Positions 1 to 64,000 of a stretch of 64,000 bases of DNA are shown one piece after another. Positions within the stretch are counted from its first letter, which is position 1, and each line of letters begins with the position of its first letter. The stretch is from a virus (Duplodnaviria; Heunggongvirae; Uroviricota; Caudoviricetes), in IMG/VR virus record IMGVR_UViG_3300044984_003074; one strand, written 5' to 3'. The notes beneath the pieces are model-generated. The model was not told where the DNA came from and did no database searches. It saw only the letters and a program-made list of their open reading frames with translations. The translations under genes and the position numbers were made by a program.

Positions 1-1669
1 TTGTTGGAGTTAATTGTAAAGGTACGTACGGTGCGTAGATGTAACCTGTGTCTAACAATGATGTTCCTTTGTGACCCAATAACACTTGGTTTGGTGGGAA
101 ATAAGGGTCTCTGTACACTTGGTAACGACCTGCTAAAGTACCTACTCTTTCAATACCCATGTTGTATTGGTCTTGCTCAGGAGAAGCGTTTGATACGTGG
201 AAGTATTCTAAATCGTCAAAGATAGCTGAGATTTCAGAAGAAACAACAATCCAGTTAGCTCCACCTCTTAATGTAGATTTGTGGATTTGAGCTGAGATTT
301 GGTTAATCGCTGTGATAAGCGTTTGGTTCCAGTCTTTTTGAGTATAAGGAACTGCAGAAGAACCTAAACGTTTCCAACCATTGTAATCCCAACGTAAGTT
401 CCATGCTGCACCTTTACGTAAATCTCTTAAGATTTCACGGTCGATTTCAGCTGCAACTTGTTCAGATAATAAAGCCGTTAATTCAGCTTCAGCATCAATG
501 TTGTGGAATGCCGCAACGTCTTGTGCCATTTCTGGAGACCATTGTGCTCTTAATTTTCTTTCTGTTACAGAAACTGTAACTGACATAAGGTCGAAAGATA
601 CCTCACCGATTCTATCTTCAAACTCTAAGTTTTTGTAGATTCTATATTTAGCAGTGAACGCACTATCTAAAGCTGTTGTAGATGAGAAAGTTGAACCTGT
701 ATAACCGTCCATTGAACCACCACAAGTGATACAAACCGGTACTTGTAAATCAACCTCTAAGTAAATTTTACCTTGAGCATCACATAAGTTGTCATATTGA
801 CCACCATCAGTTTTACTGTTAGGGAATACTAAAGTTGAGTTATTGTTACCATATTGAACAATACCTTTACCATATCTTTGAGTTACAACTCTAAATAAGT
901 AAGGGTTATTAACATTTGCTGCTGTTGTAGGGTTACCCGCAACACCATAAACTGTTAAATCAGATAAGAACGCTTCGTTATCCATCGGTTGACCGTCAGG
1001 ACCGATTAATTTACCTGCTCCATCAGATGCAAAACCTGACATTACAATAAGAACTTTTCTATAGTTATCTTCACTATAACCTGAAGGAACTAATTGGTCC
1101 GCTAACCATGATACAGTAGTAACCGTAGCTGTGATTGCAGAAAATTGTCCTTTTGAATAGTCAAATAAACCTGGTGGGTCTAAAGCTGGTTCATTACCTT
1201 CGTAGAATCTATCATAAAGGTCTTTAGTGTTGTTATAGTCATAACCACTGTTTGGTGTTTGTGCGTCAGACGCGTTTGGTGAACCATACGGTGCGTAGTG
1301 GATACCTGTGTTTGCGTTTGATTCATCAGTGTATGCTTGAATATTTGGTACGAAGTAGAATAATTTACCGATTGGTAAGTTCATAGCTTGTACTGAAACG
1401 ATGTCATTTGACAAAAGTTTAGAGAATACTCTTCTAACGATTGGGAAAACCACAGTTTCAAATGCACCTGTATCAGATGTAGATGATGCTTCGTTAATTA
1501 AATACGATGCTTGGTTTTCGTAAAGTTGTGCTACGTTTTCTCTCATGTGACCTTTAAGACCCTCTAAGAATCCTAATTTGTCCCATTTGTTGATTGTGTC
1601 TTCTTTGATAACTTTAAGGTGTTTTAACCCGATGTTACCAACTAGACCTGATTCTAATAATGCTCCCAT
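1..1669 (-). CDS. major capsid protein, T4 gp23-like (5' partial; ORF runs off left edge; not in ORF track)
   Basis: Manual translation from ATG (complement of 1667-1669) gives MGALLESGLVGNIGLKHL...TVSVTERKLRAQWSPEMAQDVAAFHNIDAEAELTA...RGGANWIVVSSEIS with no stop down to position 1; gene order after portal/protease/scaffold matches T4 20-21-22-23. Confidence 0.65.
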   Translation of the reverse strand, partial: MGALLESGLVGNIGLKHLKVIKEDTINKWDKLGFLEGLKGHMRENVAQLYENQASYLINEASSTSDTGAFETVVFPIVRRVFSKLLSNDIVSVQAMNLPIGKLFYFVPNIQAYTDESNANTGIHYAPYGSPNASDAQTPNSGYDYNNTKDLYDRFYEGNEPALDPPGLFDYSKGQFSAITATVTTVSWLADQLVPSGYSEDNYRKVLIVMSGFASDGAGKLIGPDGQPMDNEAFLSDLTVYGVAGNPTTAANVNNPYLFRVVTQRYGKGIVQYGNNNSTLVFPNSKTDGGQYDNLCDAQGKIYLEVDLQVPVCITCGGSMDGYTGSTFSSTTALDSAFTAKYRIYKNLEFEDRIGEVSFDLMSVTVSVTERKLRAQWSPEMAQDVAAFHNIDAEAELTALLSEQVAAEIDREILRDLRKGAAWNLRWDYNGWKRLGSSAVPYTQKDWNQTLITAINQISAQIHKSTLRGGANWIVVSSEISAIFDDLEYFHVSNASPEQDQYNMGIERVGTLAGRYQVYRDPYFPPNQVLLGHKGTSLLDTGYIYAPYVPLQLTPT

Positions 1670-1707
1670 TTTTTTGGTTTTTATTAATTTTATTTATTTT
1701 TATTTTT

Positions 1708-3312
1708 TTACCCTAATTTACTCATCAAATCCTTCATTCTCATGAATTGAGGATTTTCGTAAGTTTTAGATTCAATTAGTGTAGATGATGAACCTGAAGA
1801 AACTTGTTTTGTTAATCTTGTTTCTACTGATTCATTAATTGATTTTGTATCTGGTTTAGATAACTCACCTTTAATTGACTGATAAAGATTTTTAGATTCT
1901 TTTAAAGTTTCAACATCGTCAAATCTTCTTAAGATATTTATTTTCTCTTTTTTAGTAGTCGAATGTTCAGTGAACAATCTAGTCGCATACGCTAAGTTTG
2001 AATTGAAGATTGCAACTTCGTTAAGTTTTTCTCTGAAAATATTTAACGCTTTTCTGTATTCTTCATTTTTCTCTCTCAACATATTAACTTCTTGTTGAGT
2101 AGATTCTACTTTTACTCCACTATTACCATAAACATAATTTCTGTTATTAGTAATACCTTTTCTAAGTCCTCTACCTTCTTTGGAACCCATTCCATAAGTT
2201 CTAGCAGCTTCTTTAGTTTCTCTCTTTTCAAAACCTGCGTCATCTCTACGAGCTTTAGTCGTTTTAAGGTCTTTTGAAGCAATTTTACCATGTTTCATTG
2301 CTAACCTTTCATCTTCTTTGTCTTTGTATCCTTGACCTTCTTTTGTTTCTGCCTTAACAACTTTGGATTTTCCTTCCATATTTGCTCCCGCTTTGTATTC
2401 AAATTTTGCTTTACCAGTACCCACTGATTTAGGACCTTGTTTTTTGTCCTCTTTAAATCCACCCGCAGCTTTATCTTTGTAAGTGAATTTAGGTCCTGAG
2501 CCAATTCCAACACCTTTAGGTTTAATTGTTGATTTTGCTTCTCTAACAGTTTTTCTTCGGTTGTAAGATTCGCCCAAATCTTCGTCTTCGTCTTCTTCGT
2601 CTAACATATCGTCATCCTCTTCGTCTAACATATCGTCATCCTCTTCGTCTAACATATCGTCATCCTCTTCGTCTAACATATCGTCATCCTCTTCGTCTAA
2701 CATATCGTCATCCTCTTCAAATTCGATTTCGTACATAACTTCTTCGTCGTCTTGGTCTACTTCAATATCTGAAGCGTCACCGTCTTTAGAAAAGATTGCG
2801 TTAATTACATCTTCTGTATCAACATCGTGTTCTTCATCCATATCTCCATCCATATCTTCGTAATATTCTTCTTCAGATTCACCAAGCTTAACTAGATATT
2901 CTTCATCAGAGTCATTGTCAGTTAAGTGAATATCGTTACCATCTTTTTTTACTATGATGCCATCTTCTTCACCCATTGCTTTAAACACCTTAAGAATTTC
3001 TTCGTCAGAAGCGTCAGTTAAGTCTATCGGACTTTCTTCAGAATCAGTATCCATGTCAAAATCCATGTCTACGTCATCATCTTCATAATCAGTATCAATG
3101 TCAACGTCAACATCTTCCATGTCGTCGTCATCCATATCAACATCTAATTCAACCTCATCATCATCTTGTTCAGATAAAGATTCTTTTACTAACTGATTGA
3201 TTTCTTCCTTCATAGTTGAAGCAAGTATTCCTTTTGCATTTTCGGCTATCGCTTCTTCAACTTGTCTCATTTGAATAAGTGCCTCTTGTACTAATTTGTT
3301 ATTTTCTTGCAT
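1708..3312 (-). CDS. prohead scaffold/core protein (gp22-like), highly acidic with 6x DDDMLDEE tandem repeat
   Basis: 534 aa, >35% D/E, coiled-coil N-terminus, position between protease and capsid genes; repeat visible at nt ~2575-2715. Confidence 0.45.
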   Translation of the reverse strand: MQENNKLVQEALIQMRQVEEAIAENAKGILASTMKEEINQLVKESLSEQDDDEVELDVDMDDDDMEDVDVDIDTDYEDDDVDMDFDMDTDSEESPIDLTDASDEEILKVFKAMGEEDGIIVKKDGNDIHLTDNDSDEEYLVKLGESEEEYYEDMDGDMDEEHDVDTEDVINAIFSKDGDASDIEVDQDDEEVMYEIEFEEDDDMLDEEDDDMLDEEDDDMLDEEDDDMLDEEDDDMLDEEDEDEDLGESYNRRKTVREAKSTIKPKGVGIGSGPKFTYKDKAAGGFKEDKKQGPKSVGTGKAKFEYKAGANMEGKSKVVKAETKEGQGYKDKEDERLAMKHGKIASKDLKTTKARRDDAGFEKRETKEAARTYGMGSKEGRGLRKGITNNRNYVYGNSGVKVESTQQEVNMLREKNEEYRKALNIFREKLNEVAIFNSNLAYATRLFTEHSTTKKEKINILRRFDDVETLKESKNLYQSIKGELSKPDTKSINESVETRLTKQVSSGSSSTLIESKTYENPQFMRMKDLMSKLG

Positions 3313-3417
3313 GAAAAATTAATTATTTATAACTTATAAATAGTTCCAATATGATAAAAATTCAATTTGACCATATTGTAAACAAAGTTTATTTTATTAC
3401 ATAAATATTACCTAAAC

Positions 3418-3452
3418 AAAAAAAGTGGCCCTAAGACCACTTTTTTATTTTT
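3418..3452. terminator. bidirectional rho-independent terminator hairpin (AGTGGCCCTAAGACCACT) with T-runs on both strands
   Basis: stem 3424-3428/3437-3441, flanked by A-run and T-run. Confidence 0.5.
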
Positions 3453-3689
3453 TAAATTGTTAATTAATTACTCAATAACTTCGTCAATTTTACTTTCCGA
3501 TACTGCCGTTATTCTCCACTCATGAGTAAACCCCTCATATTTTTTTGTAACTTTTGCCTCAACATCTGTTACAGAATAACCTTTAACTAACTTCTCTTCT
3601 CTGATTTTTCTAATCTTACCTGTATTCTCATCAGGTAAATCATACTGAATTTTTGCAACAAAATACTTTTCTTCCATGTTTGTGTTTTT

Positions 3690-4406
3690 TTATTTTCCTA
3701 AAAAATCGTTTAATTTTCTCATTAAGTCAACTTCTTTTTCAACAACTCCATTATTTTGTTTGTATTTTTTTTCTTCGTCTAAATTTTCTTCGTACTTATC
3801 TCTATCTTCAGCATTTGAAAATAAGTAAGCTCCTGGTGTTGATGGAGATGACACTAAGTCAAAACAGATTAATTCAAAATCATCTTGTACTTCATTTCTT
3901 TCCCCAACTTTTTTAAGTGAACCAACCCCACGAGATGAAATCCCTAAAGTAACTCCTTGTCTCATTAAGTTTGCTGCTTGGTCTCCTTTAGTTGAAACAA
4001 TCCCTCTTTCGTGAAACCCTGGTGAAGTTAATAATTTTAACTTACCCATTAAAATATTTTTATCCCACCATATATCAGTAATGATGTGGGCTACTCTATC
4101 TAAATCAATAAGAGATGATTCAGGGTGATTTAATTCAGAAGTTGATAACCCTTTAGCAATTGTTTGTTTGTAGTTATCTGCTTCTCTTTTAAGGATTCTT
4201 TCAGGGTATGACCTACCATTTCTGTTTGGTGTATCATATTTTTGTAGTACTGCATAAAATTCAAATGGGTTTCTATAATCCATTTCTTTAGCTTCTTTCA
4301 AAACAATCTCATTGTGTTTCTCTTTAGGGGAAACCCAACCCGCATCTGTTTCAATTAAAATTCCGTGACCAGTCTCACTTGCCTCTAATATTCTTAACTT
4401 TTTCAT
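3690..4406 (-). CDS. prohead core protease (T4 gp21 / S77 family-like)
   Basis: 238 aa; motifs NRNGRSYP, SELNHP, GISSRGVGS typical of gp21-type prohead proteases; gene order. Confidence 0.6.
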   Translation of the reverse strand: MKKLRILEASETGHGILIETDAGWVSPKEKHNEIVLKEAKEMDYRNPFEFYAVLQKYDTPNRNGRSYPERILKREADNYKQTIAKGLSTSELNHPESSLIDLDRVAHIITDIWWDKNILMGKLKLLTSPGFHERGIVSTKGDQAANLMRQGVTLGISSRGVGSLKKVGERNEVQDDFELICFDLVSSPSTPGAYLFSNAEDRDKYEENLDEEKKYKQNNGVVEKEVDLMRKLNDFLGK

Positions 4407-4445
4407 TTAATCTTTTATGATAAATATGCGGTAATCAATAGTTTA

Positions 4446-4883
4446 TTATTCATTAGTTTTTTTTGATGTTGAAAAATCAAAATATTTGTTTTGTAGTATG
4501 TTGTTTCTGAATACTGATTTTACAATTATTTTAATTGAATCTTTAATTTCAATTGATTTAAAATCTAATTCAGAGTTTGTGTATAGGTTGATTTCTAAAT
4601 TAAAAAAAGATTTTTTTCCGTGAGATATTCCACTAGTTCTAAGGTCTAAATCCACAATACTTTTATCTTGAAATAATTTAGTGTTTATTGAGTCATAGAC
4701 AGAATGTTTTATTTCTCTTCCTAAATTAGAAACAATTCGGTTCCAATTATCATAATCTTCTTTTGGGGTTACCCATGATTGTATGTTTATGTAAACAGAT
4801 TTTAGATTTTTAGAATCTACTGTACCGTAGACGGATTTAATTGGATTGTATAAATTTAACTTTACACTTTTTCCCTTTTTCAT
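4446..4883 (-). CDS. hypothetical protein (position of gp68-like prohead core protein)
   Basis: ORF 145 aa between portal and protease. Confidence 0.3.
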   Translation of the reverse strand: MKKGKSVKLNLYNPIKSVYGTVDSKNLKSVYINIQSWVTPKEDYDNWNRIVSNLGREIKHSVYDSINTKLFQDKSIVDLDLRTSGISHGKKSFFNLEINLYTNSELDFKSIEIKDSIKIIVKSVFRNNILQNKYFDFSTSKKTNE

Positions 4884-5166
4884 TAATTTTCATTATTATA
4901 TGTGTTTATGTTCTACAAAAAAATAAGACATATATCTCAAATTGTCAAAATTTTTTTAAAACAACAAGATATTTGTATATTATATGATAATAGTAAAAAT
5001 TAATAGTGGGGATAATATTGAAAGAGCTTTAAAGACTCTTAAGTCCAAAGTCATTAAGACAAAACAAAACCAAAAATTAAATCTGAGAAAAGAGTATACA
5101 AAAAAATCTGTACTTAAAAGAGCACAGATTTTAAAGGCAAAATATATTCAAAGTAAAAAAGATAAT

Positions 5167-5880
5167 TTAGATTGATGATTCAAGATTTTTTAATCTTAAA
5201 AAATTCATTTGGTCAAACTTTTCGTCTTTTAATTTATTAATTGTTTCAGAAATTCTTGTTTTAATTTCATTTTCTTCTTCTTTTTCTAATAATGTTTGAA
5301 GTTTAGAAATCGCACTTTCACGAATAACTTCAAACTTATCTTCCAAAACTTTAGTGTCTTCAGAAACAAGTTGTATAAATTCTTTTTTAGAATTTTCATC
5401 TAAGTTATCCAAATAATTTCTTAATGTTTGGTTAGCGATACTAACCATAGATTTTATGGGAATATTAATGGATTCTTTAACCGTATTAGGTTTAGAGGTA
5501 AGGATAGAAACTATATTTTTTTTAGATTCAATTCTTTCTATTAAGTTTAACTTTTGAGTATAAACTAATGTATCAATATCGTTATAACGGTTTTTAACCG
5601 ATTCTGATATTGTTCTTGGTAATTTAATTGACGGTAAAACTTTTTGTAATAAAGAAATTCCTTCATCCAAAAATTCTTTGGCATCAGACTCACTTAACCC
5701 TTGAGGTGTACTCAATTGGTTGTATAGGTCATAAGCTTTTGACATAGATTTATTACTCAAAACATTATGTTTGAATTCTCTCAATGTCTTCTTGAAATCC
5801 TTCTCATTTTTGTAGGATTCTAGCAGATTATTCTCAATAAAGGATTTAATTTTTCCAAAAGTCATTTTACTCATTTTCAA
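5167..5880 (-). CDS. hypothetical protein (possible prohead core/scaffold accessory)
   Basis: ORF 237 aa, coiled-coil-rich, immediately downstream of portal. Confidence 0.3.
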   Translation of the reverse strand: MKMSKMTFGKIKSFIENNLLESYKNEKDFKKTLREFKHNVLSNKSMSKAYDLYNQLSTPQGLSESDAKEFLDEGISLLQKVLPSIKLPRTISESVKNRYNDIDTLVYTQKLNLIERIESKKNIVSILTSKPNTVKESINIPIKSMVSIANQTLRNYLDNLDENSKKEFIQLVSEDTKVLEDKFEVIRESAISKLQTLLEKEEENEIKTRISETINKLKDEKFDQMNFLRLKNLESSI

Positions 5881-5887
5881 ATAAATA

Positions 5888-7744
5888 TTACGAATTTAAT
5901 AACTTATCAAGTTCTTTTGAAATTTCTCCTAAAGAATCTTGTCCATGACCTAAGTTTATCATAGAAGACCCCTCAATTAAATTGTTTTCTATCAAAATAT
6001 TTAAGTCTTTTTTCTTAGATTCGGGAGCTAATTCAGGCTCCCCTCCCGGTGGAGCTTCTCCTGCCGGTGGTGCTTCAGCTCCAAGGTCAGGTAATTCCTC
6101 TCCTCCCCCAAATGATGGTGGTGAACTTAATTCTTCAGTTCCTCCTGGTGTTGTTTCTGCACCTACTGCTGGTGTTGCACCTGTTGCACTTCCGTATAAT
6201 TTGTCTATGTTATCAAATAATCCTGTTTTAGTAATAACTGTTGCAGTCGCTTTAAGTTCTTCCCCAACTGCTCTTTCAATTCTTTGTTGTTGTAAATCTA
6301 AACGAACTTCTTCATCTGACCATCCAAAAATATGTTTCTTAGCCCATGTAGATGAGGTTGCTTGAATACCATTTCCTGGGTCTGATACTAAGTCTTTGTA
6401 TAATAATACCTTTTCTTTCCAAACATCAATTTTTAATAAATCCGCTTGAGTAGATGGATTTGTAAGACCAATAGTAAAGTTTGAAAGTTCATCTTCAAAT
6501 CCTAATAGGAATAAATGAACAATAGCAATTTTATTTAACTCGGCTAACATACTCTTTTGGATTCTGTTAATTGTACGTGCGAATCTAATGTCTTGTAATG
6601 CCAAGTTTTTACCATCACCAACAACTTCTTCAAAACCTAAAAATGCTTTAGGTACACGAAGAGCGGTTAATAATTTCTTTTGGATATATTCAATATCAGC
6701 AATCTCTGATAAGTTAGTTGCACCAGGTAAAGTAGTAATTGGGTCAGGAGCTGATGGGTCTCTAACAGGGATAAAATAATCTTGGTCAACCGCCATTTGG
6801 TTAAACCTCATATCGACATTACCTGTATTTTTGTCAACAATTTGTTCTCTTTTAAATTTGTTTGCAACACGGTTTACGTATGCCTCAACATCATCATCAT
6901 TCATATTACCCACAAAGACTTTGAACATTCTTCTCTCAGGAGCTCTTGATGTACGATAAATTAACATCGCATCTTCTGATAGTAATAATTGTTTCCAAAT
7001 TCTTCTTGCTTTTTCTAACATTGAAGTTCCGTAAGGAAGTTTTCTATCGTCACCTAATAATCTAAAGTGAGCAATCTCCCATGATTGAAATTCCATATTT
7101 TTATTCTTCCAAGTAAAATGAAGGGATTTTTTGTCTTTCTCTAATTCTTGTGTTATATCAACTGATATTTTTGCACTAACCCCAACCTCATGTCTTTCAA
7201 TTTCTATTGTTGGTAGTTGTTGTACCCCAACAATACCTTTTTCAGGGTCTAATTTTAAGTAAACAAAGTTATCACCATACTTACAAGTGTTTCTTGTCCA
7301 CATTGGTAAGTTGGTATTAATATCTAAAGCATTGTTAAATAAATCGGCAAGTACTCCTTTAATTCTTTTTGATTCAGAATAAATTTGTAAGATGAATCCA
7401 TCTTCATTTGTTGTTGTAGATTCTTCGGCGTATATGTCTAAGGCTGCTGAAATCTCAGGAGTGTATTCCATTGATTCATAATCATATTGTGCAGACAGTC
7501 TTGATGGTTCATAATATATTGCTTGTGAGTAAAGGTTATTTTCAACCTTAGCCCATTGGTTTGTTAAGTAAAAAGTTTGTTGTGCTTGTAATTTTTCTTT
7601 CTCGTATTCTTCTCTACTTTTTGTGCGTAAAAGTTCCTTCTTATCAAATGTGAAAGTAGGGTAATCTTGTCCTAAAAGTGAATTAGGTCCAAATGTTTGT
7701 GATAGTCTTTGCCAAACCGTCAGATTATTATTGTTTTCTGCCAT
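5888..7744 (-). CDS. portal vertex protein (T4 gp20-like)
   Basis: 618 aa; conserved portal-like blocks (DIYAEE, MLEKARRIWKQL, AKKHIFGWSDEEV); follows terminase. Confidence 0.65.
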   Translation of the reverse strand: MAENNNNLTVWQRLSQTFGPNSLLGQDYPTFTFDKKELLRTKSREEYEKEKLQAQQTFYLTNQWAKVENNLYSQAIYYEPSRLSAQYDYESMEYTPEISAALDIYAEESTTTNEDGFILQIYSESKRIKGVLADLFNNALDINTNLPMWTRNTCKYGDNFVYLKLDPEKGIVGVQQLPTIEIERHEVGVSAKISVDITQELEKDKKSLHFTWKNKNMEFQSWEIAHFRLLGDDRKLPYGTSMLEKARRIWKQLLLSEDAMLIYRTSRAPERRMFKVFVGNMNDDDVEAYVNRVANKFKREQIVDKNTGNVDMRFNQMAVDQDYFIPVRDPSAPDPITTLPGATNLSEIADIEYIQKKLLTALRVPKAFLGFEEVVGDGKNLALQDIRFARTINRIQKSMLAELNKIAIVHLFLLGFEDELSNFTIGLTNPSTQADLLKIDVWKEKVLLYKDLVSDPGNGIQATSSTWAKKHIFGWSDEEVRLDLQQQRIERAVGEELKATATVITKTGLFDNIDKLYGSATGATPAVGAETTPGGTEELSSPPSFGGGEELPDLGAEAPPAGEAPPGGEPELAPESKKKDLNILIENNLIEGSSMINLGHGQDSLGEISKELDKLLNS

Positions 7745-7781
7745 AATGTAAATTTACTTATTACTCTGATAATATAAATAC

Positions 7782-9542
7782 TTATCGTGAATGAAATAAC
7801 CAAGAGTATTTTTCATAGTCGGCTCGGGATGGACCTTGATTTATTGGGAATTGTCTTCCCATTTGAGGAACAAGTGGATTAAAATATTCTGATGTGTTTT
7901 TATTCTCATTCATAACACTTGACCATGAATTTAACATCGCTTTGGTATGGTTCACAACCTTTTCTAAAGATTGGAAAGATTTCTCCGCAACGTATATTGC
8001 CATAGAAATACTCATGATACAATCATCATGATGATTTTTTTGGTGGTCAGGTCTACCATTAATGTAAACAAACGTATTCATCTCGTTATAAAGTCTACTT
8101 GAATAAATTCTAAATTTATGTCTCATAGATTCTTCAAACGATGCGATAATTTGAACCCTTTTATTGTTAAAGTTAATACCAGGTATCTTCTCATTCATCT
8201 TAGGGTCAAACTTCCATTTGTTTGTTGTATCGACGTTATCAACGTACATTCCTGCCTGATAACCCATCTCTTGCATTTTTCTAGCTGTTGCAACTCCCAT
8301 ACCTCCTGTTAAATCAACTACACAATAAGCATTGTACATTGTACCCCATTTATAAGCAATTTCCGCCAAAATATCTGGTGGTATTTTTCCAACATATTCT
8401 AAAACTTGTTCTCTTGCATCAAAATCAATAATTTGAATACAAGAAAAATCCTCAGAATCTCCACGAGATACATCAACACCCATAACATATTTATGACCAT
8501 TAACAGGTTCTTTCCAAATCCAAAGTCCACCACCCATCATTTTTGCAATTGGGTCTTTAACTTGGTTTTTAGATATGTCTGTCATCATTTCAGAATCAAA
8601 TACATTATCCCCTGAACCCAAAAAGTTACATTCTAACTCTTGAGCAACCTTACGTCTATCGTATTTTAATTTTTTAACCATTCCTTCAAACCAAGCAGAA
8701 CATGGTTTGTATCCTTGCTCAACATAATCGGTTACTATTGAATGGTCCCTCTCGTATGGATTACTCATTGATAAATCAATGATTACCTCATCAAGGTTAT
8801 ATTCTTCTCTATTCAATAAAAAATGGACTAAATCGTTTGTTTTGACCATATACAAATCTTTTGTATATCTTGGGTCACGGTACCAAAACATTTCAGTAAT
8901 TTTGAAATCATTCATTCCTCTCAATGATTGGTCATAGATTTCATAATAAATTGGGTCATATCCGTTTGGGGTGGATACTACAATTACCTTACCCCCTGTG
9001 GATAAGGATGCCATACAAGCCGCCCAAAAATCTCCGTCAGCTTCAATATACGCAGCCTCATCAAATATTAGAATGGTTGGGGTATAACCCCTCAAGGCAT
9101 CTCGGGATGTTGCAACGGCTTTAACCTCACAACCATTTGTTAATTTAAAATGTCGTTGAGCATTTTTTTCCTGAGAAAATCCAACTCCAACCCAAGCAGG
9201 CCATTGTTCAGTAAATCCTCTAACCTTATTTGCCATCTCCATAGCAGTATCTAATTTGTTGGCAATGATTAGAATTTTTTCAGGTTTGGTTTTTTTGGCA
9301 AAAGCTAGTTTTTTTGATGCCCAAGCGGCAGTAACTGTTGAAACCCCTGCCTGTCGGTACTTTAAGGCAACATTTTCATTGTGGTTATCGTAATCTTCTA
9401 TAAGGGTTACTTGGTCTGGAAATAAGTCTAACGGAACGTATTTGGATACGGTGTTATCGTAAGTCTGTAAATAAGTACGAAGTGCATAAGGAGTATTCCT
9501 CAAACACTTCGTTACTTCTATCATTAATTGTTCTTTAGTCAC
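7782..9542 (-). CDS. terminase large subunit (T4 gp17-like ATPase + nuclease)
   Basis: 586 aa; Walker A-like YRQAGVST, Walker B ILIFDEAAY, coupling VIVVSTPNG, RNaseH-like nuclease MGVDVSRGDSEDFS ... HQKNHHDDCIMS. Confidence 0.8.
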   Translation of the reverse strand: MTKEQLMIEVTKCLRNTPYALRTYLQTYDNTVSKYVPLDLFPDQVTLIEDYDNHNENVALKYRQAGVSTVTAAWASKKLAFAKKTKPEKILIIANKLDTAMEMANKVRGFTEQWPAWVGVGFSQEKNAQRHFKLTNGCEVKAVATSRDALRGYTPTILIFDEAAYIEADGDFWAACMASLSTGGKVIVVSTPNGYDPIYYEIYDQSLRGMNDFKITEMFWYRDPRYTKDLYMVKTNDLVHFLLNREEYNLDEVIIDLSMSNPYERDHSIVTDYVEQGYKPCSAWFEGMVKKLKYDRRKVAQELECNFLGSGDNVFDSEMMTDISKNQVKDPIAKMMGGGLWIWKEPVNGHKYVMGVDVSRGDSEDFSCIQIIDFDAREQVLEYVGKIPPDILAEIAYKWGTMYNAYCVVDLTGGMGVATARKMQEMGYQAGMYVDNVDTTNKWKFDPKMNEKIPGINFNNKRVQIIASFEESMRHKFRIYSSRLYNEMNTFVYINGRPDHQKNHHDDCIMSISMAIYVAEKSFQSLEKVVNHTKAMLNSWSSVMNENKNTSEYFNPLVPQMGRQFPINQGPSRADYEKYSWLFHSR

Positions 9543-9551
9543 AATGTGGTG

Positions 9552-10865
9552 TTATTTAGGCCTCGATATACCTAAACTACCCAAGAAATCATCTAAACCA
9601 TCTTCATCGTCATCGTCACCATAATCGTCTGAATCAGAACCTTCTTCTTCTTGATAATTTTCAAAGTCACTTTTTAATTGTTGTGCTTCTCTCATTATCT
9701 CTTTGAATTTTGATGTTGCTCTTTTAACTTTTGATTCGTCTTGAGAAATGGCGTTTCCAATAATTTCTAAAAATTCTTGTGCTGGTATTTGGTACAATAA
9801 TGTATGAAACCAGTTTATTAATCCTTTATTTGATTCATCGTACATTTCATCAGGTAATGCAAACCTAAGTTTTTCTACAATTTCAGGACCTATTCTAAGT
9901 TGCATTGGCTCGTTAGATAATGTATCTACCTGACCTTGAACTTTTTGTCTTAATGAAGGGTCTTTAGGTAAACCGTGTCTTCCTTTAGCTTCTTCAAGAC
10001 CTTTGATGATTTCATGACATAGGATTGGAAAAATCATACCTTCCGCAACAATTTTTGTGTCTGGTTTTTCTTCTTCACCTTCTTCTCCTTCATCGCCGTC
10101 TTCATCATCGTTATTTTTTAACTCAACTTTTCCCGCAACTCCTTGTCCTGTTTGACTCATCATTTCAATCATTTGTTCCATAGTAAAATATAGGAAATCA
10201 TTGATTGACATAATCCCCAAATAATCTCTGTAAAGAGATGGGTCAATTGCATCTAATCTTGCTTTAATATCAGGTTTTTGAAAAAGGTAATGCCCTTTTT
10301 TTGCTGCTCCCTGAATAATGGCATTAATAATATTTCTTTTGTGTTTTTCTAATTCAAGAAGTTCTTCGTCAGTTAAATCTTCAACATCAAATGATGGAAT
10401 TTCTGGTTTTTCGTCTTCTTCTTCTTCTTCGTCTTCTTCATCTTCAGGATTCATTCTAAAATTACCAGTATCAATAGGTTGTCTATTAAGTAACGCTTCA
10501 ATTTCATACCAATCAGCAGGAATTTCAGTTTCTTCTAAAGCGGCTTCTTTAGCCAACTCTTCTAACTCTTCTCTATGAGCCGCCTCAATTCTCATAATAC
10601 CAGGAAGTTTTCTCATCATTTCTTGATAAACCATTCCTTGAACTTGTTGAGAACTTAAATCATTTATTCCTGTAACCTCACTTAACTTTTCAGCAACTTT
10701 TTGAAATCTATTACTAATTAATCTTTGAACATCTTCCACACCTTTTTTCATGGCAGGATTTTGAGCGTATAAACTTTCAGGACTAGCCAATTTTCTTTCT
10801 AAGTTTGGGTCCATTCTTTCGGGTCTATCTCCGTATTCTATCTGTTCTTTAATCTTATTTGCCAT
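9552..10865 (-). CDS. hypothetical acidic protein upstream of terminase
   Basis: 437 aa, poly-E/D tracts; no recognisable small-terminase motif. Confidence 0.3.
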   Translation of the reverse strand: MANKIKEQIEYGDRPERMDPNLERKLASPESLYAQNPAMKKGVEDVQRLISNRFQKVAEKLSEVTGINDLSSQQVQGMVYQEMMRKLPGIMRIEAAHREELEELAKEAALEETEIPADWYEIEALLNRQPIDTGNFRMNPEDEEDEEEEEDEKPEIPSFDVEDLTDEELLELEKHKRNIINAIIQGAAKKGHYLFQKPDIKARLDAIDPSLYRDYLGIMSINDFLYFTMEQMIEMMSQTGQGVAGKVELKNNDDEDGDEGEEGEEEKPDTKIVAEGMIFPILCHEIIKGLEEAKGRHGLPKDPSLRQKVQGQVDTLSNEPMQLRIGPEIVEKLRFALPDEMYDESNKGLINWFHTLLYQIPAQEFLEIIGNAISQDESKVKRATSKFKEIMREAQQLKSDFENYQEEEGSDSDDYGDDDDEDGLDDFLGSLGISRPK

Positions 10866-10866
10866 T

Positions 10867-11871
10867 TTATTTTTGTAGGAGGTTTAATATTACATCAATT
10901 ACTTTATCTTTTGTTTCTTCTGCTGATGGTTTTTTTGCCTTAGGGGCAGGATTCTCACCAGGGTTAGGATTTTTTCCAGGGTGTGCAGGTCTTTGTGGTT
11001 TTGTACCAGGTTTTGTTGTTGGTTTTGTAGGTGCGGTTTTTGTATCCTCACCCACTTCATTTTTTTTCTTTTCCGCCTTTGGTGCAGGATTCTCACCAGG
11101 GTTAGGATTTTTTCCAGGGTGTGCAGGTTTTTGTGGTTTTGTACCAGGTTTTGTTGTTGGACTTGTTTTTGGTTTTGTAGGCGCGGTTTCAGTACCTGAA
11201 CTTTTACCAAACGATTGTAAATGTTTAGTTGCAAAATTTTCTCCTTCCGAAAGATATTTTACTAAATCTCCTTTTGTAATTCTTGGTGGTAAGTTTTTTT
11301 CTACTATTTTCATAATTTGATTTTCAATGAACAAAGATACAGGATTTTTTCCTTCTCCCAACTGTTTTTTTACAGATTGTACACATCTTTCAAATTTTCT
11401 TGTTCTTTTAGGACCAACTTGTGCGTGACATATAGCCCATGGGTTTGGTTGTCCTGGTTTAAGGTCTGCTTCACTTTCAAACATACCCATACCGTCATCT
11501 CCACCACCAAATCCATCATCACTAGATGGACCGTCGTCATTTCCAACACTATTACCTGCGTAAGGGTCAAAACCACTATCTTTTTCCGCAGAATCATCTA
11601 AATTGTCATCTTCCTCTAATTCAGACTCGTTTGGAGTTGCAACAACATCTCCTGTTGGAGTTTTCATTACATTATACCCTTTTGGTGATGGTGGTAAATT
11701 TCCACCGTCTTGTCCAACTTTATAACTTTTTTTAGTAGGTATTTCTTCAACTTGTTCCCCTAAAAATAATTTTTTATGCAGGATATTAATTTGAGATTCA
11801 TCTAATTTACTAACCGTTTTAGACGATAATCCTTTCTCAATAAGTTCTAATGCTTTTTTATTAATTTTCAT
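10867..11871 (-). CDS. hypothetical protein with 2x ~37-aa PTKPxTKPGTKPQxPAHPGKNPNPGENPAPKA repeat
   Basis: 334 aa; tandem repeat at nt ~10930-11200. Confidence 0.35.
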   Translation of the reverse strand: MKINKKALELIEKGLSSKTVSKLDESQINILHKKLFLGEQVEEIPTKKSYKVGQDGGNLPPSPKGYNVMKTPTGDVVATPNESELEEDDNLDDSAEKDSGFDPYAGNSVGNDDGPSSDDGFGGGDDGMGMFESEADLKPGQPNPWAICHAQVGPKRTRKFERCVQSVKKQLGEGKNPVSLFIENQIMKIVEKNLPPRITKGDLVKYLSEGENFATKHLQSFGKSSGTETAPTKPKTSPTTKPGTKPQKPAHPGKNPNPGENPAPKAEKKKNEVGEDTKTAPTKPTTKPGTKPQRPAHPGKNPNPGENPAPKAKKPSAEETKDKVIDVILNLLQK

Positions 11872-12259
11872 AAATTACTTTCTTTTCAAATTCTAAAATT
11901 AAATCTCTTTCATAGAGTTTATCTTTTATTTGTTGTTCGGTCATTCCGAATCTAAAAACCATACGATTTTGTCCGTTTTCTTCATCGGGCTCCCAGGCTA
12001 ATGCAACAACATCGTCAATTGCATCTATCATAGAAAAAAAATCGGAGTTCTGAATCAATTCCAATTTTATATCAGTATTTCTCAGAACTCCTACTTTATT
12101 AATATATTTTAATTCAGGTGGATTTGGATAACCATTAGATGGTTTACTTTCCCAAGATTCACCCCACACATCAAGACTATCTGAGAAAATGAATTCGTAA
12201 AGATTATCTCCCTTATAGTTAGGTCCTAATCCATTTACGTATATCAAATTACTCATAGA

Positions 12260-13498
12260 TTACAAAATTTGTCCTTTAGGTGTTATTCTTACTTGTTTTC
12301 CTTTATTTTCAAATACTAAATTATCTTTATTGGTTTTACCAACAATTTTTGCCAAAGAATTTTTTTCTAAAAATTTTTGAGAAGCCAATTCTTGTTCAAT
12401 AGTTTCAGTTAATTTAACAACCTCACCCATTTTTTTTCTAACTTCAGAAATTTTTGTTAAATTTTTATTAGCATTTTTTTCTCTATTTTCTAAAATTTCT
12501 TTTTTAGAAACTTCAAAATATTTTGACAACACTTTGTCAACTTTAGATTCTCCAAAAATATGGTCTAATATTGCACCATTTCCAAAATCATCTTCTTCAT
12601 CCACTTCACCTTCCATTGGAATGTCCATGTCAGATTGGATATCTTCAACTTCAGTATCATCGGTAAAATCTTCACCATCCATATCGTCTTCTTGACCAAA
12701 TTCATCAGTTTCATCTTCTTCAAATTTATCAATAATATCATCTTTATCTTCTTCACTTAAAGAACTTAACTCTAAAGATGAAATAACCATATTGATTACA
12801 TATTTGATATCTTCAGAAGTCATTCCTTCTTCGTTTTCTAATGTTCTAATTTTTTGAGTTAACTTACCTGTAAGTTTTTGAATTGTTTTAAAAGTAACAA
12901 CATCGTCATCCCCACTTGGTTCTTCAATGTCAATATCATCATTAACATCAACGTCTCCTTCAGGACCCATTTCTTCAGAATCAATATCCATGTTAAAATC
13001 ATCTTCTCCTCCTAAATCAGAAGTTGGAGATGCAGGTAATTCAGGTGCAGGAATTGCTGGTGGTGCCATTGGTGGAGCCATTGGTGGAGCCATTGGTGGA
13101 GCCATTGAAGGTGCAGGTTTTGGAGTTTTTAATGTGAATTTTTTTTGTTCACCAAACATTGAAACTTCAGTCTCATTTTCATTAATCCTATTTAATTCTC
13201 CGGCAACAAGATTTAATCTTTTTAACGCTTGAGAATACGATGAATAATATTTTCTATTTTTCATCGGTTCCATATAATCAGTTCCAGATTCAGTAATAGT
13301 TCTTTTAAGAATATATCCTTGTCTTTCTTTCACGATTTCATAGTTATTACCATCGGCTAAAGTTCTGTTATATTCAGTTTTCGCAGTTTCATTTATTCTA
13401 CTAGGAATTGTCTCGTTAAAACGAGCAATTTCCATTATTCTATTTAATTTATCTTGACCTTGAAGTTTTTCACTTCCAATTGGTTTTAAATCTGCCAT
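12260..13498 (-). CDS. hypothetical acidic protein with (APPM)x4 repeat
   Basis: 412 aa; internal-head-protein-like composition. Confidence 0.3.
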   Translation of the reverse strand: MADLKPIGSEKLQGQDKLNRIMEIARFNETIPSRINETAKTEYNRTLADGNNYEIVKERQGYILKRTITESGTDYMEPMKNRKYYSSYSQALKRLNLVAGELNRINENETEVSMFGEQKKFTLKTPKPAPSMAPPMAPPMAPPMAPPAIPAPELPASPTSDLGGEDDFNMDIDSEEMGPEGDVDVNDDIDIEEPSGDDDVVTFKTIQKLTGKLTQKIRTLENEEGMTSEDIKYVINMVISSLELSSLSEEDKDDIIDKFEEDETDEFGQEDDMDGEDFTDDTEVEDIQSDMDIPMEGEVDEEDDFGNGAILDHIFGESKVDKVLSKYFEVSKKEILENREKNANKNLTKISEVRKKMGEVVKLTETIEQELASQKFLEKNSLAKIVGKTNKDNLVFENKGKQVRITPKGQIL

Positions 13499-13525
13499 AT
13501 TATGATTTATTTATTATTTAATTAT

Positions 13526-14887
13526 TTAACTATTTAATCCTTGGAAACCTCCAATAGTGATTGCGTTTAATTGTGCTACAGGTATTCCCTCATTATTTGT
13601 AAATATCGGGTGAGGTGCAATTGCTCCTGCAGGCGCCGTTCCACCACTAAAATCACCTAAAATTTCAATAGTGTATGCGTATTGTTGGTCAGCCGAGAAT
13701 CCTGTAAACCAATATGTTGGTGTTGGTGAAGGAGTCACTGCAGGTGTATTTGCAGGTGTTCCTGTTGGTGTATTTGTTGGAGTTTTTGTTGGTGTTGCAG
13801 TATTAGTAGATGTTACATTAGGAGTACCGCTTTTTGTTGGTGTATTCGTTGGGGTCGTAGTTTGAGTTGGTGTATTTGTTGGAGTTTTAGTTTGAGTTGG
13901 TGTATTTGTCGGTGTTTTAGTTTGAGTTGGTGTATTTGTAGGTGTTTTAGTTTGAGTTTGTGTAGGTGTTTGAGTTTGAGTTTGAGTTTGAGTTTGCGTA
14001 GGTGTTTGAGTTTGCGTTTGAGTTTGAGTAGGCGTATTTGTAGGTGTTTTAGTTTGTGTTTGAGTAGGTGTTGAAGTTACTGTTGAAGTAACTGATGGTG
14101 TCGGTGTATTACTTGCAGTATTTGTTGGTGTTGCTGTTGGTGTTGGTGTCGGTAATGGACATGACCCTATTGAAACATAATAACCATCACCATTAATAAT
14201 TGTTATTTCTGTAGAACAAACCACCAATGTTTGATAAGCTTGTACTTGTACTGTATTTATAAATCCGTCACAGTCTTTATAAATAAAAGTTGTATTACCA
14301 GTTCCACCATATAAGTTATATGTTTTACAAACATTAGGAGTGTTACTTGGTGTTACCGATATAGTTGGTGTATTACTTGGTGTTGCAGTATTAGTTGCAG
14401 TGTTAGTTGGTGTTGCAGTATTAGTTGCAGTGTTAGTTGGAGTTGGTGTTTTAGTTTGTGTAGGAGTACTAGTTGATGTGTTAGTTGGTGTTTGAGTATT
14501 TGTTGGTGTTACTGTTGGTGTCGGAGTTGCGGTATTTGTTGTAGTATTTGTTGGAGTTGCAGTATTTGTTGTAGTATTTGTTGGAGTTGCAGTATTAGTA
14601 GTTGTAACAGTAGGCGTTGCAGTATTAGTAGTTGTAACGGTAGGTGTTGGTGTAACAACCGCTTGACAAGTCACACAATCACCATAATCAATTGATATAG
14701 TTAATACAGTGTCAGTACCTGTGTTAGGTTCTGCGTTGTCAATGATATCATAACATCCAGGTGTTGTACCACCAGTAAATGTTAAATAATAATTTCCATT
14801 AACTGCAGGTAACGATGAGCTATCAAAATCAATTAATTTTGCTGGTCCGCCTGTACAAGCGCCTATAAGATATGTAACTAAAGCCAT
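13526..14887 (-). CDS. PT-repeat (mucin-like) protein with two Cys-containing globular domains
   Basis: 453 aa; ~250 aa of TPTNTAT/TQTQTPT repeats separating N- and mid-domains with conserved Cys; possible capsid decoration/adhesin. Confidence 0.45.
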   Translation of the reverse strand: MALVTYLIGACTGGPAKLIDFDSSSLPAVNGNYYLTFTGGTTPGCYDIIDNAEPNTGTDTVLTISIDYGDCVTCQAVVTPTPTVTTTNTATPTVTTTNTATPTNTTTNTATPTNTTTNTATPTPTVTPTNTQTPTNTSTSTPTQTKTPTPTNTATNTATPTNTATNTATPSNTPTISVTPSNTPNVCKTYNLYGGTGNTTFIYKDCDGFINTVQVQAYQTLVVCSTEITIINGDGYYVSIGSCPLPTPTPTATPTNTASNTPTPSVTSTVTSTPTQTQTKTPTNTPTQTQTQTQTPTQTQTQTQTQTPTQTQTKTPTNTPTQTKTPTNTPTQTKTPTNTPTQTTTPTNTPTKSGTPNVTSTNTATPTKTPTNTPTGTPANTPAVTPSPTPTYWFTGFSADQQYAYTIEILGDFSGGTAPAGAIAPHPIFTNNEGIPVAQLNAITIGGFQGLNS

Positions 14888-14942
14888 TTAAGTTTTTTTC
14901 TTTATAAATATATGATTATTTACATTTAGTAAGTAATATTTA

Positions 14943-15674
14943 TTAGTCTTCCATTTTTCTCTCAATAGAAAGTTCTTTATCTACGACATTATTTGCCTTA
15001 TCAAATAGTTTTTGAATATGACCAGACCTTCGTAAAAATTTAAAAACTAAATTTTCATAAGACAATTCTCCTTCTTTTTCAAGACCCGATTGTCTATATT
15101 CTTTTAATTTGTTTTTAATATCATCTAAAGTTTTTTGTTCATCAGACTCAAGAGCTTTATCAATTTTTTCAGTCCAATTTTTAATTTTATTTGATAACAA
15201 ATCTTTATCTATCTCTATTTTAAATTGTTTTGGCTTGGTAACCCATTCATTATTCATTATTGAATAAACTCCTGACGCGTAGTGAGATTCTTCGGAATCT
15301 TGTGCGTATAATTCAACATCATACCCAAATATTTTAATGTTATGCTTATCGTTGAAAACTTGTTTTTTTAAATTAAATAATTCTTTGTATAATTCAGAAT
15401 CATCTTCGTATTGTTGTATGTCAACAATGATATGAAGGTCAAAGTCTGAAAATTCAGACCAATTAAAGTTCGCCAAAGAACCTGTAAGTACAACATCTTC
15501 AACAAATACGTCATCTCCAAGATATTCAATAAATTCATCGGCAATACGTTCAAGAGCCTTTCTAACCTTAGGAACCATAGTTGCTTTGTCAGGGTCATTG
15601 GAATTTTCCCAAACTTTTGGGTTTAAAGTCTTCTTAATTGAAAAACTATTAAGTATTTGTTGGAAGTTGCTCAT
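14943..15674 (-). CDS. Pol-beta superfamily nucleotidyltransferase
   Basis: 243 aa; LTGSLANFNWSEFSDFDLHIIV = hG[GS]x10DhD motif, downstream acidic DVE. Confidence 0.5.
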   Translation of the reverse strand: MSNFQQILNSFSIKKTLNPKVWENSNDPDKATMVPKVRKALERIADEFIEYLGDDVFVEDVVLTGSLANFNWSEFSDFDLHIIVDIQQYEDDSELYKELFNLKKQVFNDKHNIKIFGYDVELYAQDSEESHYASGVYSIMNNEWVTKPKQFKIEIDKDLLSNKIKNWTEKIDKALESDEQKTLDDIKNKLKEYRQSGLEKEGELSYENLVFKFLRRSGHIQKLFDKANNVVDKELSIERKMED

Positions 15675-15686
15675 CCTTTATAAATA

Positions 15687-15929
15687 CTACAGTTTCTTAT
15701 ACTTGTACTTTTTTGATATATCTGTTGTAAAATGTTTTCCTTGAGACTCGGATTTTCTAAATGCAGTGTAGACTTGATGTGGTACAGACTCATATTCATA
15801 TCTCAGCCCATTGTTAAATTCTACGATTAAACTACTTGTTTCAGTATCGTATTCTGTTTTTCTAATGTTTGACGATTTGATTTCATTAATAATCTTCGTC
15901 CCTTTGATTTCCTCTTTTGTAATTGCCAT
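15687..15929 (-). CDS. KTSC domain protein
   Basis: 80 aa; NGLRYEYESVPHQVYTAFRKSESQGKHFTTDI matches KTSC fold pattern. Confidence 0.45.
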   Translation of the reverse strand: MAITKEEIKGTKIINEIKSSNIRKTEYDTETSSLIVEFNNGLRYEYESVPHQVYTAFRKSESQGKHFTTDISKKYKYKKL

Positions 15930-16261
15930 TTTTTAGTGGTGTTATTTCATCTATTTTAGATAGTATTGGTTTTAAATATTCATTAAATTCTTCTCCATCT
16001 ATTTCTAAACCATAATCTTTTACTTGTTGAAGTAAATCTTTTAATTCATTACTAAAATTTTGATGAAGAGACATTAATTGAGGTGAATAATATGGAGGTT
16101 TTTCTAAATCCCTTTCACTCCATCCTTCCGATTGAAAATATCGTCTCATCTTAACATATATTTCAATTATTCGTTGTAGCCCTACACTACTATTTAAAAA
16201 ATTTTCAAATGGTTTCATTTTAATAAATATAAAACCCTCACCGTTTGGTGAGGGTTTAACA

Positions 16262-16648
16262 TTACTTTTTCAAGTTTTTCAACTTGTCCCTAAGTTCAAT
16301 TGACTTTTCAAAGTTTTGTTCTTTAATAGATTCTCTCAATTCTAACTCAAGTTTATCAATAACCTTCTTGTTTGATTCTAATTTTTTAATTGAATCTCTA
16401 AGTTTAACGGCAGATTCAAAATCTTCATTTTCAATTGCGACATTTAATTGAGATTGCAATTTCTCAAATTCATTTGATGGTCTTGATTCTTTAGGGTCAT
16501 TACTCCAATAATGCGTAGTGACTTTAATTGAACCGTCTTCGGATGTTCTGGTTTTTGTTTTCCATTCACCGGTGTTTAGGTTTAATTGTTCAAACATATC
16601 GTCAAATGATTTGAACAGGTCGTTAAAGTTTTTTCTGTTTCCAAACAT
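16262..16648 (-). CDS. small protein with two UVR (UvrB/UvrC-type) motifs; candidate Clp adaptor
   Basis: 128 aa; EDFESAVKLRDSIKKLE and NFEKSIELRDKLKNLKK; divergent from ClpC-like gene. Confidence 0.45.
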   Translation of the reverse strand: MFGNRKNFNDLFKSFDDMFEQLNLNTGEWKTKTRTSEDGSIKVTTHYWSNDPKESRPSNEFEKLQSQLNVAIENEDFESAVKLRDSIKKLESNKKVIDKLELELRESIKEQNFEKSIELRDKLKNLKK

Positions 16649-16816
16649 AATTTATTTTTTTTATTTAATTTTATTACTTACCTTTGTGGTATTCAAATAA
16701 TATACCAAATTAAATAATATGTCAATATGTCATACCAAAAATATTTATCTGACAATTTGACAATTAATTTGGATAAGTATAATATTTGTTATTACTTTGT
16801 AAAAAATTAGAAATAT

Positions 16817-18829
16817 ATGAACGACTTAATGGATGACGACGACAAAACAATGAGTAAAAAACAATCTCAATCAGAAAGCAGTACACCTGTTTTAGATAAC
16901 TTTAGTAGAGATTTGAATAGACTTGCTGAGGAAGGTAAATTAGACCCCGTAATTGGTCGTGACAAAGAGATTTTAAGAATTGCACAAATCTTATCTCGTA
17001 GAAAGAAAAATAACCCTATTATCATTGGAGAACCTGGTTGTGGTAAAACCGCTTTGGTTGAGGGATTGGCAATTAAAATTGTTACCGGAGAATGTCCGAG
17101 AAACTTGGTTGATAAAAGAATTGTAAACTTAGATTTAACTTCAGTTGTTGCAGGTACAAAGTATCGTGGTCAATTTGAAGAAAGAATGAAAGTGATTATT
17201 GAAGAACTTCGTGATAACCCAAACATTATTGTGTTTATTGATGAGATTCACACATTAGTAGGTTCTGGTAATTCTTCAGGGTCAATGGATGGTTCAAACA
17301 TTTTCAAACCCGCATTATCTCGTGGTGAACTTCAATGTATTGGTGCAACTACCCTTGATGAGTTCCGTAAGAATATTGAGAAAGACGGAGCATTGGAAAG
17401 AAGATTCCAAAAAGTAATTGTTGAACCATCATCTGTTGTTGAGACAATTGAAATCCTTAAAAATGTTCGTGACAAGTATGAGTCATTTCATAAAGTCATT
17501 TATAACGATGAGGTTATTGAAGCTTGTGTTAAATTGGCGGATAGATATATCACAGATAGAGAATTTCCTGATAAAGCATTTGATATCTTGGATGAGGTTG
17601 GTGCTCGTATGCAAACCGAGCTTAAGGTTCCTGAAATAATTGAGAAATTAAAAAAGGATGCTTCGGAGATTAAACAACAAAAAATTGATGTTGTTAAAAA
17701 ACAAAACTACGAACAGGCGGCCCAATTAAGGGACAAAGAGAAAAAAGTTTTGGCCAAATTGGAATCTGAAAAACTTAAGTTTGAAGAGTCTATGTCAGAA
17801 AATAAACAAAAAGTTAATTTGGAAGATGTTTATGATGTGGTTTCTAATATGGTTAAGATTCCTGTAAGCAAAATGAATGTTGATGATACTAAGGCTTTAT
17901 TAAACTTGGATAAAGAGTTGATAGGTAAAGTGATTGGTCAGGACGCAGCGGTTATTAAAATTGCAAAATCTATTAAAAGAAACCGTTTGGGTATCAAAGA
18001 CCCAAATCGTCCAATAGGTTCATTTGTGTTCTTAGGGTCAACAGGTGTTGGTAAAACTCACTTGGCCAAACAATTAGCTAAAGAAATGTTTGGCTCTGAG
18101 GATTCTCTTATTCGTGTGGATATGTCTGAGTACCAAGAGAAACACAGTATTTCTAAATTGGTTGGAGCACCTCCAGGATATGTTGGTTATGAAGAAGGTG
18201 GATTATTAACTGAAAAAGTTAAGAACAGACCTTACTCTGTTATCTTATTTGATGAGGTAGAAAAAGCACACAAAGATGTGTTTACAGTTTTACTTCAAAT
18301 CTTGGATGATGGTCATGTGACTGATAGTTTAGGTCGTAAGATTAATTTTAAAAATACTTTGATTATCCTAACTTCAAATTTGGGTGTTAAGAAATTACAA
18401 GATTTTGGTACAGGTATTGGATTTTCTAATAACCCTTATTCAAATGAAGAGGCAAAGAAACAAGTATTGATGAAAGAAATGAAAAACTTTTTCTCACCTG
18501 AATTTATTAACCGTATTGACGATACTATCGTATTTAACTCTTTGACTATTGATGATATCAAAAAAATCACAGAGATTGAGTTAAAAAAATTAACTGCTCG
18601 TCTTAGTGATATGAAGTACAAAGTAACTTATGATTCAACATTGGTTGATTACCTATCCAAAATTGGATTTGATGAATTATACGGGGCAAGACCTTTGAAA
18701 AGAGCAATTCAAGATAAGGTTGAGGATTTATTATCAGAAGAAGTTCTTCTTGGTAAAATGATTGAAGGTAAATCTTATGTTATCAAGGTAGATAATGATG
18801 AGGTTAAAATTCAGAAAAAAGGTAGATAA
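16817..18829 (+). CDS. ClpC/ClpE-type AAA+ unfoldase lacking N-domain, with UVR linker and ClpP-docking loop
   Basis: 670 aa; two Walker A (GEPGCGKT, GSTGVGKT), UVR motif YEQAAQLRDKEKKVLAKLE between D1 and D2, GTGIGF loop, sensor-2 GARPLKR. Confidence 0.8.
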   Translation: MNDLMDDDDKTMSKKQSQSESSTPVLDNFSRDLNRLAEEGKLDPVIGRDKEILRIAQILSRRKKNNPIIIGEPGCGKTALVEGLAIKIVTGECPRNLVDKRIVNLDLTSVVAGTKYRGQFEERMKVIIEELRDNPNIIVFIDEIHTLVGSGNSSGSMDGSNIFKPALSRGELQCIGATTLDEFRKNIEKDGALERRFQKVIVEPSSVVETIEILKNVRDKYESFHKVIYNDEVIEACVKLADRYITDREFPDKAFDILDEVGARMQTELKVPEIIEKLKKDASEIKQQKIDVVKKQNYEQAAQLRDKEKKVLAKLESEKLKFEESMSENKQKVNLEDVYDVVSNMVKIPVSKMNVDDTKALLNLDKELIGKVIGQDAAVIKIAKSIKRNRLGIKDPNRPIGSFVFLGSTGVGKTHLAKQLAKEMFGSEDSLIRVDMSEYQEKHSISKLVGAPPGYVGYEEGGLLTEKVKNRPYSVILFDEVEKAHKDVFTVLLQILDDGHVTDSLGRKINFKNTLIILTSNLGVKKLQDFGTGIGFSNNPYSNEEAKKQVLMKEMKNFFSPEFINRIDDTIVFNSLTIDDIKKITEIELKKLTARLSDMKYKVTYDSTLVDYLSKIGFDELYGARPLKRAIQDKVEDLLSEEVLLGKMIEGKSYVIKVDNDEVKIQKKGR

Positions 18830-18836
18830 TAAAAAA

Positions 18837-18863
18837 GGGGGAATTTAATTCCCCCTTTTTTTA
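18837..18863 (+). terminator. rho-independent terminator (GGGGGAATTTAATTCCCCC + T-run)
   Basis: perfect hairpin right after ClpC-like stop. Confidence 0.6.
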
Positions 18864-18874
18864 TATTTATAATA

Positions 18875-19543
18875 ATGAAAGATTTGATTAAAAAAATTAT
18901 TAAAGAAACATTTGAAAATAATGAGATAAAATCTCAATCAAATCTTGATAGATTAATGAATCATTTTAAATCCCAATTTCCTGACGATTTAAAATCTAAA
19001 GTACCAATAATTGGTAAATTCATTTCAGATTATATCCAAAAAAATAATATTAATGTTAAATTTCTTAATTCTTGTTCAACAGGGTTTTCAGGTGTTAGAA
19101 CTAAGGACCAAGTTATAATTTGTTCTCCAACACAAATGTCAACTATTGGGGATTTTCTTTACACAATTTTTCACGAAATTAGACATGAGCATCAAGTTCG
19201 TGATTTAAAAATGTTAAACCCATTAACTGAATTTGACTTGGAAGATTTTGAGAATCTTGCCGACCAATATTGGGAGATGGAATTAGATGCCGACCAATTT
19301 GCAAAAAATATGGTTGCAAAAATTGTGATTAAATTAGAAATTCCAATAGATATTGCAAAAAATTTATTTTCACTTTCCCTATTTATTGAAAAATATCCTT
19401 TAATGTCTAAAATGGTCAGAGGTCATTTACAACAAATTGTTAACGGAATTAAAGACATAAAAAAATCGGGAGGAGAATATGAAGATATTCAAGACCACCC
19501 GATGGTTAAACGATATATTGATAAGTTAGAAAATTTTATCTAA
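18875..19543 (+). CDS. hypothetical protein with HExxH (HEIRH) motif
   Basis: 222 aa; possible zinc metallopeptidase. Confidence 0.25.
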   Translation: MKDLIKKIIKETFENNEIKSQSNLDRLMNHFKSQFPDDLKSKVPIIGKFISDYIQKNNINVKFLNSCSTGFSGVRTKDQVIICSPTQMSTIGDFLYTIFHEIRHEHQVRDLKMLNPLTEFDLEDFENLADQYWEMELDADQFAKNMVAKIVIKLEIPIDIAKNLFSLSLFIEKYPLMSKMVRGHLQQIVNGIKDIKKSGGEYEDIQDHPMVKRYIDKLENFI

Positions 19544-20378
19544 CAAATCTACTCATTGGGTCATATTGAACTGACTTTTTATAGTGTAATCTATAACCTA
19601 ATCCCTCAATCATTTTTCTACCCATTTCAATTCCATTGAATACATCCTCAATAACAACATACTCGTTTGGTGTGTGGTAATTGTAATATCCAATTGAGAA
19701 GTTAATACAAGAAAAATCAAATTTGTTTCTCAAGGCATAAACATCGGTATATGGATGGACCATGTATTGCATGTCTTCTTTAACCATTCCCTCAGTTAAT
19801 ACTTGGTCAATTTTTTCAAAGAATTCTGTTTCTCTATCAAATAAAATTTGACCAAAACATTTTTCAGTAATCATCCAATTCTCAGGAGCGTCAAATTGAA
19901 TCCCATAACCAACATTGGTAAAGAACTCAGGGTCTGCTTTTTTAGAACCATGACAACCAGTTTCTTCAGATACAAAGAATGCCGCTTTCAAATACGGTAA
20001 TTCTTTAAGTAATGTTAAACAAGCAAAAACTCCGCATTTATCATCACCACCAATCCCTGTAGGAAGACCGTGTAGATTGTATGCTTTAAGTGAATCTTTA
20101 ACTTCACCTTGAGCATTTAATAATTGTTCTTCATGAACAATGATTGTATCTAAATCATGAACTGTGTCTGTGTGGGAAATCACGCATGGGAAAAAGAAAT
20201 CTTCAGGTAATTCCGAATTTTCTTTTTTTGTCGCATAAACATTTTTGTTTTCATCAACATAATGTTCAATATTGTTTTCAGTTAACCAATTAACCAAAAA
20301 TTCAACCATAAGGTCTTCTTTGTATGTTTTACTAGGAACGCTAAGTACTTCCTTTAGTAAGTCTATATTTTGTGTCAT
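19536..20378 (-). CDS. M20/M28/M42-like zinc peptidase family protein
   Basis: 280 aa; ISHTDTVH, GIGGDDKCGV, FFVSEETGCHGS co-catalytic metal motifs. Confidence 0.4.
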   Translation of the reverse strand: MTQNIDLLKEVLSVPSKTYKEDLMVEFLVNWLTENNIEHYVDENKNVYATKKENSELPEDFFFPCVISHTDTVHDLDTIIVHEEQLLNAQGEVKDSLKAYNLHGLPTGIGGDDKCGVFACLTLLKELPYLKAAFFVSEETGCHGSKKADPEFFTNVGYGIQFDAPENWMITEKCFGQILFDRETEFFEKIDQVLTEGMVKEDMQYMVHPYTDVYALRNKFDFSCINFSIGYYNYHTPNEYVVIEDVFNGIEMGRKMIEGLGYRLHYKKSVQYDPMSRFVR

Positions 20379-20398
20379 AGCACAAAGATAATAAAAAT

Positions 20399-21544
20399 TT
20401 AGATTTCTTCCAAATTAAATAATGAAGGTTGATATAATAAATGATTAAAATTTTCCTCACTTAATTTAACTTTTTTAAATCCAAGAGGTGTTTGTAATTC
20501 AACAATGATTTTCATATCATTTCTATCAAATTCTTTAATCTGAAATCTGTATTTTTTGTCTTTAGGTAAGTCGTACCAACTATTTAATTTGAATTTAGAA
20601 GTTATACGAGTTCTAAAATCTAAATATTCTTTTATTCCACCATTAATCTCATCACTGTTTGACTCCAAACTTTCTAACATTTCATCAAATTGTCTACCCA
20701 CATAGTTATTGAAAGATTTTGAATCAAAATACTCAGGGTCTTGATATTCATAACTGTTTTCATACCACCCACCAAATTGACCACCTCCACCGTTATTATC
20801 ACTAGCCCTTTTAAGTACACTAGCAACTAATTCTTTGGCATCACCATTGTATAAATTTGATTGTAAAGCAGCAGCATACAAATCCGACAATTTTATATCA
20901 ATCCTATCAAATCCACTATTAATGTTTGCTCCAACACTTAATAAAACATCATCAAATTCTTCTTTAATTACTTTATTGGCAACAGCATTCATTTCACTTT
21001 CTTTTTCCATTTCAAAATCACCAAGGATGTAGTCAATTTCTTTTGGAAACACATCTAATAAAATTTGAGATAATGCAATTTTAAAATCTTCATTAGTTAA
21101 ATCAAATTCTTTACCCGATAAAAGAATTGAAGAGAGGTCTTTAAGTTTATCTACATTTTCTTCATCTAACTCACCGTACACACCATACCCATCTTTAAAA
21201 TCTTGCTCTATTTGATATGAGTCCATAAAGTCATAACCGTCATATCCATTTAATGCTCTCATAAACCATATGTCATCATCACTCATCTCAAGTAAATTTA
21301 AAAGTTCTTCTTCATTTTTAAACTCTATAGTTAACATTGTTTGACCTAAAGGTGTTTTGGGTTCAATATAGTATATGGAATCATCAATGTCATATAAATC
21401 ATCTTTAGTGATTTTACCTTTAGCATAATTTCTTAAGGCAATAACAAAATTGTCGTTTGGTCCATTTGACTCATCATCAGATTCTTTAACAATTCTTTTA
21501 ATAACCTGAATTAATTCAGACTCACTTAATTTAATTTTACCCAT
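20399..21544 (-). CDS. hypothetical protein
   Basis: 381 aa ORF. Confidence 0.3.
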   Translation of the reverse strand: MGKIKLSESELIQVIKRIVKESDDESNGPNDNFVIALRNYAKGKITKDDLYDIDDSIYYIEPKTPLGQTMLTIEFKNEEELLNLLEMSDDDIWFMRALNGYDGYDFMDSYQIEQDFKDGYGVYGELDEENVDKLKDLSSILLSGKEFDLTNEDFKIALSQILLDVFPKEIDYILGDFEMEKESEMNAVANKVIKEEFDDVLLSVGANINSGFDRIDIKLSDLYAAALQSNLYNGDAKELVASVLKRASDNNGGGGQFGGWYENSYEYQDPEYFDSKSFNNYVGRQFDEMLESLESNSDEINGGIKEYLDFRTRITSKFKLNSWYDLPKDKKYRFQIKEFDRNDMKIIVELQTPLGFKKVKLSEENFNHLLYQPSLFNLEEI

Positions 21545-21622
21545 TAAAAACTATTTTTAATATAAATACCTTTTCTGTTTGGAATCTACATATTTATTTC
21601 TATCTTTGTAGTGTTAAAATAA

Positions 21623-22018
21623 GGGGATGAAATGGAATTGACTGGCATTACTACTTATTTGGGGCACGTAGTCAAACATCATCTATGACTTAAATCTGTG
21701 ATGGTAAAATTCAATTGGCAATACTTTTGCTAAGCTTTCTGCTTTAGGTTTGACTAGAGAAGAAGCTGTTGTTACTGCATAGTTCAGGGAACAACAAGGG
21801 GTCGGTTAGAACATTCAACCTAGCAACAGAAGTTCAGTATACGGGTGACAGGTTAGAGCTCGTTTAAAATAACTCTAAGACCAAGTTGTTTGCAGGTAGG
21901 TTTCTCACATACATCAGACCTGATATTTTGGAACATTGAGAACTAATGTTATCCTAAACGTGTAGTCCTGAACAATTAGGGTGAACAACACTCGGCTTCG
22001 AAGCCGACATCTCCACCA
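21623..22018 (+). ncRNA. ssrA: tmRNA-like (ssrA) gene with encoded CCA
   Basis: 5' GGGGAUGAAAUGGAAUUGACUGG resembles tmRNA 5' consensus; 3' ...UCGGCUUCGAAGCCGACAUCUCCACCA gives T-arm plus 7-bp acceptor pairing with 5' end incl. G3:U70 (Ala identity); ~396 nt; strong terminator follows. Confidence 0.55.
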
Positions 22019-22023
22019 AAAAG

Positions 22024-22050
22024 AAAACCCATCAATTGATGGGTTTTTTA
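22024..22050 (+). terminator. rho-independent terminator (AAACCCATCAATTGATGGGTTT + T-run)
   Basis: hairpin immediately 3' of tmRNA-like CCA; same hairpin core recurs at 25633-25660. Confidence 0.6.
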
Positions 22051-22357
22051 TTTTATTATACTTAACGATTAGATAACTTTCGAAAGTAGATATACAGTCC
22101 AAAAAATAATCCCGCAATACCATACAACACGAAGTTCGCTTTCCATAAACTTCCTGTCAGTAATATTAGGGAATATTGTACGGCATCGAAACCAAAAGGA
22201 TTGAAGAATAATGCGAGCATTAAAAATACCTGTGATAGGTTGTCTTGGAGGCTCCGTCTCCAAGTTTTCATTTTTTTCATCATCCTCCATTTACAGATAT
22301 TTAAAATTTATGTCGTAAGACTTTTTGTTTTTCTTATAAATATCGTATCTTTGTATT

Positions 22358-23059
22358 ATGTTGAAGTGTTATAAGCATATTGGGATAGATAATAATGATT
22401 GGTGCTGGGAATGCCAAGAATTAACTGACGCTATTAGATTTGAATCAATTAAATTATTAAATAAAATGAAAACAAATAAGGTAATATTTTTGGATAATGA
22501 CGGGGTAATCTGTCTCTCCAATAATTGGGGTGGTCGAGCCAAAAAATGGAAGAAGTATAAGAAACTTAATCCTGAAGCAACTAGCGACACTGTAGCACCC
22601 GTTGAAGTACGATTTGATGATTTTGATAAGAAAGCCGTTAAAGTATTAAATGATGTCTTAGAATTAACAGGTGCTGAACTTGTTGTTTCTTCTGATTGGA
22701 GATTACACGCAACATTGGAAGAAATTGGTGAATATTACCTGTCAAAAGGAATCTCAAAGGCACCAATAGCATTCACCAAACGATACATCGGTTGTGATAA
22801 ACCTGATGAGTTTGTATGGAGACGAAGTACAATGCATGAACAACAAAGATGTATTGAGGTTAGACAATATCTAACAGACCATCCCGAAATCACACATTGG
22901 GCTTGTATTGACGATTTACAGTTAGGAGGGAAAGATTCTTATGGTTATGAACAAGTATGGGGATTATCTAACTTTGTTCATACACCAAGAGAAAATGAAG
23001 GAATCAAACAATCTGGTGTTAAAGAAAAATTATTGGAATATTTAACTAATAATGATTGA
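22358..23059 (+). CDS. HAD-superfamily hydrolase
   Basis: 233 aa; motif I VIFLDNDGVI, motif IV WACIDDL. Confidence 0.45.
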   Translation: MLKCYKHIGIDNNDWCWECQELTDAIRFESIKLLNKMKTNKVIFLDNDGVICLSNNWGGRAKKWKKYKKLNPEATSDTVAPVEVRFDDFDKKAVKVLNDVLELTGAELVVSSDWRLHATLEEIGEYYLSKGISKAPIAFTKRYIGCDKPDEFVWRRSTMHEQQRCIEVRQYLTDHPEITHWACIDDLQLGGKDSYGYEQVWGLSNFVHTPRENEGIKQSGVKEKLLEYLTNND

Positions 23060-23438
23060 TATAAAAAAAATTATTGAGGAAAGAGGACCAATGGGTAAAT
23101 TAAAAGGTATTGCACCTGAAGGATTTCTATTGGTTCATGAAGATACTTTAACAGAATTAAAAGATTTTGAAGTTTGGAAAGAATGGAAAAATAATCAAAT
23201 TTCTATTGAGGAATTAAACAATAAACACTTTGATAAAATATAAACATTATTATCATTGTGTCATAATTAAAATCGTTGGGTTTATGAGCACTTGAATTGG
23301 GGTAGAACCTAACAAGGTAAATCATAACACTTCAACGTATGGTGGTCAAACTAGTGTAATTTGCTGCAGCGATGAACGGAAGTGCACTCTTAGGGTTAAT
23401 CCCACTAGTCCCTGACCACTTTTATATCAAAAAAAAAT

Positions 23439-23624
23439 ATGAAAAAATTATTTAGAAAAAGAAATTCAAAATTTGCAGGTATCTGTTCAGGTCTTGCAGA
23501 TTATTTAGGCATTGATGAAAGTGTGGTAAAAGTTATTTTTATAGTTGCAATTTTTACCCCAATCCCAATTATTTTTACTTATCTTGTACTTTGGATGGTA
23601 ATACCAAAAGAACCAAAAATTTAA
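23439..23624 (+). CDS. PspC-domain membrane protein
   Basis: 61 aa; RKRNSKFAGICSGLADYLGIDESVVKVIF then TM helix. Confidence 0.5.
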   Translation: MKKLFRKRNSKFAGICSGLADYLGIDESVVKVIFIVAIFTPIPIIFTYLVLWMVIPKEPKI

Positions 23625-23625
23625 T

Positions 23626-24021
23626 ATGAGTACGGTAATTAAAAATCCAACCCTTTTTGTTGATATTGATGGTACTTTAGTTAAGTACAGAAAATTCAGT
23701 GAACTTGCGGAGTCAGTATTAACTCCAATCCAAGATGTTATTGATTTTGTTAATGGTCATTTTAACTCAGGAGCTGTTATTATTATCACAACTGCTCGCC
23801 CTGAATCATATAGAGAATTTACAGAAAACGAACTAAACATCCTTGGGATTAAATTTAATCAAATAGTTATGAATTGTGGCCGAGGGACAAGAGTTGTTTT
23901 AAATGACGTTGACCCTGACAAACCAGAATTACCAAGAGCTATTGGTATAAACTTAAAAAGAGATGAAGGTTTGAAAGATATCCAAATACCATCTAATATT
24001 AGTCCTTATGAATCAAATTAA
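23626..24021 (+). CDS. small HAD-like phosphatase
   Basis: 131 aa; LFVDIDGTL motif I, IIITTARP motif II. Confidence 0.4.
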   Translation: MSTVIKNPTLFVDIDGTLVKYRKFSELAESVLTPIQDVIDFVNGHFNSGAVIIITTARPESYREFTENELNILGIKFNQIVMNCGRGTRVVLNDVDPDKPELPRAIGINLKRDEGLKDIQIPSNISPYESN

Positions 24022-24349
24022 AGTATCCGCTAAACGACATTTAGCAAAAACAATTAGTTATAGAATAATCAGTACCGCAGTTGGATTTTTAATCATGTGG
24101 TGGGCAACAGGTAATATAACATTTGGTGCCGCTTTTGGGGTTGCCGAATTATTGTACAAACCTATTCAATATTATATTCATGAAAGAGTTTGGTACCGTT
24201 TTATTAAGTTCGGTTTAGTTGAAGATAAGCCTATTAGAAAAATTAAATCTGAAAAAAAGACCCCGAAGGAATCTACGTTATTAACGGGATTACCTGAAAA
24301 AACTCAAGAAAAAATTAAAAGATTAACTTATTCTAAAAAGACCAATTAA
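24008..24349 (+). CDS. DUF2061-like membrane protein
   Basis: 113 aa; AKTISYRIISTAVGF...YYIHERVW signature. Confidence 0.4.
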   Translation: MNQIKVSAKRHLAKTISYRIISTAVGFLIMWWATGNITFGAAFGVAELLYKPIQYYIHERVWYRFIKFGLVEDKPIRKIKSEKKTPKESTLLTGLPEKTQEKIKRLTYSKKTN

Positions 24350-24389
24350 TAGTTGGTCTTTTTTTTATGTAATTAAGGTATTTATTATT

Positions 24390-25628
24390 ATGGGAAAAGA
24401 ATCAAAATTAGTCAATGAAATTTTATCATTGTATAAAACCATTTTAGAAAACAAAGAATTGGTTGAAGCTTCTGATGTATATGATAATGTAGATTTTAAA
24501 GATAATGTTGTTGGGAAAAGTACTCCTTCAAAAGATAATATTAACACCGCACTTTTACAAGATATACAAACAGCAGCAAAATCTGCAGGACTTAAAGTAG
24601 ATATTACAACTGCGGTTAGTGGTCATGATACAGGAACAAGACACGAATCGGGTAATGCTGTGGACATTGCAATGATTAATGGTAGGGCGGTAAGTACTTC
24701 TAACAGAGCCGACGCCGATAAGTTAGTTGGGGTATTAGTTCAAATGGGATACAAAAAAAATGTTGAGTCTGGTAACGAAAAAGCGGTTTTAACTTTTGGA
24801 TTTCCAGGACATAACAATCATGTACATGTTTCAAATAAAGGTGGTGCATCATCAGTAACACCATCAGGAGATACCGCATCAGATACAGCATATAAAGCGG
24901 CAACCAAACCTGAAGGAGTTAGTCAAGCAACATTTTCGGCATTTAATAACCCTAATGCGGCAACAGACACTCTTTTACTTGACCCTAGTTCACAAGTAAA
25001 ATCCCTAAAGAATTTAGCAAATGAAACTCGCCAAATTAAAGAAAATAAACATTTTGGTAACAACATATCAAATAGATATGGTAGATTAATTATCCCAAAA
25101 GATTCTAACCCAAAAATAAAAAGCCCAATTTCAGGTGAAATTATTAACAAATATTCACCAAGTTGTAAAAACCAAATTACAGTAAAAAGTAACGGTAAAA
25201 AAACAACTTACCTACAATTTTGTGGAATAAGTCACCCTTCTGTCAGAGTTGGACAATCAATATCAAATGGTGATATATTAGGTAAAACTGATACAGATGT
25301 TGAAGTAACAATGTATGATGATACTTGGAATACAATTAAAATTAGTGACAACTCAAACACTAAAGAATATGATGACGTTAAGAAAAAAGATAGAAATTCA
25401 GGACAGTCATTTTCTGACCCATTAACCGCTATGATGGCATCTGTACCTGGAAAAATTTTTAATAAAGTACTTGGAGACAAATACGATAAAAATGGTAATA
25501 GAACTCAAAAAAGGTGGGGCGGTGTTGCAGATAAAGAACCTGTTGACCCTTGGCTTTTAGATTTAGTTAAAAGTCCTTTTAAAAAGAAAGTTACTGAAAA
25601 TATAAAAAGAATTAAAAAATTATTATAA
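24390..25628 (+). CDS. M15-family zinc peptidase domain protein (putative peptidoglycan L-Ala-D-Glu/DD-peptidase; virion lysin or endolysin)
   Basis: 412 aa; SGHDTGTRHESGNAVDIA (H-x6-D) and HNNHVHVS (HxH) zinc ligands. Confidence 0.45.
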   Translation: MGKESKLVNEILSLYKTILENKELVEASDVYDNVDFKDNVVGKSTPSKDNINTALLQDIQTAAKSAGLKVDITTAVSGHDTGTRHESGNAVDIAMINGRAVSTSNRADADKLVGVLVQMGYKKNVESGNEKAVLTFGFPGHNNHVHVSNKGGASSVTPSGDTASDTAYKAATKPEGVSQATFSAFNNPNAATDTLLLDPSSQVKSLKNLANETRQIKENKHFGNNISNRYGRLIIPKDSNPKIKSPISGEIINKYSPSCKNQITVKSNGKKTTYLQFCGISHPSVRVGQSISNGDILGKTDTDVEVTMYDDTWNTIKISDNSNTKEYDDVKKKDRNSGQSFSDPLTAMMASVPGKIFNKVLGDKYDKNGNRTQKRWGGVADKEPVDPWLLDLVKSPFKKKVTENIKRIKKLL

Positions 25629-25632
25629 TAAA

Positions 25633-25660
25633 AAAACCCATCAATTGATGGGTTTTTTCT
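25633..25660 (+). terminator. rho-independent terminator (CCCATCAATTGATGGG core) duplicate of the post-tmRNA hairpin
   Basis: identical 16-nt palindromic core plus T-run. Confidence 0.55.
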
Positions 25661-25677
25661 TTCCTAATAGAATGTAA

Positions 25678-25917
25678 TTATTTTTTTACTTCTACGGCTG
25701 GTGTTTCAGCTTTTACTGAGTCCACAATTACTGATGTAGAATCCACTTTTACTGAGTCTACAGTTACTGTAGTTGAGTCTGTTAAGTCAGAGTTAGTTTC
25801 ACTTGATTTTTTGTTTCCACAAGAGGATAACGATACGATTGCAACAATTGCAAATAATGCTACGATTTTTTTCATAATTTTTTTTGTTTTATTTATTATT
25901 AGATTATAAATATACAA
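25678..25917 (-). CDS. small lipoprotein with VDSVKV repeats
   Basis: 79 aa; signal peptide + SSCG lipobox. Confidence 0.4.
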   Translation of the reverse strand: MYIYNLIINKTKKIMKKIVALFAIVAIVSLSSCGNKKSSETNSDLTDSTTVTVDSVKVDSTSVIVDSVKAETPAVEVKK

Positions 25918-25959
25918 GAACTATACTGATATGTCAATTTTTCTTACATATTTTTTCTG

Positions 25960-26044
25960 CGGAAAATGAGAGACTCGAACTCTCGCATCATTTTATCGAT
26001 GTACGGTTTAGCAAACCGCTGCATTACCACTCTGCCAACCTTCC
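25960..26044 (-). tRNA. tRNA-Ser (anticodon GCU), type II
   Basis: GGAAGGTTGGCAGAGTGG...loop TTGCTAA, long variable arm, T-arm GAGAGTTCGAGTCTCTC. Confidence 0.7.
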
Positions 26045-26049
26045 TTATA

Positions 26050-26394
26050 TTATATTAGGTGTAGTAAGATATATGACAATTTATATCCTGTAAAAGCGCC
26101 CAATGCGGATGGTATTGGGAATACAATTAATTTACCTAAATCAGTTACGTATTTTGGTCTATTTACAATTTTACCCATAAAAAAGTAATATATTAAATAA
26201 CCCATTAAAACCGCAATATCTGTACGTGTTGCAATAAAAACTACTAAAGTGGCCCCTAAGAACCCAAAAGTAAAATTATCCCTTACACCTTCCCAAACTT
26301 CTTTAGTTGATGCACTTTTATATTCTTTTACAATCTTTTTGAATTGGGCTTTATGCCCCTTTTTCTTTTTTTCTATTATTTCTGTTGTTTCCAT
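26050..26394 (-). CDS. hypothetical membrane protein
   Basis: 114 aa, two TM segments. Confidence 0.3.
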   Translation of the reverse strand: METTEIIEKKKKGHKAQFKKIVKEYKSASTKEVWEGVRDNFTFGFLGATLVVFIATRTDIAVLMGYLIYYFFMGKIVNRPKYVTDLGKLIVFPIPSALGAFTGYKLSYILLHLI

Positions 26395-26395
26395 G

Positions 26396-26470
26396 TTGGA
26401 ATAGATGGACTCGAACCATCGACTTTCACCGTATCAGGATGACACTCTAACCAACTGAGTTATATTCCAT
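26396..26470 (-). tRNA. tRNA-Ile (anticodon GAU)
   Basis: D-arm CTCAGTTGGTTAGAG, loop CTGATAC, T-arm GATGGTTCGAGTCCATC. Confidence 0.65.
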
Positions 26471-26561
26471 TATTATTTTTACAAAGATAGTTAATTTATC
26501 CCATAAAAAAAATCCCCCTGACTTTTAATCAGAGGGATTTAGTATTTAAATCTCTTCTATA

Positions 26562-27140
26562 TTAAAAGTATGTTTGTTCAAAGTATAATACTTGGAACTT
26601 ATCTTTACTATCAATTAAACTCAATGCATTAATTAAGTCGTTATACTCAACTACGGCACCTTTTTGAATTTTTCTAAATTTAGTTAAAACATCAAATGTT
26701 GTAATATCATCAGAAAATACTGTTTGTGAATCTTTGTTATATGCTTTCATTAATGCCAATTCCATTTCATAAGCTCCATTAATAATTTCTTCCAAACTAT
26801 TGAAAGTATGACTAATTTTTGCTGATGGGATTTCAGGGATAATATTGAAATCGGTCATATATTGTTGTAAAATCTCAGAATGACCTAATTCATCTTTTGC
26901 CTCATTTTCAAAAAACGCTGCCGCTTTTTTGTAGTTCATATCCGCACACCAGTTAGTTGCCGCTCTGTAATAATAATGTGCAGTATATTCGTCTTTGATT
27001 CTATCAGTTAAGATTTTAATTGTCTTATCTGATAACGAGTATAATTTAGGTGACTTTGTTAAACCTGGTTTGTTTTCCGCCTCATTCAAGTGCATCACTT
27101 TAAATAATTGTTCCTTTGTTAATGTTAATTTCTTTTCCAT
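26562..27140 (-). CDS. ferritin-like protein (start at internal Met; ORF-track N-terminus is read-through of tRNA-His)
   Basis: EYTAHYYYRAA ... NEAKDELGHSEIL ... ferritin ExxH/di-iron motifs; 5' part of listed ORF 26562..27287 overlaps tRNA gene. Confidence 0.5.
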   Translation of the reverse strand: MEKKLTLTKEQLFKVMHLNEAENKPGLTKSPKLYSLSDKTIKILTDRIKDEYTAHYYYRAATNWCADMNYKKAAAFFENEAKDELGHSEILQQYMTDFNIIPEIPSAKISHTFNSLEEIINGAYEMELALMKAYNKDSQTVFSDDITTFDVLTKFRKIQKGAVVEYNDLINALSLIDSKDKFQVLYFEQTYF

Positions 27141-27176
27141 ACTAATAAATAGTCGGTATAGATGAAAAATATTAGG

Positions 27177-27249
27177 GTGACTAACGGGAATCGAACCCGT
27201 GACAACTTGGACCACAACCAAGCGCTCTACCAACTGAGCTATAGCCACC
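27177..27249 (-). tRNA. tRNA-His (anticodon GUG)
   Basis: GGTGGCTATAGCTCAGTTGGTAGAGC, loop TTGTGGT, discriminator C. Confidence 0.75.
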
Positions 27250-27254
27250 ATATG

Positions 27255-27324
27255 TTGCGTGTTTGGGTTTCGAACCCAATTGACCATCCTTATGAGAGAT
27301 AGTTCTTTTCCTCTAAGTCACGCA
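27255..27324 (-). tRNA. tRNA with CAU anticodon (Met/fMet/Ile2), short atypical D-arm
   Basis: acceptor TGCGTGA/ACACGCA, AC stem TATCT/GGATG loop CTCATAA, T-arm TTGGGTTCGAAACCCAA. Confidence 0.45.
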
Positions 27325-27330
27325 GTTTAG

Positions 27331-27403
27331 AGGTTCTATTAGGATTCGAACCTAAACTCCGAATTCCGTAGATTCGTGTGCTAATCCGTTACACCATAAA
27401 ACC
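27331..27403 (-). tRNA. tRNA-Arg (anticodon ACG)
   Basis: AC stem CGAAT/ATTCG loop CTACGGA; T-arm TTAGGTTCGAATCCTAA. Confidence 0.7.
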
Positions 27404-27485
27404 CTAATTACCGATTATTGTCCCATTTAACAATTATCATCAAAACAATCCACAAAATTAAAAACCACATACTTTATTTATTTAG

Positions 27486-27556
27486 TTACCCGACCAAGAC
27501 TCGAACTTGGAACGACTGTACCAAAAACAGTTGTGTTACCATTACACCATCGGGCA
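27486..27556 (-). tRNA. tRNA-Gln (anticodon UUG)
   Basis: AC stem ACTGT/ACAGT loop TTTTGGT; T-arm CCAAGTTCGAGTCTTGG. Confidence 0.7.
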
Positions 27557-27562
27557 ATACTG

Positions 27563-27636
27563 TGGACCATCCAGGACTCGAACCTGGGACCTTCTCGTTA
27601 TGAGCGAGCTACTCTAACCGACTGAGTTAAAGGTCC
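27563..27636 (-). tRNA. tRNA-Met (anticodon CAU)
   Basis: D-arm CTCAGTCGGTTAGAG, loop CTCATAA, T-arm CCAGGTTCGAGTCCTGG. Confidence 0.65.
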
Positions 27637-27786
27637 AAAATTGACTACTACCTGACTCCTTTCGAACTTTGCAGGCTCGTATCATTCAATAATAGTAGTC
27701 CAAGGCGTTACGCACCCATCTGATAACTTTACTTCTCTTGAGTCCGGATAAGCGCTTACCAACTCAGGGGTTGTTTCCTTGTTTGT

Positions 27787-27866
27787 GGGAGTGGAGGGAT
27801 TCGAACCCCCAATGTCGTAGACCACAGATTTACAGTCTGCTAAGCGACCAATTGCTCAACACTCCC
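27787..27866 (-). tRNA. tRNA-Tyr (anticodon GUA), long variable arm
   Basis: GGGAGTGTTGAGCAATTGG..., loop CTGTAAA, T-arm TGGGGGTTCGAATCCCTCC. Confidence 0.7.
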
Positions 27867-28168
27867 AATTATAAAACAGACAATGAGGATTCTCCGATAT
27901 TTCAGTCTTAGGGGACTAGACGGGCATCATACCCGTGTTTACCCTCGGCGGTCTCTTGGTTTGGTTGATTACTCCGAACCTCACCCCTACACTACCACTG
28001 ACGTAAGTTATAGGTCTGTCTTAATTCTTTTAGGAAAACAGAAGATGGTTGCGTGGACATCTGTTTTTACGATTAGCGTTACTTAGGTGAATACCTCCCA
28101 ACTCCGATTGTACTAGCCGGCATTCACTCTCGAACTATTAGTACAATCATTCCCCAATCAACCTTTTG
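27867..28168 (-). ncRNA. GC-rich structured non-tRNA segment inside tRNA array (stable RNA or intron-like)
   Basis: ~300 nt at ~50% GC vs ~33% genome; multiple hairpins (CGGGCATCATACCCG; GTGAAT/ATTCAC); no convincing ORF (listed 67-aa ORF rejected). Confidence 0.35.
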
Positions 28169-28249
28169 CACGCTTGGAGGGATTCGAACCCCCACCAACG
28201 GTGTTGGAGACCGTGATGCTACCGTTGCACTACAAACGTATTTATTTAC
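28169..28249 (-). tRNA. tRNA-Trp (anticodon CCA)
   Basis: AC stem ACGGT/ACCGT loop CTCCAAC; T-arm GGGGGTTCGAATCCCTC. Confidence 0.7.
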
Positions 28250-28253
28250 TGCT

Positions 28254-28297
28254 CAAATTTAAGAGTATTTACTGCTCAAATTTAAGATTTTTGAGGT
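28254..28297. repeat. 2x tandem direct repeat of 21-23 bp (ATTTACTGCTCAAATTTAAGA) between tRNA-Trp and tRNA-Cys
   Basis: copies at 28254-28274 and 28277-28297. Confidence 0.8.
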
Positions 28298-28303
28298 CGG
28301 TAC

Positions 28304-28376
28304 AGGATTTGAACCTGTGTGAATAGTTTTGCAGACTACCGCCTAAGCCACTCGGCCAACCGACCCTATCTAATTT
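28304..28376 (-). tRNA. tRNA-Cys (anticodon GCA)
   Basis: GGTCGGTTGGCCGAGTGGCTTAGGC, loop CTGCAAA, T-arm ACAGGTTCAAATCCTGT. Confidence 0.7.
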
Positions 28377-28746
28377 AAAGAACTTCAGTTAGTATTCTCC
28401 ATTCTTTTAATGTGTTTCCTTCAAAGGTAACCTCAACCGGTTTCCCTTTTAATTTATCCACAGAGTCAACCTTAGCTTCCTTCAGTAAAGTCGAAACATA
28501 TCTCATAATCTCAGAATACCATCCATCCCTATCTTCTTCAGACCATTGGGTGTGTTCCGTCCATTTTATTTGTTCTGAATCCCAATTGGCTCTTGAATCA
28601 CCAACACCCCAACTTCCACCACTTAATGTGACGTGAAGACCTAACATTGCTCCTTGATATCCACCAAGACCAAAACTTACCGACTCAATTTTCCCTAATT
28701 TCTTTTCCATATTCTTTAATTTTAATATCCTTAAGGGCTTCCTCAA
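28375..28746 (-). CDS. hypothetical protein
   Basis: 123 aa ORF (start may be internal Met at ~28710). Confidence 0.3.
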   Translation of the reverse strand: MRKPLRILKLKNMEKKLGKIESVSFGLGGYQGAMLGLHVTLSGGSWGVGDSRANWDSEQIKWTEHTQWSEEDRDGWYSEIMRYVSTLLKEAKVDSVDKLKGKPVEVTFEGNTLKEWRILTEVL

Positions 28747-28845
28747 TTTGTTTTCCTAACCATTCTTTCCACTCGTCAAAGGTAAACTTTGAATTTGGAT
28801 TCTCCAAGAGAAAGTTTTTATATTGTGTTTCTAATGTTGCCATAA

Positions 28846-29445
28846 TTAATCTAAACTATTTGGGTAATATAATAATGTTGGGTTCTTCTTTTGGATATCA
28901 ATTTCAGGATATCTATCACTAAATGATTTGACATCAAATCGAGATGTAATTAAATGTCTACCATTTTTGGTAGGTATTACTTTTTCAACCTTAAATCCAA
29001 TTGGTCTAAGGTCTTTAATAAAATCGGCGACTTCATATAAAAAATCAGGGTCAGTAGTATCAATATCAACAATCCATCTTTTTTCTTTAGTCTTTATTTG
29101 ACCAACAACTGAATCAAATAACCCTTTTTGGTTTTGAACCCCATTCTTAATTCTTTCCGCCAAATTTGACAACATATCCAAAGAAACATCTTTATGATTT
29201 TGTTTTTGAATATGAATATAAGCTCTTGCTTTAAACATTTCACAAAGTTGTTTTACCTCATCGTACCTTCTTTCCAAATGGTCAATTGAATCAATACAAT
29301 ATGTTTTAATTGTTCTAACCGATTGATGATTATCTCTTTCATTTTCAGGTTGGTCTTTCTTACGTTTAAACACATACAACATATAGAAATCACCCTTTTC
29401 TTCAAAGTTTAACAACGGTTTTATTATCTCTAAATTATCTATCAT
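28846..29445 (-). CDS. hypothetical protein
   Basis: 199 aa ORF. Confidence 0.3.
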   Translation of the reverse strand: MIDNLEIIKPLLNFEEKGDFYMLYVFKRKKDQPENERDNHQSVRTIKTYCIDSIDHLERRYDEVKQLCEMFKARAYIHIQKQNHKDVSLDMLSNLAERIKNGVQNQKGLFDSVVGQIKTKEKRWIVDIDTTDPDFLYEVADFIKDLRPIGFKVEKVIPTKNGRHLITSRFDVKSFSDRYPEIDIQKKNPTLLYYPNSLD

Positions 29446-29998
29446 ATCTTTTTATTTTTTTATACTGTAAATTTGAAATAATTAGTTCCATCAAAATCAA
29501 ATTCCGCAATTACATCATTAGTTCCCCAAACAAACCTAATATAAGAACTAATGTTGGAATAAAGATTACCTGAATTTCCAGGAAATTGGATTATAATTTT
29601 TCTCAATTTTCCAACAACAATGTTATTAATTCCAGGTTCCCCATAAATGTTTTTAACTTCAGTGGTAATTCTAACCCCACTATAATAAATTGGGTTTTGA
29701 TGTTTTAATATTTTTCGGAAATAATCAATCTCTTTCATTTTAATATCCTATTTCTTTTTTAACTTCCCATTGTTTATCGATAGGAATTCTTTCAATTCTT
29801 TCAACAGGTACAAACCCGTCAAACCCTTTATCTTTAACATCCTCAAAATGTTCTATGGTATCCAATTGGAACCCGAACTTATATCGGATGTATTGGAACT
29901 TTTCTCCGTCCCAATATGCCATGTGGTTGTTCCTACAAAATCCATTGTACCAACCTTCAACCATTTCATTTTTTGGTATCATAATTTCTATTTTTTTG

Positions 29999-30072
29999 TG
30001 ACCCCTCCGAGACTCGAACTCGGGACTCCTTCATTAAAAGTGAAGTGCTCTAGCCAACTGAGCTAAGAGGTC
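29999..30072 (-). tRNA. tRNA-Lys (anticodon UUU)
   Basis: GACCTCTTAGCTCAGTTGGCTAGAGC, loop CTTTTAA, T-arm CCGAGTTCGAGTCTCGG. Confidence 0.75.
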
Positions 30073-30476
30073 TTTTTTTCGTTCAATCATTTCTGACTGT
30101 CCCCAATACCGAATTTCAGCGGCAACCCACTTACGTGAGGGGTTAGAACTTGTGTGTTAACTTACTCCTGTTAATGGTACACTAACCAACCGACTTAGAC
30201 TCAAGTAATCGGCTCAGGTCCCCATGGTTGTAAAACCACTTCTCATCGTTCGGGAGCAAACTAGTCGTATACTACTCGACTCGTGTAGTCGACACGGGAC
30301 TCGAACCCGCACAAGGCAACCTTACAACTCCATAGTCAACACAAGTGTCTGTGACTATTGGTCTTGGGGGTTTGGGACCTTCCCTCATTACACAGTCGAC
30401 TAACAACCCCACTTCACCAGGTTAATGGACTGGCTGCCATATGGGAGTGGGGGTTTCCCGTTAATTCGGGACTCCG
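30073..30476 (-). ncRNA. ~400-nt GC-rich structured segment including a 118-nt tRNA-like minihelix (8-bp acceptor around a GTCGAC palindrome + canonical T-arm, no canonical anticodon arm)
   Basis: minihelix approx 30286-30403: 5' TAGTCGAC ... GCGGGTTCGAGTCCCGT GTCGACTA 3'; remaining sequence forms many hairpins; no ORF support. Confidence 0.35.
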
Positions 30477-30549
30477 TGGTAACGGTCAGAATCGAACTGA
30501 CGACACCTTGTTCTTCAAACAAGTGCTCTACCGACTGAGCTACGTTACC
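30477..30549 (-). tRNA. tRNA-Phe (anticodon GAA)
   Basis: GGTAACGTAGCTCAGTCGGTAGAGC, loop TTGAAGA, T-arm GTCAGTTCGATTCTGAC. Confidence 0.75.
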
Positions 30550-30697
30550 AAATAAAGATAATGATGGAGTACCCGTCTCGCTCCAATCTTAACTGCTTTC
30601 CTGAGTTTTATGAGGCCTCGGCAGAAAGGGTGATGAACTATTGCTCCATTCGGAATTGTCGACATTCCATTGAATGGTTAGAACCATTATCTTAGTA

Positions 30698-30770
30698 GTT
30701 CCTGTAGGATTCGAACCTACGACTGCTTGCATGTAAGGCAAGAACTCTTCCACTGAGCTAAGGAACTGTA
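30698..30770 (-). tRNA. tRNA-Val (anticodon UAC)
   Basis: GTTCCTTAGCTCAGTGGAAGAGT, loop CTTACAT, T-arm GTAGGTTCGAATCCTAC. Confidence 0.7.
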
Positions 30771-30774
30771 TTGT

Positions 30775-30846
30775 AGCCCTGCCGGGAGTCGAACCCGACT
30801 TTCCAGGATGAAAACCTGGCGACCTAACCGATAGTCGACAGGGCCA
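30775..30846 (-). tRNA. tRNA-Glu (anticodon UUC)
   Basis: AC stem CCAGG/CCTGG loop TTTTCAT; T-arm TCGGGTTCGACTCCCGG. Confidence 0.65.
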
Positions 30847-30908
30847 TAAATAAATCTTTTACAAAGATACAATCAATATTTCAAAGAGCAAAAGATTATA
30901 GAATAAAA

Positions 30909-30940
30909 AAACCCCGAACCTTAATTAAAAGTTCGGGGTC
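30909..30940 (-). terminator. hairpin CCCCGAAC...GTTCGGGG with T-run on minus strand
   Basis: perfect 8-bp stem; T8 run on minus strand. Confidence 0.5.
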
Positions 30941-31130
30941 TGATATGATATAAATTTATATTATTATCCTACGATTACATCCGAACTACATAGCAGCATA
31001 CGCTCATACCAACAAACTATTTGTTGTTTACTAAAGACCATATGTTGTATTGTAGTTTTCATTGTTTCTATAATTATATCAAAGATAGTCAAAATCTTCA
31101 ATTTGTCAAATATTATTTTTTTTTGTACCC

Positions 31131-31203
31131 CAAGAGAGACTCGAACTCTCAAAATCTTGTATCTAAAACAAGCGTGTCTGCCATTCCACCATCGGGGCAT
31201 ATA
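31131..31203 (-). tRNA. tRNA with UAG anticodon (Leu-reading) but short type-I variable arm
   Basis: AC stem CTTGT/ACAAG loop TTTAGAT; T-arm GAGAGTTCGAGTCTCTC; D-stem weak. Confidence 0.45.
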
Positions 31204-31297
31204 TCACATCGTACAGGCATTCTGGTTCTCGCCAACAGAAATTCCATCTTACTTAGCCCACCCTGTGCGATAGGGGTACCTGAGGATATGATAATTG

Positions 31298-31371
31298 TGA
31301 TTCGGATAGGATTCGAACCTATGACCCCAAATTTAGAAGATTTGTGCTCTATCCAGCTGAGCTACCGAACC
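31298..31371 (-). tRNA. tRNA-Arg (anticodon UCU)
   Basis: GGTTCGGTAGCTCAGCTGGATAGAGC, loop CTTCTAA, T-arm ATAGGTTCGAATCCTAT. Confidence 0.75.
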
Positions 31372-31589
31372 ATTTTCCACCAATGAGATTATTTTGGTGT
31401 AGATATCTACAGTTTTCCTATTCAAAACCCATCGCGTCTTACCGCTTAAAAGTCAACCATATACTCGGAGGTCAAGATGGTTCTCTTGCCGTTTTTCCGA
31501 CGACTCCCTCTGTAAAACCGTTTGGAGTACCAGCTACATCATTGTTTAAGTAACGATGCCAAATCTATTGAGTATCTCTATCTCAATCG

Positions 31590-31669
31590 TAGTCAGGACA
31601 GGACTCGAACCTGTAATTCCGGTTAAACCCCTCAACGGGGCCGCGTCTATCCAATTCCGCCACCCGACT
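31590..31669 (-). tRNA. type-II (Leu/Ser-like) tRNA, anticodon arm non-canonical (reads UGA by alignment)
   Basis: D-arm TGGCGGAATTGGATAGACGC (Leu-like), T-arm ACAGGTTCGAGTCCTGT; anticodon region GCCCCGTTGAGGGG forms 5-nt loop. Confidence 0.45.
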
Positions 31670-31808
31670 ATTTTAAAATTCAATTGTGGACTTCCATTTC
31701 CACTCCGATAACTGTTGTCAATGTGATTTGTGCTATTGTACTTCTAGCTTAGACACATCGGGACGCACCATAAACATATGTCAGGGTCTTGTCTTTAATT
31801 GAATTTAG

Positions 31809-31908
31809 TAGTCAGGACAGGACTCGAACCTGTGAGGATATTTAAACTTCAGCAATGATAAAGTACCTTAAAGCGTCTACCAATTCCGCCACCTAACTAT
31901 TTTGAGGT
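31809..31908 (-). tRNA. paralogous type-II tRNA-like gene, 100 nt, aberrant/extended anticodon region (possible pseudo-tRNA or small intron)
   Basis: same acceptor/D/T arms as 31590-31669 but ~20 nt longer; no canonical 7-nt loop. Confidence 0.35.
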
Positions 31909-32253
31909 TGAGAACTCCTCGTGTTGTGCAAATATAGACATAAATCTTTTCAAAATTTATAATCTCACCCGACTATTTCATTCCTATCTCACAGGAACAA
32001 CACATTTTACTTCCACTGAGTTTTTCGGTTATACTTCCAAGTTTTATGTTCTCTGTATTTGTGAGAAAATTGTCCTTTTCTGTAATGAACACCCTCATCC
32101 CAATAAGAAGGGTATTCAAACTTTAACCAAATCAATCTGTAATCTTTTGAACAAGTTGCCTTCTTCAATTTCATTCTGTTTGTATTCACACTCATAATCT
32201 TGAGTCTGTTGTTTAGCAGACCTCAAAGATTATCAAATACCTTTTTCATAATT

Positions 32254-32334
32254 TTAAATTTTGTATCGAGAGAGGGAGTCGAACCCTCACGCCTTATGGC
32301 AAGGAGTCTTAAGCCCCTCGTGTCTACCATTTCA
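32254..32334 (-). tRNA. tRNA-Leu (anticodon UAA), type II
   Basis: AC stem AGGGG/CTCCT loop CTTAAGA, long variable arm, T-arm GAGGGTTCGACTCCCTC. Confidence 0.7.
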
Positions 32335-32534
32335 CCACCTCGATATTTCTTCTACAAAGATAGTAAAATCTTTGATATAACCATAAAAAAACCCCAAACT
32401 TTTCAGTTCAGGGTTAAGTCTCTATAAATAGAATGGCTCTGAACAAATTACCGCATAAGTCTTCTTAACAGACCTTGTCTATTAAGTAATAATGTATGTA
32501 ATAATATTGTTCTCATTGTTTTTATAAATATATC

Positions 32535-33251
32535 TTATTCTGTAAAACTTTCTTCATATAAAGTATTACTATCGTTTGATTCAATATTGTCAGTATGGTC
32601 TAATGTAACAATTTTATTATTAAAGTCAAATATAAATTGACCATCAGACCCTTCATTGTTTTCCCAACCACCAAAATTTGTTGAAAGTTGAGTGTAACAC
32701 CAATCTTCAATTCCCGCAGGTACCGCACTACCATTTTGGTCAAATCTATCTTCCAAATATCCTGAATCTCCAGACCCATTATATGTTACGGTTAAAATAC
32801 CATCATTTGGTATTTCAACATCGGAAAACTCGTTTCCTTCCCATCGTTTAAATTTTTCAATGTCTTCATCAGAATCGAACTCAATCGAACTTCCATCACC
32901 TCTTTCATAAAAAGACCACCATTTACTAAACACGATTTTTTTATCTTTTACATCAATATCAAACTCAACTCTTTGGTAATTAATCATATCCATATCAAGG
33001 TGCTCAAAATTGTTTTGATTATCAACATAGTTAACAATCTTTTGAAGTATTGGAATTAATCCTGATGGGATATCCGCTCTATAATTGTTTGAAAAATGGG
33101 TTATTTCATCCCAATCAATATCGTTGGGGTCAAATACTGAATAACTATCAATATCAAACTCAATATTACCATCATACATCCCTAATGAATTAAGATAATT
33201 GGTAACTCTTCGTAAATATTTTTTTTCTTCTGGTGTTAAAATTCCTTTCAT
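32535..33251 (-). CDS. hypothetical protein
   Basis: 238 aa ORF. Confidence 0.3.
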   Translation of the reverse strand: MKGILTPEEKKYLRRVTNYLNSLGMYDGNIEFDIDSYSVFDPNDIDWDEITHFSNNYRADIPSGLIPILQKIVNYVDNQNNFEHLDMDMINYQRVEFDIDVKDKKIVFSKWWSFYERGDGSSIEFDSDEDIEKFKRWEGNEFSDVEIPNDGILTVTYNGSGDSGYLEDRFDQNGSAVPAGIEDWCYTQLSTNFGGWENNEGSDGQFIFDFNNKIVTLDHTDNIESNDSNTLYEESFTE

Positions 33252-33267
33252 AAACTATAAATATCCT

Positions 33268-33615
33268 TTAATCATCTATTTTTAATGTTCTTAACATCCA
33301 TTGTGGTCGTTTATTCTCGGAAAGGTTATTAACCCACTCTTTGGCCGATGGGATATAGTTATTACAGTCTTCTTTTACATGTTGTTCACCAACATATCTT
33401 GTGTAAACTATTTTACCATCACTATTGGTGAATTCCGTACCAAATCTTTTTTCCATTTCAAAAATCCCTTCACTATGATGTCTAAACATTCTGTGGAGTG
33501 AGTCACCAAACCAAGATTTGGTTTCATCTAACCATTCGTGTAAATGGATATAATCTTCAGGTTTTCCACCAAATTTCTTAGCGGATGATTTTGCATGTAA
33601 ATTTGGATGTGCCAT
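33268..33615 (-). CDS. hypothetical protein
   Basis: 115 aa ORF. Confidence 0.3.
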   Translation of the reverse strand: MAHPNLHAKSSAKKFGGKPEDYIHLHEWLDETKSWFGDSLHRMFRHHSEGIFEMEKRFGTEFTNSDGKIVYTRYVGEQHVKEDCNNYIPSAKEWVNNLSENKRPQWMLRTLKIDD

Positions 33616-33628
33616 AGTTTTATTTTTG

Positions 33629-33703
33629 TGGAGCTAGTGAGAATCGAACTCACCTCAGAGACATTGCAAGTGTTTCTCGCCAAGCCTTGGAACATGTAAC
33701 CCC
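33629..33703 (-). tRNA. tRNA-Ala (anticodon UGC)
   Basis: acceptor GGGGTTA/TAGCTCC with G3:U70, loop CTTGCAA, T-arm GTGAGTTCGATTCTCAC. Confidence 0.55.
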
Positions 33704-33710
33704 TTATTTG

Positions 33711-33783
33711 AGCCTCCTGTCGGAATCGAACCAACGACATCAACATTACAAATGTTGCGCTCTACCTGCTGAGCTAAGGAGGC
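33711..33783 (-). tRNA. tRNA-Thr (anticodon UGU)
   Basis: GCCTCCTTAGCTCAGCAGGTAGAGC, loop TTTGTAA, T-arm GTTGGTTCGATTCCGAC. Confidence 0.75.
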
Positions 33784-33842
33784 GTTTGTGGGTATATGCT
33801 CATCACATATTCTTGGGTTCCCACACACCCCTTGAGCAGATA

Positions 33843-33914
33843 GACGGAATCGAACCGTCGTCTCCAGATTGGAAGTCTGGAGTAATAACCCCTATACGAT
33901 ATCTGCATTTGGCG
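33843..33914 (-). tRNA. tRNA-Gly (anticodon UCC)
   Basis: AC stem CCAGA/TCTGG loop CTTCCAA; T-arm GACGGTTCGATTCCGTC. Confidence 0.7.
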
Positions 33915-33917
33915 GTC

Positions 33918-33993
33918 CCGACGGGATTCGAACCCGTACCTCACACCGTGACAGGGTGGAATTGTAACCATTCAACCACGGGACCAAAATTTC
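33918..33993 (-). tRNA. tRNA-Asp (anticodon GUC), CCA encoded
   Basis: GGTCCCGTGGTTGAATGG, loop CTGTCAC, T-arm TACGGGTTCGAATCCCGT, 3' GCCA. Confidence 0.7.
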
Positions 33994-34107
33994 AATTCAA
34001 AGGTGACAATCCTATAACAATTGAATGAGAAAGAACCGTGTTTCTCGGGTAGTGACTTCCCGTATTCTGTCTTTCTGTTTTTTATGGGGAGTCTCAACCC
34101 AATCTTT

Positions 34108-34596
34108 TTAGTTAACTAATATGTCCTTATGTTCTTCGATTACTCGTTTTAAACTACTGACATATCTTTTGTCTTGTGCGTATATTTTACCAAGTAACGC
34201 AAGGTACTCTTTTTTTGTCAAATCATTCTTGTTTTTTAACATATAATTCTGCCATAAGGAGTAATCATACACACTAAACACCCAATCTTCATAACTTGAA
34301 TACCCACTTTTGGTTTGACCGTTTGCGGATGACTCTCGTTTTTTTGGTATTCTCATACCAAATAGATTGTTCGCTGATTTGAACAATTTGGAAGTAAATT
34401 GACCTGATTCTAATACCGCTTGTGCGAATACCACATCAGGAAATTTAATTCCGTGATTAATTATCTGCTCATACAAATTTTGTCTTGTGATACTATTTTC
34501 AATAGTTGTTTCACTTTGTAATTGCTTCTCTTGTGCTTTGATTGTTAATGTTCCTAACAATAACAATCCAGTCAATAAGAATGTTTTTAACTTCAT
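34108..34596 (-). CDS. secreted GH73-family N-acetylglucosaminidase (FlgJ-like) peptidoglycan hydrolase
   Basis: 162 aa; N-terminal signal peptide; VFAQAVLESGQFTSKLFKSANNLFGM GH73 motif. Confidence 0.6.
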   Translation of the reverse strand: MKLKTFLLTGLLLLGTLTIKAQEKQLQSETTIENSITRQNLYEQIINHGIKFPDVVFAQAVLESGQFTSKLFKSANNLFGMRIPKKRESSANGQTKSGYSSYEDWVFSVYDYSLWQNYMLKNKNDLTKKEYLALLGKIYAQDKRYVSSLKRVIEEHKDILVN

Positions 34597-34667
34597 TTCT
34601 TTCTTTTTGTCTGTTTATGCTTCAGGATTACTCCATCCACGATACCACAACATTGGAAATTTTCCAC

Positions 34668-35228
34668 CTACCCCACTTGTAATAATTCAACTAAACCGTC
34701 GTGTATTTCAGAATGACAATTAGAACATACTAATATACATTTGTCTACCTCGTCTTTTAGTTTTTCAAAACTAACACTTTTTCCTGAAATTGAAAAGTCT
34801 TTTTCTTCAGGATTGAGATGATGAAATTGTAAAGCTCTGTTACATTTTTTATATCCACATAATTCACATTCACCACCCTTATAGTCAATTAATTTTTGTT
34901 TTGTTCGTTTTCTCCATTCAATAACTGCTTCAGTTTTTGAAACTGTTTTATTTTTATTTGTTGTTACAACATATTTTAAAACAGTGTTAATTGCATGTCC
35001 TTTTAATTTTGCAATTTTTTTAACAGAACCAATTTCATCATAAAGTTTTTGTAATTCTAATTTTTGTTCATCTGTCAATCTATCACTATGACCACCCATT
35101 TTATTGAGTTTACAGTGATATGATACTGTTGAAATTGCACAATGTAATTCTTTACAAATTTCTTTATAGGTTTTACCCTGATTTCTTAATTCTATTATTT
35201 TTTCGAAGTATTTACTCATTATTAACAT
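34668..35228 (-). mobile_element. HNH homing endonuclease with N-terminal HTH domains
   Basis: 186 aa; C-terminal HHLNPEEKDF...CILVCSNCHSEIH HNH motif. Confidence 0.6.
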
Positions 35229-35269
35229 TATTAGTTAATAATAACTATCACAAATATTCGAAAAGTAAA

Positions 35270-35354
35270 GCTGACACGGTAGGATTCGAACCTACGTCGG
35301 ATTTTACTCACCAGATTAACAGTCTGGACCATTCGACCTCTATGGCAACATGTC
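35270..35354 (-). tRNA. tRNA-Asn-like (anticodon GUU) with unusually long variable region
   Basis: AC stem CCAGA/TCTGG loop CTGTTAA; T-arm GTAGGTTCGAATCCTAC; 15-nt variable. Confidence 0.5.
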
Positions 35355-35360
35355 AATAAT

Positions 35361-35433
35361 GTCGGGGTGGCAGAAATCGAATCTGCTCGATGTCCTGGTC
35401 CCAAACCAGGCGACTAACCTTTAGTCCACACCC
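35361..35433 (-). tRNA. tRNA-Pro (anticodon UGG)
   Basis: CGGGGTGTGGACTAAAGGTTAGTC, loop TTTGGGA, T-arm GCAGATTCGATTTCTGC. Confidence 0.75.
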
Positions 35434-35448
35434 CGTAATAAATAAAAA

Positions 35449-35475
35449 AAACCCTGAAGGATTAGTTCAGGGTTT
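35449..35475 (-). terminator. hairpin CCCTGAA...TTCAGGG with T8 run on minus strand, upstream of tRNA array
   Basis: 7-bp stem plus T-run. Confidence 0.5.
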
Positions 35476-36152
35476 TAAATTTTTGGCTAATATAATATTA
35501 CTCAAAAATTATGTCTGAACTCATACGAATAGTGCCCGCATCCCCATTAGGAGTTGTCGGTGTGTCAAGATTTGTATTTGTGTTCATCGTTTTCATAGTA
35601 CAATATTACAATAAATATATCAAAAATCCAATAATTATAAATATTTTTTAAAAATATTTTGAATTACCTGTTCATCCTCAGAACTTAAAGAGTAATATTT
35701 CTCTTTAAGTTTATCTAAATTTTCATTAAAATCAGTTTCATATCTTCCCAAATTTTCATTTGGATTTGTTCCAATTACGTTTTTAGGAAGATAACCATCC
35801 TCAACTAAACACTCTATTAATTCTTGTATTTCTCTTTTACTACAAGAAGATACAAATTCGTCAACATCTACATCAACATAAGATTCAAATTCTGGCATAA
35901 TAATTTGTTTTAATTTTTTACAAAAGTAATTAAATAATTTGACTTCCCAAACTTTTTTCAGATATTTATTAGTATGATAATAGACAAAATATAAGGTGTC
36001 TTTTGGGAACTAACCTATCATATGAGAACTTAGATGTTTTGGGGTTTGGAAAATTTCAATTCATAAAAAAATACTAATTATTAGTTTTATAAAAGGGTCA
36101 ATATTGACCCTTTTTTTGTTTTTATATTTTAAATCACTTATGTTTGTAAAAA

Positions 36153-36650
36153 TTGAAAGGAATGAGCACGGTATTGGTATTAAATTATGATTATACTCCT
36201 TTGAATGTCACAAGCATTAGGAGGGGATTTGTATTGGTAGATAAGGGTAAAGCTGAAATTATAAAATCAGATGAAAACCCAATTATCTCAGGATACAATG
36301 AATATGTACGCCCCGTTATTATCCGACTTTTAAAATACATAAAATACCACGCAAGAGGACTAAGACCAAATAGGTCAAGAATATACAGAAGAGATAATCA
36401 AGAATGTGTTTATTGTGGTTCAAAAAAAGATTTAACATTAGACCATGTATTACCTAAATCAAGAGGGGGAAAAAATGAATGGACAAACTTGGTAACATCT
36501 TGTTTTAAATGTAACCTTAAGAAAGGGAACAGAACTCCTGAGGAAGCAAAAATGAATTTAAAAACAAAACCTTTCGCTCCAACATTAATTAATGAAAACG
36601 CAGTACTTCATAAAATTTGGATTGATTACCAAAAATCATTTGTTTATTAA
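36153..36650 (+). mobile_element. HNH endonuclease
   Basis: 165 aa; CVYCGSKKDLTLDHVLPKSRGG...NLVTSCFKCNLKKG. Confidence 0.65.
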
Positions 36651-36682
36651 AAATCTTTATTAGATTTTAAAAAAAAATACAA

Positions 36683-37015
36683 ATGCAAGAAAATTACACA
36701 AATCCAGAAAAAGCAGGTCAAGGACAAGACCCTCAAGATTTATTAAATGCTTCATTAATCTTTGCAAGAGCATTAGGGTTAATCCTTAATGATGGTGAAG
36801 GTATTGTTGTTGATATCGTTGGAGATATGAATTTAGGTGAAGACATTAAGAAAGTTATTGTTTTTGAACATAATGACCAAGTTCACATTTATAAGTGTGA
36901 AGAAGACATTCCTGAAGGAAGCGCCGTTAATATGAAAAGTAACGAACAAACTGAAACAAACCCAGCAGAAGAAGGAGAATCTACAGGCGCTGACGTAACT
37001 GGCGAAGGATTTTAA
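36683..37015 (+). CDS. hypothetical acidic protein upstream of clpP
   Basis: 110 aa ORF. Confidence 0.3.
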   Translation: MQENYTNPEKAGQGQDPQDLLNASLIFARALGLILNDGEGIVVDIVGDMNLGEDIKKVIVFEHNDQVHIYKCEEDIPEGSAVNMKSNEQTETNPAEEGESTGADVTGEGF

Positions 37016-37068
37016 AAAAAATTAGGATAATTAATTATTTTTAAATACATTTGTCAAAAATATAAAAT

Positions 37069-37749
37069 ATGAATATAGGCGAAGATTTTAAAAATTATTA
37101 TGTAAAACATTTAGGTAAACCATCTTTGGATTTACATAATTTTAATTCTCAAATTGAGAATTCGATGACTCCATACATTTTGGAAGAAAGAGAAATGAGA
37201 GTAACTCAAATGGATATCTTTTCAAGATTAATGAGAGACCGAATTTTATGGGTTGCTGGACCTGTTAATGACCACATGTCAACAATAGTCCAAGCTCAGT
37301 TAATGTTCTTAGATTCATCAGATAAATTGGACATTACGATGCATATCGACTCTCCTGGTGGAAGTGTTAAGTCAGGACTTTCAATGGTAGATGTTATGGA
37401 TTACATTTCTTGTGATATTAGAACAATTAACACAGGTATGGCGGCATCTATGGGGTCCGTATTGCTGGGGGCTGGAACTAAAGGTAAAAGAAGTTCATTG
37501 AGATTCTCAAAAACCATGTTACACCAATCTTCAGGTGGTGCAGGAGGTAATATCCAAGATGCTCGTATCAATATGAGGGAATGGGAAAAAACAAATAAAA
37601 TTCTTTTTGATTTGTTAGGTTCTTATTGTGGTAAAACTGCGGAACAAGTTACTTTGGATGCTACTCGTGATTTGTGGTTAACTGCGGATGAAGCACTTGA
37701 ATACGGGATTATTGATGAAGTTGTTACAACAAAAAAGAAGGGTGTTTAA
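37069..37749 (+). CDS. clpP: ATP-dependent Clp protease proteolytic subunit ClpP
   Basis: 226 aa; HIDSPGGSV, catalytic Ser in TINTGMAASMGSVLL, His in MLHQSSGGAGG; terminator overlaps stop. Confidence 0.8.
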   Translation: MNIGEDFKNYYVKHLGKPSLDLHNFNSQIENSMTPYILEEREMRVTQMDIFSRLMRDRILWVAGPVNDHMSTIVQAQLMFLDSSDKLDITMHIDSPGGSVKSGLSMVDVMDYISCDIRTINTGMAASMGSVLLGAGTKGKRSSLRFSKTMLHQSSGGAGGNIQDARINMREWEKTNKILFDLLGSYCGKTAEQVTLDATRDLWLTADEALEYGIIDEVVTTKKKGV

Positions 37750-37851
37750 CCCTTCTTTTTTTTTAGACTTTAGAACACCCCCTTTATTTTTGTTCGTCAG
37801 TTTATAGAGACAACTTTTTACTTTCATCTCGGCTAAGAATAGAATTGTGTT

Positions 37852-38634
37852 CTATTCAGTTGCTCCTATTAGTCCACCTATTCCGGTGTCACTTGTAACA
37901 CTACTTTTTAATTTGTCATAAACTCCGGATGCTTTATCATTCATTTTTCCAAAAAGACTACATACTGTACTACTAAGTTGTTTTTCTAATGATTCAACAA
38001 ATTTATAGTCTTTAACCGCACCACCTAAGGCATTTCTAATAAAAGTGTATCCTTGTCCGGATAATCCTTTTTCTCTTTGTATCATCATAATAACAGCTTC
38101 AGTTAAAGATTCTGCTATTAATTTAGTTAATTCTTCACAACTCTTAAGAGCTTTTGCAAGTCTTAATGGGTTTGATGTAATAAACGACACTAAGAAATCT
38201 TTAAAATAACCTCCAAGTCCAATTGAACTTAATAAAGAATTAACTAATGGTTCAACAATAGTTTGTGCAACACCACCAACGGAATTTCCAAAAATTTTAC
38301 CTAAAAAATCCCAAACTTGTTCGGTCATTAAACCTTGTTCTTCAAGATAACCAATTTCTTCAAAAATAGAGTATGATATTTTAAATTGTTTTTCTTCTGA
38401 TAATAAATGAAAATTTTTCATATTACCTTCAGATTCAACAATCATCATGATTCTACTTTTAACCAATTTTTGCTCGATTAATTGTTTTTCTTTTCTTTCT
38501 TTAGTCTCTAATAACGACTTTTTTATATCTTTTTTTAACATAGTTTTTTTATTGAATTCTCCATTTTGAATCTGCACCATATGATGATGGTCCACCAACT
38601 TTATCTCCTCTAAGAATTGCAACATAATCGTCAA
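37852..38634 (-). CDS. hypothetical protein
   Basis: 260 aa. Confidence 0.3.
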   Translation of the reverse strand: MTIMLQFLEEIKLVDHHHMVQIQNGEFNKKTMLKKDIKKSLLETKERKEKQLIEQKLVKSRIMMIVESEGNMKNFHLLSEEKQFKISYSIFEEIGYLEEQGLMTEQVWDFLGKIFGNSVGGVAQTIVEPLVNSLLSSIGLGGYFKDFLVSFITSNPLRLAKALKSCEELTKLIAESLTEAVIMMIQREKGLSGQGYTFIRNALGGAVKDYKFVESLEKQLSSTVCSLFGKMNDKASGVYDKLKSSVTSDTGIGGLIGATE

Positions 38635-39535
38635 TATTACTTAAAATACCTCCCCATTTACCGTCAAATTCGTTAGCACATGCCTGAACTTTTTCTTTCA
38701 TTGGTTCAAAAGTGTTAGGTTCAATTCGTTTTTTAGTTTTAAACGCTTTGTAGTAAGCCTCAATAGTGTTTCTACAATCTTTCTTACTTGTCGGTGTTTG
38801 ATTTGTGATAGCCTTATTAAATTCGGCTTCAACATTACCTCCTTGTGTTCCTACAACATTTTCAGGTGGAAAAAACATAATTAAATCTTGGGAAAAATAT
38901 CCTTCGCTAGCAGGACTAACAACTCTTGAAGTCCAAGTTTTAGCCTCTTCAGGGTCTAAATCTTTTCTTAATTTAGCACCTTTACTATTCCATTTTTCAA
39001 TTATTTTTGTTTGGTCAGAAGTTAATCCTCCTGTAATTCCTTTTTCAGGAACACTTCTGTACAATGTAACTCCATTAACAACTTTCTTTTCAAACATTAA
39101 TGGGTTTTCTAAATTTTCACGAGTTGTTTTAATGTCTTTAGCTTCTTGCCACCCACCTTCTTGTTGTACTAAAGTAGTGTCTGCGGCAGCTGAAGCCGTT
39201 TGTTGCGCAGTTTGTGCCGCGGTCGCAGCCATTTGGGCAATTTTATCACATTTCCATTTACCTGTTTTAGAACCATCTCCAAAGGAATAATTCATATCCG
39301 CAGTGAAATCTACAGTTTTACCACTTTTAGTAGTTGCTCTGTAAACATATTTGGTTTGGTTGGCGTTTGTTAAAATTTTACCATTTTTTAAACATCCTGC
39401 ATCAATTGCTTTACGTAATTTTACTAAATCACTAGTAACATCTAAAGACAATTTTTTTTCATCTTGTTCTTTTAATGACTTGTGCATTGATAAAATTTCT
39501 TTTATTTCTAATTCGCTTATTAAATTCTTTTTCAT
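38549..39535 (-). CDS. hypothetical protein
   Basis: 328 aa. Confidence 0.3.
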   Translation of the reverse strand: MKKNLISELEIKEILSMHKSLKEQDEKKLSLDVTSDLVKLRKAIDAGCLKNGKILTNANQTKYVYRATTKSGKTVDFTADMNYSFGDGSKTGKWKCDKIAQMAATAAQTAQQTASAAADTTLVQQEGGWQEAKDIKTTRENLENPLMFEKKVVNGVTLYRSVPEKGITGGLTSDQTKIIEKWNSKGAKLRKDLDPEEAKTWTSRVVSPASEGYFSQDLIMFFPPENVVGTQGGNVEAEFNKAITNQTPTSKKDCRNTIEAYYKAFKTKKRIEPNTFEPMKEKVQACANEFDGKWGGILSNIDDYVAILRGDKVGGPSSYGADSKWRIQ

Positions 39536-39541
39536 ATTAAA

Positions 39542-40507
39542 TTACATGTTTAAAATATCCTCCACATTATCAGCATCAACTTGTGTAGTGAATTCATCTT
39601 TAGGTTTTTCTATTGTTGTTGTTGTTGTTGAACATATTTTTGGTATATCTTTATCTGTAAATGTTGTAAAACCTTTACCGCTCAAGGCAGCTTTAGTTTT
39701 TGGACCAAATTTACCGTCAGTTGTTAACCCTAAACATCCTTGTACTTCTGCAATTGCGTTAGCTTTACATCCGTAAGAATACGTACCAGAACATGATTTA
39801 TATTTACTGGTTTTTCCACTACTGTTACCACCTGTTTTAACACCAACTTTTTTCTGTTCTTGAGGTGTTAATACTACTTCAGTATCTTCAATCATTCCAG
39901 CTAAAGGTCTTGTAAACATTTTCCATTCGTCAGGACTTTCAGTTAAATTATCTAAAAATTCAAGAAGACCTCCTGTAACTTTCTTATCAACAGCACAAAG
40001 GTCCGCAATAGACTCAATTTTTTGTAATGCCGAAGCAATTGCATTTTCGTCATCATTCCACTGTCCTTTAGCATCTTCTATTGAATATGCAATAGCTCGT
40101 GTTTCACTTTTTGACATTTTTGGAACTAATTTAGACGCCCCTGATGATTTACAGGCACTCATTACTTGTTCAAATCCAGATTTTCCATAATCTTTATTAG
40201 AGTACCATTGCATTAACATACCAACTCCAACACCTGCTAAAGCGCCTATTGCTGTACCAACAACAGGAAACACACTACCCGCAGTAGCTCCTGCTGCGGT
40301 TGCTGCTGCAATACCACCACCCGCTAAAGTTGCTCCATACGCAGCACCTGTCGCACCATATCCTAAAGTTAATGGGTCTGCCACGTTACCTGCGGTTTGT
40401 TCTGATATCATTTCTTTATTCTCATCTAAAGTTTTAGATGAATCATATTCCATCATTAACTTTATTCTTTGTAACGCCTCTTCAGGGCGATATTTTGGTT
40501 GTACCAT
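39542..40507 (-). CDS. membrane-anchored protein with C-terminal peptidoglycan-binding (PG_binding_1-like) domain
   Basis: 321 aa; Gly/Ala-rich hydrophobic segment; GCLGLTTDGKFGPKTKAAL. Confidence 0.4.
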   Translation of the reverse strand: MVQPKYRPEEALQRIKLMMEYDSSKTLDENKEMISEQTAGNVADPLTLGYGATGAAYGATLAGGGIAAATAAGATAGSVFPVVGTAIGALAGVGVGMLMQWYSNKDYGKSGFEQVMSACKSSGASKLVPKMSKSETRAIAYSIEDAKGQWNDDENAIASALQKIESIADLCAVDKKVTGGLLEFLDNLTESPDEWKMFTRPLAGMIEDTEVVLTPQEQKKVGVKTGGNSSGKTSKYKSCSGTYSYGCKANAIAEVQGCLGLTTDGKFGPKTKAALSGKGFTTFTDKDIPKICSTTTTTIEKPKDEFTTQVDADNVEDILNM

Positions 40508-40862
40508 GTGAAAGTATTTTAATTATAAATATATTGTTATTACCAAATTTGATTTGCTGCTCCTCGTGTTATTCCTGTTTCCCATTTTTCTCCCGCAAGA
40601 CCTAACTTATTTGCTTTACCTCTTGTTAAGGTATATGTGTCGGCCCATTTAGGAACTGAACCTCCACCACCTCCTGTGGATGGCGCTGCCGATGCTGCTG
40701 CATCTTGTTCACCCATTTCTTCTTTGTTGTTGTCAGTGGTATGTTTGTTAAAAAACCCTATTAAAAAATCTACATCTAAATTCATTCTAATAAATATTTT
40801 AGATTTATTGAAAAAAAACATTATATTTGCCTTATTGAAATTAATAAACTAAATCTTACTTT

Positions 40863-41396
40863 ATGAAAAAACTATTTTTATTATTCATTGTTTTATTTTT
40901 GGTATCTTGTGAACAATATGTCACAGAAAAACCAACCCTTACTTTAAGTGGAAAATATGTCGTTTCTAAATTAGATATTACAAATGTTGACCAAAATCAA
41001 ACAAGAGATTCATTATATCTTGTTGGTACCTCATATAACAATAATTTATTACCAAAACCATTTGACGTAATTTCTATAAATCATTTTTATATCCATATTG
41101 ATTATTCAACGGTTAGAATGAAATTATTAGGTGTAACTCCTGCAGGACAAGACATATGGAGATATGGTACATCTCCTAATGAAATATTTTATAATACTTT
41201 TGGGGGTAACGCATATAATAATGGTTATATGCAATTTAATTATGTTACCGATGATGGTTCTTCAAGATTAGTCACCTTTTTGATTGAAGATGATGGGTTT
41301 GAGACCTTACAGTTGAAGAGTTCAGGTGCATGGTTTAATGGAAAATTTGGTCAAAAACAAGTTATGACATTATCATTAACAAGAGTGGGTCCTTAA
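40863..41396 (+). CDS. lipoprotein
   Basis: 177 aa; MKKLFLLFIVLFLVSC lipobox. Confidence 0.4.
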   Translation: MKKLFLLFIVLFLVSCEQYVTEKPTLTLSGKYVVSKLDITNVDQNQTRDSLYLVGTSYNNNLLPKPFDVISINHFYIHIDYSTVRMKLLGVTPAGQDIWRYGTSPNEIFYNTFGGNAYNNGYMQFNYVTDDGSSRLVTFLIEDDGFETLQLKSSGAWFNGKFGQKQVMTLSLTRVGP

Positions 41397-41802
41397 TAGA
41401 ACTCACTCTTTGGTAATGCATTAGGATTAACAGTGTAATATTCATTTAAAAATATTACTAATTCTTCTTCGTCCAATTCAATTTTTTCTTCTTCAAAGAT
41501 TTCATCATCTTCAAATTCTTCACCAAAAAAATCAAATGATTCTGACACAAGGTCAAATCCATAATCTTCAACATGAGTATAATCTATACTGTCAGTTCTT
41601 AAAACTTCTTCACTATCTTCAATTGTTCTAAACGAAACATCTAAAACATTTGTATCAGGATTTAAGAAGTATGATATAATTTCATTAATTTCCATAATAT
41701 GTTAATTTATAAAGAAATATATTTAAACATAGTAAAAGTCATTTTATTTCTTAAAATATTTTTTTAATAATAAAAAACCCCTCCGATTAGAGGGGTTTGA
41801 TA

Positions 41803-42942
41803 TTAATTGTATCTGTTAAATCTGTTAAACATTTCCATGATTTTATTTTTTTGATTTTTGAAGTCTTCTTGTAAATCATCGTCAATTTCTTCCCATTCAT
41901 CATCCATATCTTCCATATCTTCATCGTCCATATCGTTATGTGTTGTTCCATAAGAAAATTCTTGGTATGGACCACCTTTACCTGGTCCGTCACTATCAAA
42001 ATCAAATGCTGGGTCCATGTCTCCATAAATTCCTTGAGAACCTGAAATATCCACTTCTTCTAACTCATCATCAGCCCACGCAGATTCCATTGCTTCATAT
42101 TCTTTTACAGGATAAACATCTCCAGGTCCTTCTGATTCAAAATCGTAAGCTGGTTCAACAGAATCAGTATCCATATCATCAACATTTCCACCTTGTTCTC
42201 CAAGTTCTTCTCCTGCCTCTAAATCTTCAAATCCATCATTTTCATTATCAGGGTCTTCAAAGTTATCATCGTAATTTACAAATTCATCTGATTCATCTTC
42301 TTTATAAAGATTTTTGTGCATTCCTTCAAAAGTACCATAGTCATTTCCACCACCTTCAACATAGTCAAAATCTCCATGTTTTAAGTTTAAATCTCTAACA
42401 CTATAAATGTCATCTAAATGGCCTGTTTCTTCTTCCATTCCGTGTTTTGCAGAAATCTTATTTACTTTTTTAATTGCTTTGTCGGTTTTTGAACCTTTAG
42501 GTTTTACTCCTCTACCTTTCAAAATATCGGCATAAGTTACTTTACCATCACCCGTTAAATCAGGAAATTTTTTGCCTTCTCCCATTTCACCACCTCTGTA
42601 ACCACATTCCATACATTCTCCTTCACTCATTTGCATTGCACCACATTCATCACAAACTTCATTAGTTTCAACTTGTTCGTTGATTCCCATGTTTGTATAT
42701 CTTTTAACTTCGCCCTTATTATTAACGACTAAACCTTCTTTATCACCTGCAAAATCATACACAGTTAATGGTTGTGTGTTTGACACTTGTGGCTGCATAG
42801 TTTGGTAACCATTATAAACACTTTTATGTTGGTCTAAAATATCTGACTTCTCAGATGCTGATAATTGACCTAATCCAAAATATCCTCTCATAACTATTAT
42901 TTTAATATAAATAGTTTTTAATTTTGAATTTTCGTTTGACAT
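41803..42942 (-). CDS. acidic protein with CxxC...CxxC zinc-ribbon
   Basis: 379 aa; CDECGAMQMSEGECMECGY. Confidence 0.3.
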   Translation of the reverse strand: MSNENSKLKTIYIKIIVMRGYFGLGQLSASEKSDILDQHKSVYNGYQTMQPQVSNTQPLTVYDFAGDKEGLVVNNKGEVKRYTNMGINEQVETNEVCDECGAMQMSEGECMECGYRGGEMGEGKKFPDLTGDGKVTYADILKGRGVKPKGSKTDKAIKKVNKISAKHGMEEETGHLDDIYSVRDLNLKHGDFDYVEGGGNDYGTFEGMHKNLYKEDESDEFVNYDDNFEDPDNENDGFEDLEAGEELGEQGGNVDDMDTDSVEPAYDFESEGPGDVYPVKEYEAMESAWADDELEEVDISGSQGIYGDMDPAFDFDSDGPGKGGPYQEFSYGTTHNDMDDEDMEDMDDEWEEIDDDLQEDFKNQKNKIMEMFNRFNRYN

Positions 42943-44065
42943 ACCAAAATAGGTTATCTATCTTTAATTAAGACAAGTGATGTTTGACAATTCATCTGAT
43001 AGTATCTTGGTAATTTACCTATCGCCTAAATTATAAACTCACTTGTTTTTTTAATTTTACTACTATGATAATCAACAATTACGATATAGAATCTTACTGT
43101 GAAGGAGCTGTTATGTTAGACGGCCTTGATGAAGCAATTGTTGGTATTGTTGAGGATTTCCACGGTCCTCGTATACTTTACTCCCAAAGTAAAATTATTA
43201 ACATCCTACAAGAACGAGACCTTATGACTATGGGTGAGGCTGAAGAGTTTTATGACTACAACATTAAAGGTTTATATGCCGGTGAACAAAATCCTGTTTT
43301 TTTAATTACTATTTCAGAATAATTTTATTATCTTTGTCCCATAAAATTATTTAATTATGGAAAATATCTTTAAAGTTGCCAAATACGAAAAAACTGAAAC
43401 AGGATTTAATCGTAATGGATATGACGAATATGTTATTACCTATGGTAAGGCGAGAAAGGTTCATTTACTTAGATTGATTATCAACGGACAATACACAAAC
43501 CACACCATAAATTTAATTGATGGGTCTAGTGGATATAAGAAAACTATTCTTACCGCAATTAGTGATTACAAAAATGGTAGATTAAAAGGTGACCCAACTC
43601 AGATTGTAAAGAAAACAATAACCTTTAGTGAGATAGTCCAAATTTACAGTAAACCAATTGTTAGTAATGTTAAAAATTATTTATTGGGAATTAACAAAGA
43701 AGAAAGAAGAGACACATTAACAAAATTTGAATTGATATGAGCGGAGGAGCATTTGACTACAACCAATATAAAATTGGATACATCGCAGACCAAATAGAGG
43801 AGACAGTATTCAATAATGGTCGTGAAAAAACACGAGAAGAGATAAAAAACGACTGGCATAATGATGAATGGTATGAAAAATACCCTGAGGATAAATTCCA
43901 TTACAAATATTCGGATGAAATTATTGAGAAAATGAAAGACGCTGTTAAGGCTCTTAAGATTGCTCAAGTATATGCACAAAGGGTGGATTGGTTATTGTCA
44001 GGTGATGATGGTGAGGACTCATTCTTAAGTCGATTAGAAGACGAATTAAAAAAAATTGAATCGGT

Positions 44066-44719
44066 ATGATAAAAATAGATAAAGATAGAAAGGTATGGAT
44101 AATCTCCGATACGCACTATGGACATAAGAATATATGTCGTGGTGTGACTGCATGGAGATTACCTGACGGTAGTATCCCATTATCCCAAACCAGAGATTTC
44201 AAAACTATTGAACAAATGAACGAATCTATTGTAAACAATATTAATAGTGTTGTTGGTCAAGATGATGTTTTGATTCACTTGGGTGATTGGAGTTTTGGAG
44301 GGTTTGAAAATGTAAAAATTTTTAGAGATAGAATTGTATGTCAAGAGATACACCTTATATTAGGTAATCACGACCACCACATTGAAAATAACCGAGGGGA
44401 TTGTCAAGAATTGTTTGCAAGCGTTAATCACTACACAAAATTGATGTATAAGTTTGGAACTTTTGTTTTGATGCACTATCCGATGGCATCGTGGGATGGT
44501 TTAAATAAAGGACACGTACACCTTCACGGACACGTACACCTTCCAACAAATCTTAGATTTGGAAAAGGTAAAAAAATGGATGTTGGGATTGATGGTAATC
44601 CAAATTTTGGTGTTTATGACATGGACGATATTGTAAGAATGATAATCAAACGTGAAATTGTGTCGGATATGTTATTTGACCACCACACAGATGAAATAAT
44701 AAATAAAGACAATGGATAA
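44066..44719 (+). CDS. calcineurin-like metallophosphoesterase
   Basis: 217 aa; SDTHYG, GDWSFGG, GNHDHH, GHVHLHGHVH. Confidence 0.6.
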   Translation: MIKIDKDRKVWIISDTHYGHKNICRGVTAWRLPDGSIPLSQTRDFKTIEQMNESIVNNINSVVGQDDVLIHLGDWSFGGFENVKIFRDRIVCQEIHLILGNHDHHIENNRGDCQELFASVNHYTKLMYKFGTFVLMHYPMASWDGLNKGHVHLHGHVHLPTNLRFGKGKKMDVGIDGNPNFGVYDMDDIVRMIIKREIVSDMLFDHHTDEIINKDNG

Positions 44720-46034
44720 TACAAAATTATATTATACACCTGCAAGAGACACCACTTTCAATGAAGTTAAAGAAAAGGCAATTGAAATTTGGAAAACTTA
44801 TGATGATGAGTATGGATATGCAACCGAAAAAGTCAATGGTATTAAAGACCTTAAGAATGTTGGGGATAATCTTATGTTTATTGTATCACAATTTGACCAT
44901 TGGAATAAGATAAAACTATCAAAAATGTTATCTTTGGAGGCGTCAAATGACATTAGTATTAGAATGATTGCAGGTGGGTATTCGGAAGAATATGATTCGT
45001 TTAACATTTGGATGAGAAAGTAATGAGAACACCGGAAAAATTACAAGAAGGGTGGGTAAAATATTCACGATTTAATTGTACCGAAGGGTGTATTGATATT
45101 TGGAGTGGTGATTGTGCCGATAATCCAAACAGAGATATAAAATCCAATTGGAATCTAAACTCCTTTGCAACATTTATTAGATTAAATGGTAAGGGTGAAT
45201 GGTTCTCAACTAAAAATGGTGTTAAAGGATTCACCGGAGAAATGTGTGAAACAAAAACATCTCAAGAAATTTGGGATGAATTACCAAAAGATAATTATGA
45301 AGAGTGATGAAAAAAGAATATATTTTATGTGCTGCAATTTGGTATAAAGACATACCTCTGAAAAAGGTTATTAATGGTGTTCTCCCAAAAAATTGTGATA
45401 GGGGATTGGTGGTATTAGGGCATAGACACGGGCAGGCATTATGGACGATGGGTAGTTTGACAGGATTAAGAACTTGCACATTTGGTGAAGATTGTTCCGG
45501 AGAACACGAACAAGGATTCTTAACAAACACAAATAGATTTGTGGACAGAGAAGAAGGTGGGCAAATAGCATTTGATGCTGGTCAAACAGATGATTTAAGA
45601 ATAACATTATATTCGGAAGACCTATATTAAGATTATGTGTAAGAAACCTTGTAAAGAATGCCCTTGGACGATTAGAAATCATTTTAACGATATGATTATT
45701 AATCATTCCAAAAAACATAATAAACCTCACAATTGTCATATGATATCCCCTGATAAAAGAGGGGGGTTGTGGGAAATAAAAAAAGAAAAAAATATTTGTA
45801 ATGGCAGAAAAAAATTTGAAACGGAATACAAAAATAACAATTGAATTAAACGATAAACAACAAGAAATGTATGACGAGTGGATGTCACACGTTAAAGGAT
45901 TATATGGCAAATACGGAAAAATGACTTGGTCTGTATCAGATTGTGGTATTGGTCAAACAATATCTGTCTACAGTGAATTAGCTCAAGTAGACTTAGATTT
46001 AACCGATTCAGATTCATGGTAAAATAAAAATAAT

Positions 46035-46445
46035 ATGGAAAAAAAATTATACATAGTAAGAGGAGTTCCTGGTTCAGGTAAATCAACCTTTGCGAAATCA
46101 ATTGCCAAATCGTGGCAAATATTTGAGGCGGATGATTATTTTGTTAAAAATGGTAAATACGAATTCAACTTTAGTCATTTGAGAGACGCTCACAATTCTT
46201 GTAAAAGAAAAGTTCATAAATCAATGATACCAAGTTTGTTTAACTCAATATTTTATCGTAATATTGTAGTCTCAAATACATTTACCCAAGAATGGGAAAT
46301 GAAGTTTTATCAGACAATTGCAAAAAAATACGGATATACAGTTTATACCGTTATTGTTGAAAATCGTCATGGTGGCGTAAATAAACACGGAGTACCTGAA
46401 GATAAGGTAGATGTGATGAGAAAAAGAATGGAAATTAAATTATAA
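46035..46445 (+). CDS. P-loop kinase (AAA_33/polynucleotide-kinase-like)
   Basis: 136 aa; Walker A GVPGSGKST. Confidence 0.5.
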   Translation: MEKKLYIVRGVPGSGKSTFAKSIAKSWQIFEADDYFVKNGKYEFNFSHLRDAHNSCKRKVHKSMIPSLFNSIFYRNIVVSNTFTQEWEMKFYQTIAKKYGYTVYTVIVENRHGGVNKHGVPEDKVDVMRKRMEIKL

Positions 46446-46913
46446 AAACAAAAACAAAAAAAACATGCAAACACTATTATTTAACACAGCAACAAAAACA
46501 GCAAAACTTTATTTAAATAAAGCTCAAGATTCGGAAATTCTTTATGAATTTACTAATGTACCAACAGTAAAAGTAGAAGATGGTTTCTACCAAGTATTAC
46601 AATTGGATAACACCTCCACAGAAGAAAAAAGAGTTCCTGTTGCAAGATTCCCAATTGCCAACACAAACATGTTAATTGCAAAATAACATATGAAAAATTT
46701 TATCAAAAATTATGTTAATGTGCCCTTCCTAAAAGGTTCATTACTTACAATCTCGGTCATTCTTATTTTAATGTATGTTGTATTTCCGGGATTAACCGCG
46801 GCAAACATTGTATTAAATGTAATATCGGTATTGACATTAATATTAACAGGTATGTTTGTTGTAAAATACGTACAAAATCAATTATCAAAGAAAAATTAAA
46901 AAAAAAACAAATT

Positions 46914-47765
46914 ATGAAAAAAGTAGTATTAGGATTATTAGGGTTATTAATGTTGTCGGCAACATCTTGTACAACAGCAGATTCTTCAGAAGTCGCATTA
47001 GTTGTTGACCAAATAGGTAACGACAAAGGGGTTCCAAACATTGAGATGAAATCGGGATTTATTTTCTATTTCCCTCCAACTCAAGATGTATACATGTACC
47101 CAACATCAGTTCAACATAAAGTGTGGACTGCATCAGTAGATGAGGATTCTCCAACAGATGAACACATTGATGTAACATCAGGAGATGGTGCAACATTTGG
47201 TTTAGACGTAGCAATTAACTTACAATTAAAACGAGAAATGGCACCAACTTTATTTACAAAATATAGAGTAGAGATGGATGAGTTAATTAATACAAGAGTT
47301 CGTAATATTGTAAGAAAAGAGTTATTAGATAATGCTGTGTCATTCGCTTCTGATAGTTTATTACAACATAGAAATGTATATGAAGCAAATGTCACAAAAT
47401 CATTATCAACATCTTTAGATAAAGAAGGGTTTGTTCTGAATAATATTGCAATCTTAAAAATGGCGATTCCTGAATCATATAGAAAAGCTATTGAAAATAA
47501 AATTAAAGTTATTCAAGAAACTGCAACAATTAAATCTCAAACAATTCAAGCCGAGCAAACGGCTCAAAGAAAAGTTGCGGAGGCGAAAGGTAATTACGAG
47601 GCAGCCATTTACGATGCCAAAACAAAAGAAATTATGTCTCAACCAAAAATGTTGGAATTATACAGAGCAGAGACGGATAGAATATGGGCACAAAAAGGTA
47701 AATCTCCTTACGGACAAAACAATGTTTTTGGGACTACATCAGGATTATTAATTAATAGAAACTAA
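46914..47765 (+). CDS. SPFH/band-7 (prohibitin/HflK-like) lipoprotein
   Basis: 283 aa; lipobox; C-terminal AEQTAQRKVAEAKGNYEAAI coiled region typical of SPFH. Confidence 0.4.
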   Translation: MKKVVLGLLGLLMLSATSCTTADSSEVALVVDQIGNDKGVPNIEMKSGFIFYFPPTQDVYMYPTSVQHKVWTASVDEDSPTDEHIDVTSGDGATFGLDVAINLQLKREMAPTLFTKYRVEMDELINTRVRNIVRKELLDNAVSFASDSLLQHRNVYEANVTKSLSTSLDKEGFVLNNIAILKMAIPESYRKAIENKIKVIQETATIKSQTIQAEQTAQRKVAEAKGNYEAAIYDAKTKEIMSQPKMLELYRAETDRIWAQKGKSPYGQNNVFGTTSGLLINRN

Positions 47766-48326
47766 AAATATGTTAGTAAATCTTAGTAGAAGTTCTTGGC
47801 ACTCAAAGTATTATAATTTCGTTAAAGGATATTATCCTACTTACGAATTTAAAAGTTTATGTCCATATTTTTGGACAATAGTAACATTAATTTTGTTACT
47901 ACCTGTAATTTTGATTTGGAAAGGGTTTAAAACTTTAATAGTTTCTCCAACCAAAAAGATTGTGAAAATCACAAAAAAAGAACCAAAAAACAAACCATAT
48001 AAAGAACCAACTAAGTTCATAAAATGGTGTCAAAGAAATGATTCAAAAATAACAAAAGGGTTTCAATATTTGTATTTTGGACTTATGGGTGGATTATTAG
48101 TTCTTATGATTACCGCTGGTCTATATGATTTATTTTCAACTAAAGGGTTTTTAATGGGATTAATTTATATCTTTGCAGGGATTGGAGCATTAACCACATC
48201 AGTATTATCAATATGGGGTATTATCTCTTTTTTTGAAACTGATAGTTGGAAAATGATTAAAGGAATGTCATATTCAATAAAAAATAAAGTATGTCCCATG
48301 ATAACTTGGGAATAAAACAATAAAAA

Positions 48327-49409
48327 ATGACCGTAGATATAAACATATTAAACGATTACATAGAAAGAGGGTTGGTGGTTAAAAATGACCACCCAACCCT
48401 TCCTATTTCAATATACAATTATTCTCGTACTTGTCAGTATGAGAATAACTGGGATAGTGTTACTAAAATTTGCCGAGGGCTTATCTTGGATAATGAAGGT
48501 AATGTTGTTGCAAAATCATTTAATAAGTTTTTCAACTACGAAGAATTAACCTTTAAAGACATCCCCGAAGAAACTTTTGAAGTATATGAAAAATTAGATG
48601 GTTCTTTAGGTATTTTATTTTGGTTTAGAGGAAATTGGATTTTGGCAAGTAAAGGTTCGTTTATTTCTGACCAATCAATTAGAGGGACTAAGATATTAAA
48701 TGAAAAATACAATGTTGAAGTTTTACCAAAAGGTTATACTACCGTTGTAGAGATTATTTACCCTGAAAATCGTATTGTTTGTGATTATGGTGATGATGAA
48801 GAATTGGTTGTATTATGTATGATAAGTAATGTCTCAGGTAAAGAATTAGATTATACTTCAATGTTATCCATCAATGAAGTAAGTGGTTTACCAACCGTTA
48901 AAAAATACGATGATGTAACCGATTACGACATACTTAAATCTCAAATAACTCAAAACCGCGAAGGTTATGTTATTCGTTTTAGAAACGGATTTCGTATGAA
49001 AATAAAAGGGGAAGAATATGTTCGTTTACATAGAATCTTAACTGGATTCTCAAATGTTGACATATGGGAATATCTAAAAGATGGTAAAGATGTCTCTGAA
49101 CTATTAGATAAAGTCCCTGATGAATTTGATAAATGGGTTAAAAATACCATTAGAGATTTAAGATATGGGTTTTTTCAAATATCTGAAAGAGCTGGTAAAC
49201 TTCACGATGGATTCCGTTATGGAAAATATGGTGATGTGGACCCTGAACCAACAAAAAAAGAATTTGCGGAGTTTGTATTAAAACAACAAGAAGTATTACG
49301 ACCAATAATGTTTGCCATGTGGGATAAAAAACCATATGATGAGATTATTTGGAAATTGATTAAACCACAATATAGTAAACCGTTTTGGCAAAAAGAAATT
49401 GAACCATGA
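48327..49409 (+). CDS. ATP-dependent RNA ligase, T4 Rnl1-like
   Basis: 360 aa; motif I YEKLDGSL (KxDGSL), VVEIIYPEN, EGYVIRFRNGFRMKIKGEEY (motif IV/V KxK). Confidence 0.6.
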   Translation: MTVDINILNDYIERGLVVKNDHPTLPISIYNYSRTCQYENNWDSVTKICRGLILDNEGNVVAKSFNKFFNYEELTFKDIPEETFEVYEKLDGSLGILFWFRGNWILASKGSFISDQSIRGTKILNEKYNVEVLPKGYTTVVEIIYPENRIVCDYGDDEELVVLCMISNVSGKELDYTSMLSINEVSGLPTVKKYDDVTDYDILKSQITQNREGYVIRFRNGFRMKIKGEEYVRLHRILTGFSNVDIWEYLKDGKDVSELLDKVPDEFDKWVKNTIRDLRYGFFQISERAGKLHDGFRYGKYGDVDPEPTKKEFAEFVLKQQEVLRPIMFAMWDKKPYDEIIWKLIKPQYSKPFWQKEIEP

Positions 49410-49836
49410 AAAATAAATTAGAAGAAATTTACGAATCAAAAATCGTACATAATTCATTCTTAGATAAAGATTCTGTTATTGACGCAATGACAGAATCTTA
49501 TGTCTTTGGTATAAATGAATCCGAACAAAAATATAATAAACTTAAATTGGCGTTTGAGTCCCTATTGGATTATTGGGGCGACTACGGAAACTACAACGCG
49601 TCAAGAAACCATATGGAAGAAATGTGGAGAGAGGAGGCAGGAATACTATGACAAATGAAGAAAGAGTTGAGGAGCGTTTAGTACACGCCCATGAAAGAGG
49701 TTATTACAACAAAGTAATGACCCGAATGAAAGAAATGCAAATGAAATACCCAAAATTAGACAAATATGATTTATATGATATTGTTTGTGATGAGGTTAAA
49801 TCAGAATGGTTAAAAGAAATAACTAATAATAAATAA

Positions 49837-50268
49837 ATGGGTATGGAGTTATTAAATACACACCCGATTAAAAAATCGGATTTAGGATTTCATGGAAATT
49901 TGTTTGGTGGAAAACTACTCGCATGGATTGATGCCGCTGCTGCGGGGTATTCTATGCAATTATGTGATACACCAAGAATGGTTACAGTTTCAATAGATAA
50001 ATGTTATTTTGAAAAACCAGCTAAAGAAGGACAATTACTTAAAATATATGGTAGACCTTCTAAATTGGGTATCACCTCTGTAACATTATACATGGAGGCG
50101 AGAGCACATAATGTTTACACGAGTAATCAAGTAATTGTCTTAAAAACTAATATACGATTTGTTCGTATTGACGAAGAAGGAAATCCAATACCAATCAATG
50201 AAAAAGGTAGAAAAAAAATAGAATTATTAATTGAAGATTATTTGAAAACTAACGAAATACAAAATTAG
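49837..50268 (+). CDS. acyl-CoA thioesterase (hotdog fold)
   Basis: 143 aa; HGNLFGGKLLAWIDAAAA. Confidence 0.5.
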   Translation: MGMELLNTHPIKKSDLGFHGNLFGGKLLAWIDAAAAGYSMQLCDTPRMVTVSIDKCYFEKPAKEGQLLKIYGRPSKLGITSVTLYMEARAHNVYTSNQVIVLKTNIRFVRIDEEGNPIPINEKGRKKIELLIEDYLKTNEIQN

Positions 50269-50274
50269 GATAAG

Positions 50275-50676
50275 ATGAAAAAAAATACACGAATAGCGGT
50301 AATTGCTCACGACGGGAAAAAAGCGGATATGGTTGCCTTTATTATGAAGAGATTAGATTTCTTTAGAGAGGTTGATGTTATGGCGACAGGTACAACTGGA
50401 AAACATATTGAACACGCAGGACTTGATGTAAATTGTCTTAAATCAGGTCCTTTAGGTGGTGACGCACAAATTGCTTCGTTAATATCTGATGGTGAAATAG
50501 ACGCTGTTATATTTTTTATTGACCCACTAGGTCTTCATCCCCATCAGGTAGATGTGAATATGTTATTACGAATTTGTAATGTTTATAATATACCATTGGC
50601 AACAAATTATTCCACAGCGTCTTTATTAATAAGCGGACTAAAAAAAATTAAAACACATACAGATGACATACGATGA
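50275..50676 (+). CDS. mgsA: methylglyoxal synthase
   Basis: 133 aa; IAVIAHDGKK...ATGTTG...GPLGGDAQI...IFFIDPLGLHPHQVD. Confidence 0.65.
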   Translation: MKKNTRIAVIAHDGKKADMVAFIMKRLDFFREVDVMATGTTGKHIEHAGLDVNCLKSGPLGGDAQIASLISDGEIDAVIFFIDPLGLHPHQVDVNMLLRICNVYNIPLATNYSTASLLISGLKKIKTHTDDIR

Positions 50677-51244
50677 ATTAGAAATTTGGCAATCAGTCCA
50701 ATACAGAATGGATGAAGAAGGTTTTGACTACTGCTTTGAAAGTTATTCCAATTGGGATGAAATTGAAGATGAGGAATTTCACAGATTAAGATTAGGATTC
50801 TTACAATCTATGAAAGAACTTCGTGAATACATTGATAGTAAAGTTGAAGAAGGTGAAAATTTTGAATTAGATGGGGGGTTTGACGAAGAATAATGGGTGG
50901 ATTATATGAATTAATTGATTTGGGTATTGCTCAGGGATTGGGTGTCTCAGTAGAAACTTACATTGATATAATTGAAAAATGTACTGAAGAAGAAGCGGAA
51001 TTTATTATTAACACCATTTTTGATGAAGATGTTGAAAATTTAGATAAAGCAAAGGAAACATTTAACAAATATTTGAATGAGTAATCCACAAACCGACGAT
51101 GAATTGTGGGACTATTACAGTGGGTTACCAAATCCAATGTGGTATCAACATATTGAAGGAATAAAAGATGAGGAAGAAAATACAAGTGATAGTGATGATA
51201 CTGAAATTACTACTGAATAAAATAAAACGAAAAAGAAAAAGTAT

Positions 51245-52669
51245 TTGGGATTTATGAACAATATAGATAAAAAATATCAAGAGCTATTACAAGACATCTT
51301 GGATAATGGAACCCCTAAATCTGACCGTACTGGTACAGGAACAATCTCAGTATTCGGAAGACAAATCCGTCACAATATGAAAGATGGGTTTCCTTTACTC
51401 ACCACCAAAAAAATGCCGTGGAAAACAATCGTAACAGAATTACTTTGGTTCCTTAGAGGTGATACAAATATTAAGTATTTAATTGAAAATGGTTGTCATA
51501 TTTGGACAGGAGATGCTAAAAAAAGATATGATGAAAACTATTCAAAGTACTGGACTGCAGGAAACAATTCACCAAAGTTTGCTAATATTTCTACTAAAGA
51601 ATTTGAAAAACGAATTATAAATAGTGATGAGTTTGCTAACAAGTGGGGTGAATTAGGGCCAATTTATGGTAAGCAATGGAGAAATTGGGGTGGATGGACA
51701 GATACCAAACAAACGGGTTTTTTACACAAAACTGATAATGGTTGGACTATTAAGTGGAGTGATTTACATTCATTTGCTAATGGTACTGAGTGGTTAACAA
51801 CACCGATACAGGATTCTGACCAATCTCTTTACAGTGATGAAGATGAAGGTAAAAAAGTTTACTATAAAAACATAACACTTGGTTATAATGAATCTTTTTG
51901 CCCAGTTCAAGTTGCTAAAGTAATTGATGATAAATTTGACAAATATATTGGTGGGAAAGACCAAATCCAAAACCTAATCAACGACCTTAAAACAAATCCA
52001 GACTCAAGACGATTAATGGTTAATGCTTGGAATGTTGGAGAATTAGACCAAATGGTTCTTCCACCTTGTCATTATGGATTTCAAGTTTATACAAGAGAGT
52101 TGAGTTTAGAAGAAAGAAAAAAATTAGCTAATTATGATTCTGAATTTGTATCACCTATGACGGTTGAATCTTGGGATAGAAGTAACATCCCAACCAGAGC
52201 AATCTCGTTAATGTGGAATCAACGTTCAGTAGATACATTCTTAGGTTTACCATTCAACATTGCTTCATATGGTTTATTATTAGAAATAATTGCAAAAGAA
52301 GTTAATATGGTTCCTGAAGAGTTGATTGGAAATCTAGGAGATGTTCATTTATATTCAAATCATATTGAACAAGCAAAAGAACAGATTGGAAGAAAATACA
52401 CTCACGAAGAAAGAACAGAATTGTTAAAACAAGCGATGGGTGAAGAAAATTATAATAAAGCGGTTGATGAATTAATGCCGTTTGGTGGTGGATTAAGTGA
52501 ATATTATGATTCATATAAAATTCCTTATAAAACAAGAGAACCTTATCGATTACCAACATTAGTAATGGTTACTAACCCCGATTTAAAGTTTGATGAATAT
52601 GTTTATGATAATTTAAAACTTGTAAACTATCAATCACATCCAACAATTAAAGCACCTTTAAGCAATTAA
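51245..52669 (+). CDS. thyA: thymidylate synthase (ThyA) with large insertions
   Basis: 474 aa; SDRTGTGT, PLLTTKK, PPCHYGFQVY (catalytic Cys), NQRSVD, DVHLY; ~190 aa longer than canonical ThyA. Confidence 0.8.
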   Translation: MGFMNNIDKKYQELLQDILDNGTPKSDRTGTGTISVFGRQIRHNMKDGFPLLTTKKMPWKTIVTELLWFLRGDTNIKYLIENGCHIWTGDAKKRYDENYSKYWTAGNNSPKFANISTKEFEKRIINSDEFANKWGELGPIYGKQWRNWGGWTDTKQTGFLHKTDNGWTIKWSDLHSFANGTEWLTTPIQDSDQSLYSDEDEGKKVYYKNITLGYNESFCPVQVAKVIDDKFDKYIGGKDQIQNLINDLKTNPDSRRLMVNAWNVGELDQMVLPPCHYGFQVYTRELSLEERKKLANYDSEFVSPMTVESWDRSNIPTRAISLMWNQRSVDTFLGLPFNIASYGLLLEIIAKEVNMVPEELIGNLGDVHLYSNHIEQAKEQIGRKYTHEERTELLKQAMGEENYNKAVDELMPFGGGLSEYYDSYKIPYKTREPYRLPTLVMVTNPDLKFDEYVYDNLKLVNYQSHPTIKAPLSN

Positions 52670-53492
52670 AAATGTTAATTCATATTCAGACACGGGAATT
52701 GGAAAAAGAGTTTATAAATCCGGTTAAAAATGGGTTTGTGTCTCATCCGGCGATTGATTACCAAACAAATGCCATCCACGCACAATACGAAGGAAAAGAT
52801 GTAATAATCTTTAACTTCAAAAAGTATGGATGGTTAAACGATAACAGATTTAACACCTACAACCTATCATTAGGACCAGCAGGTATAACAATTGAAATAT
52901 TATTATGACTATAACACAAATAACGACACCTACTTTTGAATATGACGGTGAAAAATATAGTGTATTTATCCGAAGGTTTATAGATTTTAATGATTTTCAA
53001 AATTACTTGGAAAGAAAGGAAAAATTAGGTAAAACAAAATTATTCATTCATTCCATATTTACATTACCTGAACAAACAGAAATTTGGATTAAATATCAAA
53101 TACTATTATGATAGTTAACGAAAAGGTGGATGATAAAGGTAGAGTTGTTGAAAAGAAAATAACAGGTTCTTACTATAATTCCATTTGGAGTTATATCTAT
53201 GACGATAAAAATCAAACCGTAACCCAAAAAAGAAGTGACTCACCTTTTTATAAAATTATTACGGATTTAATAAGTAAAACAAGTAAAATCGTTTGGAACG
53301 ATGGTAAAGAAGAACAAATAATATGAAAACAGAAAAAGAAATAAGAGAGAAGTACGAAGAAATGTTGAAACATACCGAAGATTTAGATGATATGGTCAAA
53401 AATCCAAATACCTACAGTGGTATCACTGTTGAAAATATTCAAAATCATATCAGAATAAGAGAAGAACAATATCAAATGAATGCGTTAATTAA

Positions 53493-54038
53493 TTGGATAT
53501 TAAATTAGATATGAAAAGTCCATTAACCGGAAAAGAAATGAAACTAATGTCGGAACCATCCACATTAAATTACAGAGGAAAACAATACAATGTGAATCAT
53601 CACTTCTACCTATGTGAATTATCAAACGAACAATTCACGACAACAGAATTAGATGAACAAAATTTACAAGAACTTAACAAACAAGTTAAACTTGAGTTTA
53701 GTGATATTAGACCATGGGGATTTTACGAAATCTTATTAGACACCGATTATACTAAGGTAAAACAAATTACGGTAAATCCAGGTCAAAAATTATCATACCA
53801 ATATCATGAAAAAAGAAAAGAATATTGGACAATCGTTAAAGGTTCTGCAACAATAATTTTGAATGATGAAAAAGTGTTTAGAAATCAAGGAGAATCAATT
53901 CACATTCCTTTAGGTTCAAAACATAGAATAATTAACGAAAGTGATGAAATATTAATTTTTATCGAAGTTCAAACAGGAGAATCTTTTGACGAAGAAGATA
54001 TTATAAGACTTGAAGATGATTATGGTAGACAGGATTAA
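53493..54038 (+). CDS. cupin-domain protein, mannose-6-phosphate isomerase type II C-terminal-like, with N-terminal Cys/His cluster
   Basis: 181 aa; RPWGFYEIL...NPGQKLSYQYHEKRKEYWTIVKG...IPLGSKHRIIN...IEVQTG. Confidence 0.5.
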   Translation: MDIKLDMKSPLTGKEMKLMSEPSTLNYRGKQYNVNHHFYLCELSNEQFTTTELDEQNLQELNKQVKLEFSDIRPWGFYEILLDTDYTKVKQITVNPGQKLSYQYHEKRKEYWTIVKGSATIILNDEKVFRNQGESIHIPLGSKHRIINESDEILIFIEVQTGESFDEEDIIRLEDDYGRQD

Positions 54039-56025
54039 TGAAATGTCATGTATAATTGAACTATTTTTGTTGCCAATTTACCAATAGTTCTATTAACTTT
54101 ATCTAATTCAATCTCCATACCTTGAGATTCCATCCATTTAATGGTTCCCTGAACCATTTTATCTTTAGCCTCTTCAGCATTATTGAGAACATCTTGGAAG
54201 TCTTCATTGTCTTCCAAGTTTTCTCCGTAATATCGGTCAATCCATTGTTTACCTGAGTATAAAAATGGCCCTGATTGAAACATGTTAACGGGGCTCGCCT
54301 TTCTTACTTTATAAAGATAATCTCTTAAAAATTTCCAATCAAAATTTTCAAAAATTTCTGGATTATCCGCAAAAAAGTTATATTCGTTTGATAATGTATT
54401 CGTTTTAGCCTCCTCAATTTGTTTTTTTGATAATTTCCAAGCGTCCGTTACACTAACCAATGATAATCTACTATCATTATCCCAATCAACACTAATAATT
54501 AAATCATCCTCATTCGGTTCAAATGGGTCTTTTTGAACTTTAGTTACAGTTCCTTCAGTACCAGGAGGTACTCCAGTTTCTCCGTCCATATGGTAACAAA
54601 TCACTCTATCACCTACTTTTAATTTTGGATTTAATTCACTCTTCATAACAATAAATATAAGCAGTATATTTATTGTTATATGGATTTTTTAATTAACGAA
54701 TCTCAACTGAGAACAATTTTAACGGAACAAGATAAATCTAAGATGACAGATTATATGAAAGTACTATATTCTTTCACAAATAATCTTGTTGGTAGAGTAC
54801 TAAAAGTTTATGGGTTTAACTTAAAAATGTTATTAACTTGGGGTACCTCTGTTGGAGGTATGGTTATGCCATTAGACAACTTTATCAAAACAGGAAATTT
54901 TGATTTAACCGATGACCAACGATATTTAATTTTAGCGGGAGTCGCTTTCATTATATTTTTTGAAAGTAAAAAAGGACTTGTAAACATTTTAGAACAAATT
55001 AAAGAAGAGGGTCTTGAAGACACTTTTAGAATCGTTTTAGAAAAAGCTAAAGATTTAAAATCTTCATTTAAAGGATTTCTTAATTCGTTAAAAGTTACAT
55101 CAAGTAGTTTCATGGAAACCGTTGCTTATAGTTTCTTAATACCAATTATTTTAGATATCCAAACTATTGCTTATAACACCTCTGACCCAAAAGAGGCTGG
55201 AATACATATTGCAGAAAGACTTATTGCTTCAGGAGTTGTTGTTATTGGGTCACAAGTATTATCTCAAGTACTTAGAAAAATAATAGAAAGACTTAGGTAA
55301 ACATTTCATCATTAATATCAAAATGATTGGCTGTTGGGTGAACGTCTAAACCATCTATTGATTTAACATACCACAAGGGTTGTACGTATAAGTCATCAAT
55401 TTTTAATAAATTAATTTCATCTCGTAATGTACTATAAAGAATATTTTCTACCTCATCTTTAAATCTATCCGAATCATACATCATATCACTAACAACGCCC
55501 GCCAACTCATCTATCATGTCTAAATTAGGTGATACTGTTTTACCGTTTATTTTAAAATTTGATAATTTAAGGTAAAAATAAAAAGTAATATAATCCCCAT
55601 CAAAATTACTAAAATAACCATCAGATGGTTCCCAATGTATGTTAAATTTTAACCAATTTGTTTTATTTGTAATAAGTTCCGCAGTTTGAATTCGTTGTTG
55701 AATTTTTTTTAATACTTTTTGTTCCTTCTCAGGACTAATATAAACACCACCTTTAACAGGTTGTTTACCATTAACCAGTATGTGAGCATTTATTGATATT
55801 GTAGCATCAAGATACTTTGATATGTTATCAATAATATCATCTATATGACTTTCAAAAACTGGTATTGCATATGATTGATTTTTTTTAGGTAAAATAACAT
55901 TTATAGTGACATCATATATGGGTATAAACCCTGTCTCATCAAGTTTAATTTTAATAAAATGATATTCACATCCATCCTCTAAAAAAGGGTGGGACATTAA
56001 CATTTTTTTAAGAACATTAGATAAA

Positions 56026-57006
56026 TCAGACATTATTTAAAATTTTTGCAATGACTTTTTCTTTTTGAGTCGGATTCAATCTATGTTTATGAGGATTTTT
56101 TTCAAACCAATTCCTAACCAATGTTTCAAAATCTAATTTTGTTGTTTTAGATTTTCTATTAAATCCTGCTCTTTGTGCTTCTAACTCATGTTGTTGCGTG
56201 TAATAAATTTCAGGGTCTTCAGTTTCTTCCTCTGGTGTTTCAAACCCTTCATCATGTTGTTTAACATGTTCCAATTCATGACGAATAACCTCATTTAATT
56301 CGTGGCTTAATTCCTCTAAAATAGAATATCCCGCATTTGGATTTGAAATGATGGTAACAATCACATCATCATCGTCATATCGTAATTCAGCGTCTACATC
56401 TACAGTATCCACATCATCACTCAATTCTAAATTCAATTTAATAACAAATCCTTCAATTCCAGGGTAAGTATAAACCATCTCATCCCCATTAATATCTTCA
56501 GGTAAAGTGAACTCACCTTCTCTTTGATACTTGAAAAAATTTATAATGTCTTTTACCAATACTCTGGTTAATTTATCTAATTTTCCTTCAACAAGTATTG
56601 ATTCGTTCAATTTGTCCTCAGCAACTTCATTTATCACTCTAGTGCATATCGCCTTTTTTTCCACACCAAAATATTGTAAGAAATCAGTTAACTTCTCGTT
56701 CATTATCCATCTAATGTTTGCATATTGTTGGCTAGTGGTATTAATTGAAACTTTTTTACCATAGATATCACCATACAATTTACTCCACCTGTCTGAGGTT
56801 TCATTTGTAGGTAGGATATAGATAGTATATTCAACATGTGGTTTCTTATCGCCCACATGATAATAATCTTTCACACCTGTTAATTTTACTTTAACATTTG
56901 TTGGCACAGAATAGTCCTCATCATGTGTAGGTTGTAAATAAACCTCAAATGTATGGTTGGCAAAAAATTCGTTAATTCTTTCTATTGGAAAATCTATAAA
57001 ATTCAT
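56026..57006 (-). CDS. hypothetical protein with HELEH (HExxH) motif
   Basis: 326 aa. Confidence 0.25.
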   Translation of the reverse strand: MNFIDFPIERINEFFANHTFEVYLQPTHDEDYSVPTNVKVKLTGVKDYYHVGDKKPHVEYTIYILPTNETSDRWSKLYGDIYGKKVSINTTSQQYANIRWIMNEKLTDFLQYFGVEKKAICTRVINEVAEDKLNESILVEGKLDKLTRVLVKDIINFFKYQREGEFTLPEDINGDEMVYTYPGIEGFVIKLNLELSDDVDTVDVDAELRYDDDDVIVTIISNPNAGYSILEELSHELNEVIRHELEHVKQHDEGFETPEEETEDPEIYYTQQHELEAQRAGFNRKSKTTKLDFETLVRNWFEKNPHKHRLNPTQKEKVIAKILNNV

Positions 57007-57489
57007 TACCTATAAATACTACCGAATTGGGATTGATAACCCCACACCATAATTAATTCCATTCATATAGTTTACACCTAATGTAAAATCAGGTCCTTCT
57101 TTAACATCTAAGATGATTCTAAGTGGATAAATTTTAACCCAAACATCAGGTTTGAACTTAACTTCATCTAAGTAATTTTCAAGGAATACTCCACCCATGA
57201 CAGATACCTTATGATTGGTAAGACTTATACCAGCTCGGTTCATTCTTGATTGAGGAGTTGTGTAGATATATGGTTGTGGAAACGATGTGGTGATGTATCC
57301 ACCAACATAAAAACCAAGACCATTGTAATTATTATTGTATGTTACGACGGCACTTTTGTCGTTTGGCACATACATCACATCAGAGGTTTGTCCATTCACT
57401 AATGAACAAATAAAAAATAAAATAAGGGTAAGTGTTGTTTTCATAGTACAAATATATTACTTTTGTATCAGAATAACAAAAAAAATATT

Positions 57490-57577
57490 GGAAAGATGGC
57501 AGAGTTGGCCGATTGCGTCAGTCTTGAAAACTGAAGACCTCGTAAGGGGTCCGTGGGTTCGAATCCTACTCTTTCCG
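57490..57577 (+). tRNA. tRNA-Ser (anticodon UGA), type II, plus strand, isolated from main array
   Basis: GGAAAGATGGCAGAGTTGGCCGATTGCG, loop CTTGAAA, long variable arm, T-arm GTGGGTTCGAATCCTAC. Confidence 0.75.
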
Positions 57578-57730
57578 CAAAATCAATAGTGCTGTACGCG
57601 ACAGAGACAAAAGACAGGAGTGAAAGAGCTGTCCCTATTGATTTAAAACAAAAATACCTCATAGAAATATGGGGTATTTTTTTTGACTAATAATTTTATT
57701 TAAATTATATTTTTAAAAAAATTAAAACCT

Positions 57731-58753
57731 ATGTCTAGAATAGATGAATTAAAAAAACAGTTTCCTGAATTAAACATTACTATGTTTGATTTGTTCAAAA
57801 GGATTGACACTTCAAACACTTACAAATATTTCCCAATTTTATGTAAAATTTTAGGGGTAAGATTTAATATAAAACATAATTACGGAACTAACAGACAAAG
57901 ACTTGATGAAGCAAAATTAGATTTACATTCAAGTTTATTGGATAGGGGTATTTCTACGGATAATCTTACCGATAACGAATTATTTGCACTTTACAATCTT
58001 ACGGATTATCTTGTTACTGACCATCTTACAACAATAAAAGATTTTATCAGATACATGGATAAAAATCTAATTGAAAATAAAGATGTTACTTCTTATTCAA
58101 CAATAGATGATTTAAGAGCTGGGATAACATTAGCATCAATGAAAGAATTTAATAAAGACCTTGAAGGTCAAGTAATTAAAGAGTTTGAAGATGAAAAATG
58201 GTTAGTAGTTAGACCATTAACTTTTCAAGCGTCTTCCAAATATGGTGCAACAACCAGATGGTGTACAACATATAAAAGAGACAAACATTATTTTAAAAAA
58301 TATTGGGAAAAAGGTATTTTAGTTTATTTCATTAATAAACAAAGTGGGTATAAATTTGCCGGATATAAAGGATTAAAGAACGATGATGATTTTAGTTTTT
58401 GGAATTCTGAAGATAGTAGAGTTGATTATTTAAATGTTGAGGCTGACGATTATTTATATTCTATTGTTAAACAAATATTTAAATCTGACAAAACAAATAA
58501 AGATTTATGTAGTGAAGAAGTATCAAACCAAGTTATCAAAGAATGTAATGATGATGTTAAACGTTTGTACTCGGAACCTCAGGTTGAAGAAATAGAAGTT
58601 AATGCTCCACGATACATGGGTGAAGCTATGATGGGTATGGACGAACAAATACGAGAAGAAATTGACCGTGATGTTGTAAGACAATTAAGGGAGGTTGCAA
58701 GAGAACATTATCCAGAGGATTCAATCTCAGAATTAATACCAATGAGAGCGTAA
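57731..58753 (+). CDS. hypothetical protein
   Basis: 340 aa; followed by strong terminator 58759-58790. Confidence 0.3.
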   Translation: MSRIDELKKQFPELNITMFDLFKRIDTSNTYKYFPILCKILGVRFNIKHNYGTNRQRLDEAKLDLHSSLLDRGISTDNLTDNELFALYNLTDYLVTDHLTTIKDFIRYMDKNLIENKDVTSYSTIDDLRAGITLASMKEFNKDLEGQVIKEFEDEKWLVVRPLTFQASSKYGATTRWCTTYKRDKHYFKKYWEKGILVYFINKQSGYKFAGYKGLKNDDDFSFWNSEDSRVDYLNVEADDYLYSIVKQIFKSDKTNKDLCSEEVSNQVIKECNDDVKRLYSEPQVEEIEVNAPRYMGEAMMGMDEQIREEIDRDVVRQLREVAREHYPEDSISELIPMRA

Positions 58754-59800
58754 AATAAAAAACCCACTATAAAGTGGGTTTTTTATTTTTATAAAGGTCT
58801 TTGGTTCCAATAAATGTGTAAACTGTTATCAAGACCTAACATTTTAAAAAAATTTTTAATATCTGTGTTGATTTTATAAGTATAACTACCTTTTGTCCAA
58901 TCAGGGTCCATATCTAAGAAAAAATTTATTCTATTAGGATTTGCAATTCCATAAGTTATTTTATGAACACTAAGTTTGATTGGCTCATCGTCTTCACCAA
59001 CTAATTCGTTGTTAATTTCAGGTGTTAAGACATCGTCAAGATAAACTTGCAAATATTTTTCAATTTTATCTATTTCCATTATTAAGAATTTGAAGAAGAT
59101 AATCCCAATTGTTTAGCGTAACGACCAACATTACAAGACCAATATCCTGCAGTTGTTTTATCTGTTTTTTGAGAACATTTATTAAGAGTTCTAAATGATT
59201 TTGTGTCTTTTTTGTTTGTGGTTTTATTTTTTAAGTTAGAGTCTCCAAATGTTACTTTTTTAACACCATCTGTTTTACTTTTAACATAAACCGCAAATTT
59301 CTTAGGACCACCTGGTGTTCTATGTGGTTTATTTAATTCAACATTTTTACCGTGAAGTTTTGCTTCTCTTAAAATATCTTCTTCCGTTTCTGTTTCATAA
59401 ATGTATGGGGCATCAAGGTAAATAAGTCTTTTACCTATTTTAACTTTTTTACCTAAATCAGACTCAACCATTAAAGTATCATCTTCATTTAAGTCAATTT
59501 TACCTTCATTCCAAAGTTCTCTAACTTCATTAACCAAATTAAAATATGATTCAGAATAAACTCTAAATACATTATTAGTTAATGTCATGTTATTATCAAT
59601 ATGATATTTTAACTCATCAGACACTTCAACATTTTCTTTCAAAATCAAAGATTTGTCAAAATGTGACTCTAAAGACTCTTTTATTAATTCTCGTAAACTA
59701 TCCATTTTATATTTGATTGGTATTTTAATTGTGTATTTATAATAAATAGTCAATAACTATAAGTTTATAAACTATTTATTGGTTATAAACCCAAATTACT

Positions 59801-60622
59801 ATGTTATTAAAAATTAACTCAAAAGGAGAAGAAGTAAAAAAACTTCAATCAAAATTAGGAACAACACCTGATGGTACTTTCGGCCCTGGAACTGAAAAAT
59901 TGGTTAAAGAATGGCAAACCAAAAATGGTTTAACCCCTGACGGAATTGTCGGTGACGGAACTTGGAACAAAATGTTTCCTGTCAAAATAATTAAAGAAGA
60001 TGTTGTCATTCCAAAAGATAGTCCATTCAATTTAGAAAAATTAAAAGGTCATATTCCTGAATCAGTAATTGCTCAGATTCCTGAAACTGCGGTAAAATTC
60101 AATATCACTAGCCCATTAAGATTGGCTCACTTTTTGGCCCAATGTGGTCATGAATCGGGAGGTTTTAAAGCGGTATCAGAAAATGTTAACTATTCTGTTG
60201 ATGGTCTTAAAAAGATATTTCCAAAATACTTTCCTGGTAACTTAGCAGAATCTTACGCAAGAAACCCTGAAAAAATTGCATCAAAAGTGTATGGTGGAAG
60301 AATGGGTAATGGAGACGAATCAACAAAAGAGGGATTTAAATTTCGTGGAAGAGGATATATCCAATTAACTGGTAAAGACAACTATAAAAACTTTGCGAAG
60401 TTCATTGGTGAGGACACTGTGTCAAATCCTGATTTAGTTGCTACCAAATATCCGTTAGCGTCTGCAGCATTTTTCTTTGATTCAAATAAATTATGGTCTA
60501 TTTGTGATAAAGGGGCTGACGCCATTACTGTAACTGCCGTTACGAAAAGAGTTAATGGTGGAATTATTGGACTTGTAGATAGAATAAAACATTTCAAGGA
60601 ATATTATAATTTATTAAAATAA
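59801..60622 (+). CDS. endolysin: N-terminal peptidoglycan-binding domain + GH19 lysozyme/chitinase-like catalytic domain
   Basis: 273 aa; LQSKLGTTPDGTFGPGTEKLVKEWQ; AHFLAQCGHESGGF GH19 signature. Confidence 0.7.
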   Translation: MLLKINSKGEEVKKLQSKLGTTPDGTFGPGTEKLVKEWQTKNGLTPDGIVGDGTWNKMFPVKIIKEDVVIPKDSPFNLEKLKGHIPESVIAQIPETAVKFNITSPLRLAHFLAQCGHESGGFKAVSENVNYSVDGLKKIFPKYFPGNLAESYARNPEKIASKVYGGRMGNGDESTKEGFKFRGRGYIQLTGKDNYKNFAKFIGEDTVSNPDLVATKYPLASAAFFFDSNKLWSICDKGADAITVTAVTKRVNGGIIGLVDRIKHFKEYYNLLK

Positions 60623-60623
60623 T

Positions 60624-61031
60624 TTGGAACCTTTAATTTTTAATAGCGAATTTTTACCTGACGTACAAATCGCAGTTGTTCTATCAGAGCATCCTCAATA
60701 CGAAGACCTTAAACCAATTTTTGATGAATATGGTTATGGTTTTATGGTGCCTGGTAAAAATCTAATAATTATAGATGGAGAACAATTCATTAATAACTTT
60801 AATGCTGATGTTCTTAAGTTTATAGAAGCCCATGAAGTATCTCATATTATTTTAGGACATGATGGACCAAGAAACGACAATGAAGAAATGGACGCCGATT
60901 TAGGTGCATATTTATTACTTAAGAAAATAGATAGATTAGGTTCTATTAAAACTCTTTTAAAACATTTTAAAGAGCGTCATGGTGTTGAATTTGATGAAAA
61001 ATTATTGGATAGAGTAAAAAATTCATTCTAA
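60624..61031 (+). CDS. ImmA/IrrE (DUF955)-like HExxH metallopeptidase
   Basis: 135 aa; EAHEVSHIILGHDG. Confidence 0.4.
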   Translation: MEPLIFNSEFLPDVQIAVVLSEHPQYEDLKPIFDEYGYGFMVPGKNLIIIDGEQFINNFNADVLKFIEAHEVSHIILGHDGPRNDNEEMDADLGAYLLLKKIDRLGSIKTLLKHFKERHGVEFDEKLLDRVKNSF

Positions 61032-62055
61032 CGCTAGTTAAAAGTGGACTTTTTTAAATAATTTTCATATTTATTTGTTACACATCGCTCCACAAGGAGT
61101 GTTCTCATATATCTTTCCAAAAGACCCGTGAATTTAGTTTGACGGGTCTTATTTTTTTACTATCTTTGTAAAAAATAATTATGGAACCAGAAAAAGATAT
61201 ATTTGACCAATGGGCTGAGAAGCGTGAAAAAGAATCTTGGATTATAAGAAAATTAAAATTTATTCCATCGTGGTGGAATCACGATGGTAGATATTACCAC
61301 AAATACATTAAGGAAGGAGTAAAAAACCTAATTTATTGGATTCCAATCATATGGAAAGACCGAAATTGGGATAGTCATTACATCTTTGATATAATGAAAC
61401 ACAAATTATCCGCTCAAGCCGATTATATTGGTCGTAGAGATTTACACACTCGTGCTCAACAAGATGCTCGTAGAATGAGACTTTGTGTAAAATTAATGGG
61501 ATTGGTTCAAGAAGAGTTTTATTCCTCAGAATACTCCGATTTTCATAAAACTAAACATTGGTTTGAACCGGTTCCGGGTGACGAAAGATTATCATCTTGG
61601 GAGTCACGATTATTAGAAGAAAATTTTGATGATTACTTCAAAAAATACCCACTTATTTACAAAAGAGTAATCAATGGTGAGGGTGTTTTTGGTAGAGAAG
61701 GTCGTAAAGACGATAAACAAATCATTGCAATGAATATTGGACACATAAATCACGATAGAGCAAGAAAATTGTTATTCAATATTATGAGTGACAATATTGA
61801 GGGTTGGTGGGATTAAATTAAAAAAAAATAAGTTATGATAGGAGTTTATGTAATTATGTTTTTTGTTGTTTTAGGTATCTCAGCCCTTTGGGTTAAAGGT
61901 ATCACCGATATGCACGAAAAACATCCCGATTATAGAGGTGAAGATTTATTTGGGGACGGATTTAATTTTGATGACAAAAAAGAAGACGAAGAAGATAGAA
62001 AAGATTATGACGAAGATTAAACTATTTTTACTATCTTTGTAAAAAAATAGAAATT

Positions 62056-62748
62056 ATGAAAATAACAATGTTGAGTGATACTCATAATAAACACAAACAA
62101 GTTACATTAGATTTACCTGGTGGAGACTTGTTGGTACATAGTGGTGATATCTCTTCAATGGGTTACGAACATGAAATCAGAGAGTTCTGTAAATGGTTTA
62201 ATGGTATTGAGGGTTATACTCACAAAGTATTCATTGCGGGAAATCACGATTGGGGCTTTCAAGATAATGTTGACAAAGTAAAAGAAATATTAGATTTCTA
62301 CACTGGAATAACTTATCTTCAAGATAGTGAATTGGTAATCAAAGTTGGTGATGAAAGAGAAGTAAAAATTTATGGTAGTCCTTGGCAACCTTGGTTTTAC
62401 GATTGGGCTTTTAATCTTCAAAAAAATGGTATTGGATTGGCATCTAGATGGGAAGCAATCCCTGATGATACTGATATCTTATTAACTCATGGACCTGCAT
62501 TTGGTATATTAGATACCGTTGAAGGTAGAAGACACGATAATTTGGGTTGTGAGTTATTAGCAGAAAGATTAGAAAGATTGAATGTTAAACTTCATAATGT
62601 TGGTCATATCCACACAGGTTATGGTTATGTTAGAAAAGGAGATACACATCACTTCAATACTGCGGTTTTAGATGAAAGATACACTTATACTCAAAAACCA
62701 ATAACTATTGATTGGAACCCTGAAACAAACGAGGTTACTTATGATTAA
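62056..62748 (+). CDS. calcineurin-like metallophosphoesterase (second copy)
   Basis: 230 aa; LSDTHNKH, VHSGDISSMG, IAGNHDW, LTHGP, GHIHTGYG. Confidence 0.55.
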   Translation: MKITMLSDTHNKHKQVTLDLPGGDLLVHSGDISSMGYEHEIREFCKWFNGIEGYTHKVFIAGNHDWGFQDNVDKVKEILDFYTGITYLQDSELVIKVGDEREVKIYGSPWQPWFYDWAFNLQKNGIGLASRWEAIPDDTDILLTHGPAFGILDTVEGRRHDNLGCELLAERLERLNVKLHNVGHIHTGYGYVRKGDTHHFNTAVLDERYTYTQKPITIDWNPETNEVTYD

Positions 62749-63064
62749 AGAACTATGTGAATGTGGTAAAGTTGCTGTATGGTGTTACATGCCAGGATAT
62801 TCTTCTGGCAGTAGCCCATACTTTTGTGACGAATGTGTCCATCGTGGATGTGACTGTCATTATAGACATATTGATGTTAATACATATCATCCTCCATTAT
62901 ACGAGCAAGAATCACCTGAAGGGATAGAAAGTGTTGATTGGAAATGGGTGGAAGACAACAAAGTTTGGACACCCATTGATGATAAAGGTCGGGAATGGCC
63001 CTGTTCCGAATATGACCAAGAATTAGAAGGGTATGAAAGAGAAATTAATCCACATATAATATGA
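62708..63064 (+). CDS. Cys/His-rich putative zinc-binding protein
   Basis: 118 aa; CECGK...CDECVHRGCDCH. Confidence 0.3.
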   Translation: MIGTLKQTRLLMIKELCECGKVAVWCYMPGYSSGSSPYFCDECVHRGCDCHYRHIDVNTYHPPLYEQESPEGIESVDWKWVEDNKVWTPIDDKGREWPCSEYDQELEGYEREINPHII

Positions 63065-63373
63065 AACAAGATAACGATAAAGAGATTTTACTTTGTAACT
63101 GTCATTCAACTGACCATCAATTAGTAATACTCTACAGTGAAGATGAATTAGACAATGGTAGTAAATACCCAATGGTATATGCACACATACATTTAAACAA
63201 ATTGCCATTTTGGGAGAGATTAAAATATGGTTTAAAATATATTTTTGGTCATAAATGTAGATATGGTGCGTTTGATGAGTTTATTTTTAATCCTGAGGAT
63301 GCAACCAAATTAAAAGAAGTGGTAAAATACTTAAAAAAAGAAAAAACTAAAAAAACTAAAAAACTAAAAAAAA

Positions 63374-63778
63374 ATGGTTAAAATTTATTTAGATGATGTT
63401 AGAACACCTGTTGATAAAGATTGGACCGTAGTTAGAAACTACGAACAATTTGTTGACACAGTTACTTACATCGGATTGGAAAACATTGAGTTAATCTCTT
63501 TGGACCATGATTTGGGAGATACTGCAATGGCTGAATGGCATAAAAATGTTTATCACAACTATACTTTAAATTATGATAACATTTTAGAAAAAACTGGGAT
63601 GGATTGTGTGAAATGGTTAATCAATCAATGGTTAGATGGACAACCTGTAGTTGAAGTGGTAGTACACTCTGCAAATGCCGTTGGTAGTGCGAATATGATG
63701 GGATACATAAACAACTACAGACACATTCACAGATTACCTCAGAATTGTGTTAGAGTTCAAATTGAACATACAGTATAA
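63374..63778 (+). CDS. hypothetical protein (possible cyclic-phosphate-processing receiver-like domain)
   Basis: 134 aa; MVKIYLDDVRTP...SLDHDLGD acidic motifs. Confidence 0.25.
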   Translation: MVKIYLDDVRTPVDKDWTVVRNYEQFVDTVTYIGLENIELISLDHDLGDTAMAEWHKNVYHNYTLNYDNILEKTGMDCVKWLINQWLDGQPVVEVVVHSANAVGSANMMGYINNYRHIHRLPQNCVRVQIEHTV

Positions 63779-64000
63779 AAAGGCGGAGAAATCCACCTTT
63801 TTTGATATTTATTAATATGGCAGACCAAAGTAACTTTTCAAGATTCCCAAAAAAACAATTAGTTTTTATTGCAAGTAAAATTGTTGATGATGGATTTGAT
63901 TGGCAATCATTAGATAATGATTACGAAAATGAATATGAAGATTGTGAAAAAACACTTAAAAATGTCTCCTCATACTTTAATGAACCAGTTGTTGAAGAAG

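Follow-up and report, generated by a model that had tools for sequence, protein, structure and literature searches.

A Bacteroidota jumbo phage encodes a ClpC-type unfoldase without the N-terminal domain, next to an optional double-UVR protein

The ClpC unfoldase is held inactive by its N-domain together with its M-domain; loss of this control is lethal, and several antibiotics exploit that. The Clp_N domain binds MecA, McsB and phospho-arginine, and it stabilises the resting state. A phage gene for a ClpC-type enzyme that lacks this domain, lying next to a divergent gene for a small UVR-motif protein, raises the questions of how such a motor is controlled and whether its small neighbour takes part in the control. 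We addressed these questions for a stretch of DNA of 64,000 nucleotides (the window), both open reading frames of the pair being present as the first-pass annotation had placed them (16817-18829, plus strand, and 16262-16648, minus strand). The phage origin of the window is documented by a portal protein, a large terminase, an S77 prohead protease and bS21. The phage is a freshwater jumbo phage of Bacteroidota and a member of the published bS21-encoding Bacteroidota jumbo phages, in which ClpC and ClpP had been annotated without analysis. A megablast search with the locus and a tblastn search with the 128-aa protein gave no matches in a phage collection; this clade is not included in that collection, where the best matches of the ATPase are huge phages with only 50-57% identity. 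The phage has its own ClpC-type motor without the regulatory N-terminal domain, its own ClpP and its own tmRNA. The N-domain loss, the ClpP and the tmRNA are clade-wide, whereas the double-UVR gene is not.

The following features define the motor:
16817..18829, plus strand: ClpC-type AAA+ unfoldase without N-domain, 670 aa (Pfam, S. aureus ClpC alignment, PHROG 4871)
16817..16882, plus strand: short acidic-then-basic N-terminal tail (MNDLMDDDDKTMSKKQSQSESS) that replaces Clp_N and aligns to the ClpC linker 147-159
17600..17851, plus strand: short coiled-coil M-domain, about aa 262-345, with the UVR core QNYEQAAQLRD at 17702-17734 (Pfam UVR, alignment)
18413..18424, plus strand: GIGF ClpP-docking loop in D2, aa 533-536, G[IV]GF family-wide and matched in the alignment by the S. 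aureus ClpC loop AGF

The ATPase had been described as ClpC-type, devoid of an N-domain and equipped with a ClpP-docking loop, and Pfam, the alignment with S. aureus ClpC and the GIGF at residues 533-536 all bear this out. Pfam places AAA at residues 68-189, AAA_lid_9 at 207-307, AAA_2 at 398-569 (230.7 bits) and ClpB_D2-small at 576-654. Residues 12-664 align with S. aureus ClpC 147-802 in one stretch of ungapped architecture (747 bits), and the phage protein therefore starts at the linker between N-domain and D1. PHROG 4871, 'ATP-dependent protease', matches with 791.8 bits, over profile positions 157-756 only. Clp_N is absent from the best 25 of the 34 Pfam matches and also from the precomputed Pfam list of an identical protein. 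Only about 40 residues precede D1, and the 168 nt upstream of the gene are intergenic. The 22-residue N-terminal tail is conserved among relatives, which supports the start codon. As had been claimed, the Walker motifs and the IGF loop are intact on alignment: Walker A/B, pore loops, arginine fingers, sensor 2 and the G[IV]GF loop are conserved over 84 relatives, the motifs found being GEPGCGKT, KYRG, VFIDE, GSTGVGKT, GYVG, ILFDE and GARPL. The ATPase has the two AAA+ modules of a ClpC with these elements intact, the short coiled-coil M-domain with a UVR motif in D1 and an (I/L/V)GF ClpP-docking loop, and it lacks the N-terminal double Clp_N repeat. Its PDB scores decrease from ClpC (747 bits) to ClpE (606 bits) and ClpL (524 bits). 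The NCBIfam Hsp100 equivalog cut-offs are not reached, the best scores being 823.3 for ClpB TIGR03346 (cut-off 1232.1) and 717.9 for ClpA TIGR02639 (cut-off 993.15), with no ClpC-specific model among those listed.

The phage ATPase derives from a Bacteroidota ClpC from which the N-terminal domain was removed, while both rings, the M-domain and the docking loop were kept. The closest 80 cellular homologs are all Bacteroidota-type ClpCs with 56-59% identity. Nearly all of these are 839-930 aa long, the phage match starting at about residue 160-250; the cellular copies retain an N-terminal extension of about 165-200 aa and have 160-250 residues more than the phage protein. Their docking loop reads V/I/L/M-GF. 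Versions of 657-707 aa that lack the N-domain also occur in the huge phages LR756502, LR745206 and LR756508. The loss of this domain is phage-specific.

A UVR motif had also been proposed for the middle domain, and it is there: Pfam UVR matches residues 283-311 with 20.9 bits, just below the cut-off of 21.5, and the M-domain aligns with that of S. aureus ClpC as a single stretch, whereas alignments with ClpB and ClpA are split into two. Phage residues Y298, R305 and D306 align with F436, R443 and D444 of S. aureus ClpC (PMC5699869). The M-domain sequence is nearly identical in all relatives. In host-type Bacteroidota ClpCs the corresponding core is QKYEEAAKLRD, nearly the same as the phage core, with a tyrosine at the aromatic position in 58 of 73 proteins and a phenylalanine in the other 15.

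A peptidase and a tagging RNA are encoded elsewhere in the window:
37069..37749, plus strand: ClpP peptidase, 226 aa (Pfam CLP_protease, 190 bits)
3690-4406: Peptidase_S77 prohead protease in the head gene block, separate from ClpP (81.9 bits)
21623..22018, plus strand: tmRNA gene (Rfam RF00023), with a tag reading frame at 21717-21782 that encodes GNTFAKLSALGLTREEAVVTA followed by a stop

The claim of a true phage ClpP stands: the protein has the CLP_protease fold with the Ser-His-Asp triad of peptidase family S14, and it is distinct from the S77 prohead protease. Compared with solved ClpPs, the triad is intact, its Ser at aa ~127 (AASMG), its His at ~152 (MLHQ) and its Asp at ~201 (TRD), from which the phage ClpP is predicted to be catalytically intact. 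The NCBIfam ClpP equivalog cut-offs are not reached (PRK14514, 242 against 361; TIGR00493, 189.4 against 308.6), and by its sequence we class it as a divergent ClpP. It is not the virion head-maturation protease, and NCBIfam head-maturation models score far below the ClpP models on it. The tmRNA-like gene is likewise a real tmRNA with its own 21-residue tag. The Rfam match is full-length, from GGGG... to ...UCCACCA, and scores 47.9 bits (gathering score 47); the acceptor/T-arm is tRNA-like and ends in CCA, the gene contains a tag frame of 21 codons, and the tag is conserved at the peptide level with synonymous changes. ARAGORN did not call a tmRNA at 21623-22018. No SmpB was found among the open reading frames of the window; SmpB was found in four related loci, adjoining the tmRNA where this was checked.

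The small neighbour of the ATPase comprises:
16262..16648, minus strand: double-UVR protein, here termed UVR2, 128 aa, with an aromatic N-terminal helix, a beta-hairpin and two UVR helical hairpins (Pfam UVR, AF2)
16265..16477, minus strand: two UVR repeats, aa 58-93 and 94-128, with the cores EDFESAVKLRD and QNFEKSIELRD (alignment of relatives)

The two UVR motifs attributed to this protein are confirmed by Pfam UVR (PF02151), which matches in two stretches with 52 bits (E 4.8e-14), well beyond chance and above the cut-off of 21.5. The AF2 model (pLDDT 73.7) has helices at residues 8-26, 60-73, 77-109 and 113-127 and strands at 28-35 and 42-49; a Foldseek search with it found nothing significant in the PDB, all hits being generic helices with E-values of 0.11 at best. 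The family comprises 325 proteins at E <= 0.001, with 171 representatives at E <= 1e-10. In the alignment the F, R and D of the repeats are invariant or nearly so, and UVR2 thus carries the aromatic-x6-Arg-Asp motif of the M-domain twice. An HMM of UVR2 matches the ATPase M-domain of IMG/VR relatives with 24.9-42.2 bits. Against the PDB, the UVR2 profile scores 27 bits with McsA, 24 bits with UvrB and 20-21 bits with ClpC M-domains; as a counterpoint to a modulator role of UVR2, the UVR motif is generic, and McsA and UvrB score at least as high as ClpC M-domains. We rejected an identity with McsA. UVR2 has no cysteine at all and therefore cannot have zinc-finger motifs, and NCBIfam NF053706 reaches only 38.4 bits (cut-off 210), with the UVR part alone matching. 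The label 'McsA', which JGI pipelines attach to UVR2 homologs, and the label 'UvrB', which such homologs also bear, were rejected on the NCBIfam scores and the absence of cysteine. General family searches of the window and of neighbour loci turned up no kinase (the partner of McsA would be McsB).

Since the M-domain of the host ClpC is almost identical to that of the phage, the target of UVR2 could be the host enzyme. UVR2 would then pair with the M-domains of full-length host ClpC, either disrupting the resting state of the host enzyme and so deregulating host ClpCP or blocking host adaptors, a takeover like that by SPO1 Gp53. There are precedents for phage proteins acting as modulators of host ClpC (PMC6873191), the M-domain cores nearly coincide and the ATPase does not covary with UVR2. 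On the other hand, UVR2 strictly adjoins the phage ATPase and shares its control region, and there is no other feature by which to tell whether host or phage M-domains are the target; we regard this reading as unlikely.

To define the relation between the two genes we compared the slot beside the ATPase in 80 relatives. It holds UVR2 in 39, an Hsp20-type small heat-shock protein (sHSP) in 19 and neither in 20; UVR2 is missing at 41 ATPase-bearing loci, 39 of which are informative. These partner states are interleaved on the ATPase tree. Covariation between ATPase and partner was not detected, the best single ATPase column predicting the partner with 73% accuracy, and the M-domain is the same in all partner states. 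In all 77 loci with UVR2, its gene directly neighbours that of the ATPase in divergent orientation, at a distance of at most 400 nt in 76 loci and of 853 nt in the remaining one. This invariable arrangement makes a functional link plausible but optional. The absence of UVR2 from about half of the relatives, though their M-domain is the same, is a further counterpoint to the modulator reading. ClpP and the ATPase lie on the same contig in at least 11 cases among the best 80 matches of each, covering all partner states, and the tmRNA, found in 63 of the 80 related loci, also occurs with all of them. The proposed co-conservation thus applies to ATPase, ClpP and tmRNA (at least 11 shared contigs among the matches listed) and fails for UVR2. 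It had further been suggested that UVR2 could be a dedicated adaptor or regulator that contacts the M-domain. In its strict form, an obligatory adaptor would replace the N-domain adaptors, and UVR2, ATPase, ClpP and tmRNA would make up one fixed tag-and-degrade pathway. All four genes are indeed in the window, and UVR2, when present, never leaves the side of the ATPase; but 41 of 80 loci (39 of them informative) keep the ATPase without it, ClpP and tmRNA accompany every partner state, and covariation is lacking. The dedicated-adaptor claim is accordingly not supported, and we consider the fixed pathway highly improbable. UVR2 is an optional accessory and not a fixed partner of the motor.

An origin of UVR2 as a remodelled sHSP was examined because both share the slot and a similar start (M-x-x-N-x-x-F/L-N-D-L/I-F). 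It was set aside as unproven: hhalign gave 7% probability, and with an HMM of the sHSP N-terminus UVR2 proteins score no better than unrelated open reading frames (E 0.1-0.6).

The surroundings of the two genes contain the following sites:
16649..16816, no strand: divergent control region, 168 nt, with two opposed TTGACA-17-TAnnAT promoter-like sites within tandem 8-nt repeats (promoter scan)
16725-16697, minus strand: promoter-like site (promoter scan, 11/12)
16757-16785, plus strand: promoter-like site (promoter scan, 10/12)
16232..16257, minus strand: intrinsic-terminator-like hairpin directly 3' of the UVR2 stop (11-bp stem, 6 GC pairs, T tail)
18831..18861, plus strand: intrinsic-terminator-like hairpin directly 3' of the ATPase stop (14-bp stem, T tail)

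One conserved control region drives the ATPase and UVR2 genes in opposite directions. Each gene is a unit of its own, the promoter-like boxes being divergent and a terminator following either gene. Terminator-like sites number 12 in the region, against 2.4 expected. The repeat TGWCANATTGWCA coincides with the promoter-like -35 hexamers, and its only two exact copies in the window are both in this intergenic region; as a window-wide regulon motif it was rejected (6 matches against 2.9 expected). The control region is conserved in UVR-type and sHSP-type relatives alike.

Unrelated inserts are also accepted between the KTSC gene and the ATPase, and part of the partner pattern may therefore reflect an insertion hotspot. 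The adjacency would in that case be non-functional and UVR2 would work elsewhere, for example as a decoy for the UVR contact between host UvrB and UvrC that dampens nucleotide excision repair of phage DNA. This would fit a slot that holds UVR2, sHSP, other unrelated reading frames or nothing, with states interleaved on the ATPase tree; moreover, the UvrB C-terminal domain (24 bits) is as good a match for the second UVR2 repeat as any other, and NCBIfam lists UvrB and UvrC for UVR2 as well. However, the sHSP and the M-domain-like UVR motif both belong to Hsp100-related proteostasis, UVR2 and sHSP share a start position as well as the conserved control region, and UVR2 was never found apart from the ATPase in 77 loci, so that we doubt this explanation.

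The sHSP in the slot of 19 relatives also bears on whether the ATPase works with ClpP. Cooperation of sHSPs with Hsp100 proteins is established, and the ATPase could act mainly independently of ClpP as an unfoldase or disaggregase that, with sHSP or UVR2, maintains the solubility of phage proteins during their massive late synthesis, with the ClpP serving another partner such as host ClpX. The ClpP gene, 18 kb away and in a different unit, would agree with this. Yet the G[IV]GF loop is kept clade-wide, ClpP co-occurs with the ATPase, and the M-domain is of the short ClpC type, aligning with ClpC in one stretch and with ClpB in two, and not of the long ClpB type, which recruits DnaK. A mainly ClpP-independent role is, in our judgement, quite improbable.

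The reading that we prefer, at a probability of roughly 45%, is that of an adaptor-independent phage ClpCP that is still M-domain-gated, with UVR2 as an optional modulator. ATPase hexamers would dock on the phage ClpP or on the host ClpP. Lacking the N-domain, the enzyme would need no MecA- or McsB-type adaptor, and substrates would enter directly at the pore; these may be unstructured tails or C-terminal tags, for example the phage tmRNA tag. The result would be a private, broadly specific degradation machine that clears stalled or tagged products or recycles host protein. Since the M-domain retains the contact residues Y298, R305 and D306, the enzyme is probably still gated by it. UVR2 would most likely be a co-expressed modulator whose UVR motifs pair with those of the M-domains and so move the enzyme from repressed ring dimers to active hexamers or back. 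Substrates may in addition be held by the aromatic N-terminal region of UVR2, and in other clade members the Hsp20 sHSP, or nothing, would stand in for the protein. Published work provides precedents: S. aureus Delta-N ClpC assembles into hexamers that bind ClpP, yet becomes active only on loss of the F436, R443 or D444 contacts, and Delta-N F436A ClpC degrades GFP-SsrA without adaptor and is toxic (PMC5699869, PMC12583610); UVR-domain proteins recur as CLPC1 interactors in plastids (PMC8889267); and the middle-domain surface suffices for the regulation of ClpC1 by ClpS (PMC6274998). A possible tag-degradation route is compatible with the work on the engineered N-domain-less ClpC. The natural enzyme may, as another counterpoint, have evolved a self-sufficient activity, unlike the engineered truncation.

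A bolder and rather unlikely version is that a widespread clade of jumbo phages made the tightly repressed host ClpC a weapon by N-domain deletion, with UVR2 as a small decoy, built from two copies of the M-domain contact motif, that caps the M-domains, dissolves inactive head-to-head ring dimers and switches on an adaptor-free ClpCP degrading pore-recognised substrates, including proteins that bear the unusual 21-residue tmRNA tag of the phage. If true, a virus would encode the natural analogue of the toxic laboratory mutant Delta-N/F436A, and UVR2 would be the first UVR-only protein to regulate an Hsp100 M-domain. A ClpC without N-domain that is under selection in hundreds of phage genomes, beside swappable small partners, amounts to a natural experiment on Hsp100 control by the M-domain only. 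It would further indicate that large phages come with an entire route of their own, in which a tmRNA with its own tag marks, ClpC unfolds, and ClpP and peptidase-like neighbours degrade; such a route bears on the takeover and recycling of the host proteome by jumbo phages. If UVR2 binds M-domains, it would provide a simple protein reagent with which proteases of the ClpC type could be activated or blocked.

Like the ClpCs of Bacteroidota, S. aureus and B. subtilis, the phage protein has two AAA+ rings, a short UVR M-domain with the aromatic, Arg and Asp contacts, and an (I/V/L)GF loop. Unlike cellular ClpC, it is virus-encoded and lacks the whole Clp_N (about 145 to about 200 residues), with a conserved 22-residue tail instead. 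The engineered Delta-N S. aureus ClpC begins at linker residue 147, where the phage alignment begins, and likewise has its M-domain and ClpP loop in place (Carroni et al. 2017, PMC5699869; EMBO J 2025, PMC12583610). That construct, however, is a laboratory truncation, inactive unless the M-domain contact is mutated, whereas the phage protein is natural and under selection across a large clade. ClpL, ClpE, ClpB80 and ClpA65 resemble the phage ATPase as Hsp100 proteins that work without Clp_N. ClpB80 and ClpA65 are natural N-terminally shortened isoforms, ClpL is not known to have a ClpP-docking loop, and the N-domain of ClpE is a zinc finger. The short M-domains of ClpL and ClpE resemble that of ClpC, include the conserved aromatic residue and mediate the formation of ring dimers (PMC5699869, PMC12583610). 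By PDB score the phage protein is much closer to ClpC than to either of these two.

Among known UVR proteins, McsA, a product of the ClpC regulon, activates the arginine kinase McsB. It shares the UVR motif with UVR2 and is the best PDB match of the UVR2 profile (8wtb, 27 bits, residues 141-183), but UVR2 differs in having two UVR motifs, an unrelated N-terminal part and no cysteine. The plastid CLPC1 interactors CLPF, EXE1/2 and UVR2-4 are, like the phage protein, small or modular and share the UVR motif; they were trapped on CLPC1, and one of them at least, CLPF, is regarded as an adaptor (PMC8889267). These proteins are eukaryotic, however, with other domains (DUF151, YccV-like), the similarity is confined to the motif, and the plastid chaperone retains its N-domain. 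Finally, SPO1 Gp53 (PMC6873191) and cyanophage NblA (PMC12695635) are also small phage proteins that redirect a ClpC protease, but they have no UVR motif and act on the host enzyme, whereas the phage described here supplies the ATPase and the peptidase as well.

A ClpC-type ATPase with a UVR motif and a GIGF loop, lacking the N-domain and divergently paired with a double-UVR protein (UVR2), had been noted in the first-pass annotation, and this observation was borne out in all details. The two ORFs are 168 nt apart (16649-16816), and the pair comprises the following elements.

16262-16648, minus strand: UVR2 ORF, 128 aa, Pfam UVR match of 52 bits in two stretches
16817-18829, plus strand: ATPase ORF, 670 aa
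16257-16232, minus strand: strong terminator-like hairpin directly 3' of the UVR2 gene
18831-18861, plus strand: strong terminator-like hairpin directly 3' of the ATPase gene
intergenic, minus strand: promoter-like site toward the UVR2 gene, TTGACA-17-TATTAT
intergenic, plus strand: promoter-like site toward the ATPase gene, TTGACA-17-TAATAT

UVR2 and the ATPase thus form a compact module in which two single-gene units diverge. Terminator-like sites are frequent in the region (12 versus 2.4 expected), and its two best promoter-like sites both lie in the intergenic space and face outward. The −35 boxes (TTGACA) of both sites fall inside independently noticed tandem repeats with an 8-nt period and opposite orientations, TGACATAT twice at 16720-16732 (−) and TGTCAAAT/TGTCAGAT at 16750-16762. 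These repeats show no enrichment in the rest of the window, and the control region is conserved together with its repeats in relatives, irrespective of whether UVR2 or an Hsp20-type protein (sHSP) is encoded beside the ATPase. As a class, promoter-like matches show no enrichment here, and Bacteroidota use a different promoter type, so the promoter assignment is tentative.

The ATPase contains the Pfam domains AAA (68-189), AAA_lid_9 (207-307), AAA_2 (398-569; 230.7 bits) and ClpB_D2-small (576-654), as well as a UVR motif (aa 283-311) that scores slightly under the Pfam cut-off (20.9 versus 21.5 bits). Among solved structures the top match was Staphylococcus aureus ClpC (6em8; 747 bits), of which chain residues 147-802 align with ATPase residues 12-664 in a single continuous stretch, followed by Bacillus subtilis ClpC (chain 149-803). 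ClpB and ClpA differ in the middle region, which splits their alignments into two stretches. The one-stretch alignment from chain residue 147 therefore identifies the ATPase as a ClpC type with a short middle (M-) domain, at about aa 262-345, and places the start of the protein at the linker behind the N-domain. All expected motifs were found (GEPGCGKT, KYRG, VFIDE, GSTGVGKT, GYVG, ILFDE, GARPL and the GIGF loop at aa 533-536), and the catalytic and docking motifs are kept in 84 relatives. Three of the features that define ClpC are present and one, the Clp_N domain, is absent; the protein also scores under the curated NCBIfam cut-offs of the Hsp100 equivalogs, and its sequence is best described as that of a ClpC derivative without the N-domain.

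Prokaryotic genomes, one for each species, were scanned and the closest 80 homologs taken; all are ClpC-type proteins with 56-59% identity, on contigs almost all labelled Bacteroidota. Nearly all of these cellular ORFs are 839-930 aa long and their similarity to the phage protein begins at about residue 160-250, so the phage ATPase lacks an N-terminal extension which the cellular proteins retain; a UVR-only or sHSP neighbor was found beside none of the 80. The best 80 IMG/VR relatives (68-90% identity) are all about 664-690 aa long and share the short N-terminal tail MNDLMDDDDK...KK...TPVLDNF, which validates the start codon. More distant N-less ClpCs of 657-707 aa are encoded by the huge phages LR756502 (642 kb), LR745206 (635 kb) and LR756508 (484 kb), the hosts of which were assigned to Bacteroidota (PMC7162821). 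The N-domain loss is therefore old and stable in phage ClpC of this host range, and the same occurrences rule out an assembly artefact as the cause of the missing domain.

In the AlphaFold2 model of UVR2 (pLDDT 73.7), an N-terminal helix and a beta-hairpin are followed by three long helices that hold both UVR motifs. Each motif displays an aromatic-x6-Arg-Asp pattern (F77/R84/D85 and F113/R120/D121) that is invariant or nearly so across the family, and UVR2 thus carries twice the pattern that is found in the ClpC M-domain. In the ATPase, Y298, R305 and D306 align with F436, R443 and D444 of S. aureus ClpC, through which M-domains make the head-to-head contacts that keep that enzyme in an inactive resting state (PMC5699869). 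A tyrosine occupies the F436-equivalent position in 58 of 73 Bacteroidota ClpCs, and likewise in ClpE (PMC5699869). The UVR2 family is real but narrow: a word-indexed search retrieved 325 proteins, and 171 representatives with E ≤ 1e-10 were found among 1.84 billion sequences, all of them small. In membership tests UVR2 belonged to the UVR-motif class only. The labels 'McsA' and 'UvrB' that homologs carry in a public source were rejected (no cysteine; 38 bits versus a cut-off of 210). The UVR2 profile matches ClpC M-domains in the PDB, with McsA and UvrB scoring equally high or higher.

To define the partners of the ATPase, 80 ATPase-anchored loci were searched with an HMM of the UVR2 family. 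The UVR2 gene is directly upstream and divergent at 39 loci, and at 19 others a Hsp20/alpha-crystallin protein of about 130 aa (Pfam HSP20, 52.8 bits) takes exactly its place and orientation. Neither is present at the remaining 22, two of which end at the ATPase start, and the two never occur together (0/80). Examples of the second state are listed here.

L005:7402-7803, minus strand: sHSP in the UVR2 slot, same control region, C-terminal RISLL motif (as at 18 other loci)
L007:7436-7831: sHSP in the UVR2 slot
L018:7404-7874: sHSP in the UVR2 slot
L083:7481-7828: sHSP in the UVR2 slot

sHSPs are classical co-workers of Hsp100 proteins. The three states are interleaved on a neighbor-joining tree of the ATPases, and several replacements must therefore have happened. 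The M-domain sequence KKQNYEQAAQLRDKEKK is practically identical across all partner states, and the best ATPase alignment column predicts UVR2 presence at only 73%, the level expected from shared ancestry alone. Conversely, at UVR2-anchored loci a divergent ATPase starts less than 400 nt away in 76 of 77 cases and 853 nt away in the last. In all, 116 adjacent pairs of the two genes were found. UVR2 is thus an optional accessory that was never found apart from the ATPase. These data weaken the first-pass proposal of UVR2 as a dedicated adaptor when it is taken strictly, as an obligatory one, for which co-conservation with the ATPase would be expected and fails; the remainder of that interpretation, namely a ClpC type without N-domain, a ClpP and a tmRNA, stood. 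An alternative is that the adjacency reflects a hotspot and that UVR2 serves as a decoy for the UVR contact between UvrB and UvrC. Unrelated ORFs are also found inserted between the KTSC gene and the ATPase, and part of the slot variability may stem from such an insertion hotspot.

Several of the ORFs inserted there share an N-terminal module, M(K)K-x-I-R-L-T-E-S-D-L-x-R-L-V-K-R-V-I-K-E, which is common to 24 otherwise unrelated ORFs of very varied length and could be a putative targeting or recognition signal. Besides others, they include:

20399-21544, minus strand: ORF with this module
L012:1469-1987, L026:6880-7383, L060:7426-7899 and L064:5544-6563: ORFs with this module

The predicted phage ClpP was confirmed.

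37069-37749: ClpP, Pfam 190 bits

Its Ser-His-Asp triad aligns with those of solved ClpPs, and its best NCBIfam model is a ClpP equivalog (242 bits, under the cut-off of that model). A role as head protease was ruled out, as this is the T4-type S77 prohead protease at 3690-4406 in the head-gene block. At least 11 contigs are common to the best 80 ATPase and best 80 ClpP matches, covering UVR-type, sHSP-type and undetermined loci, and ClpP is also encoded by LR745206 and LR756502. From these sequences, the ATPase and ClpP quite probably form a protease; the competing view is that the ATPase is mainly a ClpP-independent unfoldase.

Just beyond the ATPase terminator-like hairpin lies a 222-aa ORF (18875-19543 (+)) with no Pfam or PHROG match. 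Its HExxH motif (HEIRH, aa 100-104) is retained by all 61 homologs, and the product may be a small metallopeptidase-like protein. The following 280-aa protein (19536-20378 (−); PHROG 4191 'peptidase', 112 bits; weakly similar to M42/M20 aminopeptidases) adjoins the ATPase in nearly all relatives and, with ClpP, hints at a proteolysis gene neighborhood.

The tmRNA-like gene of the first-pass annotation proved to be a tmRNA, with a full-length Rfam match and a conserved tag frame; ARAGORN did not call it. In 63 of the 80 related loci a tmRNA lies at the corresponding place.

21623-22018, plus strand: tmRNA, Rfam 47.9 bits versus 47
21717-21782, plus strand: tag ORF encoding GNTFAKLSALGLTREEAVVTA, 21 residues
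22022-22049: terminator-like hairpin 3' of the tmRNA

The tag is conserved as a peptide, with numerous synonymous and conservative substitutions, as in GNVLNKMAAIGLIREDAAVVA and GETFAKLEAVGLLAAEEVTVA; it is long, and in relatives nearly always ends in V-x-A. Bacteroidota tags typically begin with G and end in ALAA. No SmpB was found among the window ORFs, and a search with an Escherichia coli SmpB sequence detected homologs in four relatives (E 1e-22 to 1e-24), adjoining the tmRNA gene in the two compared for position, L014 and L075.

L014:13615-14049: SmpB homolog
L075:12807-13256, L064:13629-14066 and L066:13330-13767, all minus strand: SmpB homologs

The window also encodes a portal, a large terminase and a thymidylate synthase, has a GC content of about 32%, and contains 23 tRNA genes, of which 22 form a single array (25959-35435 (−); also 57490-57578 (+)). 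A bS21 gene lies within the prohead protease/portal/terminase block.

4984-5175, plus strand, opposite to the block: ribosomal protein bS21, Pfam 35.8 bits

ATPase relatives occur on more than 590 IMG/VR contigs, and identical and near-identical ATPases on metagenomic contigs of up to 330 kb. In 2022, Chen et al. described bS21-encoding jumbo phages from freshwater Bacteroidota; their genomes measure 293-331 kb, have 31.0-33.7% GC and 5-25 tRNAs, and carry bS21 on the strand opposite to the surrounding terminase/capsid/prohead protease/portal block (PMC9723584). GC content, tRNA number and bS21 placement match, and this placement assigns the window phage to that clade. The supplement of that study annotates ClpC/ClpA and ClpP genes, and the missing N-domain, the UVR protein and the tmRNA are not mentioned in it (PMC9723584).

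Several further features of the window were observed. HNH endonuclease genes (34668-35228 and 36153-36650) lie scattered among the tRNA genes of the array, whose tRNA-Gln (31589-31669, 81 nt) scores only 35.6 bits. Genes of RNA-repair type encode a HAD_SAK_2 domain protein beside the tmRNA (22358-23059 (+)), an RNA ligase (48327-49409 (+); PHROG 562) and a nucleotidyltransferase (14943-15674 (−)) conserved beside the KTSC-domain protein (15687-15929), upstream of the UVR2 gene. Within or close to the block of structural genes lie a 453-aa protein composed mostly of TPT/NT-rich repeats (13526-14887 (−)) and an extremely acidic 534-aa protein with DDDMLDEE repeats (1708-3312 (−)).

Building on the observed gene content, domain architecture, conservation pattern and unit structure, we propose an N-less ClpCP that is gated by its M-domain and modulated by UVR2, a combined account to which we assign a probability of roughly 45%. 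The ATPase would dock on the phage ClpP via GIGF and would be independent of N-domain adaptors, with substrates chosen at the pore, preferably by an unstructured end or a C-terminal tag of the kind that the phage tmRNA would provide. M-domain pairing probably still restrains the ATPase. UVR2, expressed from the same control region, would most likely pair with M-domains, either moving the equilibrium to active hexamers or conversely capping and restraining them; its aromatic N-terminal part could bind clients as well. Action of UVR2 on the phage ATPase's own M-domain is a tentative proposal with the odds somewhat against it. UVR2 could instead target the host ClpC, the M-domain of which is nearly identical to that of the phage; SPO1 Gp53 is a parallel for a phage protein acting on host ClpC (PMC6873191). 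Within the proposed account, sister phages would have an sHSP, or nothing, in the role of UVR2, and therefore the ATPase cannot depend on it.

ClpC and ClpP had already been annotated in the clade of Chen et al., and both ClpP and tmRNA genes are known from phages, with tmRNAs recorded in huge phages too (PMC7162821). In the literature searched we found no earlier description of a clade-wide natural ΔN ClpC, of a UVR-only neighbor with a duplicated M-domain contact motif, of UVR2 alternating with an sHSP, or of the unusual conserved tmRNA tag. In known systems, MecA binding to S. aureus ClpC requires the N-domain and breaks the M-domain contacts (PMC5699869). ClpS regulates Mycobacterium tuberculosis ClpC1 via the middle domain with no need for the N-domain (PMC6274998), and plastid CLPC1 was found to trap five UVR-domain proteins together with the adaptor CLPF (PMC8889267). 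An engineered ΔN S. aureus ClpC starts at residue 147, precisely where the alignment of the phage ATPase begins. This construct assembles into planar hexamers and into ring dimers joined head to head, and its complexes with ClpP are long rods, yet it is proteolytically inactive (PMC12583610). When combined with F436A, the ΔN protein degrades GFP-SsrA as fast as the MecA-activated wild type and is the most toxic of all mutants (PMC12583610).

What the first reader, a model, noticed from the sequence alone, without database searches (positions are those of the whole stretch)
21560..22050. Phage-encoded tmRNA-like gene with an atypical tag region
A ~396-nt noncoding stretch starts GGGGAUGAAAUGGAAUUGAC and ends UCGGCUUCGAAGCCGACAUCUCCACCA. 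The two termini form a 7-bp acceptor stem with a G3:U70 wobble, which is the alanine identity element of tmRNA. The 3' end also carries a T-arm and a genomically encoded CCA. A perfect intrinsic terminator follows directly. tmRNA genes in phage genomes are uncommon and poorly characterised. I could not find a canonical ...ALAA tag frame. Candidate reading frames end ...EEAVVTA* or ...LSFLL*, so the tag, if real, is non-standard. A plus-strand TATAAATA motif sits ~55 nt upstream at 21561-21568.
Basis: partly seen in the sequence, partly recalled or inferred. Interest (0 to 1): 0.8.

Follow-up and report, generated by a model that had tools for sequence, protein, structure and literature searches.

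The report
Phage tmRNA with long conserved tag
A large uncultivated T4-like phage, probably of Flavobacteria, carries its own complete ribosome-rescue RNA (tmRNA); it adds an unusually long 21-residue tag that is conserved across about 80 related phage tmRNAs and often sits next to phage-encoded Clp protease genes.

Summary
Window 21623-22018 (+) is a complete one-piece tmRNA gene. Rfam RF00023 scores it 47.9 bits (gathering 47); ARAGORN misses it. I recovered about 127 homologs from viral contigs (80 distinct full-length) and used them to test each feature.

- **tRNA-like domain:** G3·U70 in 80/80, discriminator A in 79/80, covarying T-stem and P2.
- **Tag:** PK1, then resume codon GGC (21717-21719) with A at -4 and a pyrimidine at -5 in 80/80. 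The open frame is 21 codons, GNTFAKLSALGLTREEAVVTA, with UAG (21780-21782) in the helix-5 loop.
- **Downstream:** PK2, PK3 and two hairpins all covary. No PK4 second stem was found.
- **Expression:** a Bacteroidota-type promoter (TTTG-N19-TATCTTTG) and a terminator flank the gene.

It is conserved across the family with most variation at third codon positions. The window's T-loop has 6 nt rather than 7.

The family is essentially absent from bacterial genomes and from GenBank phages. Its neighbours are a ClpC-like unfoldase lacking the N-domain and an M20-like peptidase. The window also encodes ClpP, and some relatives encode SmpB.

Phage tmRNAs are already known, so this is a new member of a known kind. 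That the tag is a degron for the phage's own Clp protease is an untested hypothesis.

The parts
21578..21608 (+). Candidate Bacteroidota sigma-A-type promoter. TTTG (-33) is at 21578-21581, a 19-nt spacer follows, and TATCTTTG (-7, consensus TAnnTTTG) is at 21601-21608, ending 14 nt before the mature 5' end.
   Evidence: Read. TAnnTTTG lies within 30 nt of G1 in 70 of 87 distinct family upstream regions versus 78 of 1740 shuffles. The consensus itself is from my own knowledge of Bacteroides promoters.
21623..22018 (+). tmRNA (ssrA) gene, 396 nt, one-piece, with encoded CCA.
   Evidence: Rfam RF00023 47.9 bits, model positions 1-374 of 374. Family nhmmer E = 3e-98.
21623..21629 (+). Acceptor stem 5' strand, GGGGAUG. 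G3 forms the G3:U70 wobble.
   Evidence: G:U at this pair in 80 of 80 family sequences. Helix 94.7% paired with 2 compensated pairs.
21642..21669 (+). P2 long helix, 5' strand (gene positions 20-47). It pairs with 21958-21988.
   Evidence: 23 pairs, 96-100% paired, 11 with changes on both sides.
21670..21703 (+). Pseudoknot PK1. S1 is 21670-21674 with 21686-21690. S2 is 21677-21682 with 21698-21703.
   Evidence: Two sequence classes keep the same H-type topology. 71 of 80 sequences form it versus 34 of 400 shuffles.
21717..21782 (+). Tag reading frame. The resume codon is GGC (21717-21719). It has 21 sense codons encoding GNTFAKLSALGLTREEAVVTA, then stop UAG at 21780-21782.
   Evidence: The frame is open for 20-24 codons in 80 of 80 homologs. 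A at -4, pyrimidine at -5 and G at +1 in 80 of 80. Third-position entropy is highest and the synonymous fraction is 0.264 versus 0.151 and 0.060 in shifted frames. ARAGORN picks the same frame in about 20 relatives.
21767..21796 (+). Helix 5 (gene 145-151/168-174 plus 153-155/163-165) with the stop codon in the apical loop.
   Evidence: The MFE fold of the window reproduces it. The stop codon is enclosed by a hairpin in 79 of 80 sequences.
21804..21835 (+). Pseudoknot PK2. S1 is gene 182-185/195-198 and S2 is gene 187-190/210-213.
   Evidence: 88.6% and 100% paired in the subclade, with an A-U to G-C compensation in S2.
21842..21882 (+). Pseudoknot PK3. S1 is gene 220-223/237-240 and S2 is gene 229-236/251-260.
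   Evidence: Both stems 100% paired, with a C-G to G-C compensation in S1.
21893..21922 (+). Hairpin (gene 271-275/296-300) with a 20-nt loop, in the place where PK4 usually lies.
   Evidence: 100% paired, 3 of 5 pairs compensated. No second pseudoknot stem is supported.
21930..21954 (+). Hairpin (gene 308-315/323-332) with a near-invariant GAGAA loop.
   Evidence: 88.6% paired, 2 compensated pairs. Also found by the family-wide screen.
21958..21988 (+). P2 long helix, 3' strand (gene positions 336-366), including the conserved ACGUGUAGU segment.
   Evidence: High posterior probability in the Rfam alignment.
21992..22007 (+). T-arm. The 5-bp stem is UCGGC/GCCGA and the loop is 6 nt, UUCGAA (the canonical loop is 7 nt).
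   Evidence: Stem 100% paired with 3 compensated pairs. The 6-nt loop occurs in 6 of 80 distinct sequences with a covarying closing pair; 68 of 80 have 7 nt.
22008..22018 (+). Acceptor stem 3' strand CAUCUCC (22008-22014), discriminator A (22015) and encoded CCA (22016-22018).
   Evidence: Discriminator A in 79 of 80. CCA is encoded in 35 of 80.
22022..22049 (+). Intrinsic terminator: a 12-bp stem with a 4-nt loop, then a T-run.
   Evidence: A hairpin plus T-run lies downstream in 75 of 90 distinct family 3' flanks.
16817..18829 (+). ClpC-like two-ring AAA+ unfoldase (670 aa). It lacks the N-terminal domain and retains an IGF-type ClpP-docking loop. Its linkage to the tmRNA is conserved.
   Evidence: Pfam AAA, AAA_lid_9, UVR, AAA_2 and ClpB_D2-small. 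PDB ClpC 6em8 E = 1e-223, aligned to residues 147-802. GIGFS aligns with the ClpC VGF loop. It lies 3-6 kb upstream on the same strand in 35 of 50 loci with enough flank.
19536..20378 (-). M20/M42-like peptidase (280 aa). It is the neighbour most often conserved next to the tmRNA.
   Evidence: Weak Pfam M42/M20 hits. PHROG 4191 'peptidase' at 5e-32. Present 1.5-2.9 kb upstream in 62 of 90 loci.
20399..21544 (-). 381-aa ORF of unknown function, divergently oriented, immediately upstream of the tmRNA. It is syntenic in relatives.
   Evidence: No Pfam, NCBIfam or PHROG hit. Homologs lie adjacent to the tmRNA in 33 of 101 loci.
37069..37749 (+). ClpP-family serine protease (226 aa) with the catalytic Ser, His and Asp aligned. 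It is a possible partner of the ClpC-like ATPase.
   Evidence: Pfam CLP_protease 4e-56. 39% identity to E. coli ClpP over 200 aa. Caveat: it also hits PHROG head-maturation-protease families.

Best explanation
Window 21623-22018 is a functional, phage-encoded one-piece tmRNA (ssrA) gene.

**Shown by sequence and comparison**
- It is a separate transcription unit with a Bacteroidota-type promoter and an intrinsic terminator.
- It has a tRNA-Ala-like domain: a 7-bp acceptor stem, G3:U70, A73, CCA and a T-arm.
- It has a long P2 helix and pseudoknot PK1.
- Its internal reading frame has no start codon. The frame begins at GGC 13 nt after PK1, behind the conserved pyrimidine-A at -5/-4.
- The frame has 21 codons, with the UAG stop in the loop of helix 5. 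PK2, PK3 and two hairpins follow.

**Inferred from the established trans-translation pathway**
- The host RNA polymerase transcribes the gene, and RNase P cuts off a leader of roughly 10 nt.
- Alanyl-tRNA synthetase charges the RNA through G3:U70 and A73.
- SmpB, from the host or from the phage as in some relatives, delivers it with EF-Tu to ribosomes stalled without a stop codon.
- The nascent chain is passed to the alanine. The ribosome then switches to the tag frame and adds (A)GNTFAKLSALGLTREEAVVTA before terminating normally.
- This frees ribosomes during infection, for example ribosomes stranded on host or phage mRNAs cut by nucleases.
- It also marks the truncated products, most likely for AAA+ proteolysis through the hydrophobic V-x-V-A carboxy terminus.

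The tag belongs to a phage-specific family with the pattern G-N-[VT]-[LFY]-x-[KN]-[ML]-x-x-x-G-L-[IVL]-[RA]-x-x-x-V-x-V-A. It is unlike the 9-residue host-type tag.
For: **Detection**
- Rfam tmRNA hit over the full model, above gathering.
- Syntenic relatives score 51-110 bits.

**Structure**
- Family of about 127 homologs, 80 distinct and full length.
- G3:U70 in 80 of 80, with a covarying T-stem and P2.
- The structure model is 96.5% paired versus 36-44% when slid. 24 pairs are compensated versus 4-13. 0 of 500 shuffles reach the observed values.
- PK1 forms in 71 of 80 sequences versus 8.5% of shuffles. The stop codon is inside helix 5 in 79 of 80.

**Tag frame**
- Resume context A(-4), pyrimidine(-5) and G(+1) in 80 of 80.
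- The frame is open for 20-24 codons in all homologs, and the other two frames are closed.
- Third-position entropy is 1.33 versus 0.93 and 0.69. The synonymous fraction is 0.264 versus 0.151 and 0.060 in shifted frames.
- ARAGORN independently calls the same long tag in about 20 relatives.

**Expression and origin**
- Promoter element in 70 of 87 upstream regions and terminator in 75 of 90 downstream regions.
- Phage context: T4-type portal, terminase and prohead protease, plus 23 tRNAs.
- The family is found in only 2 of 185,579 species genomes. Both are Flavobacteriaceae MAG bins that look like phage contigs.
- SmpB genes lie beside the tmRNA in 5 related loci.
Against: - The window copy scores only just above the Rfam threshold.
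- ARAGORN does not call it.
- Its T-loop is one nucleotide short.
- Two P2 positions are mismatched in the window, C20/A366 and A35/C351.
- No PK4 second stem was found.
- No SmpB gene is present in these 64 kb.
- The tag lacks the LAA-type ending.
- Nothing here shows expression, charging or tagging. All functional steps are inferred from homology.
Confidence: 0.88

Rival explanations
1. Orthogonal tag and protease pair. The RNA is a working tmRNA, but its long tag is a dedicated degron for the phage's own N-domain-less ClpC-like unfoldase working with the phage ClpP. The adjacent peptidase finishes the breakdown. In this reading the tag is not aimed at host ClpXP. This refines the best explanation rather than contradicting it.
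For: - ClpC-like gene 3-6 kb upstream on the same strand in 35 of 50 loci, and peptidase in 62 of 90.
- For the window's tag type, 26 of 31 loci have it.
- The ClpC retains an IGF-type ClpP-docking loop.
- The ClpP in the window has an intact catalytic triad.
- The tag differs from the native Bacteroides tag GETNYALAA (10.1101/2025.03.18.644028).
- Precedent: a long divergent tag switched to another protease in Mesoplasma (Gur and Sauer 2008, cited through PMC8138137).
Against: - The linkage follows clades, so it may reflect only conserved gene order.
- Subfamilies with equally long tags lack the ClpC neighbour.
- ClpC normally needs an adaptor that docks on the N-domain, which is missing here (PMC8138137).
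- The ClpP-like ORF also matches phage head-maturation-protease families.
- There is no biochemical evidence.
Confidence: 0.25
2. Decoy or inhibitor. The RNA works mainly through its tRNA-like domain and titrates SmpB or otherwise blocks host trans-translation. The tag frame would not be used. This was suggested for the TLD-only element of mycobacteriophage DS6A.
For: - TLD-only phage elements and their inhibitory potential are described in PMC4131195.
- The window's atypical 6-nt T-loop and borderline model score could hint at altered function.
Against: - The tag frame is maintained at constant length, with a codon-position pattern typical of translated sequence, across 55 distinct 21-codon versions.
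- The resume-context nucleotides, PK1 and the stop in helix 5 are all conserved.
- Some relatives add their own SmpB rather than depleting it.
Confidence: 0.05
3. Non-functional remnant. The segment would be a decaying captured host ssrA or an attachment-site fragment, or the window would be a bacterial contig.
For: - ssrA is a frequent prophage integration site, and phages often carry 3' fragments of it (own knowledge). The GenBank phage hits to the 3' 35 nt are of that kind.
- ARAGORN does not call the gene in the window.
Against: - The gene is full length, with a promoter and a terminator.
- All diagnostic positions are intact.
- Compensatory changes across 80 distinct sequences show purifying selection on the structure.
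- The window has T4-like structural genes and a 22-tRNA array.
- The family is essentially absent from bacterial genomes.
Confidence: 0.03
4. Short tag. Translation would resume further downstream, as in ARAGORN's 8-residue calls for relatives (AEEAPVVA, ATSNVAVA). Only about the last 8 residues would then be added.
For: ARAGORN reports 8-residue tags for about 20 relatives.
Against: - In the window the corresponding codon is AGA, not GCN, and ARAGORN makes no call at all.
- The first 13 codons show coding-type conservation. For example, Gly11 has entropy 0.13, 0.13 and 1.34 at codon positions 1, 2 and 3.
- The pyrimidine-A context at -5/-4 and the 10-17-nt spacing from PK1 fit only the upstream GGC.
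Confidence: 0.04

Closest known systems
Bacterial one-piece tmRNA (SsrA; Rfam RF00023), e.g. E. coli SsrA
   Same: - tRNA-Ala-like domain with G3:U70, A73 and CCA.
- P2 helix and PK1 before the resume codon.
- U/C-A at -5/-4, corresponding to U85/A86 of E. coli.
- A frame without a start codon, and a stop codon in helix 5.
- Downstream pseudoknots.
   Different: - Encoded by a T4-like phage.
- Tag of 21 codons ending VVTA instead of about 10 ending LAA.
- 6-nt T-loop.
- Two hairpins where PK4 usually lies.
- Barely reaches the Rfam threshold, and ARAGORN misses it.
Known phage-encoded tmRNAs: Bxz1-type mycobacteriophages, Bacillus phage G, and tmRNAs of huge phages
   Same: - Complete ssrA genes on large lytic phage genomes rich in tRNAs and translation genes (PMC4131195, PMC7162821).
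- The phage G tag AKLNITNNELQVA also ends in VA rather than LAA (PMC12484599).
   Different: - No sequence relationship was detected. GenBank phages match only the 3' 35 nt.
- Different host phylum (Bacteroidota-type promoter, Flavobacteriaceae bins).
- A family-wide conserved 21-residue tag and linkage to ClpC-like and peptidase genes. I did not find either described in the searchable literature.
Bacteroides/Bacteroidota host SsrA tag (GETNYALAA)
   Same: - The probable host phylum.
- Both tags begin with Gly followed by an acidic or amide residue, and both end in Ala.
   Different: - 9 residues versus 21.
- LAA versus V-x-V-A terminus (10.1101/2025.03.18.644028).
- I could not retrieve a host Flavobacterium tmRNA for direct comparison.
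Mesoplasma/Mycoplasma long ssrA tag read by Lon (Gur and Sauer 2008)
   Same: A long, divergent tag that co-evolved with a protease other than ClpXP. This is the model for the speculative reading that the phage tag pairs with the phage's own protease (PMC8138137).
   Different: - That case is a bacterium lacking ClpXP and is experimentally proven.
- Here the candidate partner is a phage ClpC-like/ClpP pair, and nothing has been tested.

Membership tests
tmRNA (SsrA, RF00023) | Covariance-model score at or above the curated gathering threshold. | tested here: met
   47.9 bits versus 47, over the full model length, E = 7e-16. This is borderline. Relatives score 50.6-110.
tmRNA (SsrA, RF00023) | tRNA-like domain with a 7-bp acceptor stem, G3:U70, discriminator A73 and a 3' CCA. 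| tested here: met
   Read directly. G:U in 80 of 80. A73 in 79 of 80. CCA is encoded in the window and in 35 of 80.
tmRNA (SsrA, RF00023) | T-arm with a canonical 7-nt T-loop (UUCRANY). | tested here: not met
   The window has a 5-bp stem and a 6-nt loop, UUCGAA. 68 of 80 relatives have 7 nt. 6 distinct sequences share the 6-nt form with a covarying closing pair. U54, U55, C56 and A58 equivalents are present.
tmRNA (SsrA, RF00023) | A long P2 helix in place of an anticodon arm, joining the tRNA-like domain to the rest of the RNA. | tested here: met
   23 pairs, 96-100% paired, 11 compensated.
tmRNA (SsrA, RF00023) | Pseudoknot PK1 immediately upstream of the resume codon. | tested here: met
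   S1 is 48-52/64-68 and S2 is 55-60/76-81, 13 nt before the resume codon. Two sequence classes share the topology. 71 of 80 form it versus 34 of 400 shuffles.
tmRNA (SsrA, RF00023) | An internal tag frame without a start codon, with conserved frame-setting nucleotides upstream (U85/A86 in E. coli). | tested here: met
   An in-frame UAA lies 3 codons upstream and there is no start codon. A at -4 and a pyrimidine at -5 in 80 of 80. Coding-type variation.
tmRNA (SsrA, RF00023) | Stop codon of the tag presented in helix 5. | tested here: met
   The window's UAG is in the apical loop of 145-151/168-174. The stop is enclosed in 79 of 80.
tmRNA (SsrA, RF00023) | Three downstream pseudoknots, PK2-PK4. 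These are typical but known to be replaceable. | tested here: inconclusive
   PK2 and PK3 are supported on both stems. The PK4 position holds two covarying hairpins, and no second stem was supported.
tmRNA (SsrA, RF00023) | Tag ending in a hydrophobic Ala-rich degron (typically ...LAA). | tested here: not met
   The window tag ends VVTA. Family endings are TVA, AVA, VAA and VVA. The C-terminal Ala is kept in 50 of 52 tags. A divergent tag sequence does not rule out membership of the tmRNA family.
tmRNA (SsrA, RF00023) | Detected by ARAGORN. | tested here: not met
   No call in the window. 43 of 93 family members are called.
tmRNA (SsrA, RF00023) | Alanylation, SmpB and EF-Tu binding, and trans-translation activity. 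| not testable with these tools
   This needs biochemistry or infected-cell proteomics.
tmRNA (SsrA, RF00023) | A cognate SmpB partner is available. | tested here: inconclusive
   SmpB of 142-146 aa is encoded next to the tmRNA in L124, L014, L043, L015 and L115. None is found in this 64-kb window. Host SmpB is presumably available.
Phage-encoded tmRNA (as opposed to host ssrA or an att fragment) | Full-length gene within a phage genome, conserved among related phages. | tested here: met
   T4-type portal, terminase and prohead protease, plus 23 tRNAs, in the window. Homologs lie on viral contigs of up to 321 kb. Only 2 of 185,579 bacterial species genomes have it, both in phage-like contigs.
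ClpC-type unfoldase (neighbouring gene 16817-18829) | Two AAA+ rings, a short M-domain, a ClpP-docking (V/I)GF loop and an N-terminal adaptor-binding domain. | tested here: not met
   The rings, a UVR-type middle motif and a GIGF loop are present. The N-domain is absent: the alignment starts at ClpC residue ~147. NCBIfam scores are below every equivalog cut-off. It is ClpC-like, not a canonical ClpC.

The most novel reading that the evidence does not exclude
This phage lineage may carry a self-contained, orthogonal ribosome-rescue and proteolysis system.

- Its tmRNA, with a phage SmpB in some members, appends a 22-residue two-part tag. The first part is a conserved amphipathic G-N-x-x-x-K-M...G-L segment. 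The second is an acidic stretch and a V-x-V-A terminus.
- The tag would be read by the co-located N-domain-less ClpC-like unfoldase and the phage ClpP, not by host ClpXP.
- The adjacent M20-like peptidase would complete the recycling to amino acids.
- This would let the phage clear ribosomes stranded on degraded mRNAs and reclaim amino acids independently of the host's quality control.
Probability: 0.25. Interest if true: 0.8.

Novelty: new member of a known kind. Interest (0 to 1): 0.5.

Why it matters
Why phages carry tmRNA genes is unresolved, and published surveys mostly stop at an ARAGORN call.

This work defines a coherent family specific to phages.
- It has about 80 distinct sequences.
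- Standard tools miss about half of them: ARAGORN of 93, and the window copy sits at the Rfam threshold.
- The tag is clearly under selection at the peptide level and is unlike the host-type tag.
- The family is physically linked to a Clp unfoldase, a peptidase and, in some members, SmpB.

That gives a concrete experiment: which protease reads this tag, and does the phage need it? It also provides a candidate tag and protease pair, orthogonal to the host's, for use in Bacteroidota.

For annotation, it shows that phage tmRNAs are under-counted.

Tried and rejected
- **ARAGORN** on the window and on 21500-22120 made no tmRNA call.
- **blastn** of the locus and of the best relative against GenBank phages found no match, or only the 3' 35 nt.
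- **An all-against-all column-pair screen** on a MAFFT alignment of 80 sequences was too noisy in the variable middle. G-U-rich false helices appeared, so I switched to segment-wise analysis.
- **My first structure string** had the 271-275/296-300 hairpin off by one (49% paired). I corrected it.
- **A PK4 second stem** (UUCUC 280-284 with GAGAA 316-320) is rejected. Relatives have UUCCC opposite an invariant GAGAA, so there is no compensation.
- **A pairing partner for the invariant GGGUC block** (gene 177-181) was not found.
It is closed after 3 codons in other clades.
- **ARAGORN's 8-residue tags** for relatives are rejected as truncated readings.
- **TATAAATA as the promoter** is set aside in favour of the TTTG/TAnnTTTG pair.
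- **SmpB in the window** was not found, using either E. coli or phage SmpB queries.
- **Tag type versus ClpC presence** as a test of coupling: the association is real but follows clades, so it does not discriminate between descent and function.
- **The genome-collection scan** was meant to find the bacterial donor lineage. It returned only two phage-like Flavobacteriaceae contigs and seven chance hits, so the donor remains unknown.
Full report
**1. Observation.**
The RNA starts at 21623 with GGGGAUGAAAUGGAAUUGAC and ends at 22018 with ...UCGGCUUCGAAGCCGACAUCUCCACCA. Gene positions 1-7 pair with 386-392, with G3 opposite U. An unpaired A and an encoded CCA follow. A 12-bp hairpin with a T-run lies at 22022-22049.

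Rfam's tmRNA model RF00023 matches exactly 21623-22018 on the + strand over its whole length. The score is 47.9 bits against a gathering score of 47, with E = 7.5e-16 for the 64-kb window. ARAGORN finds 23 tRNAs in the window but no tmRNA. In the Rfam alignment the two ends and the PK1/resume region align with high posterior probability, and the middle aligns poorly.

**2. Relatives.**
- Four viral contigs share the exact 5' 20-mer.
- Four others carry a homolog of the divergent 381-aa gene at 20399-21544. Three of these have a tmRNA at the same relative position, scoring 66-110 bits.
Many are on contigs of 100-321 kb.
- nhmmer found the full gene in about 127 loci. 92 are full length and 80 are distinct.
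- The same block occurs in only 9 places in one genome for each of 185,579 bacterial and archaeal species. Only two of those are family members. Both are in Flavobacterium or Flavobacteriaceae MAG bins, and one is a 248-kb contig with a tRNA cluster.
- No GenBank phage record has the family.

The window itself is phage. It has a T4-type portal, large terminase and prohead protease. Its terminase is at most 30% identical to any deposited phage.

**3. Tag.**
In every homolog the frame that starts at the position homologous to window GGC 21717-21719 is open for 20-24 codons, and for 21 codons in 63 of 80. The other two frames are full of stops.

The window tag is GNTFAKLSALGLTREEAVVTA, with stop UAG at 21780-21782.

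Several lines fix this as the translated frame:
- Upstream of the resume codon, A at -4 is invariant (80/80), -5 is a pyrimidine (80/80) and +1 is G (80/80). By my knowledge of E. coli tmRNA, these correspond to the U85/A86 frame-setting nucleotides.
- The resume codon lies 10-17 nt after PK1, and 13 nt after it in the window.
- Among 55 distinct 21-codon versions, mean entropy is 0.93, 0.69 and 1.33 at codon positions 1, 2 and 3.
- Synonymous differences make up 26% of codon differences in this frame, against 15% and 6% in the shifted frames.
- The pattern holds for the first codons as well. Gly11, for example, has entropy 0.13, 0.13 and 1.34.

This argues against the 8-residue readings that ARAGORN gives for some relatives. 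For about 20 relatives ARAGORN itself reports the long tag.

In the window an in-frame UAA lies three codons upstream with no start codon between, so this is not an ordinary ORF.

Of 62 distinct tags, G1, N2, G11, L12, V18, V20 and A21 are nearly fixed.

The documented native Bacteroides tag is the 9-residue GETNYALAA (10.1101/2025.03.18.644028).

**4. Structure.** Positions below are gene positions; add 21622 for window coordinates.

| Element | Gene positions | Support |
|---|---|---|
| Acceptor stem | 1-7 / 386-392 | G3:U70 in 80/80 |
| T-arm | 370-374 / 381-385 | 3-4 pair types at stem positions 1, 2 and 5 |
| P2 | 20-47 / 336-366 | many compensated pairs |
| PK1 | S1 48-52/64-68; S2 55-60/76-81 | 71/80 versus 34/400 shuffles |
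| Helix 5 | 145-151/168-174; 153-155/163-165 | stop codon enclosed in 79/80 |
| PK2 | 182-185/195-198; 187-190/210-213 | subclade covariation |
| PK3 | 220-223/237-240; 229-236/251-260 | subclade covariation |
| Hairpin | 271-275 / 296-300 | 100% paired, 3 compensated |
| Hairpin | 308-315 / 323-332 | 88.6% paired |

PK1 occurs in two sequence classes with unrelated stem sequences but the same H-type topology.

For the window's subclade (11 sequences, alignment A2) I wrote a full model covering the acceptor, P2, T-arm, PK2, PK3 and the two hairpins. On this model:
- 96.5% of cells pair, against 36-44% when partners are slid.
- 24 pairs have changes on both sides, against 4-13.
- No shuffle of 500 reaches the observed values.

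Because I derived the model from these sequences, the paired percentage is biased upward. The compensated-pair counts are the more meaningful figure.

I found no support for a PK4 second stem and no partner for the invariant GGGUC block.

The window's T-loop has 6 nt (UUCGAA). This form occurs in 6 of 80 distinct sequences with a covarying closing pair (C-G or U-A). It has therefore been maintained rather than being a lesion private to this copy.

**5. Expression signals.**
TTTG (21578-21581), a 19-nt spacer and TATCTTTG (21601-21608) match the Bacteroides-type -33/-7 promoter consensus TTTG/TAnnTTTG, which I know from the literature on Bacteroides promoters. The motif ends 14 nt before G1, which would leave a short leader for RNase P.

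TAnnTTTG occurs within 30 nt of G1 in 70 of 87 distinct upstream regions, against 4.5% of shuffles. A hairpin plus T-run follows in 75 of 90.

CCA is encoded in only 35 of 80, so many members need a CCA-adding enzyme.

**6. Neighbourhood.**
- *Unfoldase.* The gene at 16817-18829 is a two-ring Clp unfoldase closest to ClpC (PDB 6em8, E = 1e-223). It aligns from ClpC residue ~147, so it lacks the N-domain. Its GIGFS aligns with the ClpC VGF ClpP-docking loop in a fragment I supplied from memory, which matched at 48% identity.
- *ClpP.* The window also encodes a ClpP-family protease at 37069-37749 (Pfam 4e-56). It is 39% identical to E. coli ClpP, with the Ser, His and Asp aligned. It also matches PHROG head-maturation-protease families. 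However, the window already has a T4-type prohead protease.
- *Linkage.* Among loci with enough flank, the ClpC-like gene lies 3-6 kb upstream on the same strand in 35 of 50. An M20/M42-like peptidase (window 19536-20378) lies 1.5-2.9 kb upstream in 62 of 90. Downstream genes are not conserved.
- *Clade structure.* Loci with tags of the window's type have the ClpC neighbour in 26 of 31 cases with at least 6 kb of flank. The GNVYxNME...ATSxVA(A) and ...ADYAVAA subfamilies lack it.
- *SmpB.* Five loci encode an SmpB of 142-146 aa near the tmRNA, 80-100 nt away in two of them. None is found in this window.

**7. Mechanism.**
What is shown is the anatomy and its conservation. What is inferred is the standard trans-translation cycle: RNase P processing, alanylation through G3:U70 and A73, SmpB and EF-Tu delivery to non-stop ribosomes, a template switch at GGC, addition of 22 residues counting the charged Ala, and termination at UAG.

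The fate of tagged proteins is inferred from the hydrophobic V-x-V-A terminus and from the neighbouring Clp genes. I give the basic reading a probability of 0.88. I give about 0.25 to the further idea that the tag is read by the phage's own ClpC-like/ClpP pair. The precedent for that idea is the long Mesoplasma tag that switched to Lon (Gur and Sauer 2008, cited in PMC8138137).

**8. Comparison and novelty.**
Phage tmRNAs are on record in Bxz1-type mycobacteriophages and Bacillus phage G (PMC4131195). They are also on record in huge phages, together with SmpB, where they were found with ARAGORN (PMC7162821). The phage G tag AKLNITNNELQVA also ends in VA (PMC12484599).

Full-text searches found no description of this family, its tag or its Clp linkage. 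The library is incomplete, however.

The RNA meets the defining tmRNA features except for a canonical T-loop and an LAA-type tag ending. I therefore class it as a new member of a known kind. The family-level features give it moderate interest.

Noticed in passing
window 25959-35435 (- strand) and 57490-57578 (+): There is an array of 22 tRNA genes on the minus strand plus one more tRNA elsewhere. Together they cover 19 amino acids. Only tRNA-Ala is missing, and the tmRNA is the one Ala-accepting RNA in the window.
   Followed up: partly
window 31589-31669 (-): A second tRNA-Gln (UUG) is 81 nt long and scores only 35.6 bits in Rfam, against 60 bits for the other tRNA-Gln at 27485-27556. It may carry an insertion or be degenerate.
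   Followed up: no
window 48327-49409 (+), 22358-23059 (+), 23626-24021 (+), 14943-15674 (-): This looks like an RNA-repair set: a T4 Rnl1-type RNA ligase, a HAD domain of the 'Swiss Army Knife RNA repair' type directly downstream of the tmRNA, a PNKP-like HAD phosphatase (weak hit), and a nucleotidyltransferase-fold protein. It suggests defence against tRNA- or mRNA-cleaving host nucleases, which would fit a need for ribosome rescue.
   Followed up: no
window 51254-52669 (+): The thymidylate synthase ORF is 471 aa. Its Pfam match is split into two stretches spanning residues 6-390 of a 266-position profile. This suggests an insertion of roughly 150-200 aa, perhaps an intein or another inserted domain.
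   Followed up: no
window 18875-19543 (+): A 222-aa ORF between the ClpC-like gene and the peptidase contains an HEIRH (HExxH-like) motif. It has no Pfam, NCBIfam or PHROG hit. It could be a third proteolysis-related gene in the cluster. Homologs occur in 8 loci.
   Followed up: partly
window 21799-21803 (gene positions 177-181): The GGGUC block just after helix 5 is invariant across the family, but I found no covarying pairing partner. It may be a protein- or ribosome-contact site.
   Followed up: partly
L080, L034, L010, L109 (tag DEMSTMTFEDLMAFVGADYAVAA); L054, L070, L119 (tag AEELSSFTFEDAMAFVGADYAVAA): This is a more distant group of viral-contig tmRNAs with 23-24-residue tags. They have a different conserved core and an AVAA ending. 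No ClpC-like gene or peptidase lies within 7-12 kb upstream.
   Followed up: partly
L124 2818-3252, L014 6551-6943, L043 3106-3540, L115 5130-5552, L015 8912-9046: Phage-encoded SmpB genes of 142-146 aa (28-38% identical to E. coli SmpB) with the basic C-terminal tail. They lie within 0.1-4.5 kb of the tmRNA. These phages therefore carry both partners of trans-translation.
   Followed up: partly
L026 and L028 (tmRNA 423-425 nt): A 26-nt insertion (CCGUUACUCCAACCAAGUUGGUGUAAC) lies directly after helix 5. It looks like an extra hairpin.
   Followed up: no
window 26562-27287 (-) and 36162-36650 (+): A ferritin/rubrerythrin-like gene sits inside the tRNA array. An HNH endonuclease gene lies about 0.4 kb upstream of the ClpP-like gene.
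   Followed up: no

What the first reader, a model, noticed from the sequence alone, without database searches (positions are those of the whole stretch)
25958..35433. Near-complete tRNA complement covering all 20 amino acids on one strand
Manual folding recovers about 25 minus-strand tRNAs. Anticodons found are GCU, GAU, GUG, CAU x2, ACG, UUG, GUA, CCA, GCA, UUU, GAA, UAC, UUC, UAG, UCU, UAA, UGC, UGU, UCC, GUC, GUU, UGG and two type-II paralogs. A plus-strand Ser-UGA tRNA sits at 57490-57577. Together they decode at least one codon for every amino acid. That is a large repertoire for a T4-like phage and implies strong codon-usage divergence from the host or translation-takeover.
Basis: seen in the sequence. 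Interest (0 to 1): 0.6.

Follow-up and report, generated by a model that had tools for sequence, protein, structure and literature searches.

The report
Phage tRNA array with anticodon-less mimics
A large T4-like freshwater phage carries 24 real tRNA genes that cover all 20 amino acids, which is ordinary for big phages, but three extra "tRNAs" in the cluster have no anticodon and belong to a widespread phage family of tRNA look-alike RNAs that I could not find described anywhere I searched.

Summary
The observation largely holds. ARAGORN and Rfam confirm 22 minus-strand tRNAs (25959-35435) and Ser-UGA at 57490-57578. Shuffled windows give no calls. tRNA-Ala(UGC) at 33628-33703 appears only at a relaxed threshold, but it is conserved in relatives and has G3:U70. 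The claimed second CAU does not exist.

The 24 decoders give one tRNA per codon box. Only AUA, CGG and an initiator are uncovered. The phage is a distant T4 relative, probably infecting Bacteroidota. Large phage tRNA sets are already known.

The "two type-II paralogs" (31590-31669, 31809-31898) are not decoders, and a third element lies at 30286-30401. They keep a tRNA-Leu-type acceptor stem, D arm, T arm and A73. The anticodon and variable arms are replaced by unrelated inserts.

Their shared 24-mer has at least 120 exact hits in IMG/VR, 2 in 185,579 species genomes, and none in 50,697 GenBank phage records. I extracted 192 distinct elements (55-259 nt, about 157 insert types, up to 8 per locus). 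They always share the strand of neighbouring tRNAs and show strong stem covariation. Inserts are conserved while flanks are not.

Rfam 15 has no dedicated family for them, and the searchable literature does not describe them. The closest analogue is T4 RNAC/RNAD. Function is inferred: non-decoding, possibly leucine-accepting tRNA mimics.

The parts
35361..35435 (-). tRNA-Pro(UGG)
   Evidence: ARAGORN; Rfam 52.6 bits
35270..35355 (-). tRNA-Asn(GUU), aberrant: 86 nt with a ~15-nt unpaired variable region. It lies next to an HNH endonuclease gene.
   Evidence: ARAGORN; Rfam 46.2 bits; fold. Close relative L130 has a normal 73-nt Asn and no HNH gene.
34668..35228 (-). HNH homing-endonuclease-like ORF inside the array
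   Evidence: Pfam HTH_38/HNH and PHROG HNH endonuclease. This stretch is not aligned in close relative L130.
33910..33985 (-). tRNA-Asp(GUC), the only tRNA with an encoded CCA
33834..33906 (-). tRNA-Gly(UCC)
33710..33783 (-). tRNA-Thr(UGU)
33628..33703 (-). tRNA-Ala(UGC), structurally aberrant: C8 and a degenerate D arm (possibly a CCAA-GGC-TTGG mini-hairpin, by my reading). G3:U70 and A73 are present.
   Evidence: ARAGORN -ps90 only; not reported by Rfam at E<=1; conserved in 6 IMG/VR relatives, one of which repairs the stem mismatch
32390..32415 (-). intrinsic-terminator-like hairpin ending transcription unit 1
32355..32362 (-). TATCTTTG box (Bacteroidetes-type -7 element TAnnTTTG) 18 nt upstream of tRNA-Leu(UAA)
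   Evidence: the consensus is from memory
32263..32344 (-). tRNA-Leu(UAA), class II, 82 nt
31809..31898 (-). TLE-2: anticodon-less tRNA-Leu-like element, 90 nt. Acceptor AGUUAGG/CCUGACU, D arm GCGGAAUUGGUAGACGC, T arm ACAGG-UUCGAGU-CCUGU, A73.
   Evidence: Rfam tRNA 37.5 bits only in E-value mode; ARAGORN -ps90 calls 'tRNA-???(cttt)'; family model R1 70.2 bits
31590..31669 (-). TLE-1: anticodon-less tRNA-Leu-like element, 80 nt. The anticodon position holds a 6-bp hairpin with a 5-nt loop, GUUGA.
   Evidence: ARAGORN calls it 'Gln(ttg)' with G33; Rfam 35.6 bits; R1 77.1 bits; MFE fold. Orthologues carry GUCGA instead.
31297..31371 (-). tRNA-Arg(UCU)
31125..31198 (-). tRNA-Leu(UAG), 74 nt, with a Leu-type D arm but no long variable arm
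   Evidence: 16 of 44 phage tRNA-Leu genes in the related loci and the window are of this short type.
30909..30941 (-). terminator-like hairpin ending unit 2. A TATCTTTG box follows at 30862-30869.
30773..30845 (-). tRNA-Glu(UUC)
   Evidence: 93% identical to the tRNA-Glu of Flavobacterium phage immuto
30695..30767 (-). tRNA-Val(UAC)
30476..30549 (-). tRNA-Phe(GAA)
30286..30401 (-). TLE-3: third anticodon-less tRNA-like element, 116 nt. Acceptor AGUCGAC/GUCGACU, T arm GCGGG-UUCGAGU-CCCGU, A73, and a ~35-nt insertion in the D loop.
   Evidence: R1 30.5 bits, E 6e-6. Not called by ARAGORN or Rfam. Orthologues in L130 and L126. MFE z -2.0.
29998..30072 (-). tRNA-Lys(UUU)
28293..28365 (-). tRNA-Cys(GCA)
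28168..28239 (-). tRNA-Trp(CCA)
27785..27866 (-). tRNA-Tyr(GUA), class II
27562..27636 (-). The single CAU tRNA. G1-C72 means it is not an initiator. It is probably elongator Met, but Ile2 (lysidine) is not excluded.
   Evidence: Its orthologue occurs in a lineage that also has tRNA-Ile(UAU).
27485..27556 (-). tRNA-Gln(UUG)
27330..27403 (-). tRNA-Arg(ACG)
27175..27248 (-). tRNA-His(GUG)
26510..26540 (-). terminator-like hairpin ending unit 3. A TATCTTTG box follows at 26482-26489.
26395..26469 (-). tRNA-Ile(GAU)
25959..26044 (-). tRNA-Ser(GCU), class II
57490..57578 (+). tRNA-Ser(UGA), class II, outside the array. In close relative L130 it sits inside the array next to tRNA-His.

Best explanation
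SHOWN. Window 25959-35435 (minus strand) is the tRNA gene array of a distant T4-like phage, probably one that infects Bacteroidota. It holds 23 decoding tRNAs, and Ser-UGA lies elsewhere. There is one tRNA per codon box or half-box, nearly all with U34 or G34. It is therefore a minimal, almost self-sufficient decoding set for this 32% GC genome. It lacks only a reader for AUA, a reader for CGG, and an initiator. The array is split by four terminator-like hairpins. Three of these are followed by a TAnnTTTG box. Small ORFs and an HNH endonuclease gene are interspersed. CCA is not encoded, except in tRNA-Asp.

SHOWN. Three further genes in the array (TLE-1, TLE-2, TLE-3) are structured RNAs, not decoders. 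Each keeps the top half of a tRNA-Leu: a 7-bp acceptor stem, U8, a Leu-type D arm with G18G19, usually U before the T stem, a 5-bp T arm with a UUCGAGU loop, A73 and C74. The anticodon and variable arms are replaced by an unrelated insert. The three belong to a large phage-specific family.

INFERRED. The elements are co-transcribed with the tRNAs, cut out by host RNase P and 3'-end processing enzymes, and given a CCA end. This yields stable L-shaped or elbow-containing RNAs. The conserved positions coincide with the E. coli LeuRS identity set. tRNA-Leu lacking both the anticodon arm and the variable arm is still leucylated. So the elements are plausibly chargeable with leucine but cannot read codons.

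MOST LIKELY ROLE (low confidence, about 0.3). They are tRNA mimics used in the conflict over the tRNA pool. They may act as decoys or competitive inhibitors of host tRNA-binding defence enzymes. The hypervariable insert sits exactly where most anti-phage tRNases cut.
For: tRNA array:
- ARAGORN, Rfam and shuffled controls support the calls.
- Ala is conserved and its stem mismatch is repaired in relatives.
- Codon table: 81% of 16,084 codons are read by strict wobble. About 98% would be read if UNN anticodons read whole four-codon boxes (my arithmetic).
- Stop codons are TAA 58, TGA 9 and TAG 3, so the genetic code is standard.
- Relatives L130 and L126 carry the same array.

The TLE family is real and RNA-level:
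- It has 2 hits in 185,579 species genomes, both on tiny MAG contigs.
- It has no hit in 50,697 GenBank phage records.
- I extracted 192 distinct elements of 55-259 nt: A73 in 183, C74 in 190, U before the T stem in 151.
- 97 elements were found by D arm plus T loop only, without using acceptor pairing. Of these, 89 have 7/7 acceptor pairs and 93 have 5/5 T-stem pairs.
- On 38 distinct cores, 93.4% of cells pair against 82.6% when shuffled (0/500). 11 of 12 pairs show compensatory changes. Slid controls give 31-48%.
- TLEs share the strand of adjacent tRNAs in 139 of 139 cases, and of each other in 45 of 45 multi-copy loci.

Not decoders:
- ARAGORN of 131 elements, with scattered anticodons.
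- TLE-1 orthologues differ in the would-be anticodon (UUG versus UCG) and have G33.
- The shortest members (55-61 nt) have no anticodon arm at all.

The insert matters:
- There are about 157 insert types.
- In pairs from different loci that share a type, insert identity is 0.91 and scaffold identity 0.95, while the flanks are 0.54 and 0.56.

LeuRS logic:
- Review PMC9976931 lists A73, A15-U48, G18G19, A20a and the D/T-loop contacts as essential.
- 16 of 44 genuine tRNA-Leu genes in the related loci and the window also lack the variable arm.

Conflict context:
- The window encodes an Rnl1-type RNA ligase, an RNA-repair HAD domain and a tmRNA.
- Many anti-phage tRNases cut the anticodon arm (PMC13056530, PMC10264068, PMC12445682).
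Against: - There is no expression, processing or charging data. All steps after 'structured RNA on this strand' are inferred.
- The LeuRS identity elements are largely the same nucleotides that any tRNA needs in order to fold, so the coincidence is weaker than it looks. The rules come from E. coli, not from Bacteroidota.
- A1-U72, G2-C71 and U3-A70 are unlike the phages' own tRNA-Leu acceptors, which are mostly GCC....
- The decoy idea does not explain why insert sequences are conserved within types. It also does not explain why some members have no insert.
- Inserts are only weakly more structured than shuffles (mean z -0.54). They share no universal motif.
- TLE-1 and TLE-2 are absent from a 92-99% identical relative, so they are dispensable.
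- The scaffold's extreme invariance is partly due to ascertainment, because I seeded the search with an exact 24-mer.
- tRNA-Ala is not recognised by Rfam, and its MFE fold is not a cloverleaf.
Confidence: 0.65

Rival explanations
1. The TLEs are tRNA-scaffolded effector RNAs. The invariant tRNA-like frame only ensures processing out of tRNA operons and metabolic stability, which is the principle behind engineered 'tRNA scaffold' RNAs. The variable insert is the active part, acting as an aptamer, protein sponge or antisense RNA. Each insert type would have its own target.
For: - There are about 157 insert types on one scaffold, with up to 8 different inserts per locus.
- Inserts of one type are conserved (0.91) while the flanks are not (0.54).
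- Insertions occur at two permissive sites, the D loop and the anticodon position.
- Insert modules recur on different scaffolds, for example GGUCCAUAA..UUGGACGCGAGAAGU in L040, L045, L118 and L126.
Against: - Members of 55-61 nt have no insert.
- The three window elements have no antisense target in the 64-kb window beyond chance.
- Inserts are only weakly structured and share no motif.
- This does not explain why the acceptor-stem sequence itself and A73 are so strictly kept. RNase P does not read that sequence (general knowledge).
Confidence: 0.3
2. The TLEs are decaying pseudogenes of a phage tRNA-Leu lineage with no function of their own. Their ends are kept similar by gene conversion or recombination with functional tRNA genes.
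For: - They have a tRNA-Leu-like body.
- They are gained and lost between near-identical phages. The window carries an insertion of roughly 600 nt holding TLE-1 and TLE-2 that L130 lacks.
- A 5' remnant AGTCGGGTG lies at 31966-31974.
- There is no anticodon.
Against: - Both stems show compensatory and G.U-compatible changes.
- A73 and C74 are kept in 183 and 190 of 192 elements.
- The scaffold is near-invariant across about 118 contigs with unrelated flanks.
- Inserts are conserved within types.
- No functional tRNA with this acceptor stem was seen in these loci that could serve as a conversion donor. The ARAGORN 'Leu' calls on this scaffold have poor anticodon arms.
Confidence: 0.07
3. The odd genes are true decoders with unusual anticodon loops, as the first reader's 'type-II paralogs' implies. 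They might be frameshift or recoding suppressors with 8-nt loops, or a Gln tRNA on a Leu body.
For: ARAGORN reports Gln(UUG) for TLE-1 and a 4-base 'anticodon' cttt for TLE-2. Rfam tRNA scores are 35.6 and 37.5 bits.
Against: - TLE-1 has G33 instead of U33 and folds into a 5-nt loop.
- Its orthologues carry UCG in place of UUG with everything else unchanged.
- Across the family the would-be anticodons are scattered, and 94 of 131 elements are not called at all.
- Stop-codon usage and ORF lengths fit the standard code.
- A normal tRNA-Gln(UUG) is already present at 27485-27556.
Confidence: 0.03
4. The conserved sequence acts at the DNA level. It could be an attachment or recombination site, or the terminal inverted repeats of a small mobile cassette, rather than an RNA.
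For: - The acceptor halves form a 7-bp inverted repeat.
- The same element sits in unrelated contexts.
- The window/L130 indel begins exactly at the TLE-2 5' end, with AAAAT at both junctions.
Against: - Variants keep pairing through G.U, which matters only in RNA of this strand: AGUCGGG, AGUUAGG and GGUCAGG all pair with CCUGACU.
- D-stem and T-stem covariation is seen.
- Orientation relative to tRNA genes is strictly the same.
- The sequence is essentially absent from bacterial genomes, so it is not a host tRNA att site.
- No linked integrase or other protein family is conserved next to it.
Confidence: 0.05
5. For the tRNA set itself, the tRNAs are there for codon compensation, supplying codons that are common in the phage and rare in the host.
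For: The anticodons match the A/U-ending codons that dominate in this 32% GC phage. This is the classical explanation for phage tRNAs (PMC10264068 introduction).
Against: - The set covers essentially every codon box rather than a biased subset.
- Likely hosts (Flavobacteriia) are also AT-rich (memory).
- The most obviously phage-enriched rare codon, AUA (26% of Ile), has no tRNA in the window.
- RNA-repair genes and a tmRNA point to protecting translation capacity in general.
Confidence: 0.25

Closest known systems
Large tRNA gene clusters of big lytic phages (T5 with about 24 tRNAs, KVP40, Shigella phage Sf14 with 26 tRNAs for 19 amino acids, huge phages)
   Same: Many tRNAs lie on one strand, interspersed with small ORFs and homing endonuclease genes. 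There are tRNAs for nearly all amino acids. A tmRNA and RNA-repair genes lie nearby.
   Different: Nothing essential differs. Here the set is a strict one-per-box minimal set. Several members are structurally odd: a 74-nt tRNA-Leu without a variable arm, an 86-nt tRNA-Asn, and a tRNA-Ala with an aberrant D arm.
Phage T4 RNAC and RNAD ('species 1 and 2' stable RNAs; NC_000866 70908-71171)
   Same: They are small non-decoding RNAs encoded inside the tRNA cluster on the tRNA strand. RNAC ends in a T arm (CCGGG-UUCGAAU-CCCGG) followed by an acceptor-like strand. Their roles are still unknown (PMC3014915, PMC9697503).
   Different: There is no sequence homology: model R1 scores RNAC at 12.6 bits, E 0.04. 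By my reading, the T4 RNAC acceptor pairing is imperfect. No Leu-type D arm is evident, and T4 has one copy of each rather than a scaffold with many inserts.
Minimal tRNA-Leu substrates of E. coli LeuRS (Larkin et al. 2002, as summarised in PMC9976931)
   Same: The architecture matches: acceptor stem, D arm, T arm and A73 are kept, and the anticodon arm and long variable arm are removed. Such RNAs are still leucylated, provided A73 and the D/T-loop contacts are intact.
   Different: Those are laboratory constructs. Here the same design occurs naturally with variable inserts, and charging is untested.
tRNA-like domain of tmRNA, and aminoacylatable tRNA-like structures of plant RNA viruses
   Same: They mimic the tRNA top half, with the anticodon arm replaced by other RNA. 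They are chargeable without decoding.
   Different: tmRNA has G3:U70 alanine identity and a tag reading frame. The viral structures are 3' ends of RNA genomes built with pseudoknots. TLEs are free-standing small genes of DNA phages with U3-A70 and A73.
Bacterial Y RNA YrlA (RF02553) and engineered 'tRNA scaffold' RNAs
   Same: A tRNA-like module is attached to another RNA part. The scaffold idea gives a rationale for stability and processing.
   Different: In YrlA the tRNA-like module is internal and the RNA ends form the Ro-binding stem (memory). Rfam YrlA gave only a sub-threshold hit on ordinary tRNAs in L068 (34.9 against 69 bits). No Ro/Rsr gene was seen.

Membership tests
Canonical tRNA (Rfam RF00005), applied to the 23 ARAGORN-default genes | Cloverleaf scoring above the Rfam gathering threshold, with a 7-nt anticodon loop | tested here: met
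   35.6-72.3 bits against a threshold of 29; ARAGORN structures. One of the 23, at 31590-31669, is met only formally (see below).
Canonical tRNA, applied to the Ala(UGC) candidate at 33628-33703 | Detected by a covariance model or ARAGORN at default settings | tested here: not met
   Called only at ARAGORN -ps90. No Rfam hit at E<=1.
tRNA-Ala, applied to the candidate at 33628-33703 | G3:U70 in the acceptor stem, A73, a UGC anticodon in a 7-nt loop with U33, and conservation in relatives | tested here: met
   Sequence. Six relatives: 2 of 76 differences in the distant lineage, and the A.C stem mismatch becomes A-U.
Decoding tRNA, applied to TLE-1, TLE-2 and TLE-3 | A 7-nt anticodon loop with U33 and an anticodon conserved among orthologues | tested here: not met
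   TLE-1 has G33 and a 5-nt loop, and its orthologues read UUG or UCG. TLE-2 has no canonical arm. TLE-3 is not called at all. Family-wide, 94 of 131 elements are uncalled and the rest have scattered anticodons.
tRNA top half (acceptor/T minihelix plus D-arm elbow), applied to the TLE family | 7-bp acceptor stem, 5-bp T stem, UUCRANU T loop, U8 and G18G19, with covariation | tested here: met
Bacterial tRNA-Leu (class II), applied to the TLE family | A73 discriminator and a Leu-type D arm (3-bp stem, A14, A15, G18G19, A20a) | tested here: met
   A73 in 183 of 192 elements. [quoted passage not shown]
Bacterial tRNA-Leu (class II), applied to the TLE family | NAG or NAA anticodon and a long, structured variable arm | tested here: not met
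Bacterial tRNA-Leu, applied to the TLE family | Aminoacylation by LeuRS | not testable with these tools
   Needs an in vitro charging assay or an acid gel
T4 RNAC/RNAD | Sequence or profile similarity to T4 rnaC or rnaD | tested here: not met
   R1 scores rnaC at 12.6 bits, E 0.04, over the T-arm region only. rnaD has no hit.
T4 RNAC/RNAD | A non-decoding small RNA gene inside the tRNA cluster, on the same strand, with a tRNA-like 3' domain | tested here: met
Host tRNA-derived att site | The same sequence present as a tRNA gene in bacterial genomes | tested here: not met
   2 hits in 185,579 species genomes, both on MAG contigs of 613 and 4,112 nt
T4-like phage (gp20 portal, gp17 terminase, gp21 protease module) | Homologues of the T4 head and packaging proteins | tested here: met
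   PHROG portal 4e-64 and terminase large subunit 6e-39. tblastn finds 25-40% identity to T4-type phages. Peptidase_S77 5e-23. The major capsid and tail genes were not checked.
tmRNA, applied to 21623-22018 (+) | tRNA-like ends with G3:U70 and CCA, and an Rfam score at or above the gathering threshold | tested here: met
   47.9 bits against 47. Ends are GGGGAUG...CAUCUCCACCA.
tmRNA, applied to 21623-22018 (+) | A recognisable resume codon and tag peptide ending in a degradation signal; detection by ARAGORN | tested here: inconclusive
   The middle aligns poorly. ARAGORN -m finds nothing even at -ps80. No canonical ..ALAA tag was evident by eye.

The most novel reading that the evidence does not exclude
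The anticodon-less elements are a new class of phage non-coding RNA. They are free-standing mimics derived from tRNA-Leu and chargeable by LeuRS. Their invariant top half recruits tRNA-handling proteins. Their hypervariable insert occupies the site where anti-phage tRNases (PrrC-, PARIS-, retron-, Schlafen- and OLD-type) cut. The insert diversifies in an arms race. Arrays of up to eight would then form a programmable decoy or inhibitor repertoire. The same logic might explain the role of T4 RNAC and RNAD, which has been unknown for about 50 years.
Probability: 0.2. Interest if true: 0.85.

Novelty: new variant of a known kind. Interest (0 to 1): 0.6.

Why it matters
The tRNA complement itself adds one more example to a known pattern. 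Big phages bring a near-complete decoding set, here together with a tmRNA and RNA-repair enzymes.

The added value lies in the three genes that automated callers either mislabel as tRNA-Gln or miss. They reveal a phage-specific family that is abundant in IMG/VR contigs, many from freshwater metagenomes to judge by related MAG and sample names. Its members keep exactly the part of tRNA-Leu that synthetases and processing enzymes read. They discard the part that reads codons.

If these RNAs are expressed and charged, they would be the first natural free-standing 'minimal tRNA-Leu' molecules. They would give a testable handle on what non-decoding tRNA-like RNAs in phage tRNA clusters are for, a question open since T4 RNAC and RNAD were found.

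There is also a practical point. They inflate and distort phage tRNA counts. ARAGORN assigns them scattered anticodons, including apparent suppressor or 4-base anticodons that could be mistaken for recoding.

Tried and rejected
- **Second CAU tRNA.** Searched with ARAGORN at -ps90 and at -ps80 with introns, and with Rfam at E<=1. Nothing was found.
- **Conserved partner protein next to the TLEs.** I clustered all ORFs within 4 kb on either side in 122 contexts. The best cluster occurs in only 8 loci, so there is no linked enzyme.
- **Host tRNA or att-site origin.** The genome-contig scan gave 2 hits, both trivial.
- **Presence in cultured or deposited phages.** blastn against 50,697 records found only ordinary tRNA-Leu D arms. 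Flavobacterium phage immuto has no TLE in its tRNA region.
- **Homology to T4 rnaC or rnaD.** Not supported.
- **Antisense targets of the window inserts inside the window.** The longest complementary matches are 10-12 nt, which equals the shuffled expectation.
- **Shared motif in the inserts.** Only weak enrichment of D-loop-like TGGTA/GGTGAG words was seen.
- **Strong insert structure.** Mean MFE z is -0.54.
- **Literature.** Searches by sequence string and by keywords found no description. The 2023 IMG/VR structured-RNA survey mentions anonymous tRNA-like candidates that ARAGORN calls only sometimes. Those could overlap this family, but its supplements are not held.
- **Alternative genetic code.** Rejected on stop-codon usage and ORF lengths.
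- **Identity of the CAU tRNA (Met versus lysidine-Ile).** Not resolved. C4-G69 and C5-G68 resemble the E. coli TilS determinants (memory). However, the orthologue co-occurs with tRNA-Ile(UAU) in a related lineage.

Full report

ARAGORN at default settings finds 22 tRNA genes on the minus strand between 25959 and 35435. It also finds tRNA-Ser(UGA) at 57490-57578 on the plus strand. Rfam's tRNA model scores all 23 above its gathering threshold, at 35.6-72.3 bits. Five block-shuffled copies of the window gave no ARAGORN calls.

Two items differ from that list:
- **tRNA-Ala(UGC), 33628-33703.** It is called only when the ARAGORN threshold is lowered to 90%, and Rfam does not report it at E<=1.
  - It has G3:U70, A73, a good T arm and a CUUGCAA loop, and it lies 6 nt downstream of tRNA-Thr.
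  - A scan of IMG/VR with its 3' 26-mer found six relatives.
  - In the more distant lineage (roughly 73-85% identity around it), the neighbouring tRNA-Thr has changed at many positions. The Ala gene differs at only 2 of 76 positions, and one change converts the window's A.C mismatch in the anticodon stem into A-U.
  - I accept it as a real but structurally aberrant tRNA-Ala, with C8 and a degenerate D arm.
- **A second CAU tRNA.** It could not be found by any setting.

The count is therefore 24 decoders: 23 on the minus strand and one on the plus strand.

**2. What the array is**

*The phage.*
- The window encodes a T4 gp20-type portal, a gp17-type large terminase and a gp21-type prohead protease.
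- The nearest relatives by protein, at 25-40% identity, are a 484-kb uncultured phage, Flavobacterium phage immuto, Microcystis phage Mel-JY01 and T4-like cyanophages.
- No GenBank phage is similar at the DNA level, apart from a tRNA-Glu that is 93% identical to that of the Flavobacterium phage.

*Transcription units.*
- The array is cut by four terminator-like hairpins on the minus strand, at 35476-35448, 32415-32390, 30941-30909 and 26540-26510.
- The last three of these hairpins are followed by TATCTTTG, placed 18-24 nt before the first tRNA of the next unit.
- TAnnTTTG is the Bacteroidetes -7 promoter box (memory). Together with the relatives, this points to a Bacteroidota host.

*Other content.*
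- Small ORFs lie between the tRNAs: a ferritin-like protein, DUF6915, DUF6878, a glucosaminidase and an HNH endonuclease.
- Only tRNA-Asp encodes CCA. All other tRNAs have N73-C74 followed by A or T, so CCA addition by a host or phage enzyme is required (inference).

*Decoding capacity.*
- The window is 32% GC.
- In 70 long ORFs the stop codons are TAA 58, TGA 9 and TAG 3, which indicates the standard code.
- The 24 anticodons give exactly one tRNA per codon box or half-box, almost all with U34 or G34.
- By strict wobble they read 81% of 16,084 codons. If UNN anticodons read whole four-codon boxes, about 98% are read (my arithmetic).
- Left uncovered are AUA (298 codons, 26% of Ile), CGG (4 codons) and an initiator.

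*Identity of the CAU tRNA.*
- It has G1-C72, so it is not an initiator.
- Its orthologue in a related lineage co-occurs with tRNA-Ile(UAU), so it is probably elongator Met.
- A lysidine-Ile identity is not excluded.

*Relatives.* Related uncultured phages carry the same array with 22-24 tRNAs. The nearest cultured relative shows 4 annotated tRNAs in the 18-kb stretch I inspected.

*Verdict on the tRNA set.* Large tRNA sets in big phages are well known, so this part is ordinary. A one-per-box set fits translational self-sufficiency better than supplementation of a few rare codons. The window also holds an Rnl1-type RNA ligase (48327-49409), an RNA-repair HAD domain (22358-23059) and a tmRNA. 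The host's codon usage could not be examined.

**3. The 'two type-II paralogs' are something else**

*The three elements.*
- TLE-1 (31590-31669) is called tRNA-Gln(UUG) by ARAGORN. It has G33 rather than U33, and it folds with a 6-bp stem and a 5-nt loop at the anticodon position.
- TLE-2 (31809-31898) is found only at relaxed thresholds, with a 4-base 'anticodon'.
- Both share AGU(C/U)(G/A)GG-UG-GCGGAAUUGG(A)UAGACGC at the 5' end and ACAGGUUCGAGUCCUGUCCUGACUA at the 3' end. That corresponds to an acceptor stem, a tRNA-Leu-type D arm, a T arm and A73.
- A covariance model built from family members found a third element at 30286-30401. Its acceptor stem (AGUCGAC/GUCGACU) and T stem carry compensatory changes, and its D loop holds a 35-nt insertion.

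*A large, phage-specific family.*
They come from about 118 contigs of up to 373 kb.
- It has 2 matches in one genome for each of 185,579 bacterial and archaeal species, both on tiny MAG contigs.
- It has no match in 50,697 GenBank phage records.
- From the fetched loci I extracted 192 distinct elements of 55-259 nt.
- The 5' and 3' parts are nearly invariant. The middle, where the anticodon and variable arms belong, ranges from 3 nt to more than 150 nt and is unrelated between types.
- Some members also have hairpins inserted in the D loop.
- The shortest members have no anticodon arm at all.
- ARAGORN calls only 37 of 131 elements, with scattered anticodons.

*Evidence for an RNA-level constraint.*
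- I re-detected elements using only the D arm and the nearest T loop, not acceptor pairing. Of 97 such elements, 89 have 7/7 acceptor pairs and 93 have 5/5 T-stem pairs.
- On 38 distinct cores, 93.4% of cells pair, against 82.6% in shuffles (0 of 500 reach the observed value). 11 of 12 pairs show compensatory changes. Slid controls pair at 31-48%.
- 5' variants such as AGUCGGG, AGUUAGG and GGUCAGG pair with the unchanged 3' strand through G.U. This is meaningful only in RNA of this strand.
- The elements lie on the same strand as every canonical tRNA within 500 nt (139 of 139). They are co-oriented with each other in all 45 multi-copy loci, with up to 8 per locus.
- No protein family is consistently adjacent.

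*The insert is not neutral filler.*
- There are about 157 insert types.
- In pairs of elements from different loci that share a type, insert identity is 0.91 and scaffold identity 0.95. The 120-nt flanks are 0.54 and 0.56 identical.
- Inserts are only weakly structured and lack a common motif.
- The window's inserts have no antisense target in the window.

*The elements are accessory.*
- A 92-99% identical relative (L130) has the same tRNA array and TLE-3 but lacks TLE-1 and TLE-2.
- The window carries an insertion of roughly 600 nt that starts exactly at the TLE-2 5' end.

**4. How they most likely work**

Shown: they are conserved, structured, strand-specific elements embedded in tRNA operons, and they cannot decode.

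Inferred: they are excised and CCA-tailed like tRNAs.

*The LeuRS argument.*
- The conserved positions are A73, A14, A15 with U before the T stem, G18G19, A20a and the D/T-loop partners.
- These are the elements reported as essential for E. coli LeuRS.
- The anticodon arm and long variable arm are dispensable, and truncated tRNA-Leu lacking both is still charged (PMC9976931, citing Larkin 2002).
- 16 of 44 genuine tRNA-Leu genes in the related loci and the window lack the variable arm, including the window's 74-nt Leu(UAG).
- A leucine-accepting, non-decoding mimic is therefore plausible, but it is untested.

*Purpose.* I rank two readings about equally:
- a decoy or inhibitor of tRNA-binding host factors, notably anti-phage tRNases that cut the anticodon arm (PMC13056530, PMC10264068, PMC12445682);
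- a tRNA scaffold that carries diverse effector inserts.

Pseudogenes, unusual decoders and DNA-level sites are each contradicted by specific results (see the rival explanations).

**5. Comparison with what is known**

- The tRNA array is a member of a known kind.
- For the TLEs, the closest natural analogue is T4 RNAC/RNAD. These are non-decoding RNAs in the tRNA cluster with a tRNA-like 3' domain and unknown roles. There is no sequence relationship to them.
- Rfam 15 has no family for the TLEs beyond weak tRNA hits.
- I found no description in the searchable literature. An anonymous entry in a 2023 IMG/VR survey cannot be excluded.

**6. Verdict**

The interesting content is the three anticodon-less elements and the family behind them. 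They look like a new variant of phage tRNA-like RNA, and their function is open.

Noticed in passing
window 21623-22018 (+): A phage-encoded tmRNA. Rfam RF00023 scores it at 47.9 bits against a gathering threshold of 47. Its ends are convincing tRNA-like (GGGGAUG...CAUCUCCACCA, with G3:U70 and an encoded CCA). The middle aligns poorly, no canonical ALAA-type tag is evident, and ARAGORN does not call it even at 80% threshold.
   Followed up: partly
window 30550-30698 (-), between tRNA-Val and tRNA-Phe: A ~140-nt conserved structured-RNA candidate. It is 75-83% identical in L022, L050, L064, L076, L085, L096 and L104. Where I checked (L064, L096, L104, L022) it sits just upstream of a tRNA-like element. 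RNAalifold predicts 36 pairs, 14 with compensatory changes. Near-invariant motifs are AUGUCGACAAUCC and GUUAAGAUUGGAGCGAGAnGGGUACUCCA. No Rfam family matches.
   Followed up: partly
window 31372-31589 (-), downstream of TLE-1: A ~217-nt non-coding stretch travels with TLE-1 in L005, L111, L116 and L097 (83-91% identity). It has long invariant blocks and several predicted hairpins. With five sequences there is too little covariation to judge.
   Followed up: partly
window 31125-31198 (-) and 15 tRNA-Leu genes in related IMG/VR loci: Class-I-like tRNA-Leu genes of 74-77 nt, with a Leu-type D arm but no long variable arm. They make up 16 of 44 tRNA-Leu genes in the related loci and the window, with covarying stems. 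This is unusual, because bacterial-type tRNA-Leu is class II.
   Followed up: partly
window 34668-35355 (-): The 86-nt aberrant tRNA-Asn and the adjacent HNH endonuclease gene fall in a stretch that does not align to the 92-99% identical relative L130. L130 has an unrelated normal 73-nt tRNA-Asn there. This suggests replacement of a tRNA gene together with a homing endonuclease.
   Followed up: partly
window 31966-31974 (-): AGTCGGGTG, the 5' end of a tRNA-like element, stands alone upstream of the TLE-2 promoter region in both the window and L130. It looks like a remnant of an earlier element lost by recombination.
   Followed up: no
window 48327-49409 (+), 22358-23059 (+), 44066-44719 (+), 62056-62748 (+), 14943-15674 (-): Candidate RNA-repair and RNA-modification genes: a T4 Rnl1-type RNA ligase, a 'Swiss Army Knife' RNA-repair HAD domain next to the tmRNA, two calcineurin-like phosphoesterases, and a weak nucleotidyltransferase hit.
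   Followed up: no
window 51245-52669 (+): The thymidylate synthase ORF is 474 aa. The Pfam domain is split into two stretches over residues 9-393, so it carries a large insertion (possibly an intein or an inserted domain). The homologue in Flavobacterium phage immuto is similarly long, spanning 1,272 nt.
   Followed up: no
window 30078-30307 (-), between TLE-3 and tRNA-Lys: Another intergenic stretch conserved at 82-85% in L056 and L106. Not analysed.
   Followed up: no
window 16817-18829 (+) and 37069-37749 (+): The phage encodes an ATP-dependent protease (PHROG 4871, E 1e-237) and a ClpP protease.
   Followed up: no
L057 10001-10072 (-); L064 4650-4711 (+): In related IMG/VR loci, a tRNA with a CUA anticodon (amber-suppressor type, called 'Pyl' by ARAGORN) sits among tRNA-like elements in L057. 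A freshwater-1 RNA (RF02979, 83.7 bits) occurs in L064.
   Followed up: no
L031, L050, L051, L084 (12529-12649), L093 (3144-3235): Some family members carry a second T-arm-like hairpin (for example GGGGUUCGAAUCCC) inside the insert, giving a 'double elbow' architecture.
   Followed up: no
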